IMG/VR virus record: IMGVR_UViG_3300037524_000450
Span: 18,784 to 82,783 of that record
DNA length: 64,000 bases
From: a virus
Lineage: Duplodnaviria; Caudoviricetes
Direction: 5' to 3' (one strand)
Below the pieces are notes generated by a model. That model was not told the origin of the DNA. It saw nothing but the letters and a program-made list of their open reading frames with translations, and searched no databases. A program made the position numbers and the translations under genes. Shown here in pieces: positions 1-64,000 of this stretch (position 1 is the stretch's first letter; the number at the start of each line of letters is the position of its first letter).

Positions 1-2
1 CT

Positions 3-269
3 ATCCACATGCAGTCCACTGGGGCGTTTGCTAATGCGTCTACTCTAGAGGGTGGAGAGCAGAACCGGGAACTTCGGGGGGTTGCTTCAGTCAACGTATT
101 CGGCTGGATTCCCCTCCCGACTCGTTGGGTTCGTACGGTGCAGAAAATCACTATTGATCTTATCGAACAGAGTTCTGAAGAAATTCTCGAAACGTATGAA
201 ACTGAGTGGGCGAGTAAGGCTGATTTCTGGGAGACCGGAGACCAGGAACAGGTGTTGGTATGGAAGTAA
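3..269 (+). CDS. C-terminal part of a gene running in from the left edge; possibly a neck or tail-terminator protein
   Basis: The frame is open from the window start and its stop overlaps the next ATG. It lies just upstream of the sheath block. Function is inferred from position only. Confidence 0.5.
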   Translation: MHMQSTGAFANASTLEGGEQNRELRGVASVNVFGWIPLPTRWVRTVQKITIDLIEQSSEEILETYETEWASKADFWETGDQEQVLVWK

Positions 270-781
270 AAGACTTGATTGGTAAGAAGACTCCTAGTTT
301 AGCTACAATTGCTAAAAAGCATAATAAGCCTTTGTCTTTTTTAAACCGGCAGCTTGCTATGGGGGCTAAGATTGAACGGGAACATGTTAAGAAGAATTCC
401 CAAGCAAGGGAAATTTCTCGTGACCACTTAGCTGAAATCCCAGACTACTACACTCGGCTCAAGAAGATGGAACGTGAAGCTAAAAACGAGGCATACGATG
501 ACCCCCTAGAGGCCATGCACAGGACTACCAGGGAAAGAATTCTTCAAGGGGCCAAAGAAGGTAAGTATTGGTTGTTGAGATCGGAGGATACTGTGCTGTC
601 AGCAGAGGAAAGACGCCGTTTAATAGAACAGATCATGGAAACTGTAACTACAGCAAACATTGGTGGTTATAACAAGCCCCTAGGAATTGACCCAAGAGAC
701 CCTACGATGGGGGGTAGAAACAAGTTTACCAAACGAGGTATCTGGTTCGCAGTCAACCAGCTCTTAGGCCATTCTGGCTAA
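260..781 (+). CDS. DUF5661-like phage protein
   Basis: Motifs QLAMGAKIEREH and DHLAEIPDYYTRL resemble the MG-x3-E-x-EH / DHL-x-E-x3-YY phage family (recalled, not searched). Confidence 0.6.
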   Translation: MEVKDLIGKKTPSLATIAKKHNKPLSFLNRQLAMGAKIEREHVKKNSQAREISRDHLAEIPDYYTRLKKMEREAKNEAYDDPLEAMHRTTRERILQGAKEGKYWLLRSEDTVLSAEERRRLIEQIMETVTTANIGGYNKPLGIDPRDPTMGGRNKFTKRGIWFAVNQLLGHSG

Positions 782-820
782 GACGTATGCTTTATTATAC
801 GATTATTGGAGGATTTGCTG

Positions 821-1207
821 ATGGCGCGTTGTAAACTAGTTGGCCTAAAAAAGCGCATTTCCTCGGCTCTTATCATGAGTCCTGAGGGTAAGCTTGAGCA
901 GCACCGCTTCCAAAAGGGGAAAGAACTAGAGCTGGATAGTAGCCAGCTTACTTTTCACGTTCAGCGGTTGATTAACCAAAAAGTTGTCAAGCTTGTGATG
1001 CTTGAAGAAAATATGGAGATTCCAGTAGTTTTAGAGGAAAAACCTCTCGAAGTAGATAACGAGGAGTTCTTTATTACTACAGGAGTCAATACTTTTGAAA
1101 CTGATAAGGACTTGGACGAGGCAGCCCCCAAAAAGAGACGGGGTCGCAAGAAGAAGGTAGAAGATACCGAAGTTATTGACTTGGATGAGGATGAGAGCAC
1201 TTTATAA
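821..1207 (+). CDS. hypothetical protein with basic patch and acidic C-terminus
   Basis: GGAGG precedes ATG 821. Contains PKKRRGRKKK and an acidic tail. Confidence 0.65.
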   Translation: MARCKLVGLKKRISSALIMSPEGKLEQHRFQKGKELELDSSQLTFHVQRLINQKVVKLVMLEENMEIPVVLEEKPLEVDNEEFFITTGVNTFETDKDLDEAAPKKRRGRKKKVEDTEVIDLDEDESTL

Positions 1208-1224
1208 GATTTTAGGAGGAAAAG

Positions 1225-3039
1225 ATGCCAGCATATGTATCTCCGGGTGTTTATACTAGAGAAATTGACCTATCACTTTATGTCCCCTCGTTGTCAACGA
1301 CAATCGTGGGTATGGTTGGTGTTACCTCAAAGGGTCCGACACAAACTAGGACGTATATCAGTAACCAGCAACAGTTCATCGACACGTTTGGTGAGCCGGA
1401 TGACACGATTGGTTTTGAGTCTTACGCGGCGTTGCAGTACTTGCGTCGGGGCCGTCAGCTTTGGTTCGTTCGTGTAGTTGGCGCAGCCGCTGCCGAAGCC
1501 GAAGCTACTTTCTATACCGAGACCGATGTAACTGCTGGTCACCCAGCACCTACCCCAGCGTTTGACAGTCTTGAAGACGAATTCACTTTTGCTGCTTTAA
1601 GCCTTGGGGACAATGGTATTGTTCCTGGTTCAGTAATCCTTACTATTACCAAGGCTGATGACACCACTGAAGTATTTACTGATGATGGTGAGGGTGTTCT
1701 TGATGGTGCTGTTGATGGTGTTGGTACTATTGACTACGTAACTGGTGTCATGACTATTGATTGTGGTGCTAAGGTTCCTAAGACGGGTTCTCAAGCTTCA
1801 GTTAACTACTCCTACTACGTAGACGCTTTTGTAGCAACTGCCCTCTCCGAAGGTGAGTGGGGGAACAACATTTCTATACTGGTTGAAGACGGTACCAATG
1901 CCGGTACTTTCAAGCTGAGCGTGTACTACGACGGTGTTCGCCAGGAGCGTTATGACAACTTGGTTCTCGACGATACCTCTGACTACTATATCGAGACTAA
2001 GCTCAATGACGTGTCCGACTACGTGACTATTGCGGTAGACGGGGGCATGACCGGAACAGAGGAACCCTCTTTCTTGACTACAGCTACCTCCCTTGCCGGT
2101 GGAGATTCTGACGCCAGCAACGTAGCTGCTGCTGATATCGTTGGTGAGGCATGGGACAACGTTCTTCTACAGCCTACTGGCTTGCAGCTTTTTGCCTCTG
2201 CTTGGTCTACAGACATTAACCTCCTGGTAGCCCCAGGTTGGTATGATGCTGCTGTCTCGCAGGCTCTTATTGAGATCTGTGAAACTCGGGCCGATTGTAT
2301 GGCAATTCTTGACCCGCCTGAGGATCTAAACGCACAAGAGGTTGTAGATTGGCACAATGGCGAAGGCACTTTCAACGACCACGCTGCGTACAATAGCTCT
2401 TACGCTGCTACGTACTACCCGTGGATTAAGGTGTACGACGCTTATAACGCGCAGTATGTATTCACTCCGCCGTCGGGTCACGTTCTAGCTGTGTACGCTT
2501 ACACAGACTACAACGCGGAAACTTGGTTCGCTCCTGCTGGTCTACAGCGCGGGCGAGTGATCTCCGGTACTGATACCGCTTATGACATTACTCCTGGTGA
2601 GATGGATCTTCTCTACGGTGATGGTAATGCGGTCAACCCGATTGTTAATTTCCCACAACTAGGTATCGTGGTTTGGGGTCAGCGGACCCTACAGCGGTCT
2701 CCGACAGCCCTTGATAGGGTTAACGTTCGTCGGTTGCTCCTGTACCTCCGGAAGACCATTTCGACAGCGGCTTCTTACTTGGTGTTCGAGCCTAACGACG
2801 AGAAGACCTGGAAGCTGTTTGGCCACTTGGTTATCCCGTACCTTAACGACGTACGTCAACGGCGTGGTCTATATGACTTCCGCGTAAAGTGTGACGAAAC
2901 AACCAACACACCTACAGTTATTGACCGTAACGAGCTGCATGCTCAAATTCTCTTGAAGCCGGTCAAAGCTGCTGAGTTCATCCAGATTGACTTCGTGTTA
3001 ACTTCAACGGGTGCGAACTTTGACGAGGTCTTGTACTAA
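1225..3039 (+). CDS. contractile tail sheath protein (T4 gp18-like)
   Basis: N-terminal SPGVYTREIDLS, WFAPAGLQRG, VVWGQRTLQ, LDRVNVRRLL, and C-terminal KPVKAAEFIQIDF. Strong RBS. Confidence 0.97.
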   Translation: MPAYVSPGVYTREIDLSLYVPSLSTTIVGMVGVTSKGPTQTRTYISNQQQFIDTFGEPDDTIGFESYAALQYLRRGRQLWFVRVVGAAAAEAEATFYTETDVTAGHPAPTPAFDSLEDEFTFAALSLGDNGIVPGSVILTITKADDTTEVFTDDGEGVLDGAVDGVGTIDYVTGVMTIDCGAKVPKTGSQASVNYSYYVDAFVATALSEGEWGNNISILVEDGTNAGTFKLSVYYDGVRQERYDNLVLDDTSDYYIETKLNDVSDYVTIAVDGGMTGTEEPSFLTTATSLAGGDSDASNVAAADIVGEAWDNVLLQPTGLQLFASAWSTDINLLVAPGWYDAAVSQALIEICETRADCMAILDPPEDLNAQEVVDWHNGEGTFNDHAAYNSSYAATYYPWIKVYDAYNAQYVFTPPSGHVLAVYAYTDYNAETWFAPAGLQRGRVISGTDTAYDITPGEMDLLYGDGNAVNPIVNFPQLGIVVWGQRTLQRSPTALDRVNVRRLLLYLRKTISTAASYLVFEPNDEKTWKLFGHLVIPYLNDVRQRRGLYDFRVKCDETTNTPTVIDRNELHAQILLKPVKAAEFIQIDFVLTSTGANFDEVLY

Positions 3040-3617
3040 TGCCCTCTTTTGGTCTACTTCCTGCTCATCGCAGCATTATTAGTGCTGGTGGAGCGGTACC
3101 GCTCCACCAGCAGGTTCTTTCCCGTGCCAGTAACTTTTTGCGTACTGCCAAGAGAGATCTTAAAGGGCAGTACAAGATGCACAAGTTACGGACAAATTCT
3201 AAGCTTGTCAAGAGGCACGCTTCAGCTAATTTACTAGCAAATGGGGTTCAGGCTATTAAAGACTCTGGCGTACCGATAGGCATTCAAGCTCAAGGGCTAG
3301 GTAACAAAGCTGCCCAAGCAGCAGAAAGAACGAAAGCAAAATTAGACCGATACAAGCACCTTGAAAGACAGTACGCCAAATCCAATGCAATGCTTATTGG
3401 CGGTACCGTTCTAGGTACTGCAATCGCAGCCAAAGGTGTTCACACCTATCGTAAGTGGAGAAAGAAAGCTAAGGAAAAGACGCAATATCGGGGCTACGAT
3501 GTATACCCCGAGCATAACTATGCTGCTGTAGCCCAGCAGCCGTATAATCAGCCGTATTACAACGAAGAGATAATTGAACATATTCGTGAATTCAAGCGCA
3601 GTCAGTATTTATTCTAA
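3039..3617 (+). CDS. basic hypothetical protein with one Gly-rich hydrophobic helix; possible virion-internal protein
   Basis: Coupled to the sheath stop (TAATG). K/R-rich, with IGGTVLGTAIAAKG followed by RKWRKK. Confidence 0.6.
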   Translation: MPSFGLLPAHRSIISAGGAVPLHQQVLSRASNFLRTAKRDLKGQYKMHKLRTNSKLVKRHASANLLANGVQAIKDSGVPIGIQAQGLGNKAAQAAERTKAKLDRYKHLERQYAKSNAMLIGGTVLGTAIAAKGVHTYRKWRKKAKEKTQYRGYDVYPEHNYAAVAQQPYNQPYYNEEIIEHIREFKRSQYLF

Positions 3618-3640
3618 GGACATGATTAGGAGGATTTACC

Positions 3641-4177
3641 ATGCCATTTTGGGAACCAGTTGGATCTGATTTTATCGGGGCAAAGCATATTGCTGCTCCA
3701 GGTGGTGGTTTTGAACCTCAGCGTGGCCATAACTTCGAGCTATTGATTTTGGTTCCTAGTGGGGATGCTGAAGTTCTTCTAAAGTCGGTTGAGACCTCTT
3801 TGGGTATCAGCCACAACAGCGAACCGTTGCCTCTGCCCTACATGAACGAAACGGTGTACATTGCTGGCCGTCCGCTTTATGCCCCTGGACCGGTTGTATA
3901 TCGTGACTTCATCAAAGAGGGAACATACCAGTTGCTTGAGTCTTGGTACAACCTAGTTTACAACCCGCGAACTTCTGAAATTGGGTACGCCACCGACTAC
4001 AAGTCTATGGGTACTCTTAGCATGTATGACGTTAAAGGCCAGTTTGAGCGGTCTTGGGATCTAGTTGGTATCTGGCCCCAAGATATTTCTCAGGAAGCCC
4101 CGTCCCACGTTAATGGCGACATTATGCGGGTGAACGTTACATTCCAGTTTGACAAAGCGGTACCAAACTTTATTTAG
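3641..4177 (+). CDS. tail tube protein (T4 gp19-like)
   Basis: 178 aa, near the sheath gene. Motifs FEPQRGHNFEL, W-x-LVGIWP and C-terminal VTFQFD. AGGAGG RBS. Confidence 0.9.
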   Translation: MPFWEPVGSDFIGAKHIAAPGGGFEPQRGHNFELLILVPSGDAEVLLKSVETSLGISHNSEPLPLPYMNETVYIAGRPLYAPGPVVYRDFIKEGTYQLLESWYNLVYNPRTSEIGYATDYKSMGTLSMYDVKGQFERSWDLVGIWPQDISQEAPSHVNGDIMRVNVTFQFDKAVPNFI

Positions 4178-4219
4178 TACTCAGTTGTTAATAAGAACAT
4201 TCTATATTATAAGAACTTT

Positions 4220-4261
4220 TAGCCTGCCGTATTCTTTTTATAAGAGGCAGGCTATATTTTT
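4220..4261 (+). terminator. intrinsic terminator after the tail tube gene
   Basis: Stem TAGCCTGCC (4220-4228) / GGCAGGCTA (4246-4254) followed by TATTTTT. Confidence 0.7.
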
Positions 4262-4298
4262 AAAGGCCGATAATTAAAGTATCAATTTGGAGGATACA

Positions 4299-5129
4299 AT
4301 GGGTGAATTCGATTTCTTGGAACCAATTCCTAAAACTAGTGTGACAGTTAAACTTCCGTCTAGAGGCGTGCTCTACCCTAAAGAGCACCCGGCTAGTTCT
4401 GGGAAGTTGACATTAACCCCAATGACAATGTTGGAAGAATCATTGTTAATGTCCGACGGCGGGTTGGACTCTGCAATTGATAAGATTTTGAGACGTTGCG
4501 TAGTCGAAAATGTAGATGTTAATACCCTTATTGGGTCAGACAAGTTTTTTTTGTTTATCATGCTTAGAGCAATTACTTATGGCTCTGAGTACTCATTTAC
4601 TTGGACGTGTACAAAAGAAAAGAATGGCAAGCCATGTACTTATAGAAATACCACAAAAGTTTCTATCCCTGACGGGTTTAAAGTTAAGTATTTGGCTGAC
4701 GATGATAAGGAGCCATTTGAATTTGTACTCCCAGATTGCAAAAAGACTATCTCTTTCAAGCTCCTGCGTGGAACAGACGAGCCTAGAATTGAAGCGTACG
4801 CCAAAGAGATTGAGTACCAAAAAAATGAGGGCATTGACCGTGTAAACACCACGCTTGCTTTCAGGCTTATCTGCCATATTGTTGCTGTTGATGGCAAGCT
4901 AGTCAAGGGTGCTCCTCAGGATAAGCTGATGGCCTTTGTTAATTCTTGGACAGCCAAGGACCGTCAGGCTCTCCAGCAAAAGATTAATTTCTATACTCCT
5001 GGTATCGACACAAGCCTTAAGGTTTCCTGTGAGAAGTGTGGTGAAACACACGAAATGGAGATGCCTTACACCGTAAACTTTTTTCGCGCAGTCGATGATT
5101 CCGGAGTTGAAAACCCAAAGGCAGATTAA
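4299..5129 (+). CDS. tail/baseplate hub assembly chaperone (T4 gp26/gp51-like)
   Basis: VKLPSRGVLY, MTMLEE, DKFFLFIMLRAITYG and a CEKC zinc knuckle. Lies between tube and tape measure. Confidence 0.85.
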   Translation: MGEFDFLEPIPKTSVTVKLPSRGVLYPKEHPASSGKLTLTPMTMLEESLLMSDGGLDSAIDKILRRCVVENVDVNTLIGSDKFFLFIMLRAITYGSEYSFTWTCTKEKNGKPCTYRNTTKVSIPDGFKVKYLADDDKEPFEFVLPDCKKTISFKLLRGTDEPRIEAYAKEIEYQKNEGIDRVNTTLAFRLICHIVAVDGKLVKGAPQDKLMAFVNSWTAKDRQALQQKINFYTPGIDTSLKVSCEKCGETHEMEMPYTVNFFRAVDDSGVENPKAD

Positions 5130-5316
5130 GTTTGATCTGATGTACTACCTGCATATGCGGTATGAGGAAATAATGACTATGGAGCTTTCAGAACTTTTGT
5201 GGTACTACAAAAAGCTCAAGGAAGTTAAAGATTCTGAATTTGAGTTTGAAAAAATAAAATTGGAGCTTAATTTAGCAGCAGCAGGGGTTAAGAACGCGAA
5301 TAAGATATTTAAATAA
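5095..5316 (+). CDS. second tail-chaperone ORF, probably a frameshift extension of the upstream gene
   Basis: Overlaps the upstream gene in the +1 frame and has no clear RBS. LMYYLHMRYEEIMTMELSELLWYY is typical of the small ORF before tape measure genes. Confidence 0.7.
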   Translation: MIPELKTQRQIKFDLMYYLHMRYEEIMTMELSELLWYYKKLKEVKDSEFEFEKIKLELNLAAAGVKNANKIFK

Positions 5317-5327
5317 GGGTATAACAC

Positions 5328-8144
5328 ATGAGTAGTTTAGACCAATCACTGTCATTAAAAGCCCAGCTTAGGGATGAAGTTAGCCCAGCACTTGAAAAAA
5401 TTAATAGAAGTGCTAAGACAACACAGGGTGCTTTAGAAGAACTGGGTAATGATGCTAAGAAAGCCGGAGAAGTTCTCGGGGCTGCTGGTGAAAGTATGGC
5501 CGGGGCCAATAAAAGGGCTGCCGAAAAAGTTCAAGAAGATCTCAAGAAAACAGGGGGTGTTTTCAAAGAGCTAGGCCAAGAGGCTCAGCAGTCTGCTAAA
5601 CAGGTAGGGGAAGCTCTTGATGGTGCTTTCAGGTCTAGTAAACAAGCTCGGTCAGTAGACGAATTAGACGAAGAACTTGAAGGGTTAAACAGAACACTCA
5701 AAGGGATGGCTTCTACTAATCGGCCTATGGCTGGTAGAGCAAGAAACGTCCGAGCTATTGGTCAAGATACTATTAATAAGAAAGTTATCCCGGCGTTCCA
5801 AGAGTTACACAGCACCCTAGAAGAACTTCCTGATACTTTGACCGGAGTTAATGCTGGAGTACGTAGCCAGATTTCTTTGTCTGACAAAATGTCTAGTGCC
5901 TTGGACGGAGTTAACCGTAGAATTTCAGGGCTAGGAAAAGTTTTTGACAAGCTTAAAGCTACGTTTATAGACGTTGCAGGCGCTGTCACAAGTAGCTGGT
6001 TTGCTGTGCAAGGCGCAAAAGTTAGAGAAGCGCAGGTAACGGCTGGGAGACAAAGAGGAAGAAAAAGCTTTGCCGCTATGGAAAAGCTGACCCCAGATAT
6101 TCAACGAGCAGCTATGGCTCCTGATGATGTTTGGGGGCCAGCGTACGAAAAACTCTTAGACACTAGTTCACTAGCCTTAGAAGAGTTCCCTCGAATGATT
6201 GACCAGATGACGCAGCTTTCTAAGGCAACTGGTCTATCTACAGATGCTTTTGCAGAACTCTTTGTCCAGATGACTGAACTCTCCGGGTTAACTGGGGACG
6301 AGTGGCTCGATGTTACAGAGAAGATAAACTTTTTTGCCTCTTCTAGCCGTGCCAGTATTACAGATCTTCATGGTGTTATATCCAGTGCTACAGAAGAAAT
6401 GATTGGGTTTAGCCGAGAAGCTAGAAAAGCCTACGCTGAGAGTAGTATGGCGGCTGCTGCTCAAACTGCTAATGCTGGTTTAGGTGCAGGGGCAGCCCAA
6501 GATTACTTTACAAAAGCCCTTACTGATATTGAATTTAGAACACGACTACAGGGGCTAACTTCTAGGTATGGAACCGGCCAAGATCTCGGAGAACTTATAG
6601 CTGGTGGGAAAATTGGAGATTTTAACGCAGAAGTAGCCACTGCCATGGCTAAGTTTACCCGGCAAGAGTATACTGACCGGGGTCTAAACCCTATGTCCGA
6701 CCCGGAAAGAAGGGGATTTTCTGCTGTAGCTGCTGGGCTTTCTCCAGAAGAAGGTCTTCGATATGCCAATCGTTTAACTGAACTTGAAAAGCAGGGTAGA
6801 GACTATTTTGCCGAACTTGCTAGACTTGTAGCAGAAAGCAAAGAGACAGATATTGCGGGTCTAACTGGGGATATTCGTGGTACAGCCGCTGAAAAATTAC
6901 AGCAGTTGACTGCCGCAGCTAATTCAGCCGGTATGGATATTGGTGTTCACACGGTTAAAGCTATTGAACAAGGTATGGACCCGCTTATAGCTGCGACCTT
7001 TAACATGTCAAACAAGCTAGACGAAATGCCTGAAATGGCGAAAAAAGGAATTGCCTTTTTTAGCATTGGGCTTAACTTAATGTCTGCTCTTAAAAACTTC
7101 ATTCCTGGTTTAGCCGGTGCTTTAGAAGGGCCGCTAGAGACACTAGCTGGGGCTACAATTGCGGGCATAACAGCTAAGAATGTTTTGGAGGGGGGAGATG
7201 TCAAAGCACAAGCGGCTGCTTTAGCCCCCGGTATGCCTGAGCTACAAGCTGAGATTGAAAAGCAGCTTTATAACAAGCTACAAGATTATGATGCTGGGAA
7301 TATTGTTGGGGATAGTCGTAAACACTACGAGATACCCGTAGTGCCCACACCCAGGGATCTAACTCCAGCAGATTATGAACCCAATAAGGAAAGGTTTAAA
7401 CGAGAAGTGGTTGGGGCTGTGTCAGAAGGGTATCAAGTATTACAAAACCCAGAAAAAAGCGCAGTAGACAGAATGGAAACATCTGTCAAACTTGTTCAAC
7501 AAGCCATTAATACCACACAACAACAGGGTTCTCTAGGTGCGAGTGAAACAGCATTAAAGGCAGCATATTTTCAAGATAACAGAGACAAAATGTTAGAGTA
7601 TGGGTCTAAGGCTTTTAAGGACGTTTGGATAGAAGATATAAAAAGTATACCAACTATGATAGCAACCGGGACGAGATCAGCAGCAGCGGCAGAAGCCCAT
7701 GTAAGATACGATGCTATAGAGAAGTTGTTGAAGGCTTCCCCAGAAGAAATGATGACCATGGGAGACCAGCTATCGCTTATTGTTTCTGATGCACAGGCAA
7801 AATTAAGCCCAGAGGTGCAAAAGCAGTACGGAGAAGCAATAAGAAATAACCTTATTGCTCTGGATGAAGTTACAGACCAATTACAGGCTACTTTGACTAA
7901 AGAAGATTTAAACGATCCTAAAGTTCAAGAGCTACAAAGACAGTACAATGATCTTATGAGTAGGCTAATTACATCTGTAGAAACGGTTGGTAAGGAAACG
8001 CTCACAAAAACAGATTTGATAAACCTTGTAACTGAACTTAGAAAAAGCCCCTTACCTCCACCAACATCGCAAAGGACAAATGAGGGCGTTGACCATACAG
8101 ACCCAGCAACAGAAAGACATACAACACGTAGCCACGGGAGATAA
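5328..8144 (+). CDS. tape measure protein
   Basis: 938 aa, Ala/Leu/Gln-rich and helical. Canonical position after the chaperones. Confidence 0.85.
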   Translation: MSSLDQSLSLKAQLRDEVSPALEKINRSAKTTQGALEELGNDAKKAGEVLGAAGESMAGANKRAAEKVQEDLKKTGGVFKELGQEAQQSAKQVGEALDGAFRSSKQARSVDELDEELEGLNRTLKGMASTNRPMAGRARNVRAIGQDTINKKVIPAFQELHSTLEELPDTLTGVNAGVRSQISLSDKMSSALDGVNRRISGLGKVFDKLKATFIDVAGAVTSSWFAVQGAKVREAQVTAGRQRGRKSFAAMEKLTPDIQRAAMAPDDVWGPAYEKLLDTSSLALEEFPRMIDQMTQLSKATGLSTDAFAELFVQMTELSGLTGDEWLDVTEKINFFASSSRASITDLHGVISSATEEMIGFSREARKAYAESSMAAAAQTANAGLGAGAAQDYFTKALTDIEFRTRLQGLTSRYGTGQDLGELIAGGKIGDFNAEVATAMAKFTRQEYTDRGLNPMSDPERRGFSAVAAGLSPEEGLRYANRLTELEKQGRDYFAELARLVAESKETDIAGLTGDIRGTAAEKLQQLTAAANSAGMDIGVHTVKAIEQGMDPLIAATFNMSNKLDEMPEMAKKGIAFFSIGLNLMSALKNFIPGLAGALEGPLETLAGATIAGITAKNVLEGGDVKAQAAALAPGMPELQAEIEKQLYNKLQDYDAGNIVGDSRKHYEIPVVPTPRDLTPADYEPNKERFKREVVGAVSEGYQVLQNPEKSAVDRMETSVKLVQQAINTTQQQGSLGASETALKAAYFQDNRDKMLEYGSKAFKDVWIEDIKSIPTMIATGTRSAAAAEAHVRYDAIEKLLKASPEEMMTMGDQLSLIVSDAQAKLSPEVQKQYGEAIRNNLIALDEVTDQLQATLTKEDLNDPKVQELQRQYNDLMSRLITSVETVGKETLTKTDLINLVTELRKSPLPPPTSQRTNEGVDHTDPATERHTTRSHGR

Positions 8145-8153
8145 GTATAAATT

Positions 8154-8774
8154 ATGGCATACTCAGGGGACAAAGACATTGCAAAAGTTTTATCGCCAGA
8201 AGCTTTCTGCTATATTATAGACCGCAAAGATAGCAGCAGGCTTGAATTTCAACTTATGCCTGATGTTATTTCAGAGTCTAAGTCAGCGCAGTACAACGAG
8301 ATTCCTATCATTGGTCGTAGCTTACCTCACCTGGGTTATGCCGCGTCTAGTTCTAGATCTATCGCGCTTACTCTAAGCTTTGTAGCTTTAAACAGCCCTA
8401 ACTCTGGTGGAAAATACACCACGGATTGGGTTAGAGATAGAGTTCGTTGGTTGGAGTCTAAAGTTTACCCTGAGTACTTGGACGGGTTTACTTTCCCTCC
8501 TAGAATGCTAAACATTGGTATTGGCTCTGTAATAGGCATGCAGTGTGTTATGACTTCGTGTACAACTTCTTGGCTTGGTCCTTGGGATGTAGAGGGCGAT
8601 TTAGCTAGGCCGTTTAGAGCGAATGTAGATTGTGCTTTTCAAGAAGCTGGCAAAAATGACGACGATATGGAACACCCCCATGGGTTTGACCATGCCATTT
8701 CGGGCAGAAACCAATGGGTTGAAGTTGGGGGGTCTACGGCAAATATGTACGTAGAAATTCCTCTGTCTATTTAG
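8154..8774 (+). CDS. tube initiator / baseplate tail-tube cap (gp48/gp54-like)
   Basis: LEFQLMPDVISESKSAQYNEIPIIGRS pattern, directly after the tape measure gene. Confidence 0.75.
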   Translation: MAYSGDKDIAKVLSPEAFCYIIDRKDSSRLEFQLMPDVISESKSAQYNEIPIIGRSLPHLGYAASSSRSIALTLSFVALNSPNSGGKYTTDWVRDRVRWLESKVYPEYLDGFTFPPRMLNIGIGSVIGMQCVMTSCTTSWLGPWDVEGDLARPFRANVDCAFQEAGKNDDDMEHPHGFDHAISGRNQWVEVGGSTANMYVEIPLSI

Positions 8775-8782
8775 GAGAAGTC

Positions 8783-9139
8783 ATGGCGACAAAAACATTA
8801 TTAACCCCACTTGAATCTGGTATCCCAAGAAAAGGAAAAGACATGCCATCTAGGCATCGTACTTCCTTTAAATACCAGGATGAAAATGGCCGATATTTCT
8901 TTGGGAGTTTCCCTGTCATAGACCTTCCACTACACCAAACAGACCAATTCTATGTTTTGGAAGCAGAAGATGTAGGCAGACCAGACTTAATTGCTTATAA
9001 GTTTTATAAGACGCCAAGTTTGTACTGGGTAATTCTTTGGGTTAACAATATTATTGATCCTTTTGAAGATATGTATCCTGGTATGCTTTTACGGTTACCC
9101 TCAACTGTTAGATTAACTGAGTATAATATCAAAGGTTAA
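8783..9139 (+). CDS. LysM-type baseplate protein (gp53 / tail X-like)
   Basis: RPDLIAYKFY-x4-LYWVILWVNNI-x-DPF-x4-PG-x2-LRLP. Confidence 0.85.
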   Translation: MATKTLLTPLESGIPRKGKDMPSRHRTSFKYQDENGRYFFGSFPVIDLPLHQTDQFYVLEAEDVGRPDLIAYKFYKTPSLYWVILWVNNIIDPFEDMYPGMLLRLPSTVRLTEYNIKG

Positions 9140-9144
9140 GCGAT

Positions 9145-10737
9145 ATGCCTTATTCTAAACGCCCTGAAATGTACCAAACATACATCCCTTTTGTAGAGAT
9201 GTATATTAGAGGTATTGACATTCTGCGCTCTCCTTCTGGGAAGCCTCGCAGTTTAATTTCTTTCTCGCATGATATCTATGCGGGTGCTGGTGGGTTTTGG
9301 ACATTAGAAATTTTTGACCCAGAATATGTTTCTGTGGAAGAACTTATGGTGTCCACACTTAACTACGCGGTTACCAAACCAGAAGATTCAGGCTATGGTT
9401 CTGACGAAGGTGGAGGTACTGACGAAGAAGCGGTTAACGTATCGACTGCTCATTTCCGTTATGGGTATCTTGGTCATAACCAGCAAGAACGAGTAGTAAG
9501 TACTTCTCCTAATGGAGAAGAGTTTTTTTATGGCATGGTTCATTCTTATATCCCAACGTATGAAACTAATGGTACGAGATTAGTTATCCGTGGGGATTCT
9601 TCTGGTTCGATGTGGAGAAGGCACCCTAAAATCGAGGGAGTTTTTACAGGATTAAGTGTGTACCAAGTAATCGAAAAAATTTGTGAAGAACGTAAATGGA
9701 CATTAGTCCCGTTAGGTATGGGGGCTAATCCAGAATCCTCTTTGCCATTACAGAAACGACCAGAAGATTTTAAGAAGACAGATGCTTCATACGATACGAC
9801 AGAAGAAGAATACCCGTCATTCACCATTAGAGAAGGGGAAGACCACGTACAATTCATTAATCGTTTGTGTTTAGAAGCACGCCCTAATGATTCTAAGTAT
9901 GACGTTTTTATGTGCCGACTAGAGTATAGAACGCTTAATGAAAAGCCTGAAACTAAACCTACGGGGTATTTGTATTTTGGCCCGGTTGACCATGTTACTC
10001 AAGAACCGGTTCGACAATATATATACATGCGAGACCCTCGGTCAGACATAATCCAGTTTAGTAATAACGCTCAAGTTTGGGCTGCCCAAAGTACTGGGGC
10101 AGCAGGGGTTGTGTGTACCTCTGAAGATGCTAAACTAGGCGATATACAAATGCGATATCTAGACGATATAAACCGTTATATGTATTATGATCGTGAGTCT
10201 CGGCCCCCTGTAACGTTTACTTCTTCTATGTTAGAAGATGTTGCTTACCCAGAAGGAGAGGTGGGTATTGAAGGGGCTGACGAAAAGAATGAAGGTGGTG
10301 GGTCAGACCCAAATCGGTTAAGTGTTAAAACAATGGCAAAAATGTCAGCTCCTGGGGCAGAACTACCTATTGCTACGGTTGATCGTCGTCAAGCTGACAG
10401 AGAAGCTATGCAGTATTGGCTTACGATGCAAAACTGGGTAACAAAAGGGAACTTACAAATCATTGGTGACCCTTCCCCAGAAATAGCCCCTGGTAACCTT
10501 ATTACTGTTCTTGTGCTAGTCCCGCAAGGAGACCCGGAAGCGCAGAAATTAGCTTTTCATTGGACTTCGTCTGTGTGGCTAATTATTGGTGTTAACCACG
10601 AAATTCGTCCTGGGGAAATGATAACGAACCTAGAACTAACCCGAACTGGACTTTCAAAGGGTGGTGCTACAACCAAGGCTGCATACAGAGCATTCCACAA
10701 AGCTTTAACTCCTGGGCAGTTGGAGAGGACAAGCTAA
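9145..10737 (+). CDS. baseplate hub protein (late control D / gp27-like)
   Basis: Lies between the LysM and spike genes. C-terminal GNLQIIGDP...W-x-IIGVNHEI...TNLELTR. Confidence 0.75.
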   Translation: MPYSKRPEMYQTYIPFVEMYIRGIDILRSPSGKPRSLISFSHDIYAGAGGFWTLEIFDPEYVSVEELMVSTLNYAVTKPEDSGYGSDEGGGTDEEAVNVSTAHFRYGYLGHNQQERVVSTSPNGEEFFYGMVHSYIPTYETNGTRLVIRGDSSGSMWRRHPKIEGVFTGLSVYQVIEKICEERKWTLVPLGMGANPESSLPLQKRPEDFKKTDASYDTTEEEYPSFTIREGEDHVQFINRLCLEARPNDSKYDVFMCRLEYRTLNEKPETKPTGYLYFGPVDHVTQEPVRQYIYMRDPRSDIIQFSNNAQVWAAQSTGAAGVVCTSEDAKLGDIQMRYLDDINRYMYYDRESRPPVTFTSSMLEDVAYPEGEVGIEGADEKNEGGGSDPNRLSVKTMAKMSAPGAELPIATVDRRQADREAMQYWLTMQNWVTKGNLQIIGDPSPEIAPGNLITVLVLVPQGDPEAQKLAFHWTSSVWLIIGVNHEIRPGEMITNLELTRTGLSKGGATTKAAYRAFHKALTPGQLERTS

Positions 10738-11657
10738 TGGCTGATATAAGACAAACCCCTGGTGACTTAGCCGTAGATTGGCGGCATGGTGAAGGTGTTC
10801 ATCGCAGGGATAAACTCCAAATTATGCGAGGAGTTGTTGAGTACAACAGAGATCCAGACCACAGGGGACGGGTTATTGTCCGTGTTGCCGATGACGGCCT
10901 TGAGATGCATCCAATTCAGAAGAACACTGCGTTACAACCAACCTTCGGTTTACCGTGGGCGTCTCCTCTTTTTGGGTACGGCTCTGGTTCAGGGTTTGGT
11001 GCGTACACTGTTCCGCCTGTTGGTTCGCGTGTTTTTGTCATGTTTGAAAAAGGCCACCCAGACCAACGTTTGTACTTTGGTGGCTGGTCAGCTAATAGTC
11101 CTCGTCAAAAACGATATGGAGTAACAAAGACGACACTAACACCCCCGACAAAAAAATCAACAATAGAACCCGGATTCAATGCAGAAGGCAACAAAGGGGG
11201 AGATTTTAAGTATCCTCCAAAGCCAACTCCTTACCAGGGCTACTGGATGGAAGAGCAGGGGCCTGAGAGGCCCCTAGAACTCGCGGAGATGATAGACCAT
11301 ACTCCGGACAGCCAGATGTACTTCAAAACGCTCAAGGGGGCTTCTCTGCTCGTTAAAGAGCGGGATGAAGCCGAGGAGATGGTTCTTACAGATCGTTTGG
11401 GTGCTGAATTACGTTTTGAATCCAACACGCCTATTGTCGAGAACGGTGTGCTGCGGCGGAATCGTGTATCCAGCACGCAGCACGAGGCTATGAGCCTGGA
11501 TAATCTAGCGCACTTTAAACATAGCGTTTCTTTGACTACAGCTAATCATGCCGGTCTCGAAATCGTGGCAACTACGAATGACGATGATTCTATCCTGCTC
11601 CAGACTCACCCGAAGGAGAATAGCCGAGGGTTGAGCCTTGGCGGTGGTGGTGGTTGA
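10737..11657 (+). CDS. baseplate spike gp5/VgrG/gpV-like, N-terminal part with OB fold
   Basis: GVVEYNRDPDHRGRVIVR, LPWASP and VPPVGSRVFVMFEKG. Ends at an anomalous TGA (see findings). Confidence 0.85.
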   Translation: MADIRQTPGDLAVDWRHGEGVHRRDKLQIMRGVVEYNRDPDHRGRVIVRVADDGLEMHPIQKNTALQPTFGLPWASPLFGYGSGSGFGAYTVPPVGSRVFVMFEKGHPDQRLYFGGWSANSPRQKRYGVTKTTLTPPTKKSTIEPGFNAEGNKGGDFKYPPKPTPYQGYWMEEQGPERPLELAEMIDHTPDSQMYFKTLKGASLLVKERDEAEEMVLTDRLGAELRFESNTPIVENGVLRRNRVSSTQHEAMSLDNLAHFKHSVSLTTANHAGLEIVATTNDDDSILLQTHPKENSRGLSLGGGGG

Positions 11658-11750
11658 GGCGCTGGCCGGTTCGCAGGTCGCGGGCCTGGAAATTCTGTAA
11701 GTGAGGATCAAGAGGGCATCATAAAGAATATCGAGCTTAAGAAAAGCCGT

Positions 11751-12113
11751 ATGGCGCTCGATTTGGACCCTGGAGAACAACGTATCCGTCTCGTTTACAG
11801 AAATGACAACGAGAACTTGGGTGTCATAGACTTTGACATCATTAGTAAGCGACTGGAGATTAAAGGCTTAGATGATATTGACGTTGTCTCTGACGCTGAC
11901 ATCAGTCTTCAAGCTCCTAGGATCAGCTTACTTGGCGATGTAGAGATCAATGGAGAAATACGTCATTGGGGTGGCAAGAAGCTCACCTTTATGGACAACG
12001 ACATGGAGCCATATGGGACACAGACACGTAATTACTGGCCCTATGATAAGCCTATCGCTCCTTACCAGATTGGTAATGGGGGAAGCTACGTGGAGCCGAG
12101 GGAGTATAAGTAA
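11751..12113 (+). CDS. C-terminal beta-strand part of the spike protein
   Basis: Same frame as 10737 with no RBS. ISLQAPRISLLGDVEING is a typical gpV/gp5 C-terminal strand repeat. Confidence 0.65.
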   Translation: MALDLDPGEQRIRLVYRNDNENLGVIDFDIISKRLEIKGLDDIDVVSDADISLQAPRISLLGDVEINGEIRHWGGKKLTFMDNDMEPYGTQTRNYWPYDKPIAPYQIGNGGSYVEPREYK

Positions 12114-15100
12114 TGGCTGAAGTTCAAGGAGATATCCTAGCTTTATACAAATACTACAGACTTTCAGACTATGAGAGTACTTGTTTAACTTTAAAGAATA
12201 AGATTCTTATAGAGTCTGCCATATGGTTTGAAGGCTATATGGATTTCTCCTTTAAGTGTTGCCGCTTTGAAAAGCCCATATACTGGGGCGTAGAGGGGGC
12301 ACGACTTGAGGGGGATACTAGAGGCACAGACGAGAACGATGACACGTTCCCTATTTATGGGTCCAACGGGTTAAACTTTGACACCTGTACGTTTACGCCT
12401 GATGCTCCAGTAACTATAGAGGCAAACTGCGTTGCTCTTTTTATAAATTGTGTTTTTGAGGGAGACCAAGTTTTTACTATTGGGAACAATACTCGTGTAG
12501 AATTTATAGACTGTACATTTAATTTGTGGCGTTTCGATATCACGGATTATTGTGACGTTCGTTTCCGTCGGTGTACTTGGACCTCTCCTCGTTACCATGC
12601 GACTATTGCTAATGGCTGCCAATGTACATACCATGATTGTGAATACAACATTGCTCAAACGTACGTGATGAACATTAGCCAAGATAGTAAAGTTATTATG
12701 ACTGGGCATACGCCTGTAGACATTACTTCAGGTATTACAATGTTCATAGTGTCGGATAAATCTTCTTTGGATATGTATAATTTTGGTACACTAAGCACAC
12801 CAGAATCTTGTTTAGATATTGATGACTCTAAGTATAAAGGTCGCAAAATAAAATTGATGTCTGCGGTTAAGGACACAGTTGTCGCAAATAATAAGGCTGA
12901 AGTATTTTTGAAAGAAGTTGACGAAATTATTTCAGTTTTAACTGCCCTAAAGTTTACAGATTCTCTTCTTCGTATGGAAGTAAATCAACTTACACAAGGA
13001 ATAATTCATGGAATTGAGGCTTTTGACCAAAGTGAAATTATTGTTAAAGACTTTGACAAAATAATTGGAATAAACTTGGACGCGATTTGGGGGAGCGAGT
13101 CCAATTTTAGAGTGTTTGATGGTAACATCATTATGAACGAATCAGAAGCAGCCGGGATTTATTTAACCGGGGTTAGTAAATCTATATTTAAGAATATTTC
13201 AGGAAAGATTCAGGGCATGTTTTATGGTATTAACATAAACGATCAAGCTGAAATATCCATTGATACTTGCCCTCTAATTTATGGCGTTATTTATTATGGT
13301 ATTTTTTATAATAATCCTAAAATTGAATGCATAAATGTGGACACAATTAAGGGATTAATCCATGGTATTCATGGAGTAGACGGTACCCTTAGAATAAGAA
13401 ACACCAGTATTGAGATCTATGGTGAAACTGAACATGGGATGGACATAACAACCACCCTGTATGAGTTTAAGGACATTGACTTTATTCACGGGCTGCTTAA
13501 AGGGGCGATCCTTACAAACTGTAAGGGAGTCCTTAAAGATGTTAGAGAAATCCAAGGAGAAACAGAAGAGGGTTTAGTTCTTCTGGGCATGTCAGGCCCA
13601 ACAGAATGGATCACCGTCCAGAAAATTTGGTCCCCTGTTATGCAGGGGCTTATCTTTACGGGAGACGCAGCGCAGAGTCGGTTTAGCGGTATCGAAGAAA
13701 TTTACTCTCTAACATTAGAGGGAGTTATCTGGACACAATCTGGTGGTGTAGCGGTATTTAGCCACTTTGGCCATATCTACTCTATACCCGAGTCCGGGCT
13801 GGAAGTACATATTTCTGAAGGTGCCATTTTAGAAATGGATATTGGGGACAAGATCACTTCAGAAGAAAAACATGCTATTGAAGGTGACAACGCAGGTATT
13901 TTGGTCTTTACTAATATTGACGAGATCAGTAGCCAAAATGGGGATATTGTAAAACTTACCGGATCTGGAGAAGACTCCAGCACCAAGTTTAAGACTATTC
14001 AGTTAATGAAAACAGACCAAGCTCCTGACGATGCTATTAAAATTGCAGGCAATGGTGTTGTTGTATTACAGGATATCCCAGAAATAACTGTTAAAGAGGC
14101 TGCTGAATATGTTGTCAAGCTTAGTTCTTTGAACCCTGGTTATGGGAATATTAAAGTACTAGACTGCAAGTCTATAACTGCTGAAAAAGCAAAGGGCGGC
14201 TTAAAGGTTTCAGATGCACTTATAACAGATGTTGTTGGTATAGACGAACCATGTGAGATTAAGTTAGAAGAAGCTGAAATAGCTGTTTTTGACGCATCTA
14301 GCACTAAACTATATTTTAGAAACTACTCTGAGATTTCTGCCACAGATGGAGAGGCAGATGGGGTTAAGCTTGATGACCTTAGTTTTTCTGGAAGTGAGAT
14401 GGAGCTTTATAACATAGAGCTTATTAAAGCTAAGGGGCATGGTATTAATATCACTTCTTCGGGGAAAATTAGCCTAGTAGAAATTAAAGAAGTGGATGTG
14501 TCTGAGGGTGAAAAAGACGCCTTGCACTACGAGGGGGAAGGGCACTTATACCTTCAGGGGCAGACTGTTCCAGTAAAACTAAGCGCAAAAGATGTTAGTA
14601 AAAATGCTATTTACGTGTTGGGCACTAGTATAGCCCAGGCAGAATTTGTTAATGTAGAGACACAAGCAGATAAAGGAAAGAGTATTTTTGAAAAAAGCGA
14701 TCTTCTCCTTGTTCGTAATAAGTTAAAAGGCGATGTATCGTTTACAGATTGTGTTGCTAGAAGTGTTCAAAATGTTTTCTCTCGGAGTATTGAACACGTA
14801 ACAGCAAAGGTGGATTATTATAACAGTGATATTACACTAGCTGTTGACCCTGGTGAAGAAACAGATTTTGTTGTTGACCCAGAAAGTGCTGTGTACTTAT
14901 TTAGGTCAGATATAACAGGGACAGGAAAAGTAAGTTCTGATGGTGTCATACATGGGGATATAAATGAGTTTGCTGTCCCAACAGTAGAAGGCACAACAGG
15001 TGTTTGGTTGTTAAATGTGTGTTCCCTCGATTCTACTGTTGATATTTCAAATAGCGCGGCTATTTTTAATTTATGCACAAGTGCTCAAGCTACTTCTTTG

Positions 15101-16147
15101 TCAGCTAGTGCTGTTATTGGTAATTTATGTACTTTTGAAGATGCCCTTGATATTCTTTCTGGCGGTTGTTCAGTAATGAATTTAGTCGAAGTTACTGGTA
15201 AATTAACTGCTGCAGGAGGCAACATTTTAAACGGGTGTAATACTGGGTCATTGGACGGTTCTCTTGCAGTTATTGCTAATGGCCTATTCTGCCACCAAAC
15301 AACAGACCTTGCAGGTTCTACTGCCGCTATTTTAAACAAGTTTGAGACAGATGGCCCATTAGATGTGTCTTCAAAAAGTGCTTTAATCATTAACCAGGGT
15401 AAAATGGATAATACTACTACATTAGCCGAGAATGTTGCTTTCATTGGTAACCAAATTGACAATGGCTTAACTAGTTTTGCTGTTGGTAGCTCTTCTGGCG
15501 TGTTTTTAAACGAAGGGACTTTGGGGCCTGCTACAATTGCGGCTGAATCTGGTGTTGTGCTCAACTCTGTTGTGCTCGCAAATAATTTAACTGTGGCAGA
15601 GGATACAGGTATTATATTTAATCATGTTGGTGGGGCGGCAGATGACCCTGACTACACTTTTGGAGAAAACAGCGGGATTTTAGCTAATTGGTTGCAGGGA
15701 AACAGTGTTACGCTTTCTGGCGGAGGATTTTTAGGACATACAGGGTTAGTTTCTGCTTATATGCAGCTTGAAGAGGATTTTACTCTAGCTACAGATACAG
15801 CCGCTATTATGGCTTCTCAAGTCGTGCGCGGTATTTGTACCTTACCTGAAAAAGCTAATATTATTGGTTGTGGTGTATTTTATACTGACACAGGGTATGA
15901 AAGTCCTACTGGAGCGGGGCACGCTATTCTTTTGCACGATTACCAAATGGGCGATTCGTCTAATCATGTCCTTGGCTTTAAGACAGGTATTGTTATTCGT
16001 GGCACAAACGATACTTCCCAGGTACTAATCAAAACTCCACACACCTCGGCTCAATGGGGTGATGGCACCTCTAGAGAAAATGTTCGTGTACGTGCAGACG
16101 AAGGAGTTATTCAACTTAACACAGTGTTAAATGATTACACATTTTAA
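12113..16147 (+). CDS. large right-handed beta-helix protein (tailspike/depolymerase-like)
   Basis: 1344 aa with ~22-24-residue I/G/N/C-rich coils throughout. Follows the spike gene. Confidence 0.7.
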   Translation: MAEVQGDILALYKYYRLSDYESTCLTLKNKILIESAIWFEGYMDFSFKCCRFEKPIYWGVEGARLEGDTRGTDENDDTFPIYGSNGLNFDTCTFTPDAPVTIEANCVALFINCVFEGDQVFTIGNNTRVEFIDCTFNLWRFDITDYCDVRFRRCTWTSPRYHATIANGCQCTYHDCEYNIAQTYVMNISQDSKVIMTGHTPVDITSGITMFIVSDKSSLDMYNFGTLSTPESCLDIDDSKYKGRKIKLMSAVKDTVVANNKAEVFLKEVDEIISVLTALKFTDSLLRMEVNQLTQGIIHGIEAFDQSEIIVKDFDKIIGINLDAIWGSESNFRVFDGNIIMNESEAAGIYLTGVSKSIFKNISGKIQGMFYGININDQAEISIDTCPLIYGVIYYGIFYNNPKIECINVDTIKGLIHGIHGVDGTLRIRNTSIEIYGETEHGMDITTTLYEFKDIDFIHGLLKGAILTNCKGVLKDVREIQGETEEGLVLLGMSGPTEWITVQKIWSPVMQGLIFTGDAAQSRFSGIEEIYSLTLEGVIWTQSGGVAVFSHFGHIYSIPESGLEVHISEGAILEMDIGDKITSEEKHAIEGDNAGILVFTNIDEISSQNGDIVKLTGSGEDSSTKFKTIQLMKTDQAPDDAIKIAGNGVVVLQDIPEITVKEAAEYVVKLSSLNPGYGNIKVLDCKSITAEKAKGGLKVSDALITDVVGIDEPCEIKLEEAEIAVFDASSTKLYFRNYSEISATDGEADGVKLDDLSFSGSEMELYNIELIKAKGHGINITSSGKISLVEIKEVDVSEGEKDALHYEGEGHLYLQGQTVPVKLSAKDVSKNAIYVLGTSIAQAEFVNVETQADKGKSIFEKSDLLLVRNKLKGDVSFTDCVARSVQNVFSRSIEHVTAKVDYYNSDITLAVDPGEETDFVVDPESAVYLFRSDITGTGKVSSDGVIHGDINEFAVPTVEGTTGVWLLNVCSLDSTVDISNSAAIFNLCTSAQATSLSASAVIGNLCTFEDALDILSGGCSVMNLVEVTGKLTAAGGNILNGCNTGSLDGSLAVIANGLFCHQTTDLAGSTAAILNKFETDGPLDVSSKSALIINQGKMDNTTTLAENVAFIGNQIDNGLTSFAVGSSSGVFLNEGTLGPATIAAESGVVLNSVVLANNLTVAEDTGIIFNHVGGAADDPDYTFGENSGILANWLQGNSVTLSGGGFLGHTGLVSAYMQLEEDFTLATDTAAIMASQVVRGICTLPEKANIIGCGVFYTDTGYESPTGAGHAILLHDYQMGDSSNHVLGFKTGIVIRGTNDTSQVLIKTPHTSAQWGDGTSRENVRVRADEGVIQLNTVLNDYTF

Positions 16148-16157
16148 AGGAACTTAA

Positions 16158-16850
16158 ATGTACTCAATGCAATTGCCTAATTTAAATGTGCCCGTCTTTG
16201 TACCAAGAATGGCACGAGTCAATAATCTGAAGAGAGTAAACGAGCTTACGGTGGACGTAACCCCGTTACTCAGGGTTGAAGGGACGAGACAGTTTATGTA
16301 CGCCCCAGACAAAGAACCAAACCAATTAGCTTCTGCGATATGGTTATCCGGCGTTATAAACTTGGTACATTTAAAAAAAGATATGCGTTTCCTGGGCGAT
16401 ACGGAAACGACTTTTATAAATATGATACCTCCCGAAACGGATGTAACGTCAATTTACGCCTTGGTGAAAGCCTTAGATGCTGTAGGAAGGGAACATAAGC
16501 TCCGCTTTTCACTTTCCAAGCTTAACAAATGGACCGATTTGTTACTCGCTATTATGGAAGGCTACACGGTTATAGTTGGCGGGACAGAGTACGAGAGCTT
16601 CAAGGAAGCAGAATTAACAGGGATTGTCCCGATGCCAAAGCCGGGTGAGGCTTTATTAAATGGTCATGTATTTAATGTCATAGCCTTTGACCAAAACAAG
16701 GATATGGCGCTCGCAATAGGGAACCGGGGGATGAAGGCAGGTAAGCGCGGACAGTTCCAATACAGAGGCTCTTATCTTCGTAATCTCAGTATATGTCGTG
16801 ACTTTTTCGTAGTTATGCCGAGGGTTGACCATGCCAGTGATACCAGATGA
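16158..16850 (+). CDS. papain-like (C1) peptidase homolog lacking the catalytic Cys
   Basis: YESF...TGIVPMPKPGE-x-LLNGHVFNVIAFD...GQFQY-x2-SYL matches the C-terminal half of bacterial C1A peptidases. No QG-x2-GSC motif. Confidence 0.6.
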   Translation: MYSMQLPNLNVPVFVPRMARVNNLKRVNELTVDVTPLLRVEGTRQFMYAPDKEPNQLASAIWLSGVINLVHLKKDMRFLGDTETTFINMIPPETDVTSIYALVKALDAVGREHKLRFSLSKLNKWTDLLLAIMEGYTVIVGGTEYESFKEAELTGIVPMPKPGEALLNGHVFNVIAFDQNKDMALAIGNRGMKAGKRGQFQYRGSYLRNLSICRDFFVVMPRVDHASDTR

Positions 16851-17355
16851 AGAACAGTTGATCGTTCAAAATACAGTAGCCACTAATCTCCTAGAGATTA
16901 TTGGTACTGGTATTGACTTTCCTTTTCGGTATGTCTCCGGTAACACTGTCGGGAAGATTATTGAGTCCAATGCTGGTGAGCGGATTAAAGATTCGATGCA
17001 CCTAATTTTAAGCACCCGGATTGGCGAGAGAATGTTCAACCCTGAGTTTGGTAGTCGGCTCCCCGAGCTGGTGTTCGAACCTAACGATGATATTCTTAAA
17101 AGCTTACTCAGAATCTACACGGTAGAAGCCCTACGACGCTGGGAAAAGCGCATTGATATCGTGAATGTCGTTATGATAGATAACTATAACGACGACAGAA
17201 GCATGGTCGGGATTTATATTGAATATGTGATCAGAAACTCACATATTAAAGGGAGTTACGTTTATCCCTTTGTCCGAGAGGGTATGCCAACATCAGACCT
17301 TTATACTGGGTCTGAACAGAGGCGCATGACCACAGCGGGGCAGGTAGTACTATAA
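16831..17355 (+). CDS. baseplate wedge gp25/gpW-like protein
   Basis: GIDFPF, ILSTRIGERMFNPEFGSRL-x2-LVFEP and LRRWEKRI. Confidence 0.95.
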   Translation: MPVIPDEEQLIVQNTVATNLLEIIGTGIDFPFRYVSGNTVGKIIESNAGERIKDSMHLILSTRIGERMFNPEFGSRLPELVFEPNDDILKSLLRIYTVEALRRWEKRIDIVNVVMIDNYNDDRSMVGIYIEYVIRNSHIKGSYVYPFVREGMPTSDLYTGSEQRRMTTAGQVVL

Positions 17356-17367
17356 GGATGGACTGAT

Positions 17368-18921
17368 ATGGCTGTTGTTAAGTATAAGCCAGACTACTTT
17401 TTAAAGGATTACGCCACAATCCGAGAAGAGATGATCTCTCGGCTGCCTATCATTTCTGAAGGTAAGCTGACGGACCTTAACGAGTCATCTATCTCTGTAA
17501 CACTTGTGGAAGTATTCGCCGCCATAGCAGACATGCTGGCTTTCTACCTTGACTCCTCTGCCCTGGAAGCTTTCTTACCAACCGTTCGGCAACCAGAAAA
17601 CGTTCACAGGCTTGCCAAGCTGATCGGTTATCGTATCCGGGGAGTTACCTCTGCTCAGGGTAAGGTACAGTTTACTCTTGGTGTGGCGATGAATGACGAG
17701 GTTTTTATTCCGAAGGGAACTCGGCTTGCCACTATTACGGGTGGTGGGATTAATGACAAAGGGTTGTTCATAACAACTGAAAATGCTGTTATCCCCATTG
17801 GCCAAACAGAGAGTGAGCTGGTAACTGCAATTCAAGGCACGCCGTACACAGAGACTTTCGTAGGTACTGGCGCTTCAAACCAGTCCGCCCAATTAGCACA
17901 GCAAAGTATTGATATTTCTACACTTAGAGTTACTTCTGGTAACGTTCTTTGGACACAGGTAGACTCCTTTCTGTACAGTCAAGTAGAGGATAGACACTAC
18001 TACGTAGAAGAAGATTACCTGGGTGTTATACGTATCTACTTTGGCGATGGGAAGTATGGGAAGGTTCCTGCTGTCGGAGAGACAGTTTCGGTAGAGTATC
18101 TTAGATCGTCTGGCGCAGACGGTAATGTGGGTGCGGGGTCAATCTCACTTATCCTAACCACGATCTCAACACTTGCAGGAGCTGTTGTTAATGCTATCAC
18201 TGTTACTAACCCGGACTCTACGGCGGGTGGTAGTAGTAAGCAGTCTTTAGAACAGGTTAAAACGAACGCCCCTGGTTCTTTGTCTGCTCTTTACCGTCCG
18301 ATGACCAAGTATGACTATAATGCTCTGCTTCTTCGCCTTGGTGGTATTCAGCATGTTAACGTTTGGGGCGAGCAGGAAGAAAACCCCCCGTCTTATGAAA
18401 ATATGAACTGGGCGAATGTTTGTTTAGTCCCCGTTAATGGTGGGTTACCTTCACAAAACTTAAAAGAAATTGTTAAGGAATATCTACTCGATTATCAACC
18501 AATTACTGTTCGGGTTAGGTTCATTGACCCAGAGTATATTTATGTGAATGTCTCCTTGGATGTATACATAACACCCGGATATTCTCTAAAGGATACTCGT
18601 ATTAAGATTGCAGATGATATTAAAGAATTTTTTGAGTTGGAAAACGTAAAATTTGGACAGGATATCCGGGTGTCTAGGTTTTACAAAATTGCTATGGATT
18701 ATGACGAAGTAAACCACGTCTTTGTCGATGATCTTGTGACCTATGACCCGGACGCGGATGAAGAAACTACTGTAGGGCAACAACTTGTATTGCAGAAGTG
18801 GCAGATTCCGGTTTTAAATGACCTCGAAGTTACTGTATACGAAGCTACAGAGCTTCCAATACCAGACCTATACCCAGACGAAACTTTGGATGAAAGTACT
18901 CTCTGGGATTATGACGGATAG
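17368..18921 (+). CDS. baseplate wedge gp6/gpJ-like protein
   Basis: KDYATIREEM, LAFYLD-x5-EAFLPT, IYFGDGKYGKVP, SGADGNVGAG and AGGSSKQSLEQVK. Confidence 0.93.
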   Translation: MAVVKYKPDYFLKDYATIREEMISRLPIISEGKLTDLNESSISVTLVEVFAAIADMLAFYLDSSALEAFLPTVRQPENVHRLAKLIGYRIRGVTSAQGKVQFTLGVAMNDEVFIPKGTRLATITGGGINDKGLFITTENAVIPIGQTESELVTAIQGTPYTETFVGTGASNQSAQLAQQSIDISTLRVTSGNVLWTQVDSFLYSQVEDRHYYVEEDYLGVIRIYFGDGKYGKVPAVGETVSVEYLRSSGADGNVGAGSISLILTTISTLAGAVVNAITVTNPDSTAGGSSKQSLEQVKTNAPGSLSALYRPMTKYDYNALLLRLGGIQHVNVWGEQEENPPSYENMNWANVCLVPVNGGLPSQNLKEIVKEYLLDYQPITVRVRFIDPEYIYVNVSLDVYITPGYSLKDTRIKIADDIKEFFELENVKFGQDIRVSRFYKIAMDYDEVNHVFVDDLVTYDPDADEETTVGQQLVLQKWQIPVLNDLEVTVYEATELPIPDLYPDETLDESTLWDYDG

Positions 18922-18930
18922 GAGTAAATA

Positions 18931-20184
18931 ATGGCAACAGCAGGCTTTCCTATTATTGGTTCACCCACTGTTTGGGGTAACTGGAATTCATTCGGTTCTA
19001 GTGCCTGGAATATGTGGTTTATGGCTCCATATGGCTCCTGGATGTACTGTGGCTTTGTAAAGAGCAATACAGAGTACTTCCGAAAAGTCTATATCGGGAC
19101 CGATGACGCAGACTATGAGATAAATACTTGGGAGTTTGATGCAGGAACTACCCCAGATGATGTTTTCATATACGAACAAAATGAGGGCTACCCAAATGGT
19201 TCTATGGGTATGGGGTGTATAAGAGGGGCTACCCCGACACTGTATCTCGCAGGAAGATCATCTGCCGCTCCTAATGTAGACGACGCCATTATTCACCGCT
19301 TCCTGGTAAACTCCAGCTTTGCCCAAACCGGGGCTGGCTTAATCCCTAGAAACGCTGGGGATACTGCTGCCCTTAGTGTTAACCATATCTGCGGCATTGA
19401 AGTAGACCAGGGGAATGCTGTTTACATAGTTACCAATAATAATGATGGTAACGAGTTTAGACTTTACCGCTATGCTTATACTTGGGCGGGGAATCTTGTC
19501 CCAACGCATAACGAAGCGCTTTCCCCGGCTTATCTTTTTAATAACGCTTCTGCCCGGATTAGGGGAATTGCCCTAGGTTCCGATGGTAATGTTCTAATCT
19601 TTGCAAACACAGGGCTTAGTGCTACAGAGTGTAAGGTATTCAAATTTGACAAAGATGATTTATCCTACTTGGGGTTCGCTAGTTGGTCACCCAATATTTC
19701 TACCTCTACTTGGGCATATCTGGTTGCTAACGGCGAAGTCTTCATGTACTTCCAGGGCTTAGATAGTACTAGTAGTTTGGACCAAAGAACGGCCATTTAT
19801 TATGACCGGGCAACTGGAATTCCAGACCAAACTAAGAGTAACTTTATCATTAATGATAACTTGACTACCTTTGCAAGCGACGAAGCTATTGAACTCACAT
19901 ACGTTGCTAAAGATGCTTTTAATATTGCAGTCACTGGGGCCAATGCTAAATTCTACATTGATGGCGAAGACCCCGACGACGAAGAAAGCTGGACAGACCG
20001 CGTAGGAGGAATTCAAGCCAGTTCTGGTGCTCCTTTTTTTGACGCTGATGGTGTACCCGAAGCTACATCTGCTATTGTTGCTACGGATGGGAGTGGAATT
20101 GCTACAGCGTACTACAAACCTATGAGAAGTGGCACGGGAACCGAACGTGACACGATTAACGTTATTTGTCCGGCAGATAACTAA
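18931..20184 (+). CDS. structural protein with predicted beta-propeller and C-terminal Ig-like domain
   Basis: Within the baseplate operon. Beta-rich blade-like repeats, and C-terminal TDGSGIATAYY resembling a Big-1 motif. Confidence 0.55.
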   Translation: MATAGFPIIGSPTVWGNWNSFGSSAWNMWFMAPYGSWMYCGFVKSNTEYFRKVYIGTDDADYEINTWEFDAGTTPDDVFIYEQNEGYPNGSMGMGCIRGATPTLYLAGRSSAAPNVDDAIIHRFLVNSSFAQTGAGLIPRNAGDTAALSVNHICGIEVDQGNAVYIVTNNNDGNEFRLYRYAYTWAGNLVPTHNEALSPAYLFNNASARIRGIALGSDGNVLIFANTGLSATECKVFKFDKDDLSYLGFASWSPNISTSTWAYLVANGEVFMYFQGLDSTSSLDQRTAIYYDRATGIPDQTKSNFIINDNLTTFASDEAIELTYVAKDAFNIAVTGANAKFYIDGEDPDDEESWTDRVGGIQASSGAPFFDADGVPEATSAIVATDGSGIATAYYKPMRSGTGTERDTINVICPADN

Positions 20185-22604
20185 TGGCTTGGTGGGAACC
20201 CCTTCCGGTTGCTCCTGCTCACGAAGCTTCTCTGGTTATCTATGTAATAGAACCAGAGGTTAGTGAGAACGCCTTTGTTTACGTTGTAGAACCAACGTTA
20301 AACTCGGCTTACGTGGCTGTTGTTCCCATTTTTGAAGCTGCTCGGGATCAAGCCTCCATTACGATTGAGAAGATTACTCAGACATACTTCAGGGATAATA
20401 TCAAACGCTTTATCCCCTATGAGTATTGGCGGATGGATGCTAAGCGTATTGACGAGGGTGGGGGTGAAGGTAACCTCGAAAACTTCATGGAGGTTTTCGC
20501 TATAACCCTTGACGAGATAAAACAGGCTATAGACGAGTTTACGCTACTTTTTGACATAGACCACTGTGACCCTCGGTACCTCCGTACAATTGCAGAGATG
20601 ATTAACTACCCCTTAGAGGGAGCGGACAACACAGCCGAACAACGTAAGCAGCTTAAGTCTGCTATCGAATGGTACAAGAGCAAGGGTAGCAAACGTGCTT
20701 TCGTTGCAATACTTTACGCTTTTGGATACTACGCGGAGATCATTCCTCTTTGGACACAGAACACAGAGGATAACCCTTATGAAGTATTCACCGAAACTAT
20801 CCCTGGGGTAGCTGCTGGTAATGACCCACCGAATGACTACCCGCTCCTTATAGAGAATGGTGGTACTTGGTTCCGTAGCCCGCATTTTGGAATTAGGCTT
20901 AAGGCTATTGTTGGGGATAACCACCTTGACATAGACTGGGGGTCTATGACCGAAGGGGAGATTCCAATTACTGACGAGGTTGCAACCAGTAGCCCAGACG
21001 GGAGCGTAACCTCTTTTGTAGGAACATTAGCTTATTATCCATTACTTGCTGGCTCTGTAGACGTTGACACATATGTACATGGTGCCCCGACTACGGATAT
21101 TGTAGATGATGGTGTTGGTGGCTTAGTAGGAACCAGTCTTACAGCTAAAATAGTAGACAGCACACCAGACGGGGTTATAACTTCTTTTGGAACCGATGTA
21201 GCAGGCACAACCATAGATTTTGCAAGTGACCCTAGCTCAGTCATGGCTAAGGCACAGCTTGAAGATGGAACTTTTGCCATTGTTACAGATGATGGCCTGG
21301 GTGTCTTTACAGACGTGCCTAACGGAATCTCTGGGACCGTTGATTATGCTACTGGCGAGTGGCACTTAGACTTTGCCGGGTCTGTACCTAAAGTTGACAC
21401 CGACATTGAGTTTGTGTACACAACCGTTGTTACTGGGACTATTGACTATGACACAGGGGATTGGACATTAGAGTTTGCTACCCCACCGTCATATAATGCT
21501 GATATTATCTTTAGTTACACTTATGATTGGGAAAATCTTGTACTTTCTGTCGGGTACCACAAAGCATTTTACACAGCCCTTGATGCTCTGATAAAGGCTG
21601 GGGCTTCGCTCAAGTATCATTTTACCAACGAAGAATTCTGGTACATGTGGCGGCGCATAGAATTTCTACGCCCAGTATTCACAGTTCTTGACTGGATCGA
21701 GCACGGCTTAGAGATGTACGAATGGTTTAGTGGCCCAACATTGGACGAACCAGTCATGACGGTTAATCCTACCAGAAATGATAAGGGCTGGTACCTTGGT
21801 TATTGTGACCTGGACGATATTCAGTACACCCGGTTAGATATTAGGTTACTTGGACCCGATTATCTTTCGTTAACGTCGCCTTTAGGACCGGGTGCTCCTG
21901 CAACAGTAACTATTACGGATGAGGTAGCTGAGAGTGTTTCTTCGGTCATTACTCATATTAGTGGTATTTTAGCTAATCAGTGGATCTACACCGGGGTTGA
22001 GTTTACTGTCACTATTGGAGCAGCCCCATATACTGTTCTGGACAACGGAGAAGGCGTATTAGTTGGTGAAGACGCTACAGTATACGGGACCATAGATTAC
22101 ATTACTGGAGCGTGGGAACTAATTTTTGAAGGTGTAAACCCAGATAACCCGTCGGATATCCTCGTAGATTATGTGTATACCACGGAAGTTCCGCCGTGTG
22201 ATCGTTCTGGTGTTTTCCCTCGGGGGTCTACAGCACTGCCCTTCCCGCATCTAAGAGACCCACAAGAGGGGTACTGCCACCCACCAGAAGAGCTGTTTAT
22301 CGACTGGTACTGGTTGCCGGAAGAAGAGTATCAGCTACCCCTTTTACGGAATGGTATGAACCTTTACCCTGCTGCTGGACCAGTAGTTTACATTGACCAT
22401 GCAGATTTCCCGTCTAGGGGGTTTGCCAACTCATTAGGGGCTGCAGGGCATGCTAATACCTTTACTAGAGAATTTGGTTATTCTACCCGTCCTCTTTCTT
22501 TATTAAGAGTACAGGCTAACCCAGACCCTGAAGATGAGAACTGGGAAAACCAAAATGTTGAGTGGGAAAATTGGACTGGTCCTTGGGAGAACATAGGAGA
22601 CTAA
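20184..22604 (+). CDS. baseplate wedge / fibre-attachment protein (P2 gpI / gp7-like) with repeated Ig-like modules
   Basis: LFDIDHCDPRYLRTIAEMINYP...WYKSKGS is a gpI-type motif. Three DDG-x-G...GT(I/V)DY-x-TG-x-W modules. Confidence 0.8.
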   Translation: MAWWEPLPVAPAHEASLVIYVIEPEVSENAFVYVVEPTLNSAYVAVVPIFEAARDQASITIEKITQTYFRDNIKRFIPYEYWRMDAKRIDEGGGEGNLENFMEVFAITLDEIKQAIDEFTLLFDIDHCDPRYLRTIAEMINYPLEGADNTAEQRKQLKSAIEWYKSKGSKRAFVAILYAFGYYAEIIPLWTQNTEDNPYEVFTETIPGVAAGNDPPNDYPLLIENGGTWFRSPHFGIRLKAIVGDNHLDIDWGSMTEGEIPITDEVATSSPDGSVTSFVGTLAYYPLLAGSVDVDTYVHGAPTTDIVDDGVGGLVGTSLTAKIVDSTPDGVITSFGTDVAGTTIDFASDPSSVMAKAQLEDGTFAIVTDDGLGVFTDVPNGISGTVDYATGEWHLDFAGSVPKVDTDIEFVYTTVVTGTIDYDTGDWTLEFATPPSYNADIIFSYTYDWENLVLSVGYHKAFYTALDALIKAGASLKYHFTNEEFWYMWRRIEFLRPVFTVLDWIEHGLEMYEWFSGPTLDEPVMTVNPTRNDKGWYLGYCDLDDIQYTRLDIRLLGPDYLSLTSPLGPGAPATVTITDEVAESVSSVITHISGILANQWIYTGVEFTVTIGAAPYTVLDNGEGVLVGEDATVYGTIDYITGAWELIFEGVNPDNPSDILVDYVYTTEVPPCDRSGVFPRGSTALPFPHLRDPQEGYCHPPEELFIDWYWLPEEEYQLPLLRNGMNLYPAAGPVVYIDHADFPSRGFANSLGAAGHANTFTREFGYSTRPLSLLRVQANPDPEDENWENQNVEWENWTGPWENIGD

Positions 22605-22607
22605 GAT

Positions 22608-24944
22608 ATGGCATTTACTGGAAATGACCCAAAAGATACCTACTTGGGTATTTTGACTCTCGGGGACGATGGGGGTGCGCCACCCACATCTAATACGCTC
22701 CACCCCACTACGTTGCAGGCAGTTTTAGACGCAGCGGGTAATGCTTCTTTACTCGAACTCAGCCAAGATAAGGCGGCTTTTACTGGGATTATGGAAGCTT
22801 CCGCTACTGGGATAGTAATGGAGACGGGTATACCCCTGGAGTCTGATAGTCTAGTAACTGATTCTCTCCTTTCTCAGTCGGACAACGCGGTTGGTGTACT
22901 CTTTACTGCGGGTGACCCGGAAGGCTCGCTAGCGGCTTCTGTAGGCTCTGTGGCCCTTCGTACTGACGGCACTGCTGGTGCTACCATGTATGTCAAGGAA
23001 AGCGGTGTAGGGGACACTGGGTGGACCCCTATTGACGTGGTTACTACCTTCCTCGGTTTGTCTGACACCCCGGCGGTATACTCGGCAGAGAAGTGGGTCA
23101 GGGTCAACGCTGGTGGAACGGCTCTTGAACTAGTAGACCCACCAACGGTAGCCCTTGGTAATTTCTATGAATTAAATGATGCACCACCAAGTTACGTGGG
23201 CTTTGGTGGGTACGTGGTAGCTGTAAACCTAGCAGAGACAGGACTTACATTTACCAATCAAGCTGTTGGTGCTTTTACGGACCTGAGCGATACTCCTGCT
23301 GCCCTTATAGCCAGTAAGTATTTACAAGTCAACGCTTTAGGTACTGCTCTTGAGTTTGTAGACAATACATCCGCTTCAGCATTTGTGGGTATGCCTGACA
23401 CGCCAGCAGACTACACAGGTATGGCTGGTGCTCTTGTAGCAGTTAATGCTACTGAAGACGCTGTAGAATTTATAGCCGAGGGTGGTGCCTGGGGAGATAT
23501 TTTATTTTTTGACGGTGCTACTTGGACTATTCTTAACGCAGGATCTGACGGGCAAGCACTTGTTACTCATGCAAATACCGGTAACCCAACTTGGGAAGAT
23601 CTTGGGGCTTTTCTCAATCTCAGTGATACTCCAGTCGCGTATACGAATATGGAAGGTGCTATTGTCGCGGTTAATGCTGCAGCAGATGCTCTCGAATTTA
23701 TAGGTGATGGTGCTACCTGGGGGGATATTCTTTTCTTTGATGGCACCAACTGGGTTACTCTTGCTGCTGGTACAGAAGGACAAGTTTTAGTTACACACGA
23801 AAACACTGGTAACCCAACTTGGGAAGATACTGTTGCTGGGGCAACTTTTGTTGGGCTAGCTGATACACCAAACGATTATATTGGCATGGCTGGGGCGATT
23901 ATTTGCCCTGACTATAGTGAAACAGAATTACAGTTTAATGCTTATTCGTCACCTGGCCCAGATACTATTGTTTTAGGCATATTGCCATATTTAACTTATG
24001 ACTCTGATAATGGGGTTGTAAGTTACACCTATGCTGACCCCCCACCATATGACGCAGGGAAAGAGGCAGCCGGGGAGTTTCCGGTACTCATGGCTACTTC
24101 TTTGAACAATGCTGGACCACCTCTAGAATATGGTGGTGTCCCTGGTTGGACATATATTTCAGATATGTTTAGTGGGTTCAACACATTTGTTGGGCTAACT
24201 GATGGCCCCATGAACTATGGTTCAGACGGTTATGTTCTTACAACTGACGGGGATGACACACTATCCTGGGCTGCTGTTGGGGATCTTGGTGGACATCCTG
24301 CACAACCCCCGCAGTATGATTTGGTAGACGAAGAGTTTGAAGTACTTGTTTTTGGCTCTTTATCTGTTACGTTAGCTTCGTCTAGGGCAACTACTACTGC
24401 TGCAGTTGTTGACGATACGCCAGATGGGGTTATAACTTCTTTTGGAACCGATGTAGCAGGTACCCAATTGGGTGCCCCAGTAGAGGTGGGTTCTGTAGCT
24501 TTTACAGCTATTGTTAGCGCCTCTAACGTAGTGGTTACAGACCAGGGGGATGGAACGCTCAGTGGCCCTAATGCAACGGGTACTATAAGCTATGGTAACG
24601 GCGAATGGCATATTGATTTTACTGGTACCCCCCCAGATGACACTACGGATATCACTGTAGACTTTGCATCGTACACAGGATCTGCAAAAGTTCGTATATC
24701 CGCATATGACTGTATTCGGTCAATACACGGTGGGGTTGGCCCCTTCGAATATGCTATTGTAGAGGTGGCTGGAGACCCGACGGGGTTATATGAAGTAAAT
24801 TCTAGGGATGCATATCTTGAATTCGACTGTGCTGACGTAGGAGGAGCGATCATACTGGATGTTTATGTGAAGGACGCCTATGGTAATGCTACCTATAGCC
24901 AAAGTACTGTGACCCCAGGAGACCTTTTGTCCAAGTGTCCATAA
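22608..24944 (+). CDS. tail fibre protein with tandem repeats
   Basis: Seven F-x2-L-x-DTP-x2-Y...VAVN...ALEF-type repeats and a duplicated WGDILFFDG...GNPTWED unit. Confidence 0.75.
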   Translation: MAFTGNDPKDTYLGILTLGDDGGAPPTSNTLHPTTLQAVLDAAGNASLLELSQDKAAFTGIMEASATGIVMETGIPLESDSLVTDSLLSQSDNAVGVLFTAGDPEGSLAASVGSVALRTDGTAGATMYVKESGVGDTGWTPIDVVTTFLGLSDTPAVYSAEKWVRVNAGGTALELVDPPTVALGNFYELNDAPPSYVGFGGYVVAVNLAETGLTFTNQAVGAFTDLSDTPAALIASKYLQVNALGTALEFVDNTSASAFVGMPDTPADYTGMAGALVAVNATEDAVEFIAEGGAWGDILFFDGATWTILNAGSDGQALVTHANTGNPTWEDLGAFLNLSDTPVAYTNMEGAIVAVNAAADALEFIGDGATWGDILFFDGTNWVTLAAGTEGQVLVTHENTGNPTWEDTVAGATFVGLADTPNDYIGMAGAIICPDYSETELQFNAYSSPGPDTIVLGILPYLTYDSDNGVVSYTYADPPPYDAGKEAAGEFPVLMATSLNNAGPPLEYGGVPGWTYISDMFSGFNTFVGLTDGPMNYGSDGYVLTTDGDDTLSWAAVGDLGGHPAQPPQYDLVDEEFEVLVFGSLSVTLASSRATTTAAVVDDTPDGVITSFGTDVAGTQLGAPVEVGSVAFTAIVSASNVVVTDQGDGTLSGPNATGTISYGNGEWHIDFTGTPPDDTTDITVDFASYTGSAKVRISAYDCIRSIHGGVGPFEYAIVEVAGDPTGLYEVNSRDAYLEFDCADVGGAIILDVYVKDAYGNATYSQSTVTPGDLLSKCP

Positions 24945-24960
24945 TTTTTTGGAGGATTAG

Positions 24961-25515
24961 ATGGATTTTATTGAAGCGATTAAAGTTCCGGAAGGCATCT
25001 TCCAGCTCCGTTCTTATGATGTAAGAACGGGGCAACTTATTGATTTTGTTGAGGGCACTAACATCGTGGTTAACTACGGTCGAGAAGCCCTTGCCCGCCT
25101 TCTGGGTGCTCATGACCCTGGTGTCGATCCTCCAGATGGTGTCTACACTGGCGTTATCAGTTGGCACGTAGACAAGATGAAGTTTGGCAACGGGGGGCAT
25201 AATCCTCTGGATGTCACAGAGATGCTTGCCGTGTCTGTTGCTGATACCGACCTGTATGCGGCAAATCCTCTGCAGATTTTTGAGGCGGATACTACGGTTA
25301 GCTGGCCTTCTTTCGGTTCACGTAAAGTTACCTTTACGGCGACGATGGAGGCGGCTGAGGGTAATAGCCCGACAGACCTTATTGACCCATATGAATATTC
25401 CGAGGCTGGTTTGTACTACAGCGAAGGTACTATGATGTTCGCGCATAAGGCTTTTGGTTATGTGGTAAAGAATAGCACGATTAGATTGGTTGCCACATGG
25501 ACTTTCACCTTCTAG
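24961..25515 (+). CDS. tail-collar/fibre-associated protein (DUF3751-like)
   Basis: NIVVNYGREALARLLG, MKFGNGG, VTFTATM-x3-EGN, YSEAGLY and the W-T-F-T-F end. Confidence 0.7.
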   Translation: MDFIEAIKVPEGIFQLRSYDVRTGQLIDFVEGTNIVVNYGREALARLLGAHDPGVDPPDGVYTGVISWHVDKMKFGNGGHNPLDVTEMLAVSVADTDLYAANPLQIFEADTTVSWPSFGSRKVTFTATMEAAEGNSPTDLIDPYEYSEAGLYYSEGTMMFAHKAFGYVVKNSTIRLVATWTFTF

Positions 25516-27854
25516 AAGCCAAAAAGCCACGTTCTATACTTAAGCAACAGCTTAAGGGTGAGTTTGTGGGACAAGACCCAGAAAATGTTCCTGGGCAACG
25601 TGTGTCTCAGCATTGGGCGCGGCGTGCTGTTCGTATTATGCAGGATTTGGGGCTTGGTAAACCTAAGGGGGAAACTCGGTATGACCCGTATGCGTCATAC
25701 CGTAGGCAAATATTTGAAATCTTGAACCAAATGGAACAGAAAAATGGTGAAGGTTTCATGAATGCCCTGAACGACCAACAGCTCAAAACGTCTATTCGTA
25801 CTTTAGCTAAGAACATATCTTTATCCCGCGACATACCAAGCAAAGACCCAAAGTTATCAAGTGTTATTACTGGTAACTATGGTGGAGTTTTAACGCACCG
25901 GGCTGGCTATGTAGACATTGATGGTAACACAGTTGTAGACATGCCAACTTCGGCTAGACACGTAGCTCGGGCTACGGAGCTTGATAAACCTCAGCACATG
26001 GGGATGCAAGATTTACAGGGTAGCAAGAACCCCGTACTTAAAGATATTCACCATGTGTTGTCCCAAGATAAGTTTGATATAAACCGGGATAAGGCGGTTG
26101 TTTTTTCTATTGACAACAAGCCGTTCTATTTTCTAGGGCATGTAACCAAAACCGTTAAAATTGGAGCAGCCCCAGAAAAGTATGCTTATAACCTGCTTAT
26201 CCCTAGGGCCATGTACAACAGAGCTGCGATGAACAAGCTTGGTGACATGGTAGCTAAAGAAATTGAAGTTAAACATACAGAAGACTACGGCTGGTTGACC
26301 AAGTGGCACAGGCTTTGGAAGACCCCAGACCTAGCTAAGCTCCAAGATGGCAATAAAGAAATTGTTATCAAGGGTAAGGTTTTTGACGATGTTGTACTAC
26401 AAGCACAAAAATTAGCTTGGGAAAAAAGCAAGCGTTTCTTTGCTGCCCAAAAGGCGTACCTCTCCTTTTTCAAGAAACTAAAACATCTTTCAGACAAAGA
26501 AAGAGAAGAGGGCCGTAATTACTTAGAGCAAGAAATAAAGAAAATGGGCGAGGAGTTCAGTTGGTACCTCTGGCTGTTGGCAAACGAGTACCAATTTGGT
26601 ATCCAAGTCCCAGAGCGTAGGACACTTAATTTAAACTTACCTACCACTCAAAATACTACAGCGACTGAAATTAAACATTCTACTATCCAACCAGTTGGTA
26701 GGGAAGATACCCCTAGTTGGAACTTAAGCTCTCTTACTGGGTTAGGGTTCGCTGTGCCAAGGTTGGACAAGTTTGAAAAGCAGTTACAGGCGTCAAACTA
26801 TAACCTTGGATACCAGGGGAACAAGGCGACCACGCACTTGTGGATGCCCCTGGTTGACTTGGAACGAGAGGGCCGGTTACATGGTGTGAAGTTCCACCCT
26901 ACTAATATCTCGGACTACTTAAGGGCGAGTAAAAGAAAGTCCGAGACTGAATATATTGTAGGTACAGAAGGTGGGGAGATCTCGGTTAAAAAGAAGCTGC
27001 CCTTCCCCCAGTTTAATATAACCATCGGGGGCAAAGAATACGCTCTAGTCCCAGCAGTAGAGTATTTAAGGCACTTTGACTCTCCTGCTCATGGTGGGGA
27101 TAGACTCATCCACGGTAAGGGTGTCATCCCTGCCAAGCTTCCTGTGCGGTCTTGGGTAGACATAAAGTCCGTTAACCCCGCACCAGGAATTCAGCGGGTT
27201 GTTTCCAAGGGGACATATATACATGACCCGGAGACTATAAGGGCTAATAGGCCAGATCCTAAAGAAGTTATGGCTAGACTAGGTGTAGATAGAGAACGCA
27301 TAGAAAGACAAAAAGCACGAGCTAAAGAAATTGAAGCTCGTAAGAATCTAGTCTATGTAGAACCAGGGCAGAAAAAGTTTACTGGGTTCTCGCATTGGGG
27401 AACTCGTATACCCATCGACCGAGGGGTTTCTAAGGGCTTCCGAGTAAGAGCACAACAAAACCGGGCGTTTAGAACCCATACATTTGAGAAAACATTACCG
27501 GCGGGGAATACGGCCTCGGTGACTACTAAGATCATAGATGTCAGACGGCCTACTCCGCAAGTTAACTTACTGTCCAAAAAGGGTATTTTTGACTGGCGGT
27601 CTAAAGCTGCGATAATGATTACTCAGCTAGGCATCAAAGATTTTGAAAGAAAAAAGGAAATCATCGAGAAAATGCGTGACCCGGAGAACAAGATATTTTT
27701 CTTGAAAACTTCTAGAGCGGCTGTTCCAAAAGAAGAGCAAGAAAGAATTAAGAAATACTTAGCAGACAGAGAAGCCCTGCTAAGTAAGTTAGGCAGAGAT
27801 CAACTTCGCGCTGAAGTTATCACTGCTGCTAAAGAAAAGGGCTTTATTAAATAG
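25497..27854 (+). CDS. large basic hypothetical protein
   Basis: 785-aa K/R-rich ORF with no recognised motif. Confidence 0.7.
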   Translation: MDFHLLEAKKPRSILKQQLKGEFVGQDPENVPGQRVSQHWARRAVRIMQDLGLGKPKGETRYDPYASYRRQIFEILNQMEQKNGEGFMNALNDQQLKTSIRTLAKNISLSRDIPSKDPKLSSVITGNYGGVLTHRAGYVDIDGNTVVDMPTSARHVARATELDKPQHMGMQDLQGSKNPVLKDIHHVLSQDKFDINRDKAVVFSIDNKPFYFLGHVTKTVKIGAAPEKYAYNLLIPRAMYNRAAMNKLGDMVAKEIEVKHTEDYGWLTKWHRLWKTPDLAKLQDGNKEIVIKGKVFDDVVLQAQKLAWEKSKRFFAAQKAYLSFFKKLKHLSDKEREEGRNYLEQEIKKMGEEFSWYLWLLANEYQFGIQVPERRTLNLNLPTTQNTTATEIKHSTIQPVGREDTPSWNLSSLTGLGFAVPRLDKFEKQLQASNYNLGYQGNKATTHLWMPLVDLEREGRLHGVKFHPTNISDYLRASKRKSETEYIVGTEGGEISVKKKLPFPQFNITIGGKEYALVPAVEYLRHFDSPAHGGDRLIHGKGVIPAKLPVRSWVDIKSVNPAPGIQRVVSKGTYIHDPETIRANRPDPKEVMARLGVDRERIERQKARAKEIEARKNLVYVEPGQKKFTGFSHWGTRIPIDRGVSKGFRVRAQQNRAFRTHTFEKTLPAGNTASVTTKIIDVRRPTPQVNLLSKKGIFDWRSKAAIMITQLGIKDFERKKEIIEKMRDPENKIFFLKTSRAAVPKEEQERIKKYLADREALLSKLGRDQLRAEVITAAKEKGFIK

Positions 27855-27920
27855 TATAAGAACCTAAAAGAGCTTTATTGTTATTGACGGGGTATATCCC
27901 CGGTGCAATGGGAGAAATAC

Positions 27921-30900
27921 ATGGCTATTTTCAAACCAGTAATCTCGATAATCGGGTATGGGCCTGGAGACGGGCTTGAACTTTTTGAAGCTACCGATAT
28001 TTATCGTTGGGACGTGGATAACCGTCCCCTAGAGAATCTTGCTGATAATGACGTTGCTATCAAAGATGCCGTAGACGCACTTGTAGACGAAATTGAAGAC
28101 GCCTATGATGGCAAGCTTTGGCCAACTGGTGTAGACAATACGTTTACTACCCTGGATAACCGGCTTGATAACATGGACGTATTCCTTCAAGAGCTTTTCG
28201 AAGTTCGCAATGTCCAGTACTCTAGTTTCGTTCAGACGGCTACCTTCTTAAGAGAACGGTACACCAGTGGTTTTCTTAATGGCCCGTTCCCGGATACGTT
28301 TGTCCGGTCGAACTTCGCCATGGAAAACAACGAAGCCATGCCTTCTCCTTTTGGTGGTTTCTACGTTCCTGAAACATCAGAATCTATTGAAGACCAGAAC
28401 CAACCAGACCAAGATGTAAAGAACATGGTAGCTATGGAAACTCGTATTGAGCAAGATGGAGTAGCATGGACAGCTACCAAAAAGCCTATCTATGTTCATG
28501 TCAACGGCTTTATTGTCCCAATGCTCAACTGTCATGGGGGTACAAGAGAAACAGACCAAAGCATAGACGACCACCGGGCACATGGGATTTATGGCCCAGT
28601 GACTATTGGGTTCCCAGAAGCCCCCGCGACAGGACACCGCTTTGACTTTGCCTTCCTAGAAGTTTGGCTCCAAGAAGTTTCACAAACTGGTGGTACTTTC
28701 TACCCTTATGGTTCTCGGGATTACTCAAACTGGTCTGGTCGTGTACAACTAGGTGTTGGAGATGCGCTGGAAGATAATTTCTTAGGCCAAGTAGCTCACC
28801 GCGACCTTGTGACTTATGACGAAACAAACTGGGGGTTTAGTGTATTTGTCCGCGCAGATTTAACTGACATAGACTGGGATACTGAAACTCCTGTTTGTGC
28901 TGATAATGGTGCCGGTGCTCTTGTTGGGGCTACCTGTAATGGTACTATTGACTATGACACTGGTGAATGGGAGATAACTTTTGACGGGGGTAGTGAACCT
29001 GGGGTTGGGGAACTTATTGTAGCTGTTTACCGGTACAATGGTGTAGCAGACCCTGACACTGAAACAGTTAGAGGAACCATCAGCTTCCTACCCAATGGTA
29101 ACTACCTCCAGGTACAACACAAAATTCGTGTAATTCCTGGTGTTGACTATGAACAGTACCCGTTCTGGTTCAATGACCCAGCAGTAGAAGCTCGGGCAGG
29201 CAATGATATGCCTGTTACTAACTATGTGTATCATAACGCTTTAAATGACATTCATGATGGTTCTCTTTGGAGAGCTGGAGATGGGGACTCTGCTTCAAAG
29301 GCAGACCTTGGTACTTTTGATGGTTATGTATACGCTGTCCCTCTCTGTGCTTGGTCACGGTATAATCGTGCGCCTTGGACCACAATTAACCAAAATGGCG
29401 GTGTAGACCGACTTGACGGTCACCAGTATGGTGTTTGTGAGGATGCCCAGTTCTTGGACCTTCGCCCCGTGGTATTGGCTGAGCGGTATGACATGCGGGC
29501 TGCTGCTGAAAATACCCTTGACCGTATCATCCGTGGGGCACACCACTCTATTTTTGGTGAAGCACAAACAGACTACGAAGATACTAATGACTGGACAGGC
29601 CAAGATATTTGGGGCACAGAAGTTCCTGAACTGTGGCGTATTCATCCTCGTGTTGGTCTAGCTGCTGACCCGGATATTAATATAGTTCGGGATATTGGGC
29701 TGTCTATTTCAACAGATCCATTAAGTGTTGATTACCCAGCTCCTGTTGCTCATCATGATGGTGTTCGCCAAGTATACTCACCACAAGAAGAAGTCCAACA
29801 GGTTCCAATCTACATCGAAGATGTAGACAACTCGGATACTTGTACTCCTGCCATTGTTGTGACTTATGACCACTTGACAAAGGTTATTACCTTGTCCACA
29901 ACAGATAATACTTTGTCTGGTTACTCAACTATAGCTGGTCAAGGTGTTATTATCAATGACAGTTATCCTAGGTTGTATTGGAGAACTACAAGACAACCGG
30001 TTAAACTTTCTTCTTTGTGGAGTGGCTTAGGAACTAACACAGCTACTGCCACGATTGATGACTCAGCCGCTACTTTCGTTTCTAGCGGTACTATTGACGG
30101 CTTTGTTGACCTTCTTTACCCCGAGTGTACGGCAATTGCTCGTCCGGTAAAAGAGATTGATGCCGTTCAGTTCTACGATGGTATTGCAAACTACAATACT
30201 ATTATCGCGGGTAATGAAGATGGCTCTGCGGATGACCCTGATATTGTTGCCTGGAAGCTTAACTTGACTAGCCCGTTAGAGCCAGGGTTCCAGCTTCCTA
30301 ATGGTATTTGTGTTGACCCGACAAACACGTATATCTACGTGTGTGATAGTGCTAACAACCGGGTTGTTAAGCTTCTTGCTTCAGACATGACACATGTTGC
30401 TCAGTGGCCAACCTTAGCTAACTACCCGGTAGATTTTAGTGGTTTCACTGCCGCTACAGATTTACGGTACCCTGTAGACGTAGCTTGTGATGCGGCAGGT
30501 AATGTCTATATTGCAGATCGAGAAGATCACCGAGTTGTCAAGGTTAACGGGGACTTAGACACGTATATTGGGTGTTTTGGGAACTCTGGAACTGCAACTA
30601 ATGACCCAACAAGCACAACAGAGCTTAATTCTCCTGAAGGAGTTACTGTTGACAGCTCGGGTAACCTGTTTATTTCTGACACCGGATTGTACCGACTTGT
30701 AAAGGTTACCGCAGCGGCTCTTATCCCTGCTGGTAACATTGGTTATGTGGCGCATATTGGTAATGGTTTTTCAGGTGTTGGTATTGACCAGTTTATCCAA
30801 CCAATGGGTCTTGATATTGGTGCCATTGGCTTAGACGATTATGTTTATGTCGCTGACAAGAACCGAGTTGTACAGGTTGATGCTACTAGCATGGAGGTCA

Positions 30901-33029
30901 CTAACATCCTCGGTGCTAGAAATACAAGCAACGTTCAGAAATTCTATCGGCATATGTATGCCACATTCTACGGGTTCCAAGAAGATTCCGTAACCGGTGA
31001 AAAGTACGCGGTACAACATGACCGTAGAATGCTTTATAAGTTTGATGCCTACTGGAATCTCATTGCTACCTTCGGTGTAGACGGTGTGGCTGGGTGGGAT
31101 GACCCAGGCTGGGATGTGGATGTTACAAACCAAACACACCTTCAGTTCCCTGGTGATTTGATTCTTGACGAGGATGCTAATCTCCTTTATCTAGCAGTAA
31201 GTTCTCACGAACAAAACGACACAGGGGCTATTTACATCTTTAATACTGACCTTGAAATTCAAGCAATTTACAAGACTCCTTTTGGAGCTAATGGTGGACC
31301 TAAAGGATTAGCCCTCTACCCTGCTGCTGATACTACCGCTAGGTTGTATGTAAACGCTGGTCCTAGAATTGTAAAAATTTCTCTTCCGGCGGCTGGTGGT
31401 CGGGCTAACACGGCTGGATGGGCTGTTGTATGGACCCTTACTAACTCAACTGTTGGGTTTACTCTAGGTGACCAGTTTAGACAACCGTACGACCTTGAGT
31501 TAAATACCTCAGGTGACGAGTTGTACGTCTCTGACATTATGCGTGGTGAAGTAGTTCAGCTTAACCCAGTTCCAAATCCACCAACCATCATTGACAGGTG
31601 TACTGTTGGTTCGGTATGGCCCCCTCCAGATAATGTTGGGGCACCCCTTGGTATCTCTCTTGCCCACGATGAACAGTACTTGTACGTTTGTGGTCATGGG
31701 GATGCAAACTGGGTAGGAAACGAAACTGTCCCCCATATCCGGGTCATTGACACAACAAGCATGACTATTGTGGAGCGCTTAATTGACAGTAGTAACTGGG
31801 CACCCGGAGATCACCCTGTAAACATTCGATTTGACATGAATGGCGACATCTATTTGATGATGTCTAGAAGCCTACTTGTCTATGAAGCAGACGTTACAGG
31901 ATTCCAGTACACAGGTACTGCCCCAGGCGAGCTGTCCAACTTCTTGTACAATACTTATTCTCTCCCGGTAACGATTGATTTGACCCTTCCTATCCCGTGG
32001 GTTAACTGCCGAGCAGTTCATACAAAGAATAACATTCTGTATGTGGCAGACCCCTTTGCCAACTCTGTAACTTCAGTACACATGGACAGCTTACTTGTTC
32101 TTGGGACAGCAAGCAGTCCTGCTATGGTTAACCGGGGTAAGGCATCCACTGCAGGCCCTGCTGGCGTGGCTGTCATTGGAAACCGGCTATACTTAGCCGA
32201 TACGTTTAATAACCGGCTGCTGAGTTCACACACCTGTTGCCCCATCGTAGAGCGGGGGACTGGACGAATTCAGTACTTGATTACTCCAGAAGAAGCCGCT
32301 TACACTACCTTCCAGGTTAGATATACTCCGTACCAAGGTATATGGCAGAGGTTAGCCGGTGGTGGTGTTTATGGGCGACATTTTGTTACAGATAATAATC
32401 AAATGTATGTCACAACATTGGGTAGGGGAACGCCTACTTATATTGACCCTGGTAGTGGTGTTACTCACTACTCCAACATGTTAAGTCATCTTCCTTGCCC
32501 GGTTGATGTACCTTACAAAGCAATTGAGGGTTTACCCGGTTGCCGTATTACTAATGAATACTTGATTGCTCCGGAAAACCTTCCATTGGCACTAGGGACT
32601 GTTGGTCCTTACCTACAGCTTCCTGTGTTAAACCGTTACCCAGCAAGTGCCCAAGAAATGAATCCTTGGTACTCGTCTGGTTCTAGGTTTGACTTTAACC
32701 GCTTCTTCTTCAATCAAGGAGCAGGGCCTGGGAATGCGGTTGATGCAAGTGGTACGCCTATTGAAGTGTATAACTTATTCACGCCTCGGGGTTTCTTTGC
32801 CAATGGCTTCACCCCTGGTTTTGACGTGTTAACTACTTTCCCGCTTCAGTCTCCTTGTATTCCTAGGATTCTGTTCTCAACTATGGTAATTGAGATTGAA
32901 GGAGAAGGCTACTTACTTATCTATACTAATTATCGTTCTGTGCCTGGTAATGTACTTAACAACGGTACTCAGATAACAGCAGACGTGTTCAAATTGTACG
33001 GTAACCCTGGGATTAAAACGAGGTACTAA
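27921..33029 (+). CDS. large virion protein with NHL-repeat beta-propellers
   Basis: NRPLENLADND tail-protein N-terminus. NHL repeats such as PNGICVD-x5-IYVCDSANNRV, YPVDVACD-x2-GNVYIADREDHRV and SPEGVTVDSSGNLFISDTG. RBS GGAG before ATG 27921. Confidence 0.8.
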   Translation: MAIFKPVISIIGYGPGDGLELFEATDIYRWDVDNRPLENLADNDVAIKDAVDALVDEIEDAYDGKLWPTGVDNTFTTLDNRLDNMDVFLQELFEVRNVQYSSFVQTATFLRERYTSGFLNGPFPDTFVRSNFAMENNEAMPSPFGGFYVPETSESIEDQNQPDQDVKNMVAMETRIEQDGVAWTATKKPIYVHVNGFIVPMLNCHGGTRETDQSIDDHRAHGIYGPVTIGFPEAPATGHRFDFAFLEVWLQEVSQTGGTFYPYGSRDYSNWSGRVQLGVGDALEDNFLGQVAHRDLVTYDETNWGFSVFVRADLTDIDWDTETPVCADNGAGALVGATCNGTIDYDTGEWEITFDGGSEPGVGELIVAVYRYNGVADPDTETVRGTISFLPNGNYLQVQHKIRVIPGVDYEQYPFWFNDPAVEARAGNDMPVTNYVYHNALNDIHDGSLWRAGDGDSASKADLGTFDGYVYAVPLCAWSRYNRAPWTTINQNGGVDRLDGHQYGVCEDAQFLDLRPVVLAERYDMRAAAENTLDRIIRGAHHSIFGEAQTDYEDTNDWTGQDIWGTEVPELWRIHPRVGLAADPDINIVRDIGLSISTDPLSVDYPAPVAHHDGVRQVYSPQEEVQQVPIYIEDVDNSDTCTPAIVVTYDHLTKVITLSTTDNTLSGYSTIAGQGVIINDSYPRLYWRTTRQPVKLSSLWSGLGTNTATATIDDSAATFVSSGTIDGFVDLLYPECTAIARPVKEIDAVQFYDGIANYNTIIAGNEDGSADDPDIVAWKLNLTSPLEPGFQLPNGICVDPTNTYIYVCDSANNRVVKLLASDMTHVAQWPTLANYPVDFSGFTAATDLRYPVDVACDAAGNVYIADREDHRVVKVNGDLDTYIGCFGNSGTATNDPTSTTELNSPEGVTVDSSGNLFISDTGLYRLVKVTAAALIPAGNIGYVAHIGNGFSGVGIDQFIQPMGLDIGAIGLDDYVYVADKNRVVQVDATSMEVTNILGARNTSNVQKFYRHMYATFYGFQEDSVTGEKYAVQHDRRMLYKFDAYWNLIATFGVDGVAGWDDPGWDVDVTNQTHLQFPGDLILDEDANLLYLAVSSHEQNDTGAIYIFNTDLEIQAIYKTPFGANGGPKGLALYPAADTTARLYVNAGPRIVKISLPAAGGRANTAGWAVVWTLTNSTVGFTLGDQFRQPYDLELNTSGDELYVSDIMRGEVVQLNPVPNPPTIIDRCTVGSVWPPPDNVGAPLGISLAHDEQYLYVCGHGDANWVGNETVPHIRVIDTTSMTIVERLIDSSNWAPGDHPVNIRFDMNGDIYLMMSRSLLVYEADVTGFQYTGTAPGELSNFLYNTYSLPVTIDLTLPIPWVNCRAVHTKNNILYVADPFANSVTSVHMDSLLVLGTASSPAMVNRGKASTAGPAGVAVIGNRLYLADTFNNRLLSSHTCCPIVERGTGRIQYLITPEEAAYTTFQVRYTPYQGIWQRLAGGGVYGRHFVTDNNQMYVTTLGRGTPTYIDPGSGVTHYSNMLSHLPCPVDVPYKAIEGLPGCRITNEYLIAPENLPLALGTVGPYLQLPVLNRYPASAQEMNPWYSSGSRFDFNRFFFNQGAGPGNAVDASGTPIEVYNLFTPRGFFANGFTPGFDVLTTFPLQSPCIPRILFSTMVIEIEGEGYLLIYTNYRSVPGNVLNNGTQITADVFKLYGNPGIKTRY

Positions 33030-33030
33030 T

Positions 33031-33906
33031 ATGCCCTATGCCATTTTTTCTAAAAGAACAAAAGTTGTAAATCGAATTGTAGATGATCTCTCAAGTCTTT
33101 TGCCTAGTGAGTCTATGATTGAAGTAGACGCTGGGATTAGATACCCCAGAGGTTATAAAAGTATTGTAGAAGGCCAAAAGGTTAATACCTTTGGTTTCCC
33201 CATGTTTTTAACTTCAGACGGTACTCCTACAATTAGCCCGCAGTATATTGACTACGATCCGGTTACAGGACGCCCCTATGCTGTTACTAACAAGCCCATA
33301 TACGAACAACCTACTGTTCCTGGTGGAGAAAGAAAAACCATCTGGAATGATATTTCTATTATTGCTCACCCTTTTGTTTGGAATGCTTATGAAGTTGCTG
33401 CGCTTAAGTACGAATCTATTTTAGCCCGCAACTACCCATTCCAAGTTGCTATTGGTGAAGAGTTCATTACAGATGAACATATTAATACTGGTGCATCAGA
33501 TAATTATGTGCTGAGCGAAGGTAAGTGCTATATCGCTCCGGGTGGTGTCCTCCAAACAGATGAATTTCAGTTCTTTGTTAACACCCAAGGTTTAATTGCT
33601 CCTCTTGGAGTTTCAGATGATGATAATAGACAATATGTTTTTGACACCTATTTTCTAGATATGGAGCCAGACCCACCGTTTGGTGTGAAAGTAGAATGGA
33701 CTGCTCGTTCTTGGGACACGGGTAATTTACTGGGTACATGGCACCCAGCAACAACAAATGACCAGACACCAACTACAGAAGTGGGTGCCTCTACTTCTAC
33801 TGTTTGTATGGGTATTATCTTACGAGTAACTAACCAGACAGCAGATTTGTATGCTTTAGAAAATTACTTGTTGATGCTTCGTATTCGTAAGCTCCCAACC
33901 TATTAA
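33031..33906 (+). CDS. hypothetical structural protein
   Basis: 291-aa ORF in the late operon. Confidence 0.7.
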   Translation: MPYAIFSKRTKVVNRIVDDLSSLLPSESMIEVDAGIRYPRGYKSIVEGQKVNTFGFPMFLTSDGTPTISPQYIDYDPVTGRPYAVTNKPIYEQPTVPGGERKTIWNDISIIAHPFVWNAYEVAALKYESILARNYPFQVAIGEEFITDEHINTGASDNYVLSEGKCYIAPGGVLQTDEFQFFVNTQGLIAPLGVSDDDNRQYVFDTYFLDMEPDPPFGVKVEWTARSWDTGNLLGTWHPATTNDQTPTTEVGASTSTVCMGIILRVTNQTADLYALENYLLMLRIRKLPTY

Positions 33907-33916
33907 GGAGATTGTT

Positions 33917-34303
33917 ATGGCTTTCTTTGCTTCTATTGACGATTTACCCGGTGCTAGAACTAGTTGGAAAGATAAACCCCCAACAGATCCTGAGCCACCT
34001 GTGGTTATTCCTGACCCTCCTCGACAAAAACCACGAGGGATTGCTATTGACTGGCGTTGTGAGATAAAAGATAAAATCCTTGTTACAGATGAAAATAAGG
34101 TTCCTCTTCTTTGGACTTGTGATGCTGCTTTAAGATCCGATGGTAAACACCATCTTCTTGGTAGCCAGGTTCTTACCTATGCCGAGTACATTAGCAAGCC
34201 TGTCTCAGTGGCTATTGACAATGTATCCGTGCCAATAAAACCTGTTTACGACAACAAGCAGGCTAAGGCTTATGTGGTTGAAAACTATAAGGATAACCCA
34301 TAA
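33917..34303 (+). CDS. hypothetical protein
   Basis: AAGGAG RBS, 128 aa. Confidence 0.7.
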   Translation: MAFFASIDDLPGARTSWKDKPPTDPEPPVVIPDPPRQKPRGIAIDWRCEIKDKILVTDENKVPLLWTCDAALRSDGKHHLLGSQVLTYAEYISKPVSVAIDNVSVPIKPVYDNKQAKAYVVENYKDNP

Positions 34304-34470
34304 TGGATAACGCCAGAGAACTAGTTCTCGAAGATGTAATGAACCGTCTAGTCGAAGAGCGGGGAACTGAAATCCTCGCTCTCGACTGGAGTATTTTGGA
34401 TATGTTAGTTACGGAACGAATTAACGATGATAAACATACGACAGTTATAACGCCGGATAAGTCACGATAA
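34303..34470 (+). CDS. small hypothetical protein (55 aa)
   Basis: TAATG coupling. MDNARELVLEDVMNRL... translated by hand; it is below the ORF-track cutoff. Confidence 0.5.
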   Translation: MDNARELVLEDVMNRLVEERGTEILALDWSILDMLVTERINDDKHTTVITPDKSR

Positions 34471-34503
34471 TTATATGCTATATAATTTGTATAAGGAGTT
34501 TCA

Positions 34504-35037
34504 ATGCCTAGATGGACTCACGTAATCATTCACCACTCCTTCACTGGAGACACACTTTTACCCGATATTATCGCCATTAGGAAGTTCCACACGAGTTATC
34601 GTGACGGTGGTAATATCATCACGCCCGAGGAGTATACAGAAAAAAAGGCTTTAAACGCCCCAGGATTGGTCGCTCCTTGGAAGGATATAGGATATCACTG
34701 GTTGATCGAAAACCTGTCAGACGGGCGTCCATGGCTAATACAGGGCAGGTCCATGATGATGCACGGGGCACACTGTGTTGAACAGGGGATGAACCGAAGG
34801 GGTATTGGGTTGTGCCTTGTGGGTAACTTCGATGCTGCCCCACCCTCTGAAGCTATGTTCGAGAAGGCTGCAGACACCGTTGCTTGGCTCTGTAGGATGT
34901 ACCATATCGACTTAGCTAACGTTCAGGGGCATCGAGAGTACGCCTCGTATAAGAGTTGTCCTGGTACTAAGTTTGATATGGACTACTTTAAGGAACGTGT
35001 GGTAGACTATTTAGCTGTGTGGGCACCTAATGGATAA
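34504..35037 (+). CDS. endolysin, N-acetylmuramoyl-L-alanine amidase (Amidase_2)
   Basis: HVIIHHS, WKDIGYHWLI, GAHC, GIGLCLVGNFD, VQGHRE and KSCPG zinc-amidase motifs. Confidence 0.95.
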   Translation: MPRWTHVIIHHSFTGDTLLPDIIAIRKFHTSYRDGGNIITPEEYTEKKALNAPGLVAPWKDIGYHWLIENLSDGRPWLIQGRSMMMHGAHCVEQGMNRRGIGLCLVGNFDAAPPSEAMFEKAADTVAWLCRMYHIDLANVQGHREYASYKSCPGTKFDMDYFKERVVDYLAVWAPNG

Positions 35038-35040
35038 TGT

Positions 35041-35340
35041 ATGGAAATTTTTACCACCCTGCTTGCTTTCGCCTCCGAGATAAGTATCCGGCATGTGCTG
35101 GTGTTAAATCTTATCGGGTGGATGGTTAAGTGTTTTTTACAACACCGGGGGTGGGATAATTGGACCGATGTTATCCCATTTATTCTTGCAACAGTAGGGA
35201 TTGCTCTTGCCCATTTTGACATGGGCACCTATCAAGTTAACTTTATTATTCACGGGTTAGCTAATGCAGGTATGGCTTGGCTACTTCATAAGGTAGTTAA
35301 AGAAACCAAGAAGACGGTTGAAACATACCGCAGTAAATAA
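35041..35340 (+). CDS. putative holin
   Basis: 99 aa with about three hydrophobic segments and a basic C-terminus. Directly after the endolysin. Confidence 0.65.
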   Translation: MEIFTTLLAFASEISIRHVLVLNLIGWMVKCFLQHRGWDNWTDVIPFILATVGIALAHFDMGTYQVNFIIHGLANAGMAWLLHKVVKETKKTVETYRSK

Positions 35341-35341
35341 T

Positions 35342-35827
35342 ATGGCTACGATTGGTATCACTCGTTTCGAGTTCCTGAAAATGCTACCCGGACTGCGTAA
35401 GCGTTTGAAAAGATCGTTGTCATGTGGTAATCTAGATGTGGTTGAGGGATTAATAACTGTTGGTTGGTTATGTGGTAACTTTTCGAGGGCGGCAGATGAC
35501 CAATATGAGATAATGTTTCGAACCATAGAACAGTCGTTCTATAAGACCGCAGAGATACTAGCCAAGGAGGAAAAAATGGCAAAGATCGAGTTGGGTATTA
35601 CAGTTGGTGAGATCATGAGTATGCTTCCGGAAGTTATTGCTGAGGGGTGGAAATCTTACTCGGACGACAAGAAGATTACAGTTGACGAGGCGCTCCTGCT
35701 TGTTGCTACAATTCTTCGTGAGATGGCCGAGGCTGCTGATGACCCGAAGGTTGGCGATTTCTTCGTAGCGCAGGCTGAGGCTATGGAGGCGCTTGCTCCG
35801 TTCTTCGTCGAAGAGGAACCCGTGTAA
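35342..35827 (+). CDS. tandem two-repeat helical protein with an internal in-frame start at 35576
   Basis: The two halves share GIT-x2-E-x3-MLP and AADD. AAGGAGG RBS precedes ATG 35576. Confidence 0.65.
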   Translation: MATIGITRFEFLKMLPGLRKRLKRSLSCGNLDVVEGLITVGWLCGNFSRAADDQYEIMFRTIEQSFYKTAEILAKEEKMAKIELGITVGEIMSMLPEVIAEGWKSYSDDKKITVDEALLLVATILREMAEAADDPKVGDFFVAQAEAMEALAPFFVEEEPV

Positions 35828-35864
35828 TTTAGCCAAAAGCTAAGTTATTATAAACAAAAACGTT

Positions 35865-35894
35865 GGATGACCCTGGGGTTTCTCAGGGTCATCC
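35865..35894. terminator. perfect 11-bp hairpin, probable terminator; U-tract on the minus strand
   Basis: GGATGACCCTG / CAGGGTCATCC, preceded by AAACAAAAACG. Confidence 0.6.
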
Positions 35895-35964
35895 CTTATA
35901 AGATGATATACTAATTAATAGAAAGGACAGAAAATGTCAGAAGTTTCACCTTATAGGAGGGTAC

Positions 35965-37176
35965 ATGAGTAAGCCCAGACAACAAATAATACACACGGTA
36001 GATGAGCAAGGGTGTATTCATGTATCCACCACCCCGTTCTTGACTGGTAACATAGAAAGTTTCTATATTGACAGCGAAGGTATCCGGCACATTGGCTTCT
36101 CTACCGAGGAAAATGTAAGAGCCGCGTTCAATATCCCAGATGACTACGAAACAGTAGACTTCAAACCAAACTCCTGGATACAGCAGGATTCTAACGGCCC
36201 CTTTGTTGCCCACCAGATTCGGGCAAACTTCTCCCCTCCCAAACCGGGTCAAGTTGTTATGGAGAGTCTTTTAAAAGAAATTAAAAGTAACTCTCCTAAG
36301 GTGCCTAATAGGTTTGTCAACATTAACCGTAAGAAGAACAAGCGCATGTTAGAGATCTCAGTGATGGACCCTCACTTCGGGATGCAGTGTTTTGCTCCTG
36401 GGGCAGACCATCCTTATGATCTTAGTCTAGCCCACCAGCTCTACGCCTGGGCTATCTCGGAGCTTAGCTCTCTGGGGATGGCTTATGGTGACGTGACAGA
36501 GATCCTGTTTCCCATTGGTAATGACTTCCTCCATGCAGAGCCTATGGCTTTGTCAAAGGGTATTGGTCATGCCACTGCTGGGGGCACGGTTCAACCGGAG
36601 ATGGTGGCATGGCACCACGCTTACATAGAGGGAGAAAAGATTCTACGGGAAGCGATTACTTTCTTGAGTGAGCTTGCTCCTGTACACGTCGTTGTGATTC
36701 CTGGTAATCATGATCGTTATTCAGCGTTTACGCTTGGTAGGGTCATGAATGCCTACTTCCACAATGATGCAAACGTCACAGTTGAATGCGACACCTCCCC
36801 CTACAAGTTCAAGCGGTTTGGTGTTAACCTGATTGGGTTTGAACATGGACACAGTGTTGCTCCCATTCGTCTAGCTGCTCTTATGGCGAATGAGAGACCC
36901 CAGGACTGGGCCGAGACGAGCTACCGAGAGTGGCATCTTGGGGACCAGCACAGGAAGGGCGTTTCAAAGCCTTCCACCTTTGAAGAGCAGGGCGTCAGTG
37001 TTGAATACCTGCCCTCGTTGGTAGCACCTAACGAGTGGCATCGAATCAAATCCTTTAACTGGCAGAAGCGTGGAGCTATGGCTTGGGTGTGGGACTACCA
37101 CTATGGTCCTACTGCGAGACTCCAAGTCAACCTTAATAGCTACACAGGTAAGCCTTACGTTGGTCCTGTAGAGTAA
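35965..37176 (+). CDS. calcineurin-like metallophosphoesterase / nuclease
   Basis: DPHFG, GNDFLH, PGNHD, HGH and HLGDQH metal-binding motifs. Confidence 0.85.
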   Translation: MSKPRQQIIHTVDEQGCIHVSTTPFLTGNIESFYIDSEGIRHIGFSTEENVRAAFNIPDDYETVDFKPNSWIQQDSNGPFVAHQIRANFSPPKPGQVVMESLLKEIKSNSPKVPNRFVNINRKKNKRMLEISVMDPHFGMQCFAPGADHPYDLSLAHQLYAWAISELSSLGMAYGDVTEILFPIGNDFLHAEPMALSKGIGHATAGGTVQPEMVAWHHAYIEGEKILREAITFLSELAPVHVVVIPGNHDRYSAFTLGRVMNAYFHNDANVTVECDTSPYKFKRFGVNLIGFEHGHSVAPIRLAALMANERPQDWAETSYREWHLGDQHRKGVSKPSTFEEQGVSVEYLPSLVAPNEWHRIKSFNWQKRGAMAWVWDYHYGPTARLQVNLNSYTGKPYVGPVE

Positions 37177-37187
37177 TTGGAGGTATT

Positions 37188-37487
37188 ATGCCGATTCCAG
37201 CGTTTAGTGTGTTAGCATTCGTTTGGCAGTATGTTATCCCGATCATTAAGGACATTGCTCAGGTCTTAGCCAAGGGTACATACTCCTATGTCAAAGGTCG
37301 CGTCGATGATCTAGATGTGCTGGCAATGAAGGGGATTGAGAAGCGTACGCGAGTATTTGAAGACGCTTCAGAATTTCTCAAGCAAAAAGGCGTTGATACC
37401 AGTCTTTATTCATCTGCCGCGATTTATTTATTGATAGAGATTGCTGTTGTCAATCTCAAGAAGCAGCAAAAGAAGCTTGTGAAGTAG
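37188..37487 (+). CDS. small membrane-anchored protein, holin-like
   Basis: N-terminal hydrophobic helix. The KRTRVFE...LIEIAV pattern resembles LL-H-type holins. Confidence 0.5.
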   Translation: MPIPAFSVLAFVWQYVIPIIKDIAQVLAKGTYSYVKGRVDDLDVLAMKGIEKRTRVFEDASEFLKQKGVDTSLYSSAAIYLLIEIAVVNLKKQQKKLVK

Positions 37488-37499
37488 TTTGGAGGCTTA

Positions 37500-37802
37500 A
37501 TGAATACTACTGATCTTAAGAATGAGGTGTACCGTAATCTGTCCAAGTCGTTTAGTCCAGCGTTGACCAAGGAAGAGATTTCTACCATTGTTGACACTGT
37601 TATTGATGCCATGTCTCTTGGACTCACAACTAATGACGAAGAAGGCGAGAACAAGGTCGTACTACGAGGATTTGGTACCCTTAAGGTGGTGAACCGTAAG
37701 GGCCGTACCTACAGCGTTCGCGGTAAGCAAGTTACCGTTGGCGACCGCAAGACGGTCGTATTTAAGCCAGGAACCGATCTGGCCAAGTCTATTTCTGAAT
37801 AA
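37500..37802 (+). CDS. hup: HU/IHF-family DNA-binding protein
   Basis: KVVLRGFGTLKVVNRKGR...RKTVVFKPG-x2-L signature. Confidence 0.93.
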   Translation: MNTTDLKNEVYRNLSKSFSPALTKEEISTIVDTVIDAMSLGLTTNDEEGENKVVLRGFGTLKVVNRKGRTYSVRGKQVTVGDRKTVVFKPGTDLAKSISE

Positions 37803-37848
37803 AGGTGGTATTGGCTTTCTCCCTCCCCTAAGCCAAAAAAACTGCCGT

Positions 37849-37876
37849 AAGCCCTCTTTTTAGAGGGCTTTTTTAT
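37849..37876 (+). terminator. intrinsic terminator after HU
   Basis: AAGCCCTCT-TTTT-AGAGGGCTT followed by a T-run. Confidence 0.85.
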
Positions 37877-37895
37877 TTATTGTCTAGGAGTTGCT

Positions 37896-38294
37896 ATGTC
37901 ATATTTTAGGCATTGGAAATCAACGCATAACGAGCGTAAGCAAGTTGAAAAGGCAAAGGAACAAGGGGCACATGTACGTCGTAAGCGGGGTTTAAGACGC
38001 TTGCCTGACGATTATGATGACAAGGCTTCCTCTAACTACGATGACCGTAACTGGAAAACCCAGTCTAAGCGGCGTAAGCAGTTTAGAGAGGGGATTATTG
38101 AAGCCATTGTTGCTGAGGAAATGCGGCGTACTAGCGACGATATTATGTCTACCCGAGCTATGGTGTGGGCTGTATTAGACAAACCGAATTGGTTAGAAAA
38201 AAATATCAAGGATAAAAAGAAGCGGCATGAGTTATTTATGGCGTCTCTATCCAACGCCGAGAAGAGACTAGCAAAGTTACGACAGACTAGTTGA
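37896..38294 (+). CDS. basic hypothetical phage protein
   Basis: AGGAG RBS. YFRH...RRKR...LPDDYDD...RNWK. Confidence 0.7.
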   Translation: MSYFRHWKSTHNERKQVEKAKEQGAHVRRKRGLRRLPDDYDDKASSNYDDRNWKTQSKRRKQFREGIIEAIVAEEMRRTSDDIMSTRAMVWAVLDKPNWLEKNIKDKKKRHELFMASLSNAEKRLAKLRQTS

Positions 38295-38319
38295 CAACAC
38301 ATAGCACAAGATGTATACT
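38291..38319 (+). promoter_or_regulatory. sigma70-type promoter
   Basis: TTGACA (38291-38296), 17-bp spacer, TATACT (38314-38319). Confidence 0.85.
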
Positions 38320-38324
38320 ATTAA

Positions 38325-38440
38325 TGTGAGTTGGGCGACTCACAAGGTTCGCAAAGGCTGGTAACGCAATGTTATCAGCACCCTCCTGAGAGACGGTGGC
38401 CTGGGCTTTCCTCCTTTCCCCCAGGCCACCAATTTTTTTG
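38325..38440 (+). ncRNA. putative ~115-nt structured small RNA
   Basis: Has its own promoter, three stem-loops (7, 9 with one G-U, and 11 bp), a terminal U-tract and no plausible ORF. Confidence 0.6.
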
Positions 38441-38442
38441 TC

Positions 38443-38471
38443 TTGACAAACCACCCAAGGGAGATTATACT
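38443..38471 (+). promoter_or_regulatory. sigma70-type promoter, likely giving a leaderless mRNA
   Basis: TTGACA (38443-38448), 17 bp, TATACT (38466-38471). ATG lies 6 nt later at 38478. Confidence 0.8.
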
Positions 38472-38477
38472 GATAAT

Positions 38478-39083
38478 ATGGACAAGAAATACTTTCGTAC
38501 TGAAACCGGTAAGCTTGCTTCTAAACCACTGTTGGACCCGCCAAAGCATGTTGGGTACACTTCAGACACAGTCGTGAAGATTGAGTTTGGAATCTCCAAG
38601 TGTAGATTCGTCACTCCGTATCCTAAGGCTTTGGATAACGCTCTCTCTGCCCCACACCCAGGGTATGTGTTCACTCCCTCTTTCAAGGCAGGACACTGGG
38701 ATGGAATGCACCACTTCATTACTCGGGTTGGGTATTTTCCCACAGGGCTTTTACCTGTAGTAATTCACATCTTAAAAACGGGAAATAACCCGTTAATTGA
38801 CGAGGATAAAGACGGGTATAAAGTGTTGAAAAATCCCGTTAAAAGTGTGGAGGTAATCCCACTGAAAGAAGCGGAGAAATTCTACTACCCAGGGCTGGAG
38901 AATTATTACGAAAATCGGTTCTCTCTCTTGGAGAACCTGACCCCCGAAACAGGGGAATTTACCTTCCCTAAAGAGTTGCTAAAGGAGTGGTTAAAAGTGA
39001 AGAATTCCAACCCCTTGACCCCTCAAGTTTTAGGTTTGGCCGCTTCTCTTCACGAGAACTCTAAAAATGACCCTCCTCTATAA
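38478..39083 (+). CDS. stand-alone UvsW-type N-terminal domain protein
   Basis: HPGYVFTPSFKAGHWDG...FPTGLL matches the N-terminal domain of T4 UvsW-like helicases. Confidence 0.7.
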   Translation: MDKKYFRTETGKLASKPLLDPPKHVGYTSDTVVKIEFGISKCRFVTPYPKALDNALSAPHPGYVFTPSFKAGHWDGMHHFITRVGYFPTGLLPVVIHILKTGNNPLIDEDKDGYKVLKNPVKSVEVIPLKEAEKFYYPGLENYYENRFSLLENLTPETGEFTFPKELLKEWLKVKNSNPLTPQVLGLAASLHENSKNDPPL

Positions 39084-39245
39084 TAACACTAAACTTCGCG
39101 TGCGCCACGCGCACGCGAGCGCAGAGATAGGAGGTATTACCGTAAGGTAATACCGAGTATCTTGAGCAGGGGTAAAGTAAAGGGATAGGGTAGGACATTC
39201 TACTGATATAGTAAACGTCCTTAGGGGAAGGGGAACCCATAGGGG

Positions 39246-39274
39246 TTGACAAATCCACCAGCAGGGTGTACATT
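39246..39274 (+). promoter_or_regulatory. sigma70-type promoter
   Basis: TTGACA (39246-39251), 17 bp, TACATT (39269-39274). GGAGG RBS and ATG 39291 follow. Confidence 0.75.
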
Positions 39275-39290
39275 GAGTTTTGGAGGGTCC

Positions 39291-40586
39291 ATGAGTCTAG
39301 CCCAGCTCAAGGTTTCAAGTTGGCAGCAAATAGCTGATTTCTTTCCAGGTTTGAATCTTTTGGCCGAACTTGAAAACAAAAACCAAATCGAATTCCGTTC
39401 CTACCAAGCCCTTGCAGTTCTCAGCACAATTTTTTCAGGTTACCGTGGAGTTATTCGTTCTGCCACAGGAAGTGGTAAAACTTTAATTTCTGCAGCAATC
39501 TGTGGTTCTCTTCTCCCAAAGAAATCTTTGGTGATGATTCACGGAAAAGAATTAGTCGCACAAACTTACAAAGCTTTTTGTACTTTTCTCGGAAAAGAAA
39601 ACGTTGGAATCATTTCTTCGGAAGATTTTGAACCAGGAAATGTAACTGTTGCTTCCATTGACACCTTCAGTTTTTATCTCGGAGATGTTCCTCGTAAACG
39701 TACTGGTGTTCCAGTCATGGACCCAAAGAAGTTTGAATCTCTCCAGGAACAATTCAAAGCTATTCTCGAAAGTGGTGTAGACATGCTTGTTTTTGATGAA
39801 GTACACCACGGTTCAGCAGAAACTTGGCAGGACGTTGGGAAGACAACGAAAGCTTATTACCGGGTGGGTTTGAGTGGGACTCCGTTGAAGCATGATGAGC
39901 TTTCAGACATGCTCATGATGTCCCTGGTGGGACCAGTTATTTTTGATCTTAATGCCCCTTGGCTCCAGAAAGAGGGATACCTTGCTCAAGCAGAACTGGA
40001 GATCAGATACCTAGATTTCACTACACCAAAAACCAGAACATACAATTGGCAGGATGCACGTAAACATCTTTTAGTTGAAAATACTGAAAGAACAGTTACT
40101 ATCGCAAAAGATATCGTAGAAGCAATTCAAAACAAAGATACTCGGCTTTTAGTTTTAACAGGAAATTCTGTAGAGCTTGCAGAATCACTTTACGAAGAAG
40201 TTGAAGCTCTTTGTTACCCACTCGTGAAGAAGCTGGGTTTCAAACCTTACACGATGGTAAACGGGACTATGGCAAGCCGTAAGGTTTCAAAAGCATTTAA
40301 TGATCTTCGTAAAGGAAATGTTCGTTGTGTAATCACTACAAAGCTGGCAGACGAAGGCATCGACGTTCCAGACATCAACCTCCTCTACCTCGTCGGCGGG
40401 GGTAAGGCATACGTTTCAACCGTACAGCGTATTGGGCGTGGTCTCCGAGTCAAGAGTGACAACGACCACCTTCTTGTGGTAGACTATTTCACTCGGGGTA
40501 ACAAGTACCTCGAAAAGCATGACCGCGCCCGGTTGAAGACCTACGAAAACGAAGAGTTTTTCAGGGAGATAACCATCCATGAGTAA
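39291..40586 (+). CDS. SF2 DEAD/DEAH-like DNA helicase core (UvsW-like)
   Basis: Q motif FRSYQ, Walker A ATGSGKT, DEVHH, motif III SGTP, EGIDVP and QRIGRGLR. Confidence 0.93.
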   Translation: MSLAQLKVSSWQQIADFFPGLNLLAELENKNQIEFRSYQALAVLSTIFSGYRGVIRSATGSGKTLISAAICGSLLPKKSLVMIHGKELVAQTYKAFCTFLGKENVGIISSEDFEPGNVTVASIDTFSFYLGDVPRKRTGVPVMDPKKFESLQEQFKAILESGVDMLVFDEVHHGSAETWQDVGKTTKAYYRVGLSGTPLKHDELSDMLMMSLVGPVIFDLNAPWLQKEGYLAQAELEIRYLDFTTPKTRTYNWQDARKHLLVENTERTVTIAKDIVEAIQNKDTRLLVLTGNSVELAESLYEEVEALCYPLVKKLGFKPYTMVNGTMASRKVSKAFNDLRKGNVRCVITTKLADEGIDVPDINLLYLVGGGKAYVSTVQRIGRGLRVKSDNDHLLVVDYFTRGNKYLEKHDRARLKTYENEEFFREITIHE

Positions 40587-41322
40587 TATGCTCTTTAATT
40601 ATGATCCTCCCGACTATACCGTGGGGGATGATGATTACAACGAGTGTAGGAACCTGGATGAAGTAAGGGCGCTCAGGCTCACAAAGACCTATGCTGACTT
40701 CGTTCGCCAGCGGTATCGGGGTGACGTTGAATTCAAATTCCGTAATTTCAAGCCCGACAAGAAGGGCAAGTCTTTCAGAACAATGCCCCTGTACAAAAAC
40801 CTTAGAACCTATGTCTTGGACAAGTTGCCCGAGGGTAAGGAAGCATACTTTATCGCTTTCGTGTTCGAGAGTTGGGACAAGCGTAGAAATAATATCGGAA
40901 GGTTGGAACGAGCAGGTTTTAATATAACGGGTGTTGCTTACCCCTCGTGGAAGTACATCATCGACAACCACGAAGAGCTTATTCAAAACTTCTTGAACAA
41001 CAAGAATTACGCCCCTAAAGAGTTTATCCCTAAGGATGACTTCATTGCCAACTACAGCGAGGCCATAGAAGCTCGCATGTTGCGCTGGTGTGACAAGTAT
41101 GGTAAAACACCAAGAGAGTACTGGCTCACGGGGAAGAACCTCTTCCCCCCGTTCTTGAGTTCTAAGGAATTCCCTTACGCCTGTAAGCACAAGGACGGTC
41201 TTGAGACTTATGCTAAGGACATCAAGAAGCAATTTGACATCACCCTGGAGGAGTTGAAAGAGTTTATTGAAGCACTCGAAGAAGCTGAGAGAGAACAGAT
41301 AGACGCCCAGCTAAAAAGATAA
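40579..41322 (+). CDS. hypothetical replication-associated protein (possible helicase loader)
   Basis: 247 aa between the two helicase genes. Function is inferred from position only. Confidence 0.65.
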   Translation: MSNMLFNYDPPDYTVGDDDYNECRNLDEVRALRLTKTYADFVRQRYRGDVEFKFRNFKPDKKGKSFRTMPLYKNLRTYVLDKLPEGKEAYFIAFVFESWDKRRNNIGRLERAGFNITGVAYPSWKYIIDNHEELIQNFLNNKNYAPKEFIPKDDFIANYSEAIEARMLRWCDKYGKTPREYWLTGKNLFPPFLSSKEFPYACKHKDGLETYAKDIKKQFDITLEELKEFIEALEEAEREQIDAQLKR

Positions 41323-41363
41323 TACTCAGGAGTATAATACTTTGCCGTAGAAAAGGAGATTCC

Positions 41364-42776
41364 GTGGCAAGCAATTTGGAAACCTTCTCGACCGAGTTCA
41401 AGCGTGATTGTCTAGCGTTCTTCTTGAATGACAGCCTCGCAGCCAAGACTGCGTTGACTCACCTACCCGATGACTTCTTTGACTTTGACCCGGAGTATGC
41501 CATCATCTTCAGGGCGTTCAAGGAGTTCCTTGAGAAGTACCAAGATCGCCCATCTAGAAATGCCCTTATCGACTACATTACCGATTGGTGTGTCAAGACT
41601 AAGCTTGACGCCCAGAAGACGCAGACTGTTCTTAACGTTCTCGACGTGACCTGGAAGTGGGATGAGTATAACCCGGCATATGTCCGGGATAAGCTTTACG
41701 ATGCCATTAAGGCACACGAAGTGTTCAAGGTGGCCCGTCAAATTGACAGCTTCATCGACAAGGGTAACTACGATGATCTGGTCCAGGCAATGGCCAAGGC
41801 TCGTAGCTGCGTGGACGAGGAAGACCCCGTTATCGAGTACTGGGAAGATACCAACGAGCGCATGACCCGTATTGCCAAGCGACAGTTGAGAGTCATTCCT
41901 ACTGGTATGGCCCCTGTTGACAACCTGCTGAGTGGTGGTCTTGTCCGGGGTGGCATTGGAATGATCCTGGGCGGCTCAGGAAGGGGCAAGACAGCGATCC
42001 TAGGCCAGCTCGCGCTCAAGGCTTCCCTCCAAGGTTTCACGGCAGCCTACGTCACCCTGGAGGCTGGTGCGGACGAAATCATGAGAAGGTGTGACGCTCA
42101 CAACTCCGGAGTTGTTCTCAAAGACATCGCTCTGTCCAAGATCAAGAAGAAGCTGGCCACCAAGCTGTTTGATCTGTACACGCAGAGTAAGACAACCCCT
42201 GGTCCTCTGTACGTCCAGTATTATCCTACCAAGACGATAGGTGTTTCCCAGATTGACGAGTTCGTGTCCCACATCAGGGAGGTCCGTGGACACTCCATTG
42301 ACCTCTTGGTGGTGGACTACTTTGATCTGCTTAAGATGGCGGGTAACTACACCAAGAAGTACGAGGCGCTCGAAGAGAACATCGAGATTCTCCGAGGTGT
42401 CGCAGGCAAGTATGACTTGGCCCTCTGGACAGCTTCCCAGGTCAATCGGAGCGGGCTGGACAAGGAAGTCGTGGACATGGATGACATCGCCAGTGGCTTC
42501 GGTAAGGTCTTCCCCCTTGACCTGCTTATCAGTATCTCCCAGACCAAGCAGGAGAGAGCCAAGAACGTTCTCAGGTTCCACTTCGCCAAGAACCGGCAAG
42601 GTCCGGGTGGAGCCATCGTGTACGTGGAGCCGGATTTCGAGCGTATGCAGTTTACGGCGCTTACGGATGAGGAAGCCGAGCAGAAGGGCCTTTACGACAA
42701 GAAAGCAAAAGCCTCAAAAATGGGGCAGAAACAGCTCCTAGGTCCGACTACGAGCTTTGGCACCCAGGGGCCTTAG
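41364..42776 (+). CDS. dnaB: replicative DnaB-like helicase (T4 gp41-like)
   Basis: IPTG-x3-VD-x2-L-x-GG, Walker A GGSGRGKT, DLLVVDYFDLL, WTASQVNR and AKNRQG. GTG start with AAGGAG. Confidence 0.95.
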   Translation: MASNLETFSTEFKRDCLAFFLNDSLAAKTALTHLPDDFFDFDPEYAIIFRAFKEFLEKYQDRPSRNALIDYITDWCVKTKLDAQKTQTVLNVLDVTWKWDEYNPAYVRDKLYDAIKAHEVFKVARQIDSFIDKGNYDDLVQAMAKARSCVDEEDPVIEYWEDTNERMTRIAKRQLRVIPTGMAPVDNLLSGGLVRGGIGMILGGSGRGKTAILGQLALKASLQGFTAAYVTLEAGADEIMRRCDAHNSGVVLKDIALSKIKKKLATKLFDLYTQSKTTPGPLYVQYYPTKTIGVSQIDEFVSHIREVRGHSIDLLVVDYFDLLKMAGNYTKKYEALEENIEILRGVAGKYDLALWTASQVNRSGLDKEVVDMDDIASGFGKVFPLDLLISISQTKQERAKNVLRFHFAKNRQGPGGAIVYVEPDFERMQFTALTDEEAEQKGLYDKKAKASKMGQKQLLGPTTSFGTQGP

Positions 42777-43802
42777 GTGGCACGGGCAACGAATCCTGAG
42801 CAGCTTGTAGCCCTACTGGACAGGGTCTGGCCAGAACACCCTGTGGAGAAGCAGGGTGAAGAGCATATGGTGAGCTGCCCCTTTTGCGACTCCAGTAAAA
42901 ATAAGTGTGCCGTAAACCCTAAGAAGGGCGTATTCCAGTGCTGGGTGTGTGGGGAGCGTGGGCCAACACTCAAGCTCCTCATGCACCTGTTTGATTTGAG
43001 GCTCATCGAGCAGACAGACATTGACGCTGTGCGTTCCGGGTCAAGTTTAATTAATTTAAGCTCAGTTATCCAGGAGTATAAGTCCAAGAAGAAAAAAGAA
43101 AATTTTTTGTGGAATGAACAGATTCCTTGTGTCTTCCCTCCCAAGACATACCCCATATCTGAGTTTCGTGCTCACAACACGTTGGAGGGAAAGCTCCACA
43201 GGGCAGTTACCAAGTATCTGAAAGGTAGGGGAATGAGTGAGGAGGATATCGCGCTGTACCGGCTCCATTTCTGTATAGCGGTGGATTCCCCTTACTATGC
43301 TCATATCTTCTTCCCGGCGCTTGGGGAGTTTGGGAAGCAGCTCGTGTTCTGGACCACGAGGTCCATTATCCCCAATGCCAACCCCAAGAGCCTGCACTCT
43401 AGCAGGAAGTATTCTCGTTTCTCCGCCAAGCAGATCATGTTCAACCAGCACCTTATAAGCTCCCCTATGGCTATCTGTGAAGGCCCCTTCGACGCTTTCT
43501 CCATTATGAAGGTAACGGGTATCCCTGCAGTTCCCCTGCTGGGGAAGCAGCTTCATGAGTTTCACAGAAATTACATCGAGAGTGTGGGTGTAAAAGAGGT
43601 GTACTTGTGCCTTGATCCGGATGCCAAAGAAGAGCAGGAGAAAGCTGCCAGGGCATTCGTAAGGCAGGGTATAACGCCTTACTTGGTGGAGTTCGAAGAG
43701 GGGGATGCCAACTCTATCGCCCCAGAAAAATTATACGCAGCCTTTCAGGAAGCTGCGTATAAGAAGAGTAACATAGTTACTGATTGGTGTAAGACTGTTT
43801 AG
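42777..43802 (+). CDS. dnaG: DNA primase (zinc finger plus TOPRIM)
   Basis: CPFC...CWVC zinc finger, ICEGPFDA and CLDPDA. Confidence 0.92.
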   Translation: MARATNPEQLVALLDRVWPEHPVEKQGEEHMVSCPFCDSSKNKCAVNPKKGVFQCWVCGERGPTLKLLMHLFDLRLIEQTDIDAVRSGSSLINLSSVIQEYKSKKKKENFLWNEQIPCVFPPKTYPISEFRAHNTLEGKLHRAVTKYLKGRGMSEEDIALYRLHFCIAVDSPYYAHIFFPALGEFGKQLVFWTTRSIIPNANPKSLHSSRKYSRFSAKQIMFNQHLISSPMAICEGPFDAFSIMKVTGIPAVPLLGKQLHEFHRNYIESVGVKEVYLCLDPDAKEEQEKAARAFVRQGITPYLVEFEEGDANSIAPEKLYAAFQEAAYKKSNIVTDWCKTV

Positions 43803-45919
43803 AACCTTCTCCGAGAACGTAATTCTTCTTTGTCTTGTTTGTACTGTAGTCTGTCCATAGCGTCGTTGTAGGCTTCCCGGTGACGGTCTGCTTTCCGTTG
43901 AAGATACTTCTTGTTCCCGGTTACAACGTCTTTGACTTTTTTAGCCCCATACAGAGCGGCTGCTGTGTAGAGTAATTTTTTACCAGTATGCCCACTAGCT
44001 GCCCACTTGGCCCAGTGTCCTACCCCTTTGGCTGCTCCCTTTACAGTCCCTTTTACTGCTTTGCCAACACCCGCTTCAATGTTAGAACCTATCTGGCTTA
44101 GGTTGTTTTGTAGCGAGGTTTCAGTAATGTGTGCGGCTCTACTTCTTAGCATTTCTTTAACCGCCCCAGGAATTGGGTCATCAGTTGCCCGTTTTCTTGG
44201 GGAGTTAAAGTGCCGAGGGGAACGTCTTACCTTTCCTTGGGTAGCCGAAATCCATTGATTTCGTTGATACTGGTTTACATCTTTCATTTGTTTATAGGGG
44301 TTTAACTCAAACCCAGATAAAGCTCCTGCTCCAATAGACTCAGCCACTGGGCGTTTTGCACCAATATTACCAAGTCTGTTTCCTATAGATTGCCCAATTC
44401 CTCCTGCTACTCCAACGGCAGCCGTTTTACCTAATAGTGCAGCCGCCTTCTTTCTTGCAAAGCTTCCCGGTGCTCCGACAGCCCCACGGTACATGGTACC
44501 AAAGAAACCTTCGTACATGTTGTTAATAGTATCGTCTAGGCTTTCTCCGGAGAACGCCCGCTTGATTTTAGTCCCAGCATAACTTAATCCACCGTCAATA
44601 ACGGCTTGTTTAGCCATGCTGCCTGCATGCTTTTTGACAACACCCATAGCAAGGCGACCAATACCACCAAGAACAGCACGCGCTCCAATAGCTCCAGCAG
44701 CGGCTACTGGAGCAATTTCATAAATGTTGTCAATGATGTCTTCTAGACTTTCTGACTTTTTCATAAAGCCTTCTTTTGCTCCCTTGACAGCATTTTTTAA
44801 ATCTTGTGTGGCTTGCCGACGATATGTTTCGCCTCCGCGACCTTCCATACCAACAGCTTTAACTCTTCGCTTGGCAGCATCCCAAGCAGCCGTTGCATGG
44901 GGTTTAACATTTTTCCAAGTATTGCTCGCACTCTTTTTGAGTGTTTTCCAGGCGTGTTCTGCTTGTGGTTTAAAATTTTTCCAAGCAGCATGAATATCAA
45001 ATTCATAGATGTTGTCTACAGTTTCCATAAGTCGGTCACTAACCATGATGTCTTCCTTTCGGGTGTTTGTCTTAGTTGCAGTATTGAGTTTGAACTTACT
45101 TTGGTCTATAGACATACCTACTCTATTTACTGCTTCCGGGTCCATATGCTTAGATACTGCAATCTGAGCATTATATAGTTGGGGGCCTTGTTGTTTTTTA
45201 GCAACCGAACTTTTAGGACGAGCCTCGTCTGGATCGTTATTAATTCTGTCATTCTGTGCTGGGGCTTTTTGATTATTTTGAGCATGGGAAGGAAGGATCG
45301 GCCTATTCATGCCCATAGCTTGACTGGGGTCTTGTTCTTGCCCTAGTCTGTCTGGGGCAAAACTTCCAGTTCTTTCTTTCTTAGCTCTTTTAGCATCATA
45401 TACTTGTTGAGCATAAAGGGGGTTGGAAGCCATTTGAGCTTTGTGGGACATGTAGCCCCCGATAGCCCCTACAATACCTTGAAGAGCAGCAGCACCACCC
45501 ACAGCAGTTAGGGCACCCGTTATAGGATGGTCCAGGTTGTACTGTTTGGCTTGAGATATTTTACCTGCGGTCCACGTATTGGCTCGTGTCCACAGAGAGC
45601 CTTTCTTTTGTGCTGTACTGGTAGCTGCTTCCCGGATATCTCGCATATAACGGTGCATATGTTCTTCTCTTTCTTTTTTGTCCAATTTCTTTTCTCGCCT
45701 TGCTATATCCCTGTCAATAAGAGGGTTTAATAGTGCATCTGAAATTTTAGGAGATATTAACCACCCACCTGCATGGGCACCAATAGCTCGTATTGTCCGG
45801 GCTTGTCTGTGCCCTTTTAGGATCTTTTGCTCCTTAGGCGAAAGCAAATTCACTTGCTTTCTGTTGGCATTGATCCTAATCTTAGGATTATGAGGGTTTT
45901 TAGGGTCTTCTAGAAGCAT
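43799..45919 (-). CDS. basic modular protein, putative protease-processed virion-internal polyprotein
   Basis: The only long minus-strand gene with its own RBS (GGAG before ATG 45919, MLLE...). Three (L/M)E-x3-DN(I/M)YE-type spacers separate cationic amphipathic segments. Confidence 0.75.
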   Translation of the reverse strand: MLLEDPKNPHNPKIRINANRKQVNLLSPKEQKILKGHRQARTIRAIGAHAGGWLISPKISDALLNPLIDRDIARREKKLDKKEREEHMHRYMRDIREAATSTAQKKGSLWTRANTWTAGKISQAKQYNLDHPITGALTAVGGAAALQGIVGAIGGYMSHKAQMASNPLYAQQVYDAKRAKKERTGSFAPDRLGQEQDPSQAMGMNRPILPSHAQNNQKAPAQNDRINNDPDEARPKSSVAKKQQGPQLYNAQIAVSKHMDPEAVNRVGMSIDQSKFKLNTATKTNTRKEDIMVSDRLMETVDNIYEFDIHAAWKNFKPQAEHAWKTLKKSASNTWKNVKPHATAAWDAAKRRVKAVGMEGRGGETYRRQATQDLKNAVKGAKEGFMKKSESLEDIIDNIYEIAPVAAAGAIGARAVLGGIGRLAMGVVKKHAGSMAKQAVIDGGLSYAGTKIKRAFSGESLDDTINNMYEGFFGTMYRGAVGAPGSFARKKAAALLGKTAAVGVAGGIGQSIGNRLGNIGAKRPVAESIGAGALSGFELNPYKQMKDVNQYQRNQWISATQGKVRRSPRHFNSPRKRATDDPIPGAVKEMLRSRAAHITETSLQNNLSQIGSNIEAGVGKAVKGTVKGAAKGVGHWAKWAASGHTGKKLLYTAAALYGAKKVKDVVTGNKKYLQRKADRHREAYNDAMDRLQYKQDKEELRSRRRF

Positions 45920-45966
45920 TCTTGGGACTCCCAACACTATCATAATAAATAAAGTAATGATGTGTG

Positions 45967-46065
45967 TTCTGGGAAAGGTTATTTTTTATGGTCATTTTCC
46001 GTCCCAGAACGCATTCTGGGAATCCCAGAAGGCTTTAGGAGTAATTCCCAAACTTACTTCTGGGA
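45967..46065. repeat. cluster of five TTCTGGGA octamers in both orientations
   Basis: Copies at 45967 (+), 46002 (-), 46014 (+), 46023 (-) and 46058 (+). Confidence 0.85.
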
Positions 46066-46242
46066 ATCTAGGATTTATAAACCCCTGGGGGCCTAGGGAC
46101 GCCCCCCTAAACGGGTGGATTTTTCTAACCTAAACCCACGGAAAATCTGCGAGATTCTGTCTCAAAACCGTTCGCAAGTCGTTTGTTTTCAATAATTAAG
46201 CGAAAATTGAAGTTTCAAGCTATAGTTAATGAAGGGCGAGAA

Positions 46243-46268
46243 CCGCCCAACCGCCCGCCCACCCGCCC
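46243..46268 (-). other. G-quadruplex-forming motif
   Basis: The minus strand reads GGG-C-GGG-T-GGG-C-GGG (46268-46254), with a fifth GGG nearby. Confidence 0.75.
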
Positions 46269-46504
46269 ACTCTACTCAATAGGTAATACTACTGTCTAGA
46301 GGAGGAGCAACCCCTGCCTGGATCTCTGTCTGCTCAAGGCCAGAGTCTAGGACCAGGGGTACGTCTATACCCCGAGCTACGAATCAACTCCTCCGGCTGC
46401 CGGGGGAGGAAGCGCGTCGAAAACCGCCTTGGCGTCGAGTTACGGAGGGCCGTATCTCGCCCCGAGGCTTAACACGGGAGCAGCGCTCCCGAAAGGAGTC
46501 GGTC

Positions 46505-46882
46505 ATGCGTGGTTCGAAGAAGTCCTCGTCGGTGTCGCAGTTCTCGCTCATGGTGGTGCTGAAGCTGGAAGTGCTCTTCAGCAACGGTCCCGCGTGCCTG
46601 GACACGGTGGCGTTCATTCCCAACGACCTCCCGATCCTGGAGGCCCTCCGGGCGGAAGTGCCCGCCGGTTCGCGCCGCACCTTCAACGTGTCGCTGGAGA
46701 AGGCGGAGGCGCTCTACAACGCCGTCGTCGCCTACAAGAACTCCCAGCGCTACGGTTCGGCCTCGTGGCTCGCGGCGAAGTCGGCGCAGGTGGCGATGAA
46801 CTCGCTCCACGCCTACCAGGTGAAGGCCGGTGAGAACGCCCGCTTCACCCTCGTCGTGAACTCGAAGCCCGTCCAGGCGTAA
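46505..46882 (+). CDS. early-type hypothetical protein
   Basis: AAAGGAG RBS and strong GC3 codon bias. Confidence 0.75.
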   Translation: MRGSKKSSSVSQFSLMVVLKLEVLFSNGPACLDTVAFIPNDLPILEALRAEVPAGSRRTFNVSLEKAEALYNAVVAYKNSQRYGSASWLAAKSAQVAMNSLHAYQVKAGENARFTLVVNSKPVQA

Positions 46883-47051
46883 GTGCCTCGCTACAACTAG
46901 AAGCTGCAAGTCAGCATTCGGGTGGCCCCGCAAGGGGCCGCTCTGTAGAGCGCTCCGCCCCTGGGAGCGCTCTAGAGAGCACCGAACGTCGCGCTCTCTC
47001 CGCTTCGACGATCAACTTACTTGGCCGCATAAGGCCAGAAAGGGGAACACC

Positions 47052-47447
47052 ATGGGTGTTCGTCTGTACGCTGAGGTGCCGGTGTCGATTCTCCCCGCGC
47101 TGTTCATGGTCTCCGACGAGCAGTTCGCGGAGGCCCAGGCTCTCGTGGACGCCTGGTTCAACGTCCCGTGCTCGGCCTACGACGAGGAGTGTACCGAGGC
47201 GTGGGATGCCGTTCGCGGCCACTCCCTCGCCTCGGAACTCCTCGATTGGAGGCTCTCCGGCTTCGGGAAGTGGGGCGTCTCGGAGTTGGAGAACTTCCAC
47301 CCCGTAGACGACTGCTGCGGGACGTTCGAGCGGGAGTCGGTGGAGGTCATCTTCGACCTGTTCATCAACCGACTCAAGTCGAAGCGGCGGTACCGCATCG
47401 ACTGGGAGCTGTTCCGGCAGCACTGCTTCAGGTTCACCTGGAGCTAG
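47052..47447 (+). CDS. hypothetical protein (acidic)
   Basis: RBS AAAGGGG and GC3 bias. Confidence 0.75.
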   Translation: MGVRLYAEVPVSILPALFMVSDEQFAEAQALVDAWFNVPCSAYDEECTEAWDAVRGHSLASELLDWRLSGFGKWGVSELENFHPVDDCCGTFERESVEVIFDLFINRLKSKRRYRIDWELFRQHCFRFTWS

Positions 47448-47451
47448 GCGC

Positions 47452-47499
47452 GTAGCGCCACCCGGAGGGACGGCACGTCCCTCCTCCGGGTGTCACTAA
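47452..47499 (+). repeat. intergenic hairpin element, variant copy A
   Basis: TAGCGCCAC...CACTAA flanks are shared with copy D. Long stem CACCCGG-AGGGAC / GTCCCT-CCT-CCGGGTG. Confidence 0.6.
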
Positions 47500-47520
47500 A
47501 CACCTAGAAAGGAGCATCTT

Positions 47521-47796
47521 ATGCTCATCGGTAACCGGAACGGGCGCACCAGCTACCACTTCACCTTGCTGGTGGACAACGAGTGCGCCGGGTTCGAGGA
47601 CCATGTGTTCTTCGCCCCGCTGGAGGCGAAGCACATCTCGCAGATCCTCGACTTGGCCAAGCGGGCCGCCGAGGAGGAGGACGACCCGGAGACCGCGCAC
47701 ATGATCATGGACGGTCTCCTCGTCGCCCTCGCCAACGACGCGGGGCACCAGAACGTCGTGGAGGCGTTCTACAACACCCCGAGGTGGTACGCCTAG
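47521..47796 (+). CDS. hypothetical protein
   Basis: AAAGGAG RBS and GC3 bias. Confidence 0.75.
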   Translation: MLIGNRNGRTSYHFTLLVDNECAGFEDHVFFAPLEAKHISQILDLAKRAAEEEDDPETAHMIMDGLLVALANDAGHQNVVEAFYNTPRWYA

Positions 47797-47799
47797 TCC

Positions 47800-47837
47800 C
47801 ACCGTCCCTGCGCTCCTCCGGGAGCGCAGCATCGGTG
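47800..47837 (+). repeat. intergenic structured RNA element, copy B
   Basis: CACCG-TCC-CTGCGCTCC-TCCG-GGAGCGCAG-CAT-CGGTG. Confidence 0.75.
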
Positions 47838-47874
47838 TGACTATCAACGTTGCGAACCCGCGAAAGGAGTCCTT

Positions 47875-48186
47875 ATGAAGCAGCGTATCATCGGTCGGAA
47901 GGTGTCGGACAAGGAGTACAGGCTCACCCGGCTGGAGGCGGAGCTGCTCTACTACGCGGACGTGAAGTCCACGGGGCGTACTATCTGCACTCCCCTGCCT
48001 CTGAAACCGAACACCGGACGCCACATCTGCCGCACGGGTGCGGTGCTCTACCGGGCGAGCCAGATGGGCAGCCACCCTTACGTTCTCGTGGGTGCCGGTG
48101 CCCTGGAGACCATCGCCATGGACGCGACCACCCTCATGCCCGGAAAGGGCATGGACAAGGTGTTCGCTCAGATCAACCGGAAGTAG
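47875..48186 (+). CDS. hypothetical protein
   Basis: AAAGGAG RBS. Confidence 0.75.
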   Translation: MKQRIIGRKVSDKEYRLTRLEAELLYYADVKSTGRTICTPLPLKPNTGRHICRTGAVLYRASQMGSHPYVLVGAGALETIAMDATTLMPGKGMDKVFAQINRK

Positions 48187-48217
48187 CAGGCCGAATACGG
48201 CCAGAAAGAGAGGCGCT

Positions 48218-48508
48218 ATGCGTAAGTACCTGTTGGATCTTCGGCTGGAGGGCAACTGCTGCGCCGAGTGCGGCGCAGAGCTTGGGGCGGGATTCGGTCT
48301 CGATCCTGCTTGCGACTGCTGCAGCCCCAAGGCGGAGAACGCGGTGAACAATATCGAGCACGGTGATTTCGTCTTCGACGTGCTGATCACCGATAACGGT
48401 AACCTGATGTTCACCGTGTACGAGGTCGGCACCGGCCCGGATGACGAGGATAACCACATCGTGGATATCATCGTCGATAAGGCCACTCTCAAAGTGTCTT
48501 CCTTCTGA
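48218..48508 (+). CDS. Cys-rich (zinc-binding) hypothetical protein
   Basis: CCAECG...ACDCC. RBS GAGAGG. Confidence 0.7.
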   Translation: MRKYLLDLRLEGNCCAECGAELGAGFGLDPACDCCSPKAENAVNNIEHGDFVFDVLITDNGNLMFTVYEVGTGPDDEDNHIVDIIVDKATLKVSSF

Positions 48509-48509
48509 C

Positions 48510-48553
48510 GCTACGCTCCCTGCCCTCCCTTTCGGGAGGGCAGCATGGGTAGC
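48510..48553 (+). repeat. intergenic structured RNA element, copy C
   Basis: GCTAC-GC-TCC-CTGCCCTCCC-TTTC-GGGAGGGCAG-CAT-GG-GTAGC. Confidence 0.75.
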
Positions 48554-48577
48554 ATCATACCCGGAAAAGGAGACTGT

Positions 48578-48808
48578 ATGGCAACACGGATGATTAACGT
48601 GGACTACGGCGCAGGTGGTCGTGAGTACTTCGAGTGCGAAAAGTGTCGTCACGGGGTTGGCACCACTGGCCAACAGGCCAACAAGTGGAACTTCTGCCCC
48701 TTCTGCGGAGAGGGGATCGTGGACCACCGCTGGGTTTGTACCTACGAACCCGAGGACTCGGAAACTCCGGTTAGCGAGTTTCCTGCTTGGTACGTCAAAA
48801 AATCTTGA
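48578..48808 (+). CDS. zinc-ribbon protein
   Basis: CEKC...CPFCG. AAAGGAG RBS. Confidence 0.75.
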   Translation: MATRMINVDYGAGGREYFECEKCRHGVGTTGQQANKWNFCPFCGEGIVDHRWVCTYEPEDSETPVSEFPAWYVKKS

Positions 48809-48819
48809 AAGGAGGCTCT

Positions 48820-49050
48820 ATGGAGCACCTGCAGCGCAGGTTCACCCCGTTCGAGTGCCGGATGATCCGGCTGCTCGGACACCTGAACTGGGACATGATC
48901 GTCAACGACGGCATGTCCGCGCAGCACACCACGGAGTGCGGCTGCGAGTTCTCGCAGATCCGTCGCGTCATCAAGGACGCCGGATACATGCGCGAGGACG
49001 GGTTCTTCGACTGGGAACGGTTCGACCAGGACTACCCCTACACGGAGTAG
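48820..49050 (+). CDS. hypothetical protein
   Basis: AAAGGAGG RBS. Confidence 0.75.
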   Translation: MEHLQRRFTPFECRMIRLLGHLNWDMIVNDGMSAQHTTECGCEFSQIRRVIKDAGYMREDGFFDWERFDQDYPYTE

Positions 49051-49051
49051 C

Positions 49052-49094
49052 GCCACGCTCCCTGCCCCTTCGGGGGCAGCATGGGTGGCACTAA
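49052..49094 (+). repeat. intergenic structured RNA element, copy D
   Basis: GCCAC-GC-TCC-CTGCCCC-TTCG-GGGGCAG-CAT-GG-GTGGC-ACTAA. Confidence 0.75.
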
Positions 49095-49118
49095 CCACTC
49101 AGAAAGAAAGAGGTGCTT

Positions 49119-49322
49119 ATGAGCATGCGTAAGGATCGGATCGCCCGGAAGATGACCGTGCTGCGGATGAAGCGCGACTCGCTGCTCAGCGACCTGGACT
49201 TCTTCAAGGAGCAGGATCTCGACGAGAGCGACACGCGAAGGTTGGAGGTCTACAAGCTCCAGAAGCAGGTCGATGGCATCAACAGGGAAATCTTGTTGCT
49301 GCACTTCGAGTGGAACCGGTAG
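49119..49322 (+). CDS. small coiled-coil hypothetical protein
   Basis: AAGAGG RBS. Confidence 0.7.
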   Translation: MSMRKDRIARKMTVLRMKRDSLLSDLDFFKEQDLDESDTRRLEVYKLQKQVDGINREILLLHFEWNR

Positions 49323-49578
49323 TCTCAAGAGGGGCAGAAAGCTGAGACGGACTATCCTTCCGGATAATTAGAATGAACACGCTACGTGCTGTGTTCCGGA
49401 CGGGGGCGAACTATCAGCGGTATTCCCTGGTCGCGGGGAAGACCATGCTCGAAAACATAAACCCGAGGGTAGCTACAAGGAGGTGCGTATAGATCACGGG
49501 GTTGAGTCTGCCCAAAAACGCAGGTACGTATCTAGTCAACTTACGAACCAACGGCTCGAATTTTTAAGGAGGACTAAA

Positions 49579-50343
49579 ATGTCCAACACTCTGACCACTT
49601 CGCAGATCGCTTCGTTCGACCTGTTCGCCAACAACGTGAAGAGCTACCTGGACGGTGTGTCCACGACCACCAAGTCCAAGGTCGTCCGGATCGTCGAGAA
49701 GGCCACCTTCCTCGACCTGTGGAAGATCGTCGCCCGCCCGTCCAAGCTCGCCCCGGTCATGCAGACCGTGCAGTTCTTCGAGCAGAACGGGCGCACCAAG
49801 TCCAAGTTCCGCCTCCGGAACGAGGACGGCAGCCTGCGCGTGGACGAGGCCGGTGAGCCGGTGTTCAGCCGCACGCACGTCGTGATGTACAAGGCCGAGA
49901 CCTACCGTGCCCTCCGCTCGGAGATCACCGGTCTCGCCACCCCGGAGACCATCTACGGGATCATGTGGAAGGACGTGCCGTCCGACATGCAGACCAAGCT
50001 GCGGCAGTTCTACTTCCCGAACGCGAAGAACTCGAAGGGTGAGACCCTCCCGAGCTTCGTGCCGCAGCTCCTCGGCATCGTGCTCCGCAAGGGCCGGAAG
50101 CCCGTGAAGGGCGAGCGCCGCCACTCGTGGGCCGGGTTCGACTTCGTGATCGCCGGGTTCTACGGCACCGAGAGCACCCCGGTCGTGATCACGCAGGTCT
50201 CGGTGGCGAACAAGCCCTACCTCCAGAACCTCGCCACCTTCGCCCACATCGCCTGCCCGGACTGGGGCCAGGAAGAGGGCGTGAGCGAGGAGATGTCCAA
50301 GGCCGCTTGCGGCATCTACCAGAACCTGGAATTCTCCTTCTAA
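49579..50343 (+). CDS. probably highly expressed hypothetical protein (254 aa)
   Basis: TAAGGAGG RBS, extreme C/G-ending codon bias, and its own terminator. Confidence 0.85.
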   Translation: MSNTLTTSQIASFDLFANNVKSYLDGVSTTTKSKVVRIVEKATFLDLWKIVARPSKLAPVMQTVQFFEQNGRTKSKFRLRNEDGSLRVDEAGEPVFSRTHVVMYKAETYRALRSEITGLATPETIYGIMWKDVPSDMQTKLRQFYFPNAKNSKGETLPSFVPQLLGIVLRKGRKPVKGERRHSWAGFDFVIAGFYGTESTPVVITQVSVANKPYLQNLATFAHIACPDWGQEEGVSEEMSKAACGIYQNLEFSF

Positions 50344-50357
50344 GTGTGATAATATCA

Positions 50358-50383
50358 GGGGGAGCTTCGGCTCCCCTCTTTTT
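50358..50383 (+). terminator. intrinsic terminator
   Basis: GGGGGAGC-TTCG-GCTCCCCT followed by CTTTTT. Confidence 0.85.
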
Positions 50384-50425
50384 GAATGCCCCCTATATGG
50401 GGCCATTCAGAAAGAGAGTCGTTCT

Positions 50426-50608
50426 ATGAAGCAGCCGAGTGTTCGTAGGCAGCGGAGAATCGACGGTGCGGTGGCGCGGCAGGCGGAGCGGGACAAGCGC
50501 TCCCCGGAGAAGCAGCTTCACATTCTCGACCAGCGTCTGGGCGAGAACGAGGGAGCGGACAAGGAGCGTCGTAGGCTCATGTGGCAGATGACGCAGGAGG
50601 TGACATGA
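50426..50608 (+). CDS. small basic phage protein
   Basis: RQAERDKRSPEKQL-x2-LD-x-RLG...KERRRL, a pattern recalled from many phage hypotheticals. Confidence 0.7.
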   Translation: MKQPSVRRQRRIDGAVARQAERDKRSPEKQLHILDQRLGENEGADKERRRLMWQMTQEVT

Positions 50609-50871
50609 TGTTTCGTGTTATCTTTTCCAACGACCAGAAATTTGGCATGTACCGAGTGGTTGCCACGGTAACTACCGTGGAGGAAGCTCGGTTTGCCCGA
50701 CAGGTGTCTGGTGATGTTGTTGTGGATGCTTTGGGAGCTATTGTCACGAAAGATACGTTTTGGCTTCACCCGGATCTTCCAGAGTCTTATGCTAAGCGTT
50801 TGATCGCGTGGCAGAAAGAGCATCCCCACGAACCGTATTTGCAATCTTTGCGTCAAACGGAGATCAAGTGA
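50605..50871 (+). CDS. hypothetical protein
   Basis: AGGAGG RBS and ATGA overlap. Confidence 0.65.
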   Translation: MMFRVIFSNDQKFGMYRVVATVTTVEEARFARQVSGDVVVDALGAIVTKDTFWLHPDLPESYAKRLIAWQKEHPHEPYLQSLRQTEIK

Positions 50872-51125
50872 TGTCCTTGTCTTCTATCCAGATCGCGTTC
50901 AATGGCATTAAGTACGATGTAATCGTAACCTTGAAAGAGCATGGGCTTTGGGAGGCGGTTGCCTGGGTCAGCCTGGGAGAATCTGCAGACTGTGAGGGTG
51001 CTTTCTGTACCGCAGTACGTGACCTGTCCTGGGTTTGTGTGGCTACCACACTCGAAGAGGTGATTCGGGGTCTGCGGGATAGCATCGAGAAAGAGCCTAT
51101 GGAGCAGGATGAGGAGGAGGGATAA
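50871..51125 (+). CDS. hypothetical protein
   Basis: TGATG coupling. Confidence 0.6.
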   Translation: MSLSSIQIAFNGIKYDVIVTLKEHGLWEAVAWVSLGESADCEGAFCTAVRDLSWVCVATTLEEVIRGLRDSIEKEPMEQDEEEG

Positions 51126-51367
51126 TGCTCTTGTGGTTAGTTGCTTATGTCTGCATTGGTGTCGTTATTGGTGTCTTGTTCGCGGCACTTGACGAAGATG
51201 GCGAGGACGCCGGAATAGATGGGGTCATGGCAATCACTGTGACGATGTTTTGGCCCCTTGTGGTTGTAGTGGTAGTGGTGTTTTTGTTCTTATCTTACTT
51301 GAACGATTTCTTTTCCCTTGTGGTTGCTCTTGTTAGAAGGTTTTTGGTTAATAAGGGGGTAATATGA
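51125..51367 (+). CDS. small two-helix membrane protein
   Basis: Two long hydrophobic segments separated by DEDGED. Confidence 0.65.
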   Translation: MLLWLVAYVCIGVVIGVLFAALDEDGEDAGIDGVMAITVTMFWPLVVVVVVVFLFLSYLNDFFSLVVALVRRFLVNKGVI

Positions 51368-51645
51368 AAGACGTTATTCGTGGCAATAGGTTCGAAACCG
51401 ACAAGAACTGTCTCTGTGGTCGGCGGCATTTCGTTTTCAACGAACACCCGCAGGGAGATGACGTTCTGATCTCGAACAAGGAGTACGAGGCTCTCGTCGC
51501 CAAGGCGAAGGAAGTGAAGCAGCTCAAGGATGACCGGGAATCGCTCATCCGTCAGGCGGGCATGCTGATCAAGCAGGTGGACTCCATGTCCTTCAGGATC
51601 GTCCAGTTGCAGAATGGGGTTGCTGATGCCACTGATGAAGTGTGA
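51364..51645 (+). CDS. hypothetical protein
   Basis: ATGA overlap and C-terminal coiled coil. Confidence 0.65.
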   Translation: MKDVIRGNRFETDKNCLCGRRHFVFNEHPQGDDVLISNKEYEALVAKAKEVKQLKDDRESLIRQAGMLIKQVDSMSFRIVQLQNGVADATDEV

Positions 51646-51781
51646 CAAGTGCCACCACGAGTGGGAGACGGTGGACAAGGACGAACCCTGTGACTGGTGC
51701 GGTTCTTCAGGCACGGTCTTGGAAGAGAAAACGGCTCTTGAACGACTTGTGGAGGTTGTAGTGGGTAGGAAAGATTCATGA
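51626..51781 (+). CDS. small zinc-ribbon protein (51 aa)
   Basis: MPLMKCDKCHHEW...PCDWCG, translated by hand. Confidence 0.6.
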   Translation: MPLMKCDKCHHEWETVDKDEPCDWCGSSGTVLEEKTALERLVEVVVGRKDS

Positions 51782-52017
51782 CGTTCTCACGCTGGGATGA
51801 GCTTGTCAAGCTGACCAACAAGGCTGAGGTTGAAGCCAAGACAGCGGCTGATTGGGCACGTCAGAAGTGGGCCGAGGCTTACAAGGCCCGCGAGATTGCG
51901 GAGAAGGCTCAATTGGAAGCTGAGATCGCGGGGCAAAGAATGCGTAAAACCCAAGAAACGCTTGAGGAAGAAAGACTCAAGATGTCCAAGAAAGTTACGG
52001 AAGGGAGTTGGAGATGA
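51778..52017 (+). CDS. coiled-coil hypothetical protein
   Basis: ATGA overlaps at both ends. Confidence 0.65.
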   Translation: MTFSRWDELVKLTNKAEVEAKTAADWARQKWAEAYKAREIAEKAQLEAEIAGQRMRKTQETLEEERLKMSKKVTEGSWR

Positions 52018-52421
52018 ATAGCGTGATTGAGGCTTTTGATAACTTGGCAAGTGAGACGCGGAGGGAAATCGAAGAGCTTGAGGAGACAGTAAGACTTCTT
52101 AACGCCGAGGTGGAGCGGCTGAAGGAGGACGTTCGATTCTGGAACGAAACCGCCATCGAGTACAAGCGGCAGCTTTTTGAAACCATCCGGCGTGGACCTG
52201 AGTCGGCTGGCCTGCACATCATCACCGACGAGCAGATCGACGCGGCATGGACCGATGCATGGAACATGGGCTATGACACGGCTGCATTTGCTCCGCTCGG
52301 CATCGTTGGGTGCTTTGGGTGCAGCGGGAGCGGGGAGGTGGAGGTGAAGGGCTTCGGGATGTTTAGGTGCGACGACTGCAACGGTCACGGCTGGATCATA
52401 GAGGAGCGCGGAGATGGGTGA
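52014..52421 (+). CDS. coiled-coil protein with C-terminal CxxCxGxG zinc finger (paralog 1)
   Basis: HIITDEQIDAAW, CFGCSGSG...CDDCNGHGW. Confidence 0.7.
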   Translation: MNSVIEAFDNLASETRREIEELEETVRLLNAEVERLKEDVRFWNETAIEYKRQLFETIRRGPESAGLHIITDEQIDAAWTDAWNMGYDTAAFAPLGIVGCFGCSGSGEVEVKGFGMFRCDDCNGHGWIIEERGDG

Positions 52422-53046
52422 CGACGTGCGGAGAGTGATTTTGTTTTACGGGGCAGACCGTGGCAAATACCGAGTTGATGACGACGGCACCCATGCCCTC
52501 ATACCGTGGTCGGAGTACGACCGCCTCCGCGCCGAGATGAAAATACTTGGAGACAGCAACTACGAGCTGTGTGAAAAGATCGACCGTCTCCGCGCCGAGG
52601 TTGCCGAGGCAAAGGCATCTCAGAACGGAGATGATGAGGAGCGCGAGAAGCTGCACGAGAAGATCGCGGACCTTCGCGCCGAGGTTGAAGCGGCGAACGA
52701 CAGGGCAGACCACTACATGAGGTCGGACGCCTGCGAGGCAGCAGAGGTGATGCGCCTACAGGCCGAGGTGGAGAGGCTGAAGCTGGAGCACAACGTGGAG
52801 ATCAACCGCCTGCTCGGAGTGAGCGTCTGCTCGGCTCATCACATCACCGACGAGCAGATCGACAAGGCGTGGAAGTTTGGGGAATGCTTCCTCGGGCCAG
52901 CAAGGAACAATCTCCTCAAGCAGCTTTCATTGATTGGCATCGTCAAGTGCCCGGAGTGCGAAGGAGTTGGCGTTGGCGTGTCCGAGCATTGCACCAACTG
53001 TGCCGGTCACGGTTGGATCAGAGAGGAGCGCGGAGATGACCTTTGA
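52414..53046 (+). CDS. coiled-coil protein with C-terminal CxxCxGxG zinc finger (paralog 2)
   Basis: LRAEV repeats, HHITDEQIDKAW, CPECEGVG...CTNCAGHGW. Confidence 0.7.
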   Translation: MGDDVRRVILFYGADRGKYRVDDDGTHALIPWSEYDRLRAEMKILGDSNYELCEKIDRLRAEVAEAKASQNGDDEEREKLHEKIADLRAEVEAANDRADHYMRSDACEAAEVMRLQAEVERLKLEHNVEINRLLGVSVCSAHHITDEQIDKAWKFGECFLGPARNNLLKQLSLIGIVKCPECEGVGVGVSEHCTNCAGHGWIREERGDDL

Positions 53047-53245
53047 TAAAGTAATGGCCGGGGTAAGCCGTCTTACTGGAGCATTATTTGCCTCTGGTTT
53101 TTTTGTTCTTGCCGTACTGAGTATGGACGGAAGTTTGTCAGGGTGTTTTTGGGCATGGTTGTTTTTCTTTAATGGTATTGGGACGGCTGCATTTTTTGGA
53201 GTTTTTTCAAAAAAAGAGGAAGGCAACAATGACCAAGAAACGTAA
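53036..53245 (+). CDS. small membrane protein
   Basis: Two hydrophobic segments. GAGGAG RBS. Confidence 0.55.
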   Translation: MTFDKVMAGVSRLTGALFASGFFVLAVLSMDGSLSGCFWAWLFFFNGIGTAAFFGVFSKKEEGNNDQET

Positions 53246-53420
53246 GCAGCCTTGGACTATTCAGGGGATTAAGAACCCCCTTGCCCGGAGGACGATGTGC
53301 ATTTTGTGTATTCTTCCCCTGTTTGTGCTGACTTTCCTCCTGGAAGGGTTTAAGCTATTCAAAGAACTGGTTCTCGCTATGCCCGATGAGTTTATGGGTG
53401 CATGGAAAGGAAGGACGTAA
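53229..53420 (+). CDS. small membrane protein
   Basis: Basic N-terminus and one hydrophobic helix. Confidence 0.55.
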   Translation: MTKKRKQPWTIQGIKNPLARRTMCILCILPLFVLTFLLEGFKLFKELVLAMPDEFMGAWKGRT

Positions 53421-53675
53421 ATGGCTGATAAGACGTGGATTGTGCAGGAGTACTACTCGTCGCATGGCGTCCACATCGGGACTGTGGATACAGACAGAGA
53501 TGAATCTCTTGCTGAAGTCCTAGTAGATAAGCTCCAGTGGTTTGAAATCGAGGAGAAGGATTCTCCCAATTATGCCGTGTTTGACCAAGTTAGAACCGAT
53601 GGTGTCAGCTTTACTGTCTACAATCGGGAGACAGGAGCCATCGTGGGGAAGATTCGTCTTTACTCCTATGACTGA
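53421..53675 (+). CDS. hypothetical protein
   Basis: Abuts the previous stop. AAGGA RBS. Confidence 0.65.
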   Translation: MADKTWIVQEYYSSHGVHIGTVDTDRDESLAEVLVDKLQWFEIEEKDSPNYAVFDQVRTDGVSFTVYNRETGAIVGKIRLYSYD

Positions 53676-53688
53676 AAGGAGAAATCAA

Positions 53689-53922
53689 ATGGATGACGAG
53701 CTGGACGAGATCGAGGTTTCTGAGGAACAGATCATAGCGGACCTTGCTAAGATCCAGGATAACCTGGGTCAGTTGGCTGGTCGGGTGTTCGCTGAGATCG
53801 AGGATCACGACGCCACAGAAGGTCGTGATTATCATCTCATGTCGATCTGGGCGGAGCTTCGTAACCAACGGGATAAGGTTCTTCAGGTGAAGTTCCTTGT
53901 CAAGAACAGCTACTTGATCTGA
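53689..53922 (+). CDS. hypothetical acidic helical protein
   Basis: AAAGGAG RBS. Confidence 0.7.
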   Translation: MDDELDEIEVSEEQIIADLAKIQDNLGQLAGRVFAEIEDHDATEGRDYHLMSIWAELRNQRDKVLQVKFLVKNSYLI

Positions 53923-53933
53923 AAGGAAGTAAC

Positions 53934-54188
53934 ATGGCTACGTTGCGTGTCCTGGTTGTGCAGGGGTATCAGGAAGACCCGCAGGAACAGGAGCTTCGAC
54001 AGATTCTCTCATGTTCTGAAATTCCTGCCAGCGACGAGGAGCACCAGTGGGTGATCTGGAAGGAGATCACTGCTGGTTACGAAAACAGCGGAGAGTGGAA
54101 GGTTGACCGTAGGTATCATGGTTACGTTTCCTTCCAGCATGCTGCGTTCCACGCTCTGCGAACCGTGGTTTACACCACACTTTACTAG
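53934..54188 (+). CDS. hypothetical protein
   Basis: AAAGGA RBS. Confidence 0.7.
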   Translation: MATLRVLVVQGYQEDPQEQELRQILSCSEIPASDEEHQWVIWKEITAGYENSGEWKVDRRYHGYVSFQHAAFHALRTVVYTTLY

Positions 54189-54197
54189 GAGGTTGAG

Positions 54198-54584
54198 ATG
54201 AAAAAGTATCTTATCGCCCTGCTGTTCTGCCTCGTGACTCTGCCCGTTGTGGCTCAGGAAGAAGCTTACAGTACCCTCAGCGCTAGTATGGATTACGACC
54301 CTATGGCTCGCCATATGTGGTCCAAGCAGTTCACTCACTTCAGCTCTCCGGTGGAGAAGGACTTCGGTATCTGGCACAAAGACCCGGTGATCGACCAGGA
54401 GACACTGACTCTGGTCTGTGGTACCGAGATCGACTGGATCTTCGATGTCGCTGTGGCTTATCCTTCTAATAATGAGTACTTTACATACGTGTCGAGTACT
54501 GTCTACTTTGACGAATCCGGTGTTTACATCGTTAAGCGTGCTGACCCGATTCGTACCTTGGTCGTGATCGTCAACTGCTACTAA
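54198..54584 (+). CDS. exported protein with Sec signal peptide
   Basis: MKKYLIALLFCLVTLPVVA|QEE. AGGAGG RBS. Confidence 0.75.
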   Translation: MKKYLIALLFCLVTLPVVAQEEAYSTLSASMDYDPMARHMWSKQFTHFSSPVEKDFGIWHKDPVIDQETLTLVCGTEIDWIFDVAVAYPSNNEYFTYVSSTVYFDESGVYIVKRADPIRTLVVIVNCY

Positions 54585-54594
54585 GGAAAGGCCC

Positions 54595-54933
54595 ATGAGC
54601 AAAACAAAAGAACAGCTTCTGGAAGAACTTAAACAGAGTGAAAAGGCTCACCGGTACTTCAAGGATCATTACGAGTCTCTTTGCGTAGCCTATGACAATG
54701 TTCGTCAAGCGCATGCGCTTGATTTGGAGAAGCACAAGGTTACTTTTGAAAAGTACTTCCGTGAGATGGATGTTCTTAAAGATAACCATGCCCAAGCCGT
54801 GCGTGAGCTTGGGGAAGCCAAGGAAAAGGTTACGGCGCAGGAAGCTCGGATCATGGTTTTAGAGACTGCCATGACCTCTATGGCTCTTCATATCCAAATC
54901 ATGATTGACCAAAAGAAAAGGAGTAAGTCATGA
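54595..54933 (+). CDS. coiled-coil hypothetical protein
   Basis: Heptad-rich, with RBS. Confidence 0.7.
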   Translation: MSKTKEQLLEELKQSEKAHRYFKDHYESLCVAYDNVRQAHALDLEKHKVTFEKYFREMDVLKDNHAQAVRELGEAKEKVTAQEARIMVLETAMTSMALHIQIMIDQKKRSKS

Positions 54934-55481
54934 ACAAGGGGTTCACTTTGGTCGAGATCATCGTGGGTCTGGCAATCATTGCTATCCTCACGGTTATCTC
55001 CGTCTCGCTTCTCAACACGACCGAAGAGACCAAGATGGTCGCTTGCGTGGCGGATCTCGCTGCGATGGAGACTCTGGTTGAGCAGGCGTACGAGCAGACT
55101 CGCCCCTGGACGCCATCCTGGGAAGAGGTTCAGCAGATTGCAGGCACGCACTGGAACGAGCACTACCACTACATCCCGAATAACAATGACCTTAACCGAG
55201 GGCATGGTAACGACCTGGATCTTTGCGATGAAGAGAACCCCGGTAAGAGCCTGACCCAGCGGGAGTGCCTGGACATCCAGTGGGTCATCGTCTGCGATCA
55301 TAACCACGGCGACCTTGCCAAGTACAACTTCGCTATCTCGAAGGACCGGGTGTACTCGGTGGCGACTAACGCTACCAAGAGTTGGAAGCGTCCCTACGTT
55401 CCGGCAGAGCCTGCGTTTCTTCAAGACTTGATCTGGTGGGAAGGCCCGGACCCGAACCTCCAGCGGTGGATTGGCCGGTAA
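54930..55481 (+). CDS. type IV pilin / pseudopilin-like protein (class III signal peptide)
   Basis: MNKG|FTLVE with G(-1), F(+1), E(+5), followed by a ~20-aa hydrophobic helix. AAGGAG RBS. Confidence 0.85.
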   Translation: MNKGFTLVEIIVGLAIIAILTVISVSLLNTTEETKMVACVADLAAMETLVEQAYEQTRPWTPSWEEVQQIAGTHWNEHYHYIPNNNDLNRGHGNDLDLCDEENPGKSLTQRECLDIQWVIVCDHNHGDLAKYNFAISKDRVYSVATNATKSWKRPYVPAEPAFLQDLIWWEGPDPNLQRWIGR

Positions 55482-55482
55482 C

Positions 55483-55713
55483 ATGGAGAAGAAGAACTAC
55501 ACCGAGGTTCTTAAAAAGATTGAACACCTGAGAGAACTCAATAAGGAACGTGATGTGCTTCTGCTGGAGTTGGAGTACACTATCCTTAGTGAGCAGTATA
55601 AGCTGGATTTCGCAGATATACACCCCGTTGGGTTCAAGTGGAAGATGATGGCTCGTTACGAACAGCTACGAGAGTTGAGGAGCAAAGGGGGTTTTTGGAA
55701 TGCCGCTCGTTGA
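55483..55713 (+). CDS. hypothetical protein
   Basis: Follows the pilin-like gene. Confidence 0.6.
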   Translation: MEKKNYTEVLKKIEHLRELNKERDVLLLELEYTILSEQYKLDFADIHPVGFKWKMMARYEQLRELRSKGGFWNAAR

Positions 55714-56071
55714 TTTGAATATCGTTCCGGGTGTTATGAACAGCTTTCCGAACCGTCCGTACGAAACAATGTATCTCGGTGTCGAGACGGACGATGAAGA
55801 CCCTGACAATAACCACTACGTTATTGCTCTTGAGGTGACTCACCGCAGTCCTCTCAAGCAGATCCCGCTCCTGGTATCGGACCCGACTGGAACGTATCCA
55901 CAGGAGGTTCTGGACGTTCTTATGACCGATTGGGTGCGTAAGAACTTTCCCTCCGGAATGCTCTGGTGGCAGAAATACTACATGCAAAGGAGAGCGGACC
56001 AAGCCAAGTACAAAGACACGATTATTCTTTCGGATATCCTGTATCGTAAAACTGCTCCGCACCCGGTATAG
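55700..56071 (+). CDS. hypothetical protein
   Basis: Overlaps the upstream stop. Confidence 0.65.
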   Translation: MPLVDLNIVPGVMNSFPNRPYETMYLGVETDDEDPDNNHYVIALEVTHRSPLKQIPLLVSDPTGTYPQEVLDVLMTDWVRKNFPSGMLWWQKYYMQRRADQAKYKDTIILSDILYRKTAPHPV

Positions 56072-56080
56072 GAGGCTGTT

Positions 56081-56374
56081 ATGGAAGACACTATGCTCAA
56101 GAGTCATGAGATCGACCGTCTTCGTGAAGCTCTGGGTCTCATCCCCAAGGAGATCGAGGGGTTCCCTCTGCGGGATATCGTGCGTCGTAAGACGTTTGAT
56201 CGTCGCCGGGTTTCCCTCCTTCGGAGCGATGATAAGATCGAGGGTCAGAGCGAGAGCTTCGATCTCTGGAAGATCTGCCGGTTCCGCACCATTAACGGTG
56301 ACATGATTCAGATTGGTTGGGCGCTCCGCTCCAAGGTCTCGGGTGACTACTTCGTCTTCTCGGAGGTTTGGTGA
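56081..56374 (+). CDS. hypothetical protein
   Basis: AGGAGG RBS. Confidence 0.7.
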   Translation: MEDTMLKSHEIDRLREALGLIPKEIEGFPLRDIVRRKTFDRRRVSLLRSDDKIEGQSESFDLWKICRFRTINGDMIQIGWALRSKVSGDYFVFSEVW

Positions 56375-56655
56375 TGGTTGTCTATCGGACTGTAACCTGG
56401 GATACGGATGCGAGTAGTACGCATCCTATTGCTGTTTGGGAATGTGGTCCTTCGTGTCTCAAGATGGACAAAGAAGGTGTCTGGATACACAGGTATTGTG
56501 TGATTCCAGATGAAGGTCTTGACGAGGACATGACCGAGGAGGAGTTCCACGAGAAGTATGGTTTGTTTGTGAACCATTACTGTGCTCCTGGTAAGCTTTT
56601 CGTCATCCAAGGTGAAGTCCACTGGTCCTGCCACCAAGCAGCCAGCGTTCAGTGA
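56374..56655 (+). CDS. hypothetical protein
   Basis: TGATG coupling. Confidence 0.6.
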   Translation: MVVYRTVTWDTDASSTHPIAVWECGPSCLKMDKEGVWIHRYCVIPDEGLDEDMTEEEFHEKYGLFVNHYCAPGKLFVIQGEVHWSCHQAASVQ

Positions 56656-56719
56656 GTCGTTGAGTGCGTAGTTGGTCAACTATTATCCCGAACCCAACCC
56701 TCTTATAAGGAGAGATATC

Positions 56720-57325
56720 ATGGCTCGTACTGCTACTGCCAAGCCCGCGTTCGATTCCAAGTCTGCCTTTTCTCGTTACGTCCCGAACTACGTGCAGGAT
56801 GTTTGCGCTGGTGCCAACCCGAAGCTCAAGAAGGCCGGTCGTCCGTTCACCTTCGACGTGAGGGTTTTCCGGGTGAACACCAAGGATTCCGGTCCTATCC
56901 TCAGCACCTACCTGATGTTCGGTGGTGTGCCGACTCCGAAGCTGCACGAGCTTCTTGAGACCGAGGGCTTCAAGGTTCGTCGTCGCCCCCGCACCTGGAC
57001 CGGTAAGGACGGTAAGGTCGTGGATATCGCGGAGCGCGACAACGAGTGCTACTCGGTGTACTACAATACCAACCAGACCATCACCGAGGGTCAGATGAGC
57101 CTGATCGCCAAGATCTTTGGTTCGCTCAACAAGTCCCTCACCACGGGTAAGGCTCCGCTCCTGGCTTCGTGGGAAGCCATCGAGGAGTCCTGGGGTGACA
57201 AGGACAAGTGGCTGTCGATCTGTGCTGTTGACTCCAGCACCAAGAAGGCCACCGTCGCGGAGCCGGATGAGGAAGACGGTCTGGATACCAGCTCGATCCT
57301 CGACGACGTGGACGACCTGCTCTAA
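56720..57325 (+). CDS. probably abundant protein with acidic C-terminal tail, possible ssDNA-binding protein
   Basis: TAAGGAG RBS and strong codon bias. Ends EPDEEDGLDTSSILDDVDDLL and is followed by a terminator. Confidence 0.75.
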   Translation: MARTATAKPAFDSKSAFSRYVPNYVQDVCAGANPKLKKAGRPFTFDVRVFRVNTKDSGPILSTYLMFGGVPTPKLHELLETEGFKVRRRPRTWTGKDGKVVDIAERDNECYSVYYNTNQTITEGQMSLIAKIFGSLNKSLTTGKAPLLASWEAIEESWGDKDKWLSICAVDSSTKKATVAEPDEEDGLDTSSILDDVDDLL

Positions 57326-57348
57326 GACCTCTCTTAAGTTGTTGATTC

Positions 57349-57378
57349 GGGGGCACCTACGGGTGCCCCCTTTCTTTA
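57349..57378 (+). terminator. intrinsic terminator
   Basis: GGGGGCACC-TACG-GGTGCCCCC-TTTCTTT. Confidence 0.85.
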
Positions 57379-57407
57379 ACTTCCTACTGCCCAAAGGAGA
57401 TAAGGAC

Positions 57408-57881
57408 ATGGCCCGTTACAAGATGACCCTTAGGAATGGCAGCGTTTACTCGGGTACGGGAGCTAAGATGCCCAAGGGCATGCGCCGGTATTCCCCGGAT
57501 AGTGTAGTTGCTGCTACGAGGGCAGCGGATCTTATCCGAGAGCGAAAGGCCAAGACGGTCAAGGAAGCTTGCGAGATCGTTGATATCAACGTTGGTACTT
57601 TCTACAAGTTCTTCTTTGGTGTTCTTCAGCCGTTTCAGGCAAGTCCGACATCTTATCGGACATATTGTATCTATGGCGATATTTATCATTTGCACTACTG
57701 CCCTCCTTGTCGGGAGAGACGAGGGAATGACCCTCGACTCTTGCTCTACACGGCTGCGCTTACATTGCGGCCAGATAGAACTTTAGCCCCCAATATGAAG
57801 AAGAGTAAGACTACTGTTAAGAAGAGGAAGAAGAGCAAGAGTACGTTGACTCTCGTTGGCTGGAACACGTCTCTTATCTAA
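57408..57881 (+). CDS. basic protein with possible HTH
   Basis: AAGGAG RBS. KTVKEACEIVDINVGTFYKF is HTH-like. Confidence 0.55.
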   Translation: MARYKMTLRNGSVYSGTGAKMPKGMRRYSPDSVVAATRAADLIRERKAKTVKEACEIVDINVGTFYKFFFGVLQPFQASPTSYRTYCIYGDIYHLHYCPPCRERRGNDPRLLLYTAALTLRPDRTLAPNMKKSKTTVKKRKKSKSTLTLVGWNTSLI

Positions 57882-57891
57882 AGGAGGACTC

Positions 57892-58041
57892 ATGCGCGAA
57901 GTGACTACTATTCCGGAAGAGTGGCTTCGTGAGGTGAGCGAGGAGGATCGTCGTCGTATTGAGCAGTATCTCGATGCACAGGTGGAGCGGGATCATAGGG
58001 AGGACTTCGACGAGTTCGATGACCTCTACTGTGATAAGTGA
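57892..58041 (+). CDS. small acidic hypothetical protein
   Basis: AAGGAGG RBS. Confidence 0.6.
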   Translation: MREVTTIPEEWLREVSEEDRRRIEQYLDAQVERDHREDFDEFDDLYCDK

Positions 58042-58244
58042 TGACTAAGCCTGATGATAAGCTGTTGGACGTTGAGTACGAGGAGTTGTGTCATCGGGAA
58101 CCCCTTCCACTCGTAGAGATGACCGAGGCGGAGAAGCAATTCTTGCTCCGAGTCCTGGGGCCAGAGCGACTCTCTTGGTCAGAGCGCGGGAGGAGGTACG
58201 GCTACGGATGGGACTACGATCCCGAGGAAAACGTGGAGGAATAG
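58041..58244 (+). CDS. hypothetical protein
   Basis: TGATG coupling. Confidence 0.6.
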   Translation: MTKPDDKLLDVEYEELCHREPLPLVEMTEAEKQFLLRVLGPERLSWSERGRRYGYGWDYDPEENVEE

Positions 58245-58427
58245 ATGGTTTCGATACCGGAAGAAGACGCACGAGAGATTATTCGTATTGTTGACGAGCT
58301 TGGAAAGCATTACGACGATGCTCACCCCGAAGTTGGTTTTGGTACTAGTGTTTATGTTCGGTACTTTAGAAAACGGGTACGTGAGTTACTCTTGCTGGAT
58401 GACGAGAATGGGACATGGGAGGACTGA
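58245..58427 (+). CDS. hypothetical protein
   Basis: GGAGG RBS within the upstream Glu codons. Confidence 0.6.
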   Translation: MVSIPEEDAREIIRIVDELGKHYDDAHPEVGFGTSVYVRYFRKRVRELLLLDDENGTWED

Positions 58428-58428
58428 C

Positions 58429-58677
58429 ATGTACGCTATCATTTATACGCACAAGTATGGTACGGATGTGAGCATTGCAGACACGGAAGAGGAAGCCTTC
58501 CAGTTTGCAGAGGAGATTGTTGCTTATTGGCGGGATGACTTCAAGGTTGACCCTGACTTGAGTGATGGTGATGCTCTGCAGGATTGGGTTGAACTTACGG
58601 GTGGAACGGAAAGTATTGACGTGCAGTTTGTCTGGCATGTCAAGGACTGTAAGCGCGAAGAAGAAGAAGAGGACTGA
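58429..58677 (+). CDS. hypothetical acidic protein
   Basis: MYAIIYTHKYGTDVS... GGAGG RBS. Confidence 0.7.
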   Translation: MYAIIYTHKYGTDVSIADTEEEAFQFAEEIVAYWRDDFKVDPDLSDGDALQDWVELTGGTESIDVQFVWHVKDCKREEEEED

Positions 58678-58678
58678 C

Positions 58679-58885
58679 ATGAGTCTAACTTCAGAGCAGA
58701 TCGAATACTACCTTGATAATGTTGGAGTACGTTGTCCTTGGTGCCAGAGTAGCAACCTAGACGCGGCAAGTGAGTTGGACCAGGACGGTGTTACGTGCTA
58801 CCAGAATGTCCGTTGTGCTGCCTGTAACAAAGAGTGGATTGACAAATATGTCCTGGTAGGTATCTCTGAGGTGGAGGAGGAGTAA
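58679..58885 (+). CDS. zinc-ribbon protein
   Basis: CPWCQS...CAACNKEW. Confidence 0.7.
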   Translation: MSLTSEQIEYYLDNVGVRCPWCQSSNLDAASELDQDGVTCYQNVRCAACNKEWIDKYVLVGISEVEEE

Positions 58886-59131
58886 ATGGTTAGGATAACA
58901 GTAGAGATCGACCTCCCGAATGTGACGGCTAGAGATCTTCTTGACCGTGACTATTTTTACGGGGATAAAATTATTATTGACGAAACATATTTAGAGAGAT
59001 TTCCGGAAGATGATAACTTTTATCTGTTTAAGTTTGTTAAGGCAGAGGAAGGGCCTTTGTCCCCTCCCGAGGAGGCAACCGCTGGCCTAGTTTCGTTCGC
59101 AATACTAGAGGATATACTAGAGGAGGAATAA
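58886..59131 (+). CDS. hypothetical protein
   Basis: GGAGG RBS. Confidence 0.65.
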   Translation: MVRITVEIDLPNVTARDLLDRDYFYGDKIIIDETYLERFPEDDNFYLFKFVKAEEGPLSPPEEATAGLVSFAILEDILEEE

Positions 59132-59512
59132 ATGGCTAACAACTACTGTCAGTTTTCTTTCATCCTTGATGATGTGACCCCTGAGCAGGAGGATTTCATT
59201 ATTGAGGGTGTGAATGCTCGTAATGAGAACAACTATGACGGTGGCGTTACCTTTGACAGTAATCTCCCGGAGCTTCATATCTTTGCCAGTGAGTACGGGG
59301 ATCTTGATATCATCGCAGAGGTTCTGCGCGATTATCTGGCTACGTATCGTCCTACAGAGTGCCTCGGGTTCACCTGGGCTATGACGTGCAGTAAGATGCG
59401 CCCCAACGAGTTCTCTGGTGGTGGAGTCTTCATCACCAAGGATGAGATCAAGTTCATGAACGCTGAAACCTGGGTTTGGGAACAGTGTGAGAATTTCGCT
59501 GAAAATAGTTGA
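59132..59512 (+). CDS. conserved-looking phage hypothetical protein
   Basis: MANNYCQFSF...FTWAMTCSKMRPNEFSGGGVFIT. Confidence 0.7.
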   Translation: MANNYCQFSFILDDVTPEQEDFIIEGVNARNENNYDGGVTFDSNLPELHIFASEYGDLDIIAEVLRDYLATYRPTECLGFTWAMTCSKMRPNEFSGGGVFITKDEIKFMNAETWVWEQCENFAENS

Positions 59513-59537
59513 CAACGTCGTTGTTATCCTGCATAAT
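59509..59537 (+). promoter_or_regulatory. sigma70-type promoter for the cobS/cobT-like pair
   Basis: TTGACA (59509-59514), 17 bp, CATAAT (59532-59537). AAGGAGG RBS downstream. Confidence 0.75.
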
Positions 59538-59569
59538 AACCTGACTAGCACGAGCCAAGGAGGCTAGCA

Positions 59570-60535
59570 ATGAAGGTCACGTCTGTCAAAGCCGGGGATG
59601 TTTTTCCGAAGATCAACAACCGTGCCAAGAACATGGTGTTGCCCTTTGGAGAGTATGACATCAACGACCCGGAAGATCAGCAGCTCATGAAGCTGATCCC
59701 TGAGAAAGATCCGAACTACCAGTTCCCTGGTGCTGAGGTCATTGCATCCATGATTGTCGTGCAACAGCGTGACAACATGCTTATCCACGGTGTTACTGGA
59801 ACTGGCAAGACTGCCCTGCCTACCCAACTGTGTAACAGGCTGAACCTGCCGCTCACCCGGATCAACTGCTACTCGGAGATGGGTGCGCCGGAACTGTTTG
59901 GCTACACTGGTCTTCCGAAGCCCGGTGTCCCGAACGACGACGGCTGGAAGTGGACTTCCGTTACCCTGGGTATCCAGCGTCCTGGTTTCCTGCTCATGGA
60001 TGAGTGGGATACTCTCCGTCCTGACGCAGCCATTGGTTTCCAGAGGTTGCTGGAGGACAACGAGCCTGGGCTGATGCTGTCGGATATCGACCGCTTTATC
60101 CCGAAGAACCCGGACTGCATCATCTTTGCTACTTCGAACACCCGAGGGTTGGGTGATGCCACTGGCTTGTACGCAGGCACCAGCACTCAGAACTTTGCTC
60201 AGTTGAACAGGTTCCATGTCGTCATGGAGATGCAGCCGCTTGACAAGGAGCGGATGACTGCGATTCTCACTTCGTATACGGTTGCGGGTAATGCTCTCAA
60301 GGCTGACCTCGTTGCGAGCATGTCCAAGTTCTACGAGATGAGCCTGGACTCGTATCGTGCCGGTGGTCTGTCGTCCCCGCTCTCCGTTCGGATGATGCTC
60401 CACTATGCGCGGTACTTCTCTCTGATTGGTGCGCCTTCCCTGGACCTCGTCGTCCTGTCCAAGATGCCTACCGAGAACGATAAGTCGATTGCCAAGGGCC
60501 TTGCTGATCGCGCCGGTCTGATCGACGCTGAGTAG
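59570..60535 (+). CDS. cobS: CobS/MoxR-like AAA+ ATPase
   Basis: Walker A GVTGTGKT, Walker B LLMDEWD, ATSNTRGLGD-x-TGLY-x-GT, QNFAQLNRF and SVRM. Confidence 0.92.
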   Translation: MKVTSVKAGDVFPKINNRAKNMVLPFGEYDINDPEDQQLMKLIPEKDPNYQFPGAEVIASMIVVQQRDNMLIHGVTGTGKTALPTQLCNRLNLPLTRINCYSEMGAPELFGYTGLPKPGVPNDDGWKWTSVTLGIQRPGFLLMDEWDTLRPDAAIGFQRLLEDNEPGLMLSDIDRFIPKNPDCIIFATSNTRGLGDATGLYAGTSTQNFAQLNRFHVVMEMQPLDKERMTAILTSYTVAGNALKADLVASMSKFYEMSLDSYRAGGLSSPLSVRMMLHYARYFSLIGAPSLDLVVLSKMPTENDKSIAKGLADRAGLIDAE

Positions 60536-60545
60536 GGGGTAGGTC

Positions 60546-62999
60546 ATGATTGAAGAGCTTGGGACAAAAACGCTCCGGAGCCTGTTCGGTGGGAACATCT
60601 CCACCGCTCAGGTTCTACAGGGTATCGCCGCAGGTATGTCTGCCTGTGGCGTCAAGGTTGTTATTGACCCTGGGTGTGCATGTCCGTATGCCATCATCCG
60701 GGAGAAGAAGATCGTGCTGCCCGCTACAGTCAAGTCTGAGCGGGCGCTGCTCGTGGTCAACTGGTTCATCGACCACGAGGCGAGCCATCTGGTTCACACC
60801 CCGGATATCAAGCCTTTTATTGAGGCTTGGTGCAAAAACAGCTTGATGCTTGACGTGCTTAAGAAGCATGGAATCAACAAGTTCCCTGATTCCCTGCTCA
60901 TGGCTGCCAAGAATATGTTCAATCTCGCAGAGGACGCTCGGATCGAGAAGCTTATGATCCAGCGTATCCCTGGCACCCGCAAGCACTTCATCGGCGGGCC
61001 TATTGCGAGCGGCTTGGGTGATATGATCGAGGATATGGTCAACAAGGCCAAGGAGATTCAGGCTGACCAGAATCTCCCCGAGTTCCCGATCAATCCTTTC
61101 TGGGCAGCGCAGATGCACGTCTACCATCTGCTTGATGGTACTCACCAGCGTAAGCCCCGCAACCACGTCCGTAAGATGCTTGCGGGTCATTCGGTTGAGG
61201 CTGTTCTGGACATCGCGGAAGACGAGTTCGGGGACATTAAAGACCCGGATACCGTCACCACCTCCGAGATGGTCCAACGCACTGACAAGGCTATGTCTCG
61301 GATCTTCGAGCTTGTCCTTGACCAGATGGAGCAGCAGGAGGAGGACGAGGAAGAGGGCGACGGCGACCAGCAGCAGGGTCAAGGCTCTGCTGACAGTAAT
61401 CCCTTCCAGAACAAGTTCGCCAAGAAACAACAGAAGGGCAAGGGAGCCAAGTCCAACGAGGGTGCCGAATCTGAAGATGAGCCTTCTGACGGTGAGGAAG
61501 GCGAAGACGGTGAGGAGTCCGAAGACAGCAAAGGAAAGGGTAAGGGCAAGAGTAAGTCCAAGGCCAAAGAAGAGGGCGAGGAAGAGTCCGAGGGTTCAGC
61601 CTCTGGAGAAGGCGACAACGAAGGCAAGGAGGATGGCGACGACAGTGACGGAGAAGGAGAGTCCGAGGGGGACGAGTCGGAGGAAAGTGAAGGCGACGGG
61701 GACGAGTCTGACTCGGGAGAGGGTGACGAAGAGGATGATTCTGACGAACAAATCAAGGAGATGCAGCAAGAAGTAGAAGAGAACGCTGACGTAGCCAATG
61801 ACGCTCAGGCTAAGGCAGACCAGAAGCTCCCGCCTCAGATCGAGGAGTGGGCGAAGGACGCTACCGCAGATGTAGCTGAGCTTATGCGTGGGGCAGAGTC
61901 CAAGAATGAGGCTCCTGATGGTCTGTCCAGTGGACAGGAGCGCACTAATCAGTCTGGCAACCCCATGTGCGATCCTACTGCTTCGGCTGACGGAATGCCG
62001 GAGAAGTATTTCCAGAAGATGATCCCTGGTGGCAAGACCATCTTCATCAACAGCGCGGATATCTCTCAGATGATCAACAAGCAGAACTTTGCTACCTATG
62101 ACGAGGTTATCCGCCGTCTTATGCCTCCGAATCTTGGACCTGCGGCGAGGCGCCTCGTGGGTAAGTTCAAGGACGCGCCGGGTGAGGCGTGGACTGGGAA
62201 ACGTATCAACCCTCGTAGGCTCGGCCAGATTCAAGCTGGCACAGCTTACGACAAGAAAATCTTCATCCGTAAGAACCAGACCATCGAGAGCCGTCGTGGT
62301 CTGGCAGTTATGATGCTTGTTGACTGCTCTGGGTCCATGACCAGCAGCATTCATGGAGCGCAGTTCAGTGACTCGCTCGCCAACAGCAAGTTCGCTATGG
62401 CTCACGCTGGCGCACGGGGCATCGCCAAGCTTCTCCAAGCTGTCAACGTGCCTTTCGCTGTCGGTGGCTTCACTACCACCTACCCTGAAGTGCTTCGTAA
62501 TAGCTCCAGGTGGGGTGGTGGTTGGTCGCGGGATTGTGACCTTGTCCACTTCCTGTTCAAAGACTTCCACGAACCGTGGCCTGTCTCTGAGTTCAACATG
62601 CTCGCCATGAATTCCTTCTCGGAGTACGAGTACAAGGGGCAGCAGATCTACTCCAACTGCAACTCCGACGGTGAGGCTGTTCTCTGGGCAGCCACCCAGC
62701 TCCTTGCTCGTGACGAGGATACGAAGGTTCTTATCGTTCTGTCCGACGGTCTTCCTGCCGGTGGGGATCGTACGCTCCAGTGCGGGTTCCTGAAGTGGGC
62801 GATCAAGCGTTCCATGCTGGCGGGTATCCGGGTTGGTGCCTTCGGTCTTGGCTGCCAGGACGTGAAGTTCTACTACCCGATCTCTGAGATTCTTGATGTG
62901 TTTCCTCCCGGTCAGGGTACGGATGTTACCGCACCGTATCTGATCCAAGAGAAACTCCTTTCGCTCATCGACCGTGTTATGTCCTACGAGGAGGTATAA
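60546..62999 (+). CDS. cobT: CobT-like vWA-domain protein with long acidic linker
   Basis: N-terminal HEASH metallopeptidase-like motif and EDARIE, an E/D/G/S-rich linker, MIDAS DCSGS, N-x-DGEA and LIVLSDG-x-P. Confidence 0.88.
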   Translation: MIEELGTKTLRSLFGGNISTAQVLQGIAAGMSACGVKVVIDPGCACPYAIIREKKIVLPATVKSERALLVVNWFIDHEASHLVHTPDIKPFIEAWCKNSLMLDVLKKHGINKFPDSLLMAAKNMFNLAEDARIEKLMIQRIPGTRKHFIGGPIASGLGDMIEDMVNKAKEIQADQNLPEFPINPFWAAQMHVYHLLDGTHQRKPRNHVRKMLAGHSVEAVLDIAEDEFGDIKDPDTVTTSEMVQRTDKAMSRIFELVLDQMEQQEEDEEEGDGDQQQGQGSADSNPFQNKFAKKQQKGKGAKSNEGAESEDEPSDGEEGEDGEESEDSKGKGKGKSKSKAKEEGEEESEGSASGEGDNEGKEDGDDSDGEGESEGDESEESEGDGDESDSGEGDEEDDSDEQIKEMQQEVEENADVANDAQAKADQKLPPQIEEWAKDATADVAELMRGAESKNEAPDGLSSGQERTNQSGNPMCDPTASADGMPEKYFQKMIPGGKTIFINSADISQMINKQNFATYDEVIRRLMPPNLGPAARRLVGKFKDAPGEAWTGKRINPRRLGQIQAGTAYDKKIFIRKNQTIESRRGLAVMMLVDCSGSMTSSIHGAQFSDSLANSKFAMAHAGARGIAKLLQAVNVPFAVGGFTTTYPEVLRNSSRWGGGWSRDCDLVHFLFKDFHEPWPVSEFNMLAMNSFSEYEYKGQQIYSNCNSDGEAVLWAATQLLARDEDTKVLIVLSDGLPAGGDRTLQCGFLKWAIKRSMLAGIRVGAFGLGCQDVKFYYPISEILDVFPPGQGTDVTAPYLIQEKLLSLIDRVMSYEEV

Positions 63000-63172
63000 T
63001 GTCTGTTTATGACAGATACTCTAGTGAGAAGCTTGACGAAGAGATCGCCAACCTTCTTGAGCTTCAGGACGCTGAGTATGCTAGGTATGGGCTTAGCAAT
63101 TTTTGGTATGCCCTGTCTAAAGAGATCAACAAGCTTGTTGAGCGTAAGAAAGAAATCGACAGAGGGGAGTAA
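62999..63172 (+). CDS. small hypothetical protein (57 aa)
   Basis: TAATG coupling with GAGGAGG RBS. MSVYDRYSSEKLDEEI..., translated by hand. Confidence 0.55.
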   Translation: MSVYDRYSSEKLDEEIANLLELQDAEYARYGLSNFWYALSKEINKLVERKKEIDRGE

Positions 63173-63173
63173 C

Positions 63174-63359
63174 ATGAACAAGAAGGAGTATATGCGCTTC
63201 CAGCAAGAGTCCAGCCTCCGGAGCCGGGACGAGGCATATACCCGTGAGCTTAATCGCACTCGGGGTAACGCCCGTAGTGCGGTTAGAGCTTGGTGCCAGG
63301 GGCACAAGTTTGCGGAAGAGAATGCGCGGGCTGTTGGTAACTGGCCCAGAGAGAGGTAG
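63174..63359 (+). CDS. small basic hypothetical protein
   Basis: GGGAG RBS. MNKKEYMRFQQE... Confidence 0.55.
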   Translation: MNKKEYMRFQQESSLRSRDEAYTRELNRTRGNARSAVRAWCQGHKFAEENARAVGNWPRER

Positions 63360-63361
63360 TT

Positions 63362-64000
63362 ATGAGCAAGTGTACGTTCCTCTGGTTGGCTGACAACCTG
63401 GATTTCTTGCGGACGCAAGTCTATCCAGACTCAGTTGATCTCATCTACATTGACCCTCCGTTCAACTCGAAGCGGAACTACAACATCATCTTCAAGACGG
63501 AAACCAACACCACCGAGCAGGCGTTCTCCGACATTTGGAGCAACGTGACCTACCTGGAGGAGTTGGATGAGATTAACGGGATTAACCCACAGCTTTACTC
63601 TTTCTTGAAGCTGTTGGAGTCCACAGGACTTCCCCCGTCTTATCTTTCCTACTTGACCCACATGGCGATACGTTGTTTCTACATGCGCCGTGCCCTACGT
63701 GACACCGGCTCATTCTATTACCATTGTGACCCCACCATGAGTCACTACATCAAAATCATGTTGGACTACATCTTTGGTAAAGAGAACTTTAGGAATGAGG
63801 TGGTTTGGTGTTACACGGGTCCAAGTAACGTAAAGAAAAATTTCCCCAGAAAGCACGATGTAGTTTTTTACTATACTAAAACAGATGCTGCCCCATTAAA
63901 TATTGACGCTGTACGTGTTTCCTACAAAGCGGCTTCGTTTACACTGGGGGGGAAGAACAGCCTTGCCAGAAAGAATGCTAGTGAAGAAGCTACTTGTAAA
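63362..64000 (+). CDS. N6-adenine/N4-cytosine DNA methyltransferase, truncated by the window end
   Basis: ADNLDFL...SVDLIYIDPPFNS, GSFYYHCD...HYIKIMLDYIFGKENFRNEVVWCY and KHD. Confidence 0.92.
   Translation, partial: MSKCTFLWLADNLDFLRTQVYPDSVDLIYIDPPFNSKRNYNIIFKTETNTTEQAFSDIWSNVTYLEELDEINGINPQLYSFLKLLESTGLPPSYLSYLTHMAIRCFYMRRALRDTGSFYYHCDPTMSHYIKIMLDYIFGKENFRNEVVWCYTGPSNVKKNFPRKHDVVFYYTKTDAAPLNIDAVRVSYKAASFTLGGKNSLARKNASEEATCK

Follow-up and report, generated by a model that had tools for sequence, protein, structure and literature searches.

RNase III acts on substrates about two helical turns long. Where an internal loop or a bulge is present, the enzyme is restricted to a single bond, and the product keeps a protective hairpin at its 3' end (PMC1540722). 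The E. coli enzyme favours A-U pairs beside the cut, where a G-C pair suppresses catalysis, and in the minimal substrate of the phage T7 site R1.1 the boxes lie in the upper stem (PMC1540722). The early-mRNA targets of phage SP82 that have internal loops receive a single cut, on the downstream side (PMC1935012). The ribosome site of SP82 mRNA contributes to mRNA stability (PMC7509114), and a polypurine 5' stabiliser described from SP82 RNA is cited in several articles (PMC4838370; PMC1935012; PMC7509114). In the T4-type phages, the elements termed PeSLs (promoter-early stem-loops) consist of a terminator plus an early sigma-70 promoter, and indels and replacements between close relatives begin or end at this motif (PMC2839356; PMC4122927).

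The window analysed here is a stretch of 64,000 nucleotides, corresponding to bases 18784-82783 of an 82.8-kb IMG/VR contig (IMGVR_UViG_3300037524_000450) with a CheckV completeness of approximately 38%. The source is an uncultured wetland myovirus with a contractile tail. Its sheath protein is approximately 44% identical to the counterparts in Listeria phage LIS04 and Bacillus phage SP-15, and a DnaB-type helicase, a primase and a methylase are also encoded by the phage. The same phage or close strains are present in several wetland and soil metagenomes. The G+C content rises abruptly from approximately 45% in the structural and replication genes to approximately 60% at 46-50 kb, where an array of eight small orphan genes (46505..49322, + strand) is punctuated by hairpins. 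Genes 1-4 of the array occupy 46505-46882, 47052-47447, 47521-47796 and 47875-48186, and genes 5-8 occupy 48218-48508, 48578-48808, 48820-49050 and 49119-49322, all on the + strand. Searches of Pfam, PHROGs and a protein atlas yielded no function or known family for the small genes of this block.

The block is closed, after a gene for a 254-aa protein, by a canonical intrinsic terminator (50358..50377, + strand) with an 8-bp GC stem, a UUCG loop and a U-tract, which is 96% conserved in the related contig L192. No + strand promoter-like site was found within 45900-50400. On the 82.8-kb fragment, which represents approximately 38% of the genome, no RNase III gene was found, so that the enzyme would have to come from the host. 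An RNA polymerase gene was likewise not found on the fragment; a search for a T7-type polymerase was uninformative, as its control matched nowhere. A further conserved hairpin cluster is located 3' of the first gene of the block (46893..46998, + strand; z -4.8). It would belong to the same transcript, lies outside the hairpin family described below and is kept in L185 with compensatory and G-U changes. In connection with this cluster, L191:8234-8299 scored 16 bits with the model of T7 sites described later.

Four hairpins (e1-e4) lie in the gaps between genes of the array. An earlier note on this DNA had described them as a repeated intergenic motif, and their presence and positions were borne out by the sequence itself, by folding and by a pattern count, in which the core pattern occurs three times in the window against 0.02 occurrences expected from shuffles. 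Three of them, designated type A, are e2 (47794..47843, + strand; -34.8 kcal/mol, z -8.2; 74.2 bits), e3 (48506..48557, + strand; -34.5 kcal/mol, z -6.1; 75.5 bits) and e4 (49048..49093, + strand; -29.8 kcal/mol; 65 bits; 7-bp inner stem and UUCG loop). Type A hairpins have an outer stem of 11 positions in register with one or two fixed one-base mismatches, a 3x3 internal loop (5' side UCC, 3' side CAU) and a tetraloop that caps an inner stem of 7-10 bp. The UCC/CAU loop, the tetraloop and the inner stems of 9, 10 and 7 bp running from CUGC to GCAG had been read correctly before. Folding energies of type A range from -30 to -35 kcal/mol, with z values of -3.4 to -8.2, and e2-e4 persist in the minimum-energy fold of their context of approximately 290 nt.

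The limits given above for e2-e4 are set by the outer stem, because it includes the upstream stop codon. The elements had previously been located rightly but with shorter helices, and the stop codon, placed within a few nucleotides of each, does adjoin them but in e2-e4 in fact supplies the first bases of the helix. The base of e2 is TAG at 47794-47796, the stop codon of the 91-aa gene; that of e3 is TGA at 48506-48508, the stop codon of the 96-aa gene, which pairs with TCA at the 3' base; and that of e4 is TAG at 49048-49050, the stop codon of the 76-aa gene. The pairs TAG/CTA in e2 and e4 versus TGA/TCA in e3 represent a double compensatory change. The remaining hairpin, e1 (47453..47498, + strand; 20.4 bits), has an outer stem like that of e4, a 14-bp helix and a 3-nt bulge on the 3' side. 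It had been taken for a fourth variant of the same motif; the shared outer stem is real, but the interior differs, and e1 constitutes a second subtype, type B. The upstream gene has its stop codon at 47445-47447; the TAG of e1 is a different triplet, located 8 nt after that codon.

A covariance model built from e2-e4 finds these four sites (e1-e4) and no further copy on the whole 82.8-kb contig. Rfam has no family that matches the elements at or near the gathering score and returned only chance matches to miRNA precursors (E > 0.7), in keeping with the earlier remark that the motif was not recognised as a named family. A self-cleaving ribozyme was considered and rejected, as there was no match to an Rfam ribozyme and the simple two-tier hairpin lacks the known ribozyme folds. 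A candidate fifth element after the 67-aa gene (49317-49362) was also rejected; its fold was no better than those of shuffles and it was not conserved in L195.

The geometry around the hairpins is constant. All 27 copies are on the coding strand, in gene gaps. Of the 20 contexts in which an upstream gene is called, 17 have its stop codon within the base of the helix. The codon forms the basal triplet in 16 contexts and sits slightly deeper in L182:777 and L183:588; the exceptions are e1 of the window, L184:531 and L192:477. Upstream of the TAG there was no conservation among the copies. Downstream, a purine-rich ribosome site begins 8 nt after the helix in most copies, with the start codon at +22 or +23, and the gap from hairpin to start codon is 22-32 nt in the four copies of the window. 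The leader that follows e1 (47499..47520, + strand) shows this spacing, its purine-rich ribosome-binding site lying 8 nt from the hairpin and the start codon at 47521, and it recurs behind most copies in the relatives. The sequence of the ribosome site complements the extended tail at the 3' end of Bacillus-type 16S rRNA. For leader and ribosome site, folding of the 290-nt context predicts a mean unpaired probability of 0.34-0.63, a fairly open state; the ribosome-binding site reported in the earlier note is present, and the leader described there as unstructured is predicted to be fairly open. A reading of the conserved leader as a promoter was rejected, with no promoter-like site there and no RNA polymerase gene on the fragment.

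Pattern scans of the DNA in IMG/VR, JGI metagenome contigs and GTDB genomes, the matches of which were judged by covariance model or by reading, gave chance matches only. Megablast against known phages produced no match, and a search of IMG/VR for related loci with the 254-aa protein found none. The relatives (L123, L182-L186 and L191-L196) were reached via neighbouring proteins, and their contigs were then retrieved. They range from close strains to phages in which the 254-aa protein is only 45-50% identical, and all of them carry elements in the same slots. L191 is syntenic, with a helicase, DnaB, a primase and a large reverse gene, followed by the block of small genes.

Covariation was assessed on a model-fitted alignment of 13 type A copies, of which 12 are distinct, from seven contigs. 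Standard pairs fill 95.3% of the cells, versus 80% in shuffles and 37-48% with slid partners. Changes on both sides occur at 12 of the 18 type A pairs, a number reached by none of 500 shuffles. The unpaired UCC/CAU letters are almost invariant among the 12 distinct copies, and the one-base mismatches are also kept, in contrast to the varying stems. Among diverged copies, the inner stem of L191:8743 is wholly changed, L192:1582 carries the loop letters UU/GCU, and L191:9485-9533 is a homologue of e4 with compensatory changes. The compensatory stem changes noted earlier within the window are therefore matched by covariation in homologues, and the absence of such covariation, one of the outcomes that would have told against the earlier proposal, no longer weighs against it. 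Judged by this comparison of sequences, the elements are a real, conserved family of RNA hairpins.

Type B shows mostly sequence conservation; it is almost invariant and has only two covarying pairs. One of these pairs, in the inner stem, provides a full series from G-C in the window through G-U in L123 to A-U in L185, which is the path that would be expected for a + strand RNA helix. Mismatches in the outer stem are C-A as frequently as G-U, and hence the strand does not follow from pairing by itself. The hairpin loops, often UUCG or GNRA, vary freely and have been exactly inverted twice between strains, that of e2 in L123 and that of e3 in three other metagenomes.

The linkers, each comprising a hairpin and its leader, are more similar between phages than the genes that these phages share. 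The 61-nt segment 47452-47512, containing the type B hairpin and leader, is 100% identical in L182, where it sits between two genes unrelated to those of the window. Where the genes common to two phages are 64-74% identical, the linkers reach 97-100% identity. In relatives, type B occurs two or three times, and the small genes that it flanks differ. The 103-aa gene follows a type A hairpin in the window but a type B hairpin in L185; to judge from these arrangements, types A and B are interchangeable. Joints were mapped by placing contigs from four other studies on the region. One deletion (48565>48808) was found in three runs and has a 7-nt overlap at the ribosome site. A second (48183>48806) occurs in other metagenomes and is also the form of L123, and a third (46956>47452) likewise occurs in other metagenomes. 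Foreign sequence starts exactly at 47452, 47497 and 47512 in contigs from other metagenomes. Of these deletion joints, two of three fall in ribosome-site microhomology and not at a fixed point of the hairpin, which fits ordinary homologous or microhomology recombination. Being nearly identical before unrelated genes, the linker of approximately 60-75 nt offers a homology patch for cassette exchange. Comparison of the contigs demonstrates that the linkers act as joints where gene cassettes are lost, gained and replaced among related phages. The stop codon in the helix, the two subtypes and the cassette joints go beyond what the earlier note had described.

The closest known counterparts of the elements are the RNase III sites of T7. 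The coordinates of the T7 sites, attributed to Dunn and Studier (1983), are supported here only by the position of the sites before the named genes. A model was built only from R0.3, R0.5, R1, R1.1 and R1.3, by alignment and an RNAalifold consensus. When this model was run on both strands of 34 kb of early regions of the clade, the top 12 matches were 11 elements and one other hairpin of the early block, all on the + strand. The best scores were 31.7, 30.3 and 25.4 bits (E 2e-5, 5e-5 and 9e-4), the third belonging to e2 via its identical copy L126:2214-2281; most matches were weak, with three at E < 1e-3 and nine of the 12 at E > 0.05. The hairpin e3 scored 17.6 bits, e4 12.6 bits, and type B barely scored, at 12.5 bits. 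In the reverse search, the e2-e4 model was run on T7 bases 800-6600 (5.8 kb), and the gaps before genes 1, 0.5 and 0.3, which are R1, R0.5 and R0.3, were among the top four, with low scores of 7-13 bits. The analogy to T7 RNase III sites that the earlier note had drawn therefore holds, in that the T7 and element models recognise each other's targets.

The two groups of hairpins share letters, with UAG at the 5' base, CUC in the 5' loop, AUG in the 3' loop and CACUA at the 3' base. Both lie on the coding strand between genes of an early operon, the single transcript being presumed in the present case. In both, a tetraloop caps an upper stem of 7-10 bp, a small internal loop separates this stem from a lower one, and the whole is about two turns long, and at T7 R0.5 the stop codon of gene 0.4 is also in the lower stem, as in the elements. 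In size, the outer stem, loop and inner stem of the elements together provide 21-24 stacked positions, and the helix is interrupted midway by the UCC/CAU loop in type A and by the 3-nt 3' bulge in type B. There are also differences. The internal loop is 3x3 in the elements versus about 5x5 in the T7 sites, and a second, bulged subtype is found in the elements, unlike the T7 sites. The phage, and probably its host, is unrelated to that of T7. The upper stem beside the presumed cut is G-C rich, which is unfavourable for the E. coli enzyme, and the GC-rich stems of the elements would break its proximal-box preferences (PMC1540722). In another host, the enzyme may follow other rules. A reading of the UAG/CUA helix base as an E. 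coli-type distal box was rejected, as the boxes of T7 R1.1 are in the upper stem (PMC1540722).

By analogy, the elements are probably intercistronic RNA processing signals of the T7 early type, which would act by cutting and protecting. According to this proposal, the block from approximately 46.2 to 50.4 kb would be read as one long early transcript, and host RNase III, or a similar double-strand-specific nuclease, would bind each helix. The internal loop of type A or the bulge of type B would limit the nuclease to one cut on the 3' side, near CAU. The upstream message would then end in a stable hairpin that blocks 3' exonucleases, and the downstream message would start a few bases before a strong ribosome site, a possible shield of the 5' end. 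With a hairpin-protected 3' end and a ribosome-site-shielded 5' end, every small gene may become a separately stable message. We infer the transcript, the cut and the enzyme alike. The weakness of most matches to the T7 model, the near silence of type B in it and the conservation of type B more in sequence than by covariation, the GC-rich upper stem, the lack of an identified + strand promoter and that of an RNase III gene on the fragment count against processing. A refinement of this proposal, which seems rather improbable, is that processing is gated by ribosomes. Since the upstream stop codon is within the helix, a terminating ribosome must melt the lower stem needed by the nuclease, and upstream translation would then time the cutting. 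If this were true, the linker would be a self-contained module for stop, cut and restart, and any open reading frame dropped between two linkers would be expressible at once.

The hairpins might instead act passively, as stabilisers or insulators that remain uncut themselves, block 3' exonucleases and keep the next ribosome site from pairing with whichever gene precedes it; a single-strand nuclease such as RNase Y or E would cut the A-rich leader, or there would be no cut at all. We regard this as unlikely. The great stability of the hairpins, often with UUCG or GNRA loops, would suit such a role, as would the predicted openness of the leader and ribosome site (0.34-0.63 unpaired), the constant spacing between hairpin and ribosome site, and the exchange of one type for the other before the 103-aa gene. 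However, a passive role leaves unexplained why the UCC/CAU letters and the one-base mismatches are conserved amid varying stems, as well as the specific likeness to the T7 RNase III sites. The strict conservation of UCC/CAU could equally indicate a sequence-specific protein, and the elements might then be operators, at which a later phage or host RNA-binding protein reads the internal loop and shuts off or times early translation, or loads an antiterminator. All 12 distinct type A copies keep the same loop letters while their stems covary, the type B sequence is almost invariant, and the elements are confined to the first approximately 3 kb of the early block, all as an operator would have it. 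Nevertheless, no candidate protein was found, the neighbouring orphan genes have no RNA-binding domains, two different subtypes serve one slot, and the loop letters change in diverged copies such as L192:1582 (UU/GCU); we consider an operator quite unlikely.

Two further readings are very improbable. GC-rich hairpins right after stop codons could be terminators or attenuators that lack a U-tract and divide genes transcribed one by one. The lack of a U-tract recorded in the earlier note is borne out, as no copy is followed by one, and a textbook terminator ends the same block. In addition, the gap from hairpin to start codon is 22-32 nt, with no promoter-like site and no room for one. The elements might also be DNA recombination sites of the integron kind, recognised by a recombinase as folded single strands. 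In favour of this, a structured repeat with unpaired bases stands on either side of each gene, strains differ in the cassettes that they carry, and identical linkers enclose genes that are unrelated. Yet the 82.8-kb fragment (approximately 38% of the genome) holds no tyrosine recombinase (PF00589), no attC core motifs were seen by inspection, and two of the three deletion joints are at ribosome-site microhomology, one with a 7-nt overlap.

Under the preferred reading as processing signals, an RNA motif family absent from Rfam joins the phage early-mRNA processing signals, in a lineage distant from that of T7. Such a finding suggests that the design seen in T7, down to the letters of the loop and of the helix base, recurs widely, through either the constraint of a conserved nuclease or old descent. 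The linkers also present a clear natural case, outside the T4 group, of regulatory linkers that double as joints for cassette shuffling, and the same joints in several independent metagenomes add population data. For synthetic operons, such linkers are candidates for compact parts that insulate and process.

In comparison with the other systems, the Bs-RNase III sites of SP82 are, like the elements, internal-loop hairpins in phage early mRNA. The SP82 stabiliser is said to lie just after a cut site, a result attributed to Hue et al. in 1995, and the layout of the elements, a hairpin followed by a purine-rich ribosome site, matches the SP82 pattern. The e2-e4 model found nothing meaningful in the early region (bases 1-14000) of SPO1, a close relative of SP82, and likeness in sequence is absent as well. 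PeSLs and the elements are both short, conserved intergenic stem-loops of an early region that is plastic, where they flank small orphan genes, and both have indel or replacement boundaries at the motif. PeSLs differ in carrying a promoter, whereas none was found in or next to the linkers of the elements, in which the hairpin is conserved together with a ribosome-binding leader. The type of element is already familiar, and this family of it is undescribed; its distinctive features are the stop codon in the helix, two interchangeable subtypes and cassette exchange at the population level.

Just 3′ of the first early gene (46505-46882), the window carries a conserved 20-nt stretch (46900-46919) that is 100% identical in L191, a contig from a distant but syntenic relative (8212-8231), and that also lies at about 2050-2070 in L185, the contig of another related phage. 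The hairpins that follow this stretch on its 3′ side exhibit covariation between the window and L185. Together, the 20-nt stretch and the covarying hairpins constitute a second conserved RNA element in the predicted early transcript.

Upstream of the early block, a cluster of TTCTGGGA octamers (45960-46090) occupies the divergent region that separates a large reverse gene from the early genes. The octamer is present in five or six clustered copies, some of which are arranged as inverted repeats. The cluster is conserved in L185 (1040-1150) and L191 (6990-7095), and is kept in relatives that otherwise share only 65-75% identity; a role as operator or origin is possible. At the block of small early genes (46000-50000), the G+C content rises abruptly from approximately 45% to approximately 60%, and downstream of the block it stays at 50-55%. 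Such a split in G+C content inside a single phage is unusual.

Within the early block, a 76-aa zinc-ribbon-like gene (48578-48808) is missing in contigs from three other metagenomes. Its product weakly matches DUF7837 as well as a PHROG of Lar-like restriction alleviation (E about 0.004). In the related contig L123, this gene, the 96-aa gene (48218-48508) and the type A hairpin e3 (48506-48557) are all absent, a gap corresponding to window positions 48184-48806. The two genes and e3 appear to be dispensable accessory cassettes.

The tetraloops of e3 (48530-48533) and of e2, another type A hairpin (47794-47843; loop at 47817-47820), are found as their exact reverse complements in other strains. 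This flip is what palindromes at the DNA level would be expected to give, and it shows that the loop sequence is without constraint.

In phage T7, gene 0.4 ends with a stop codon that falls within the lower stem of the early RNase III site R0.5 (1428-1482), and the helix of R1 (3101-3154) starts with UAG immediately 3′ of the gene 0.7 stop codon. Given this layout, signals of this class may generally share the overlap between stop codon and helix that the window elements display.
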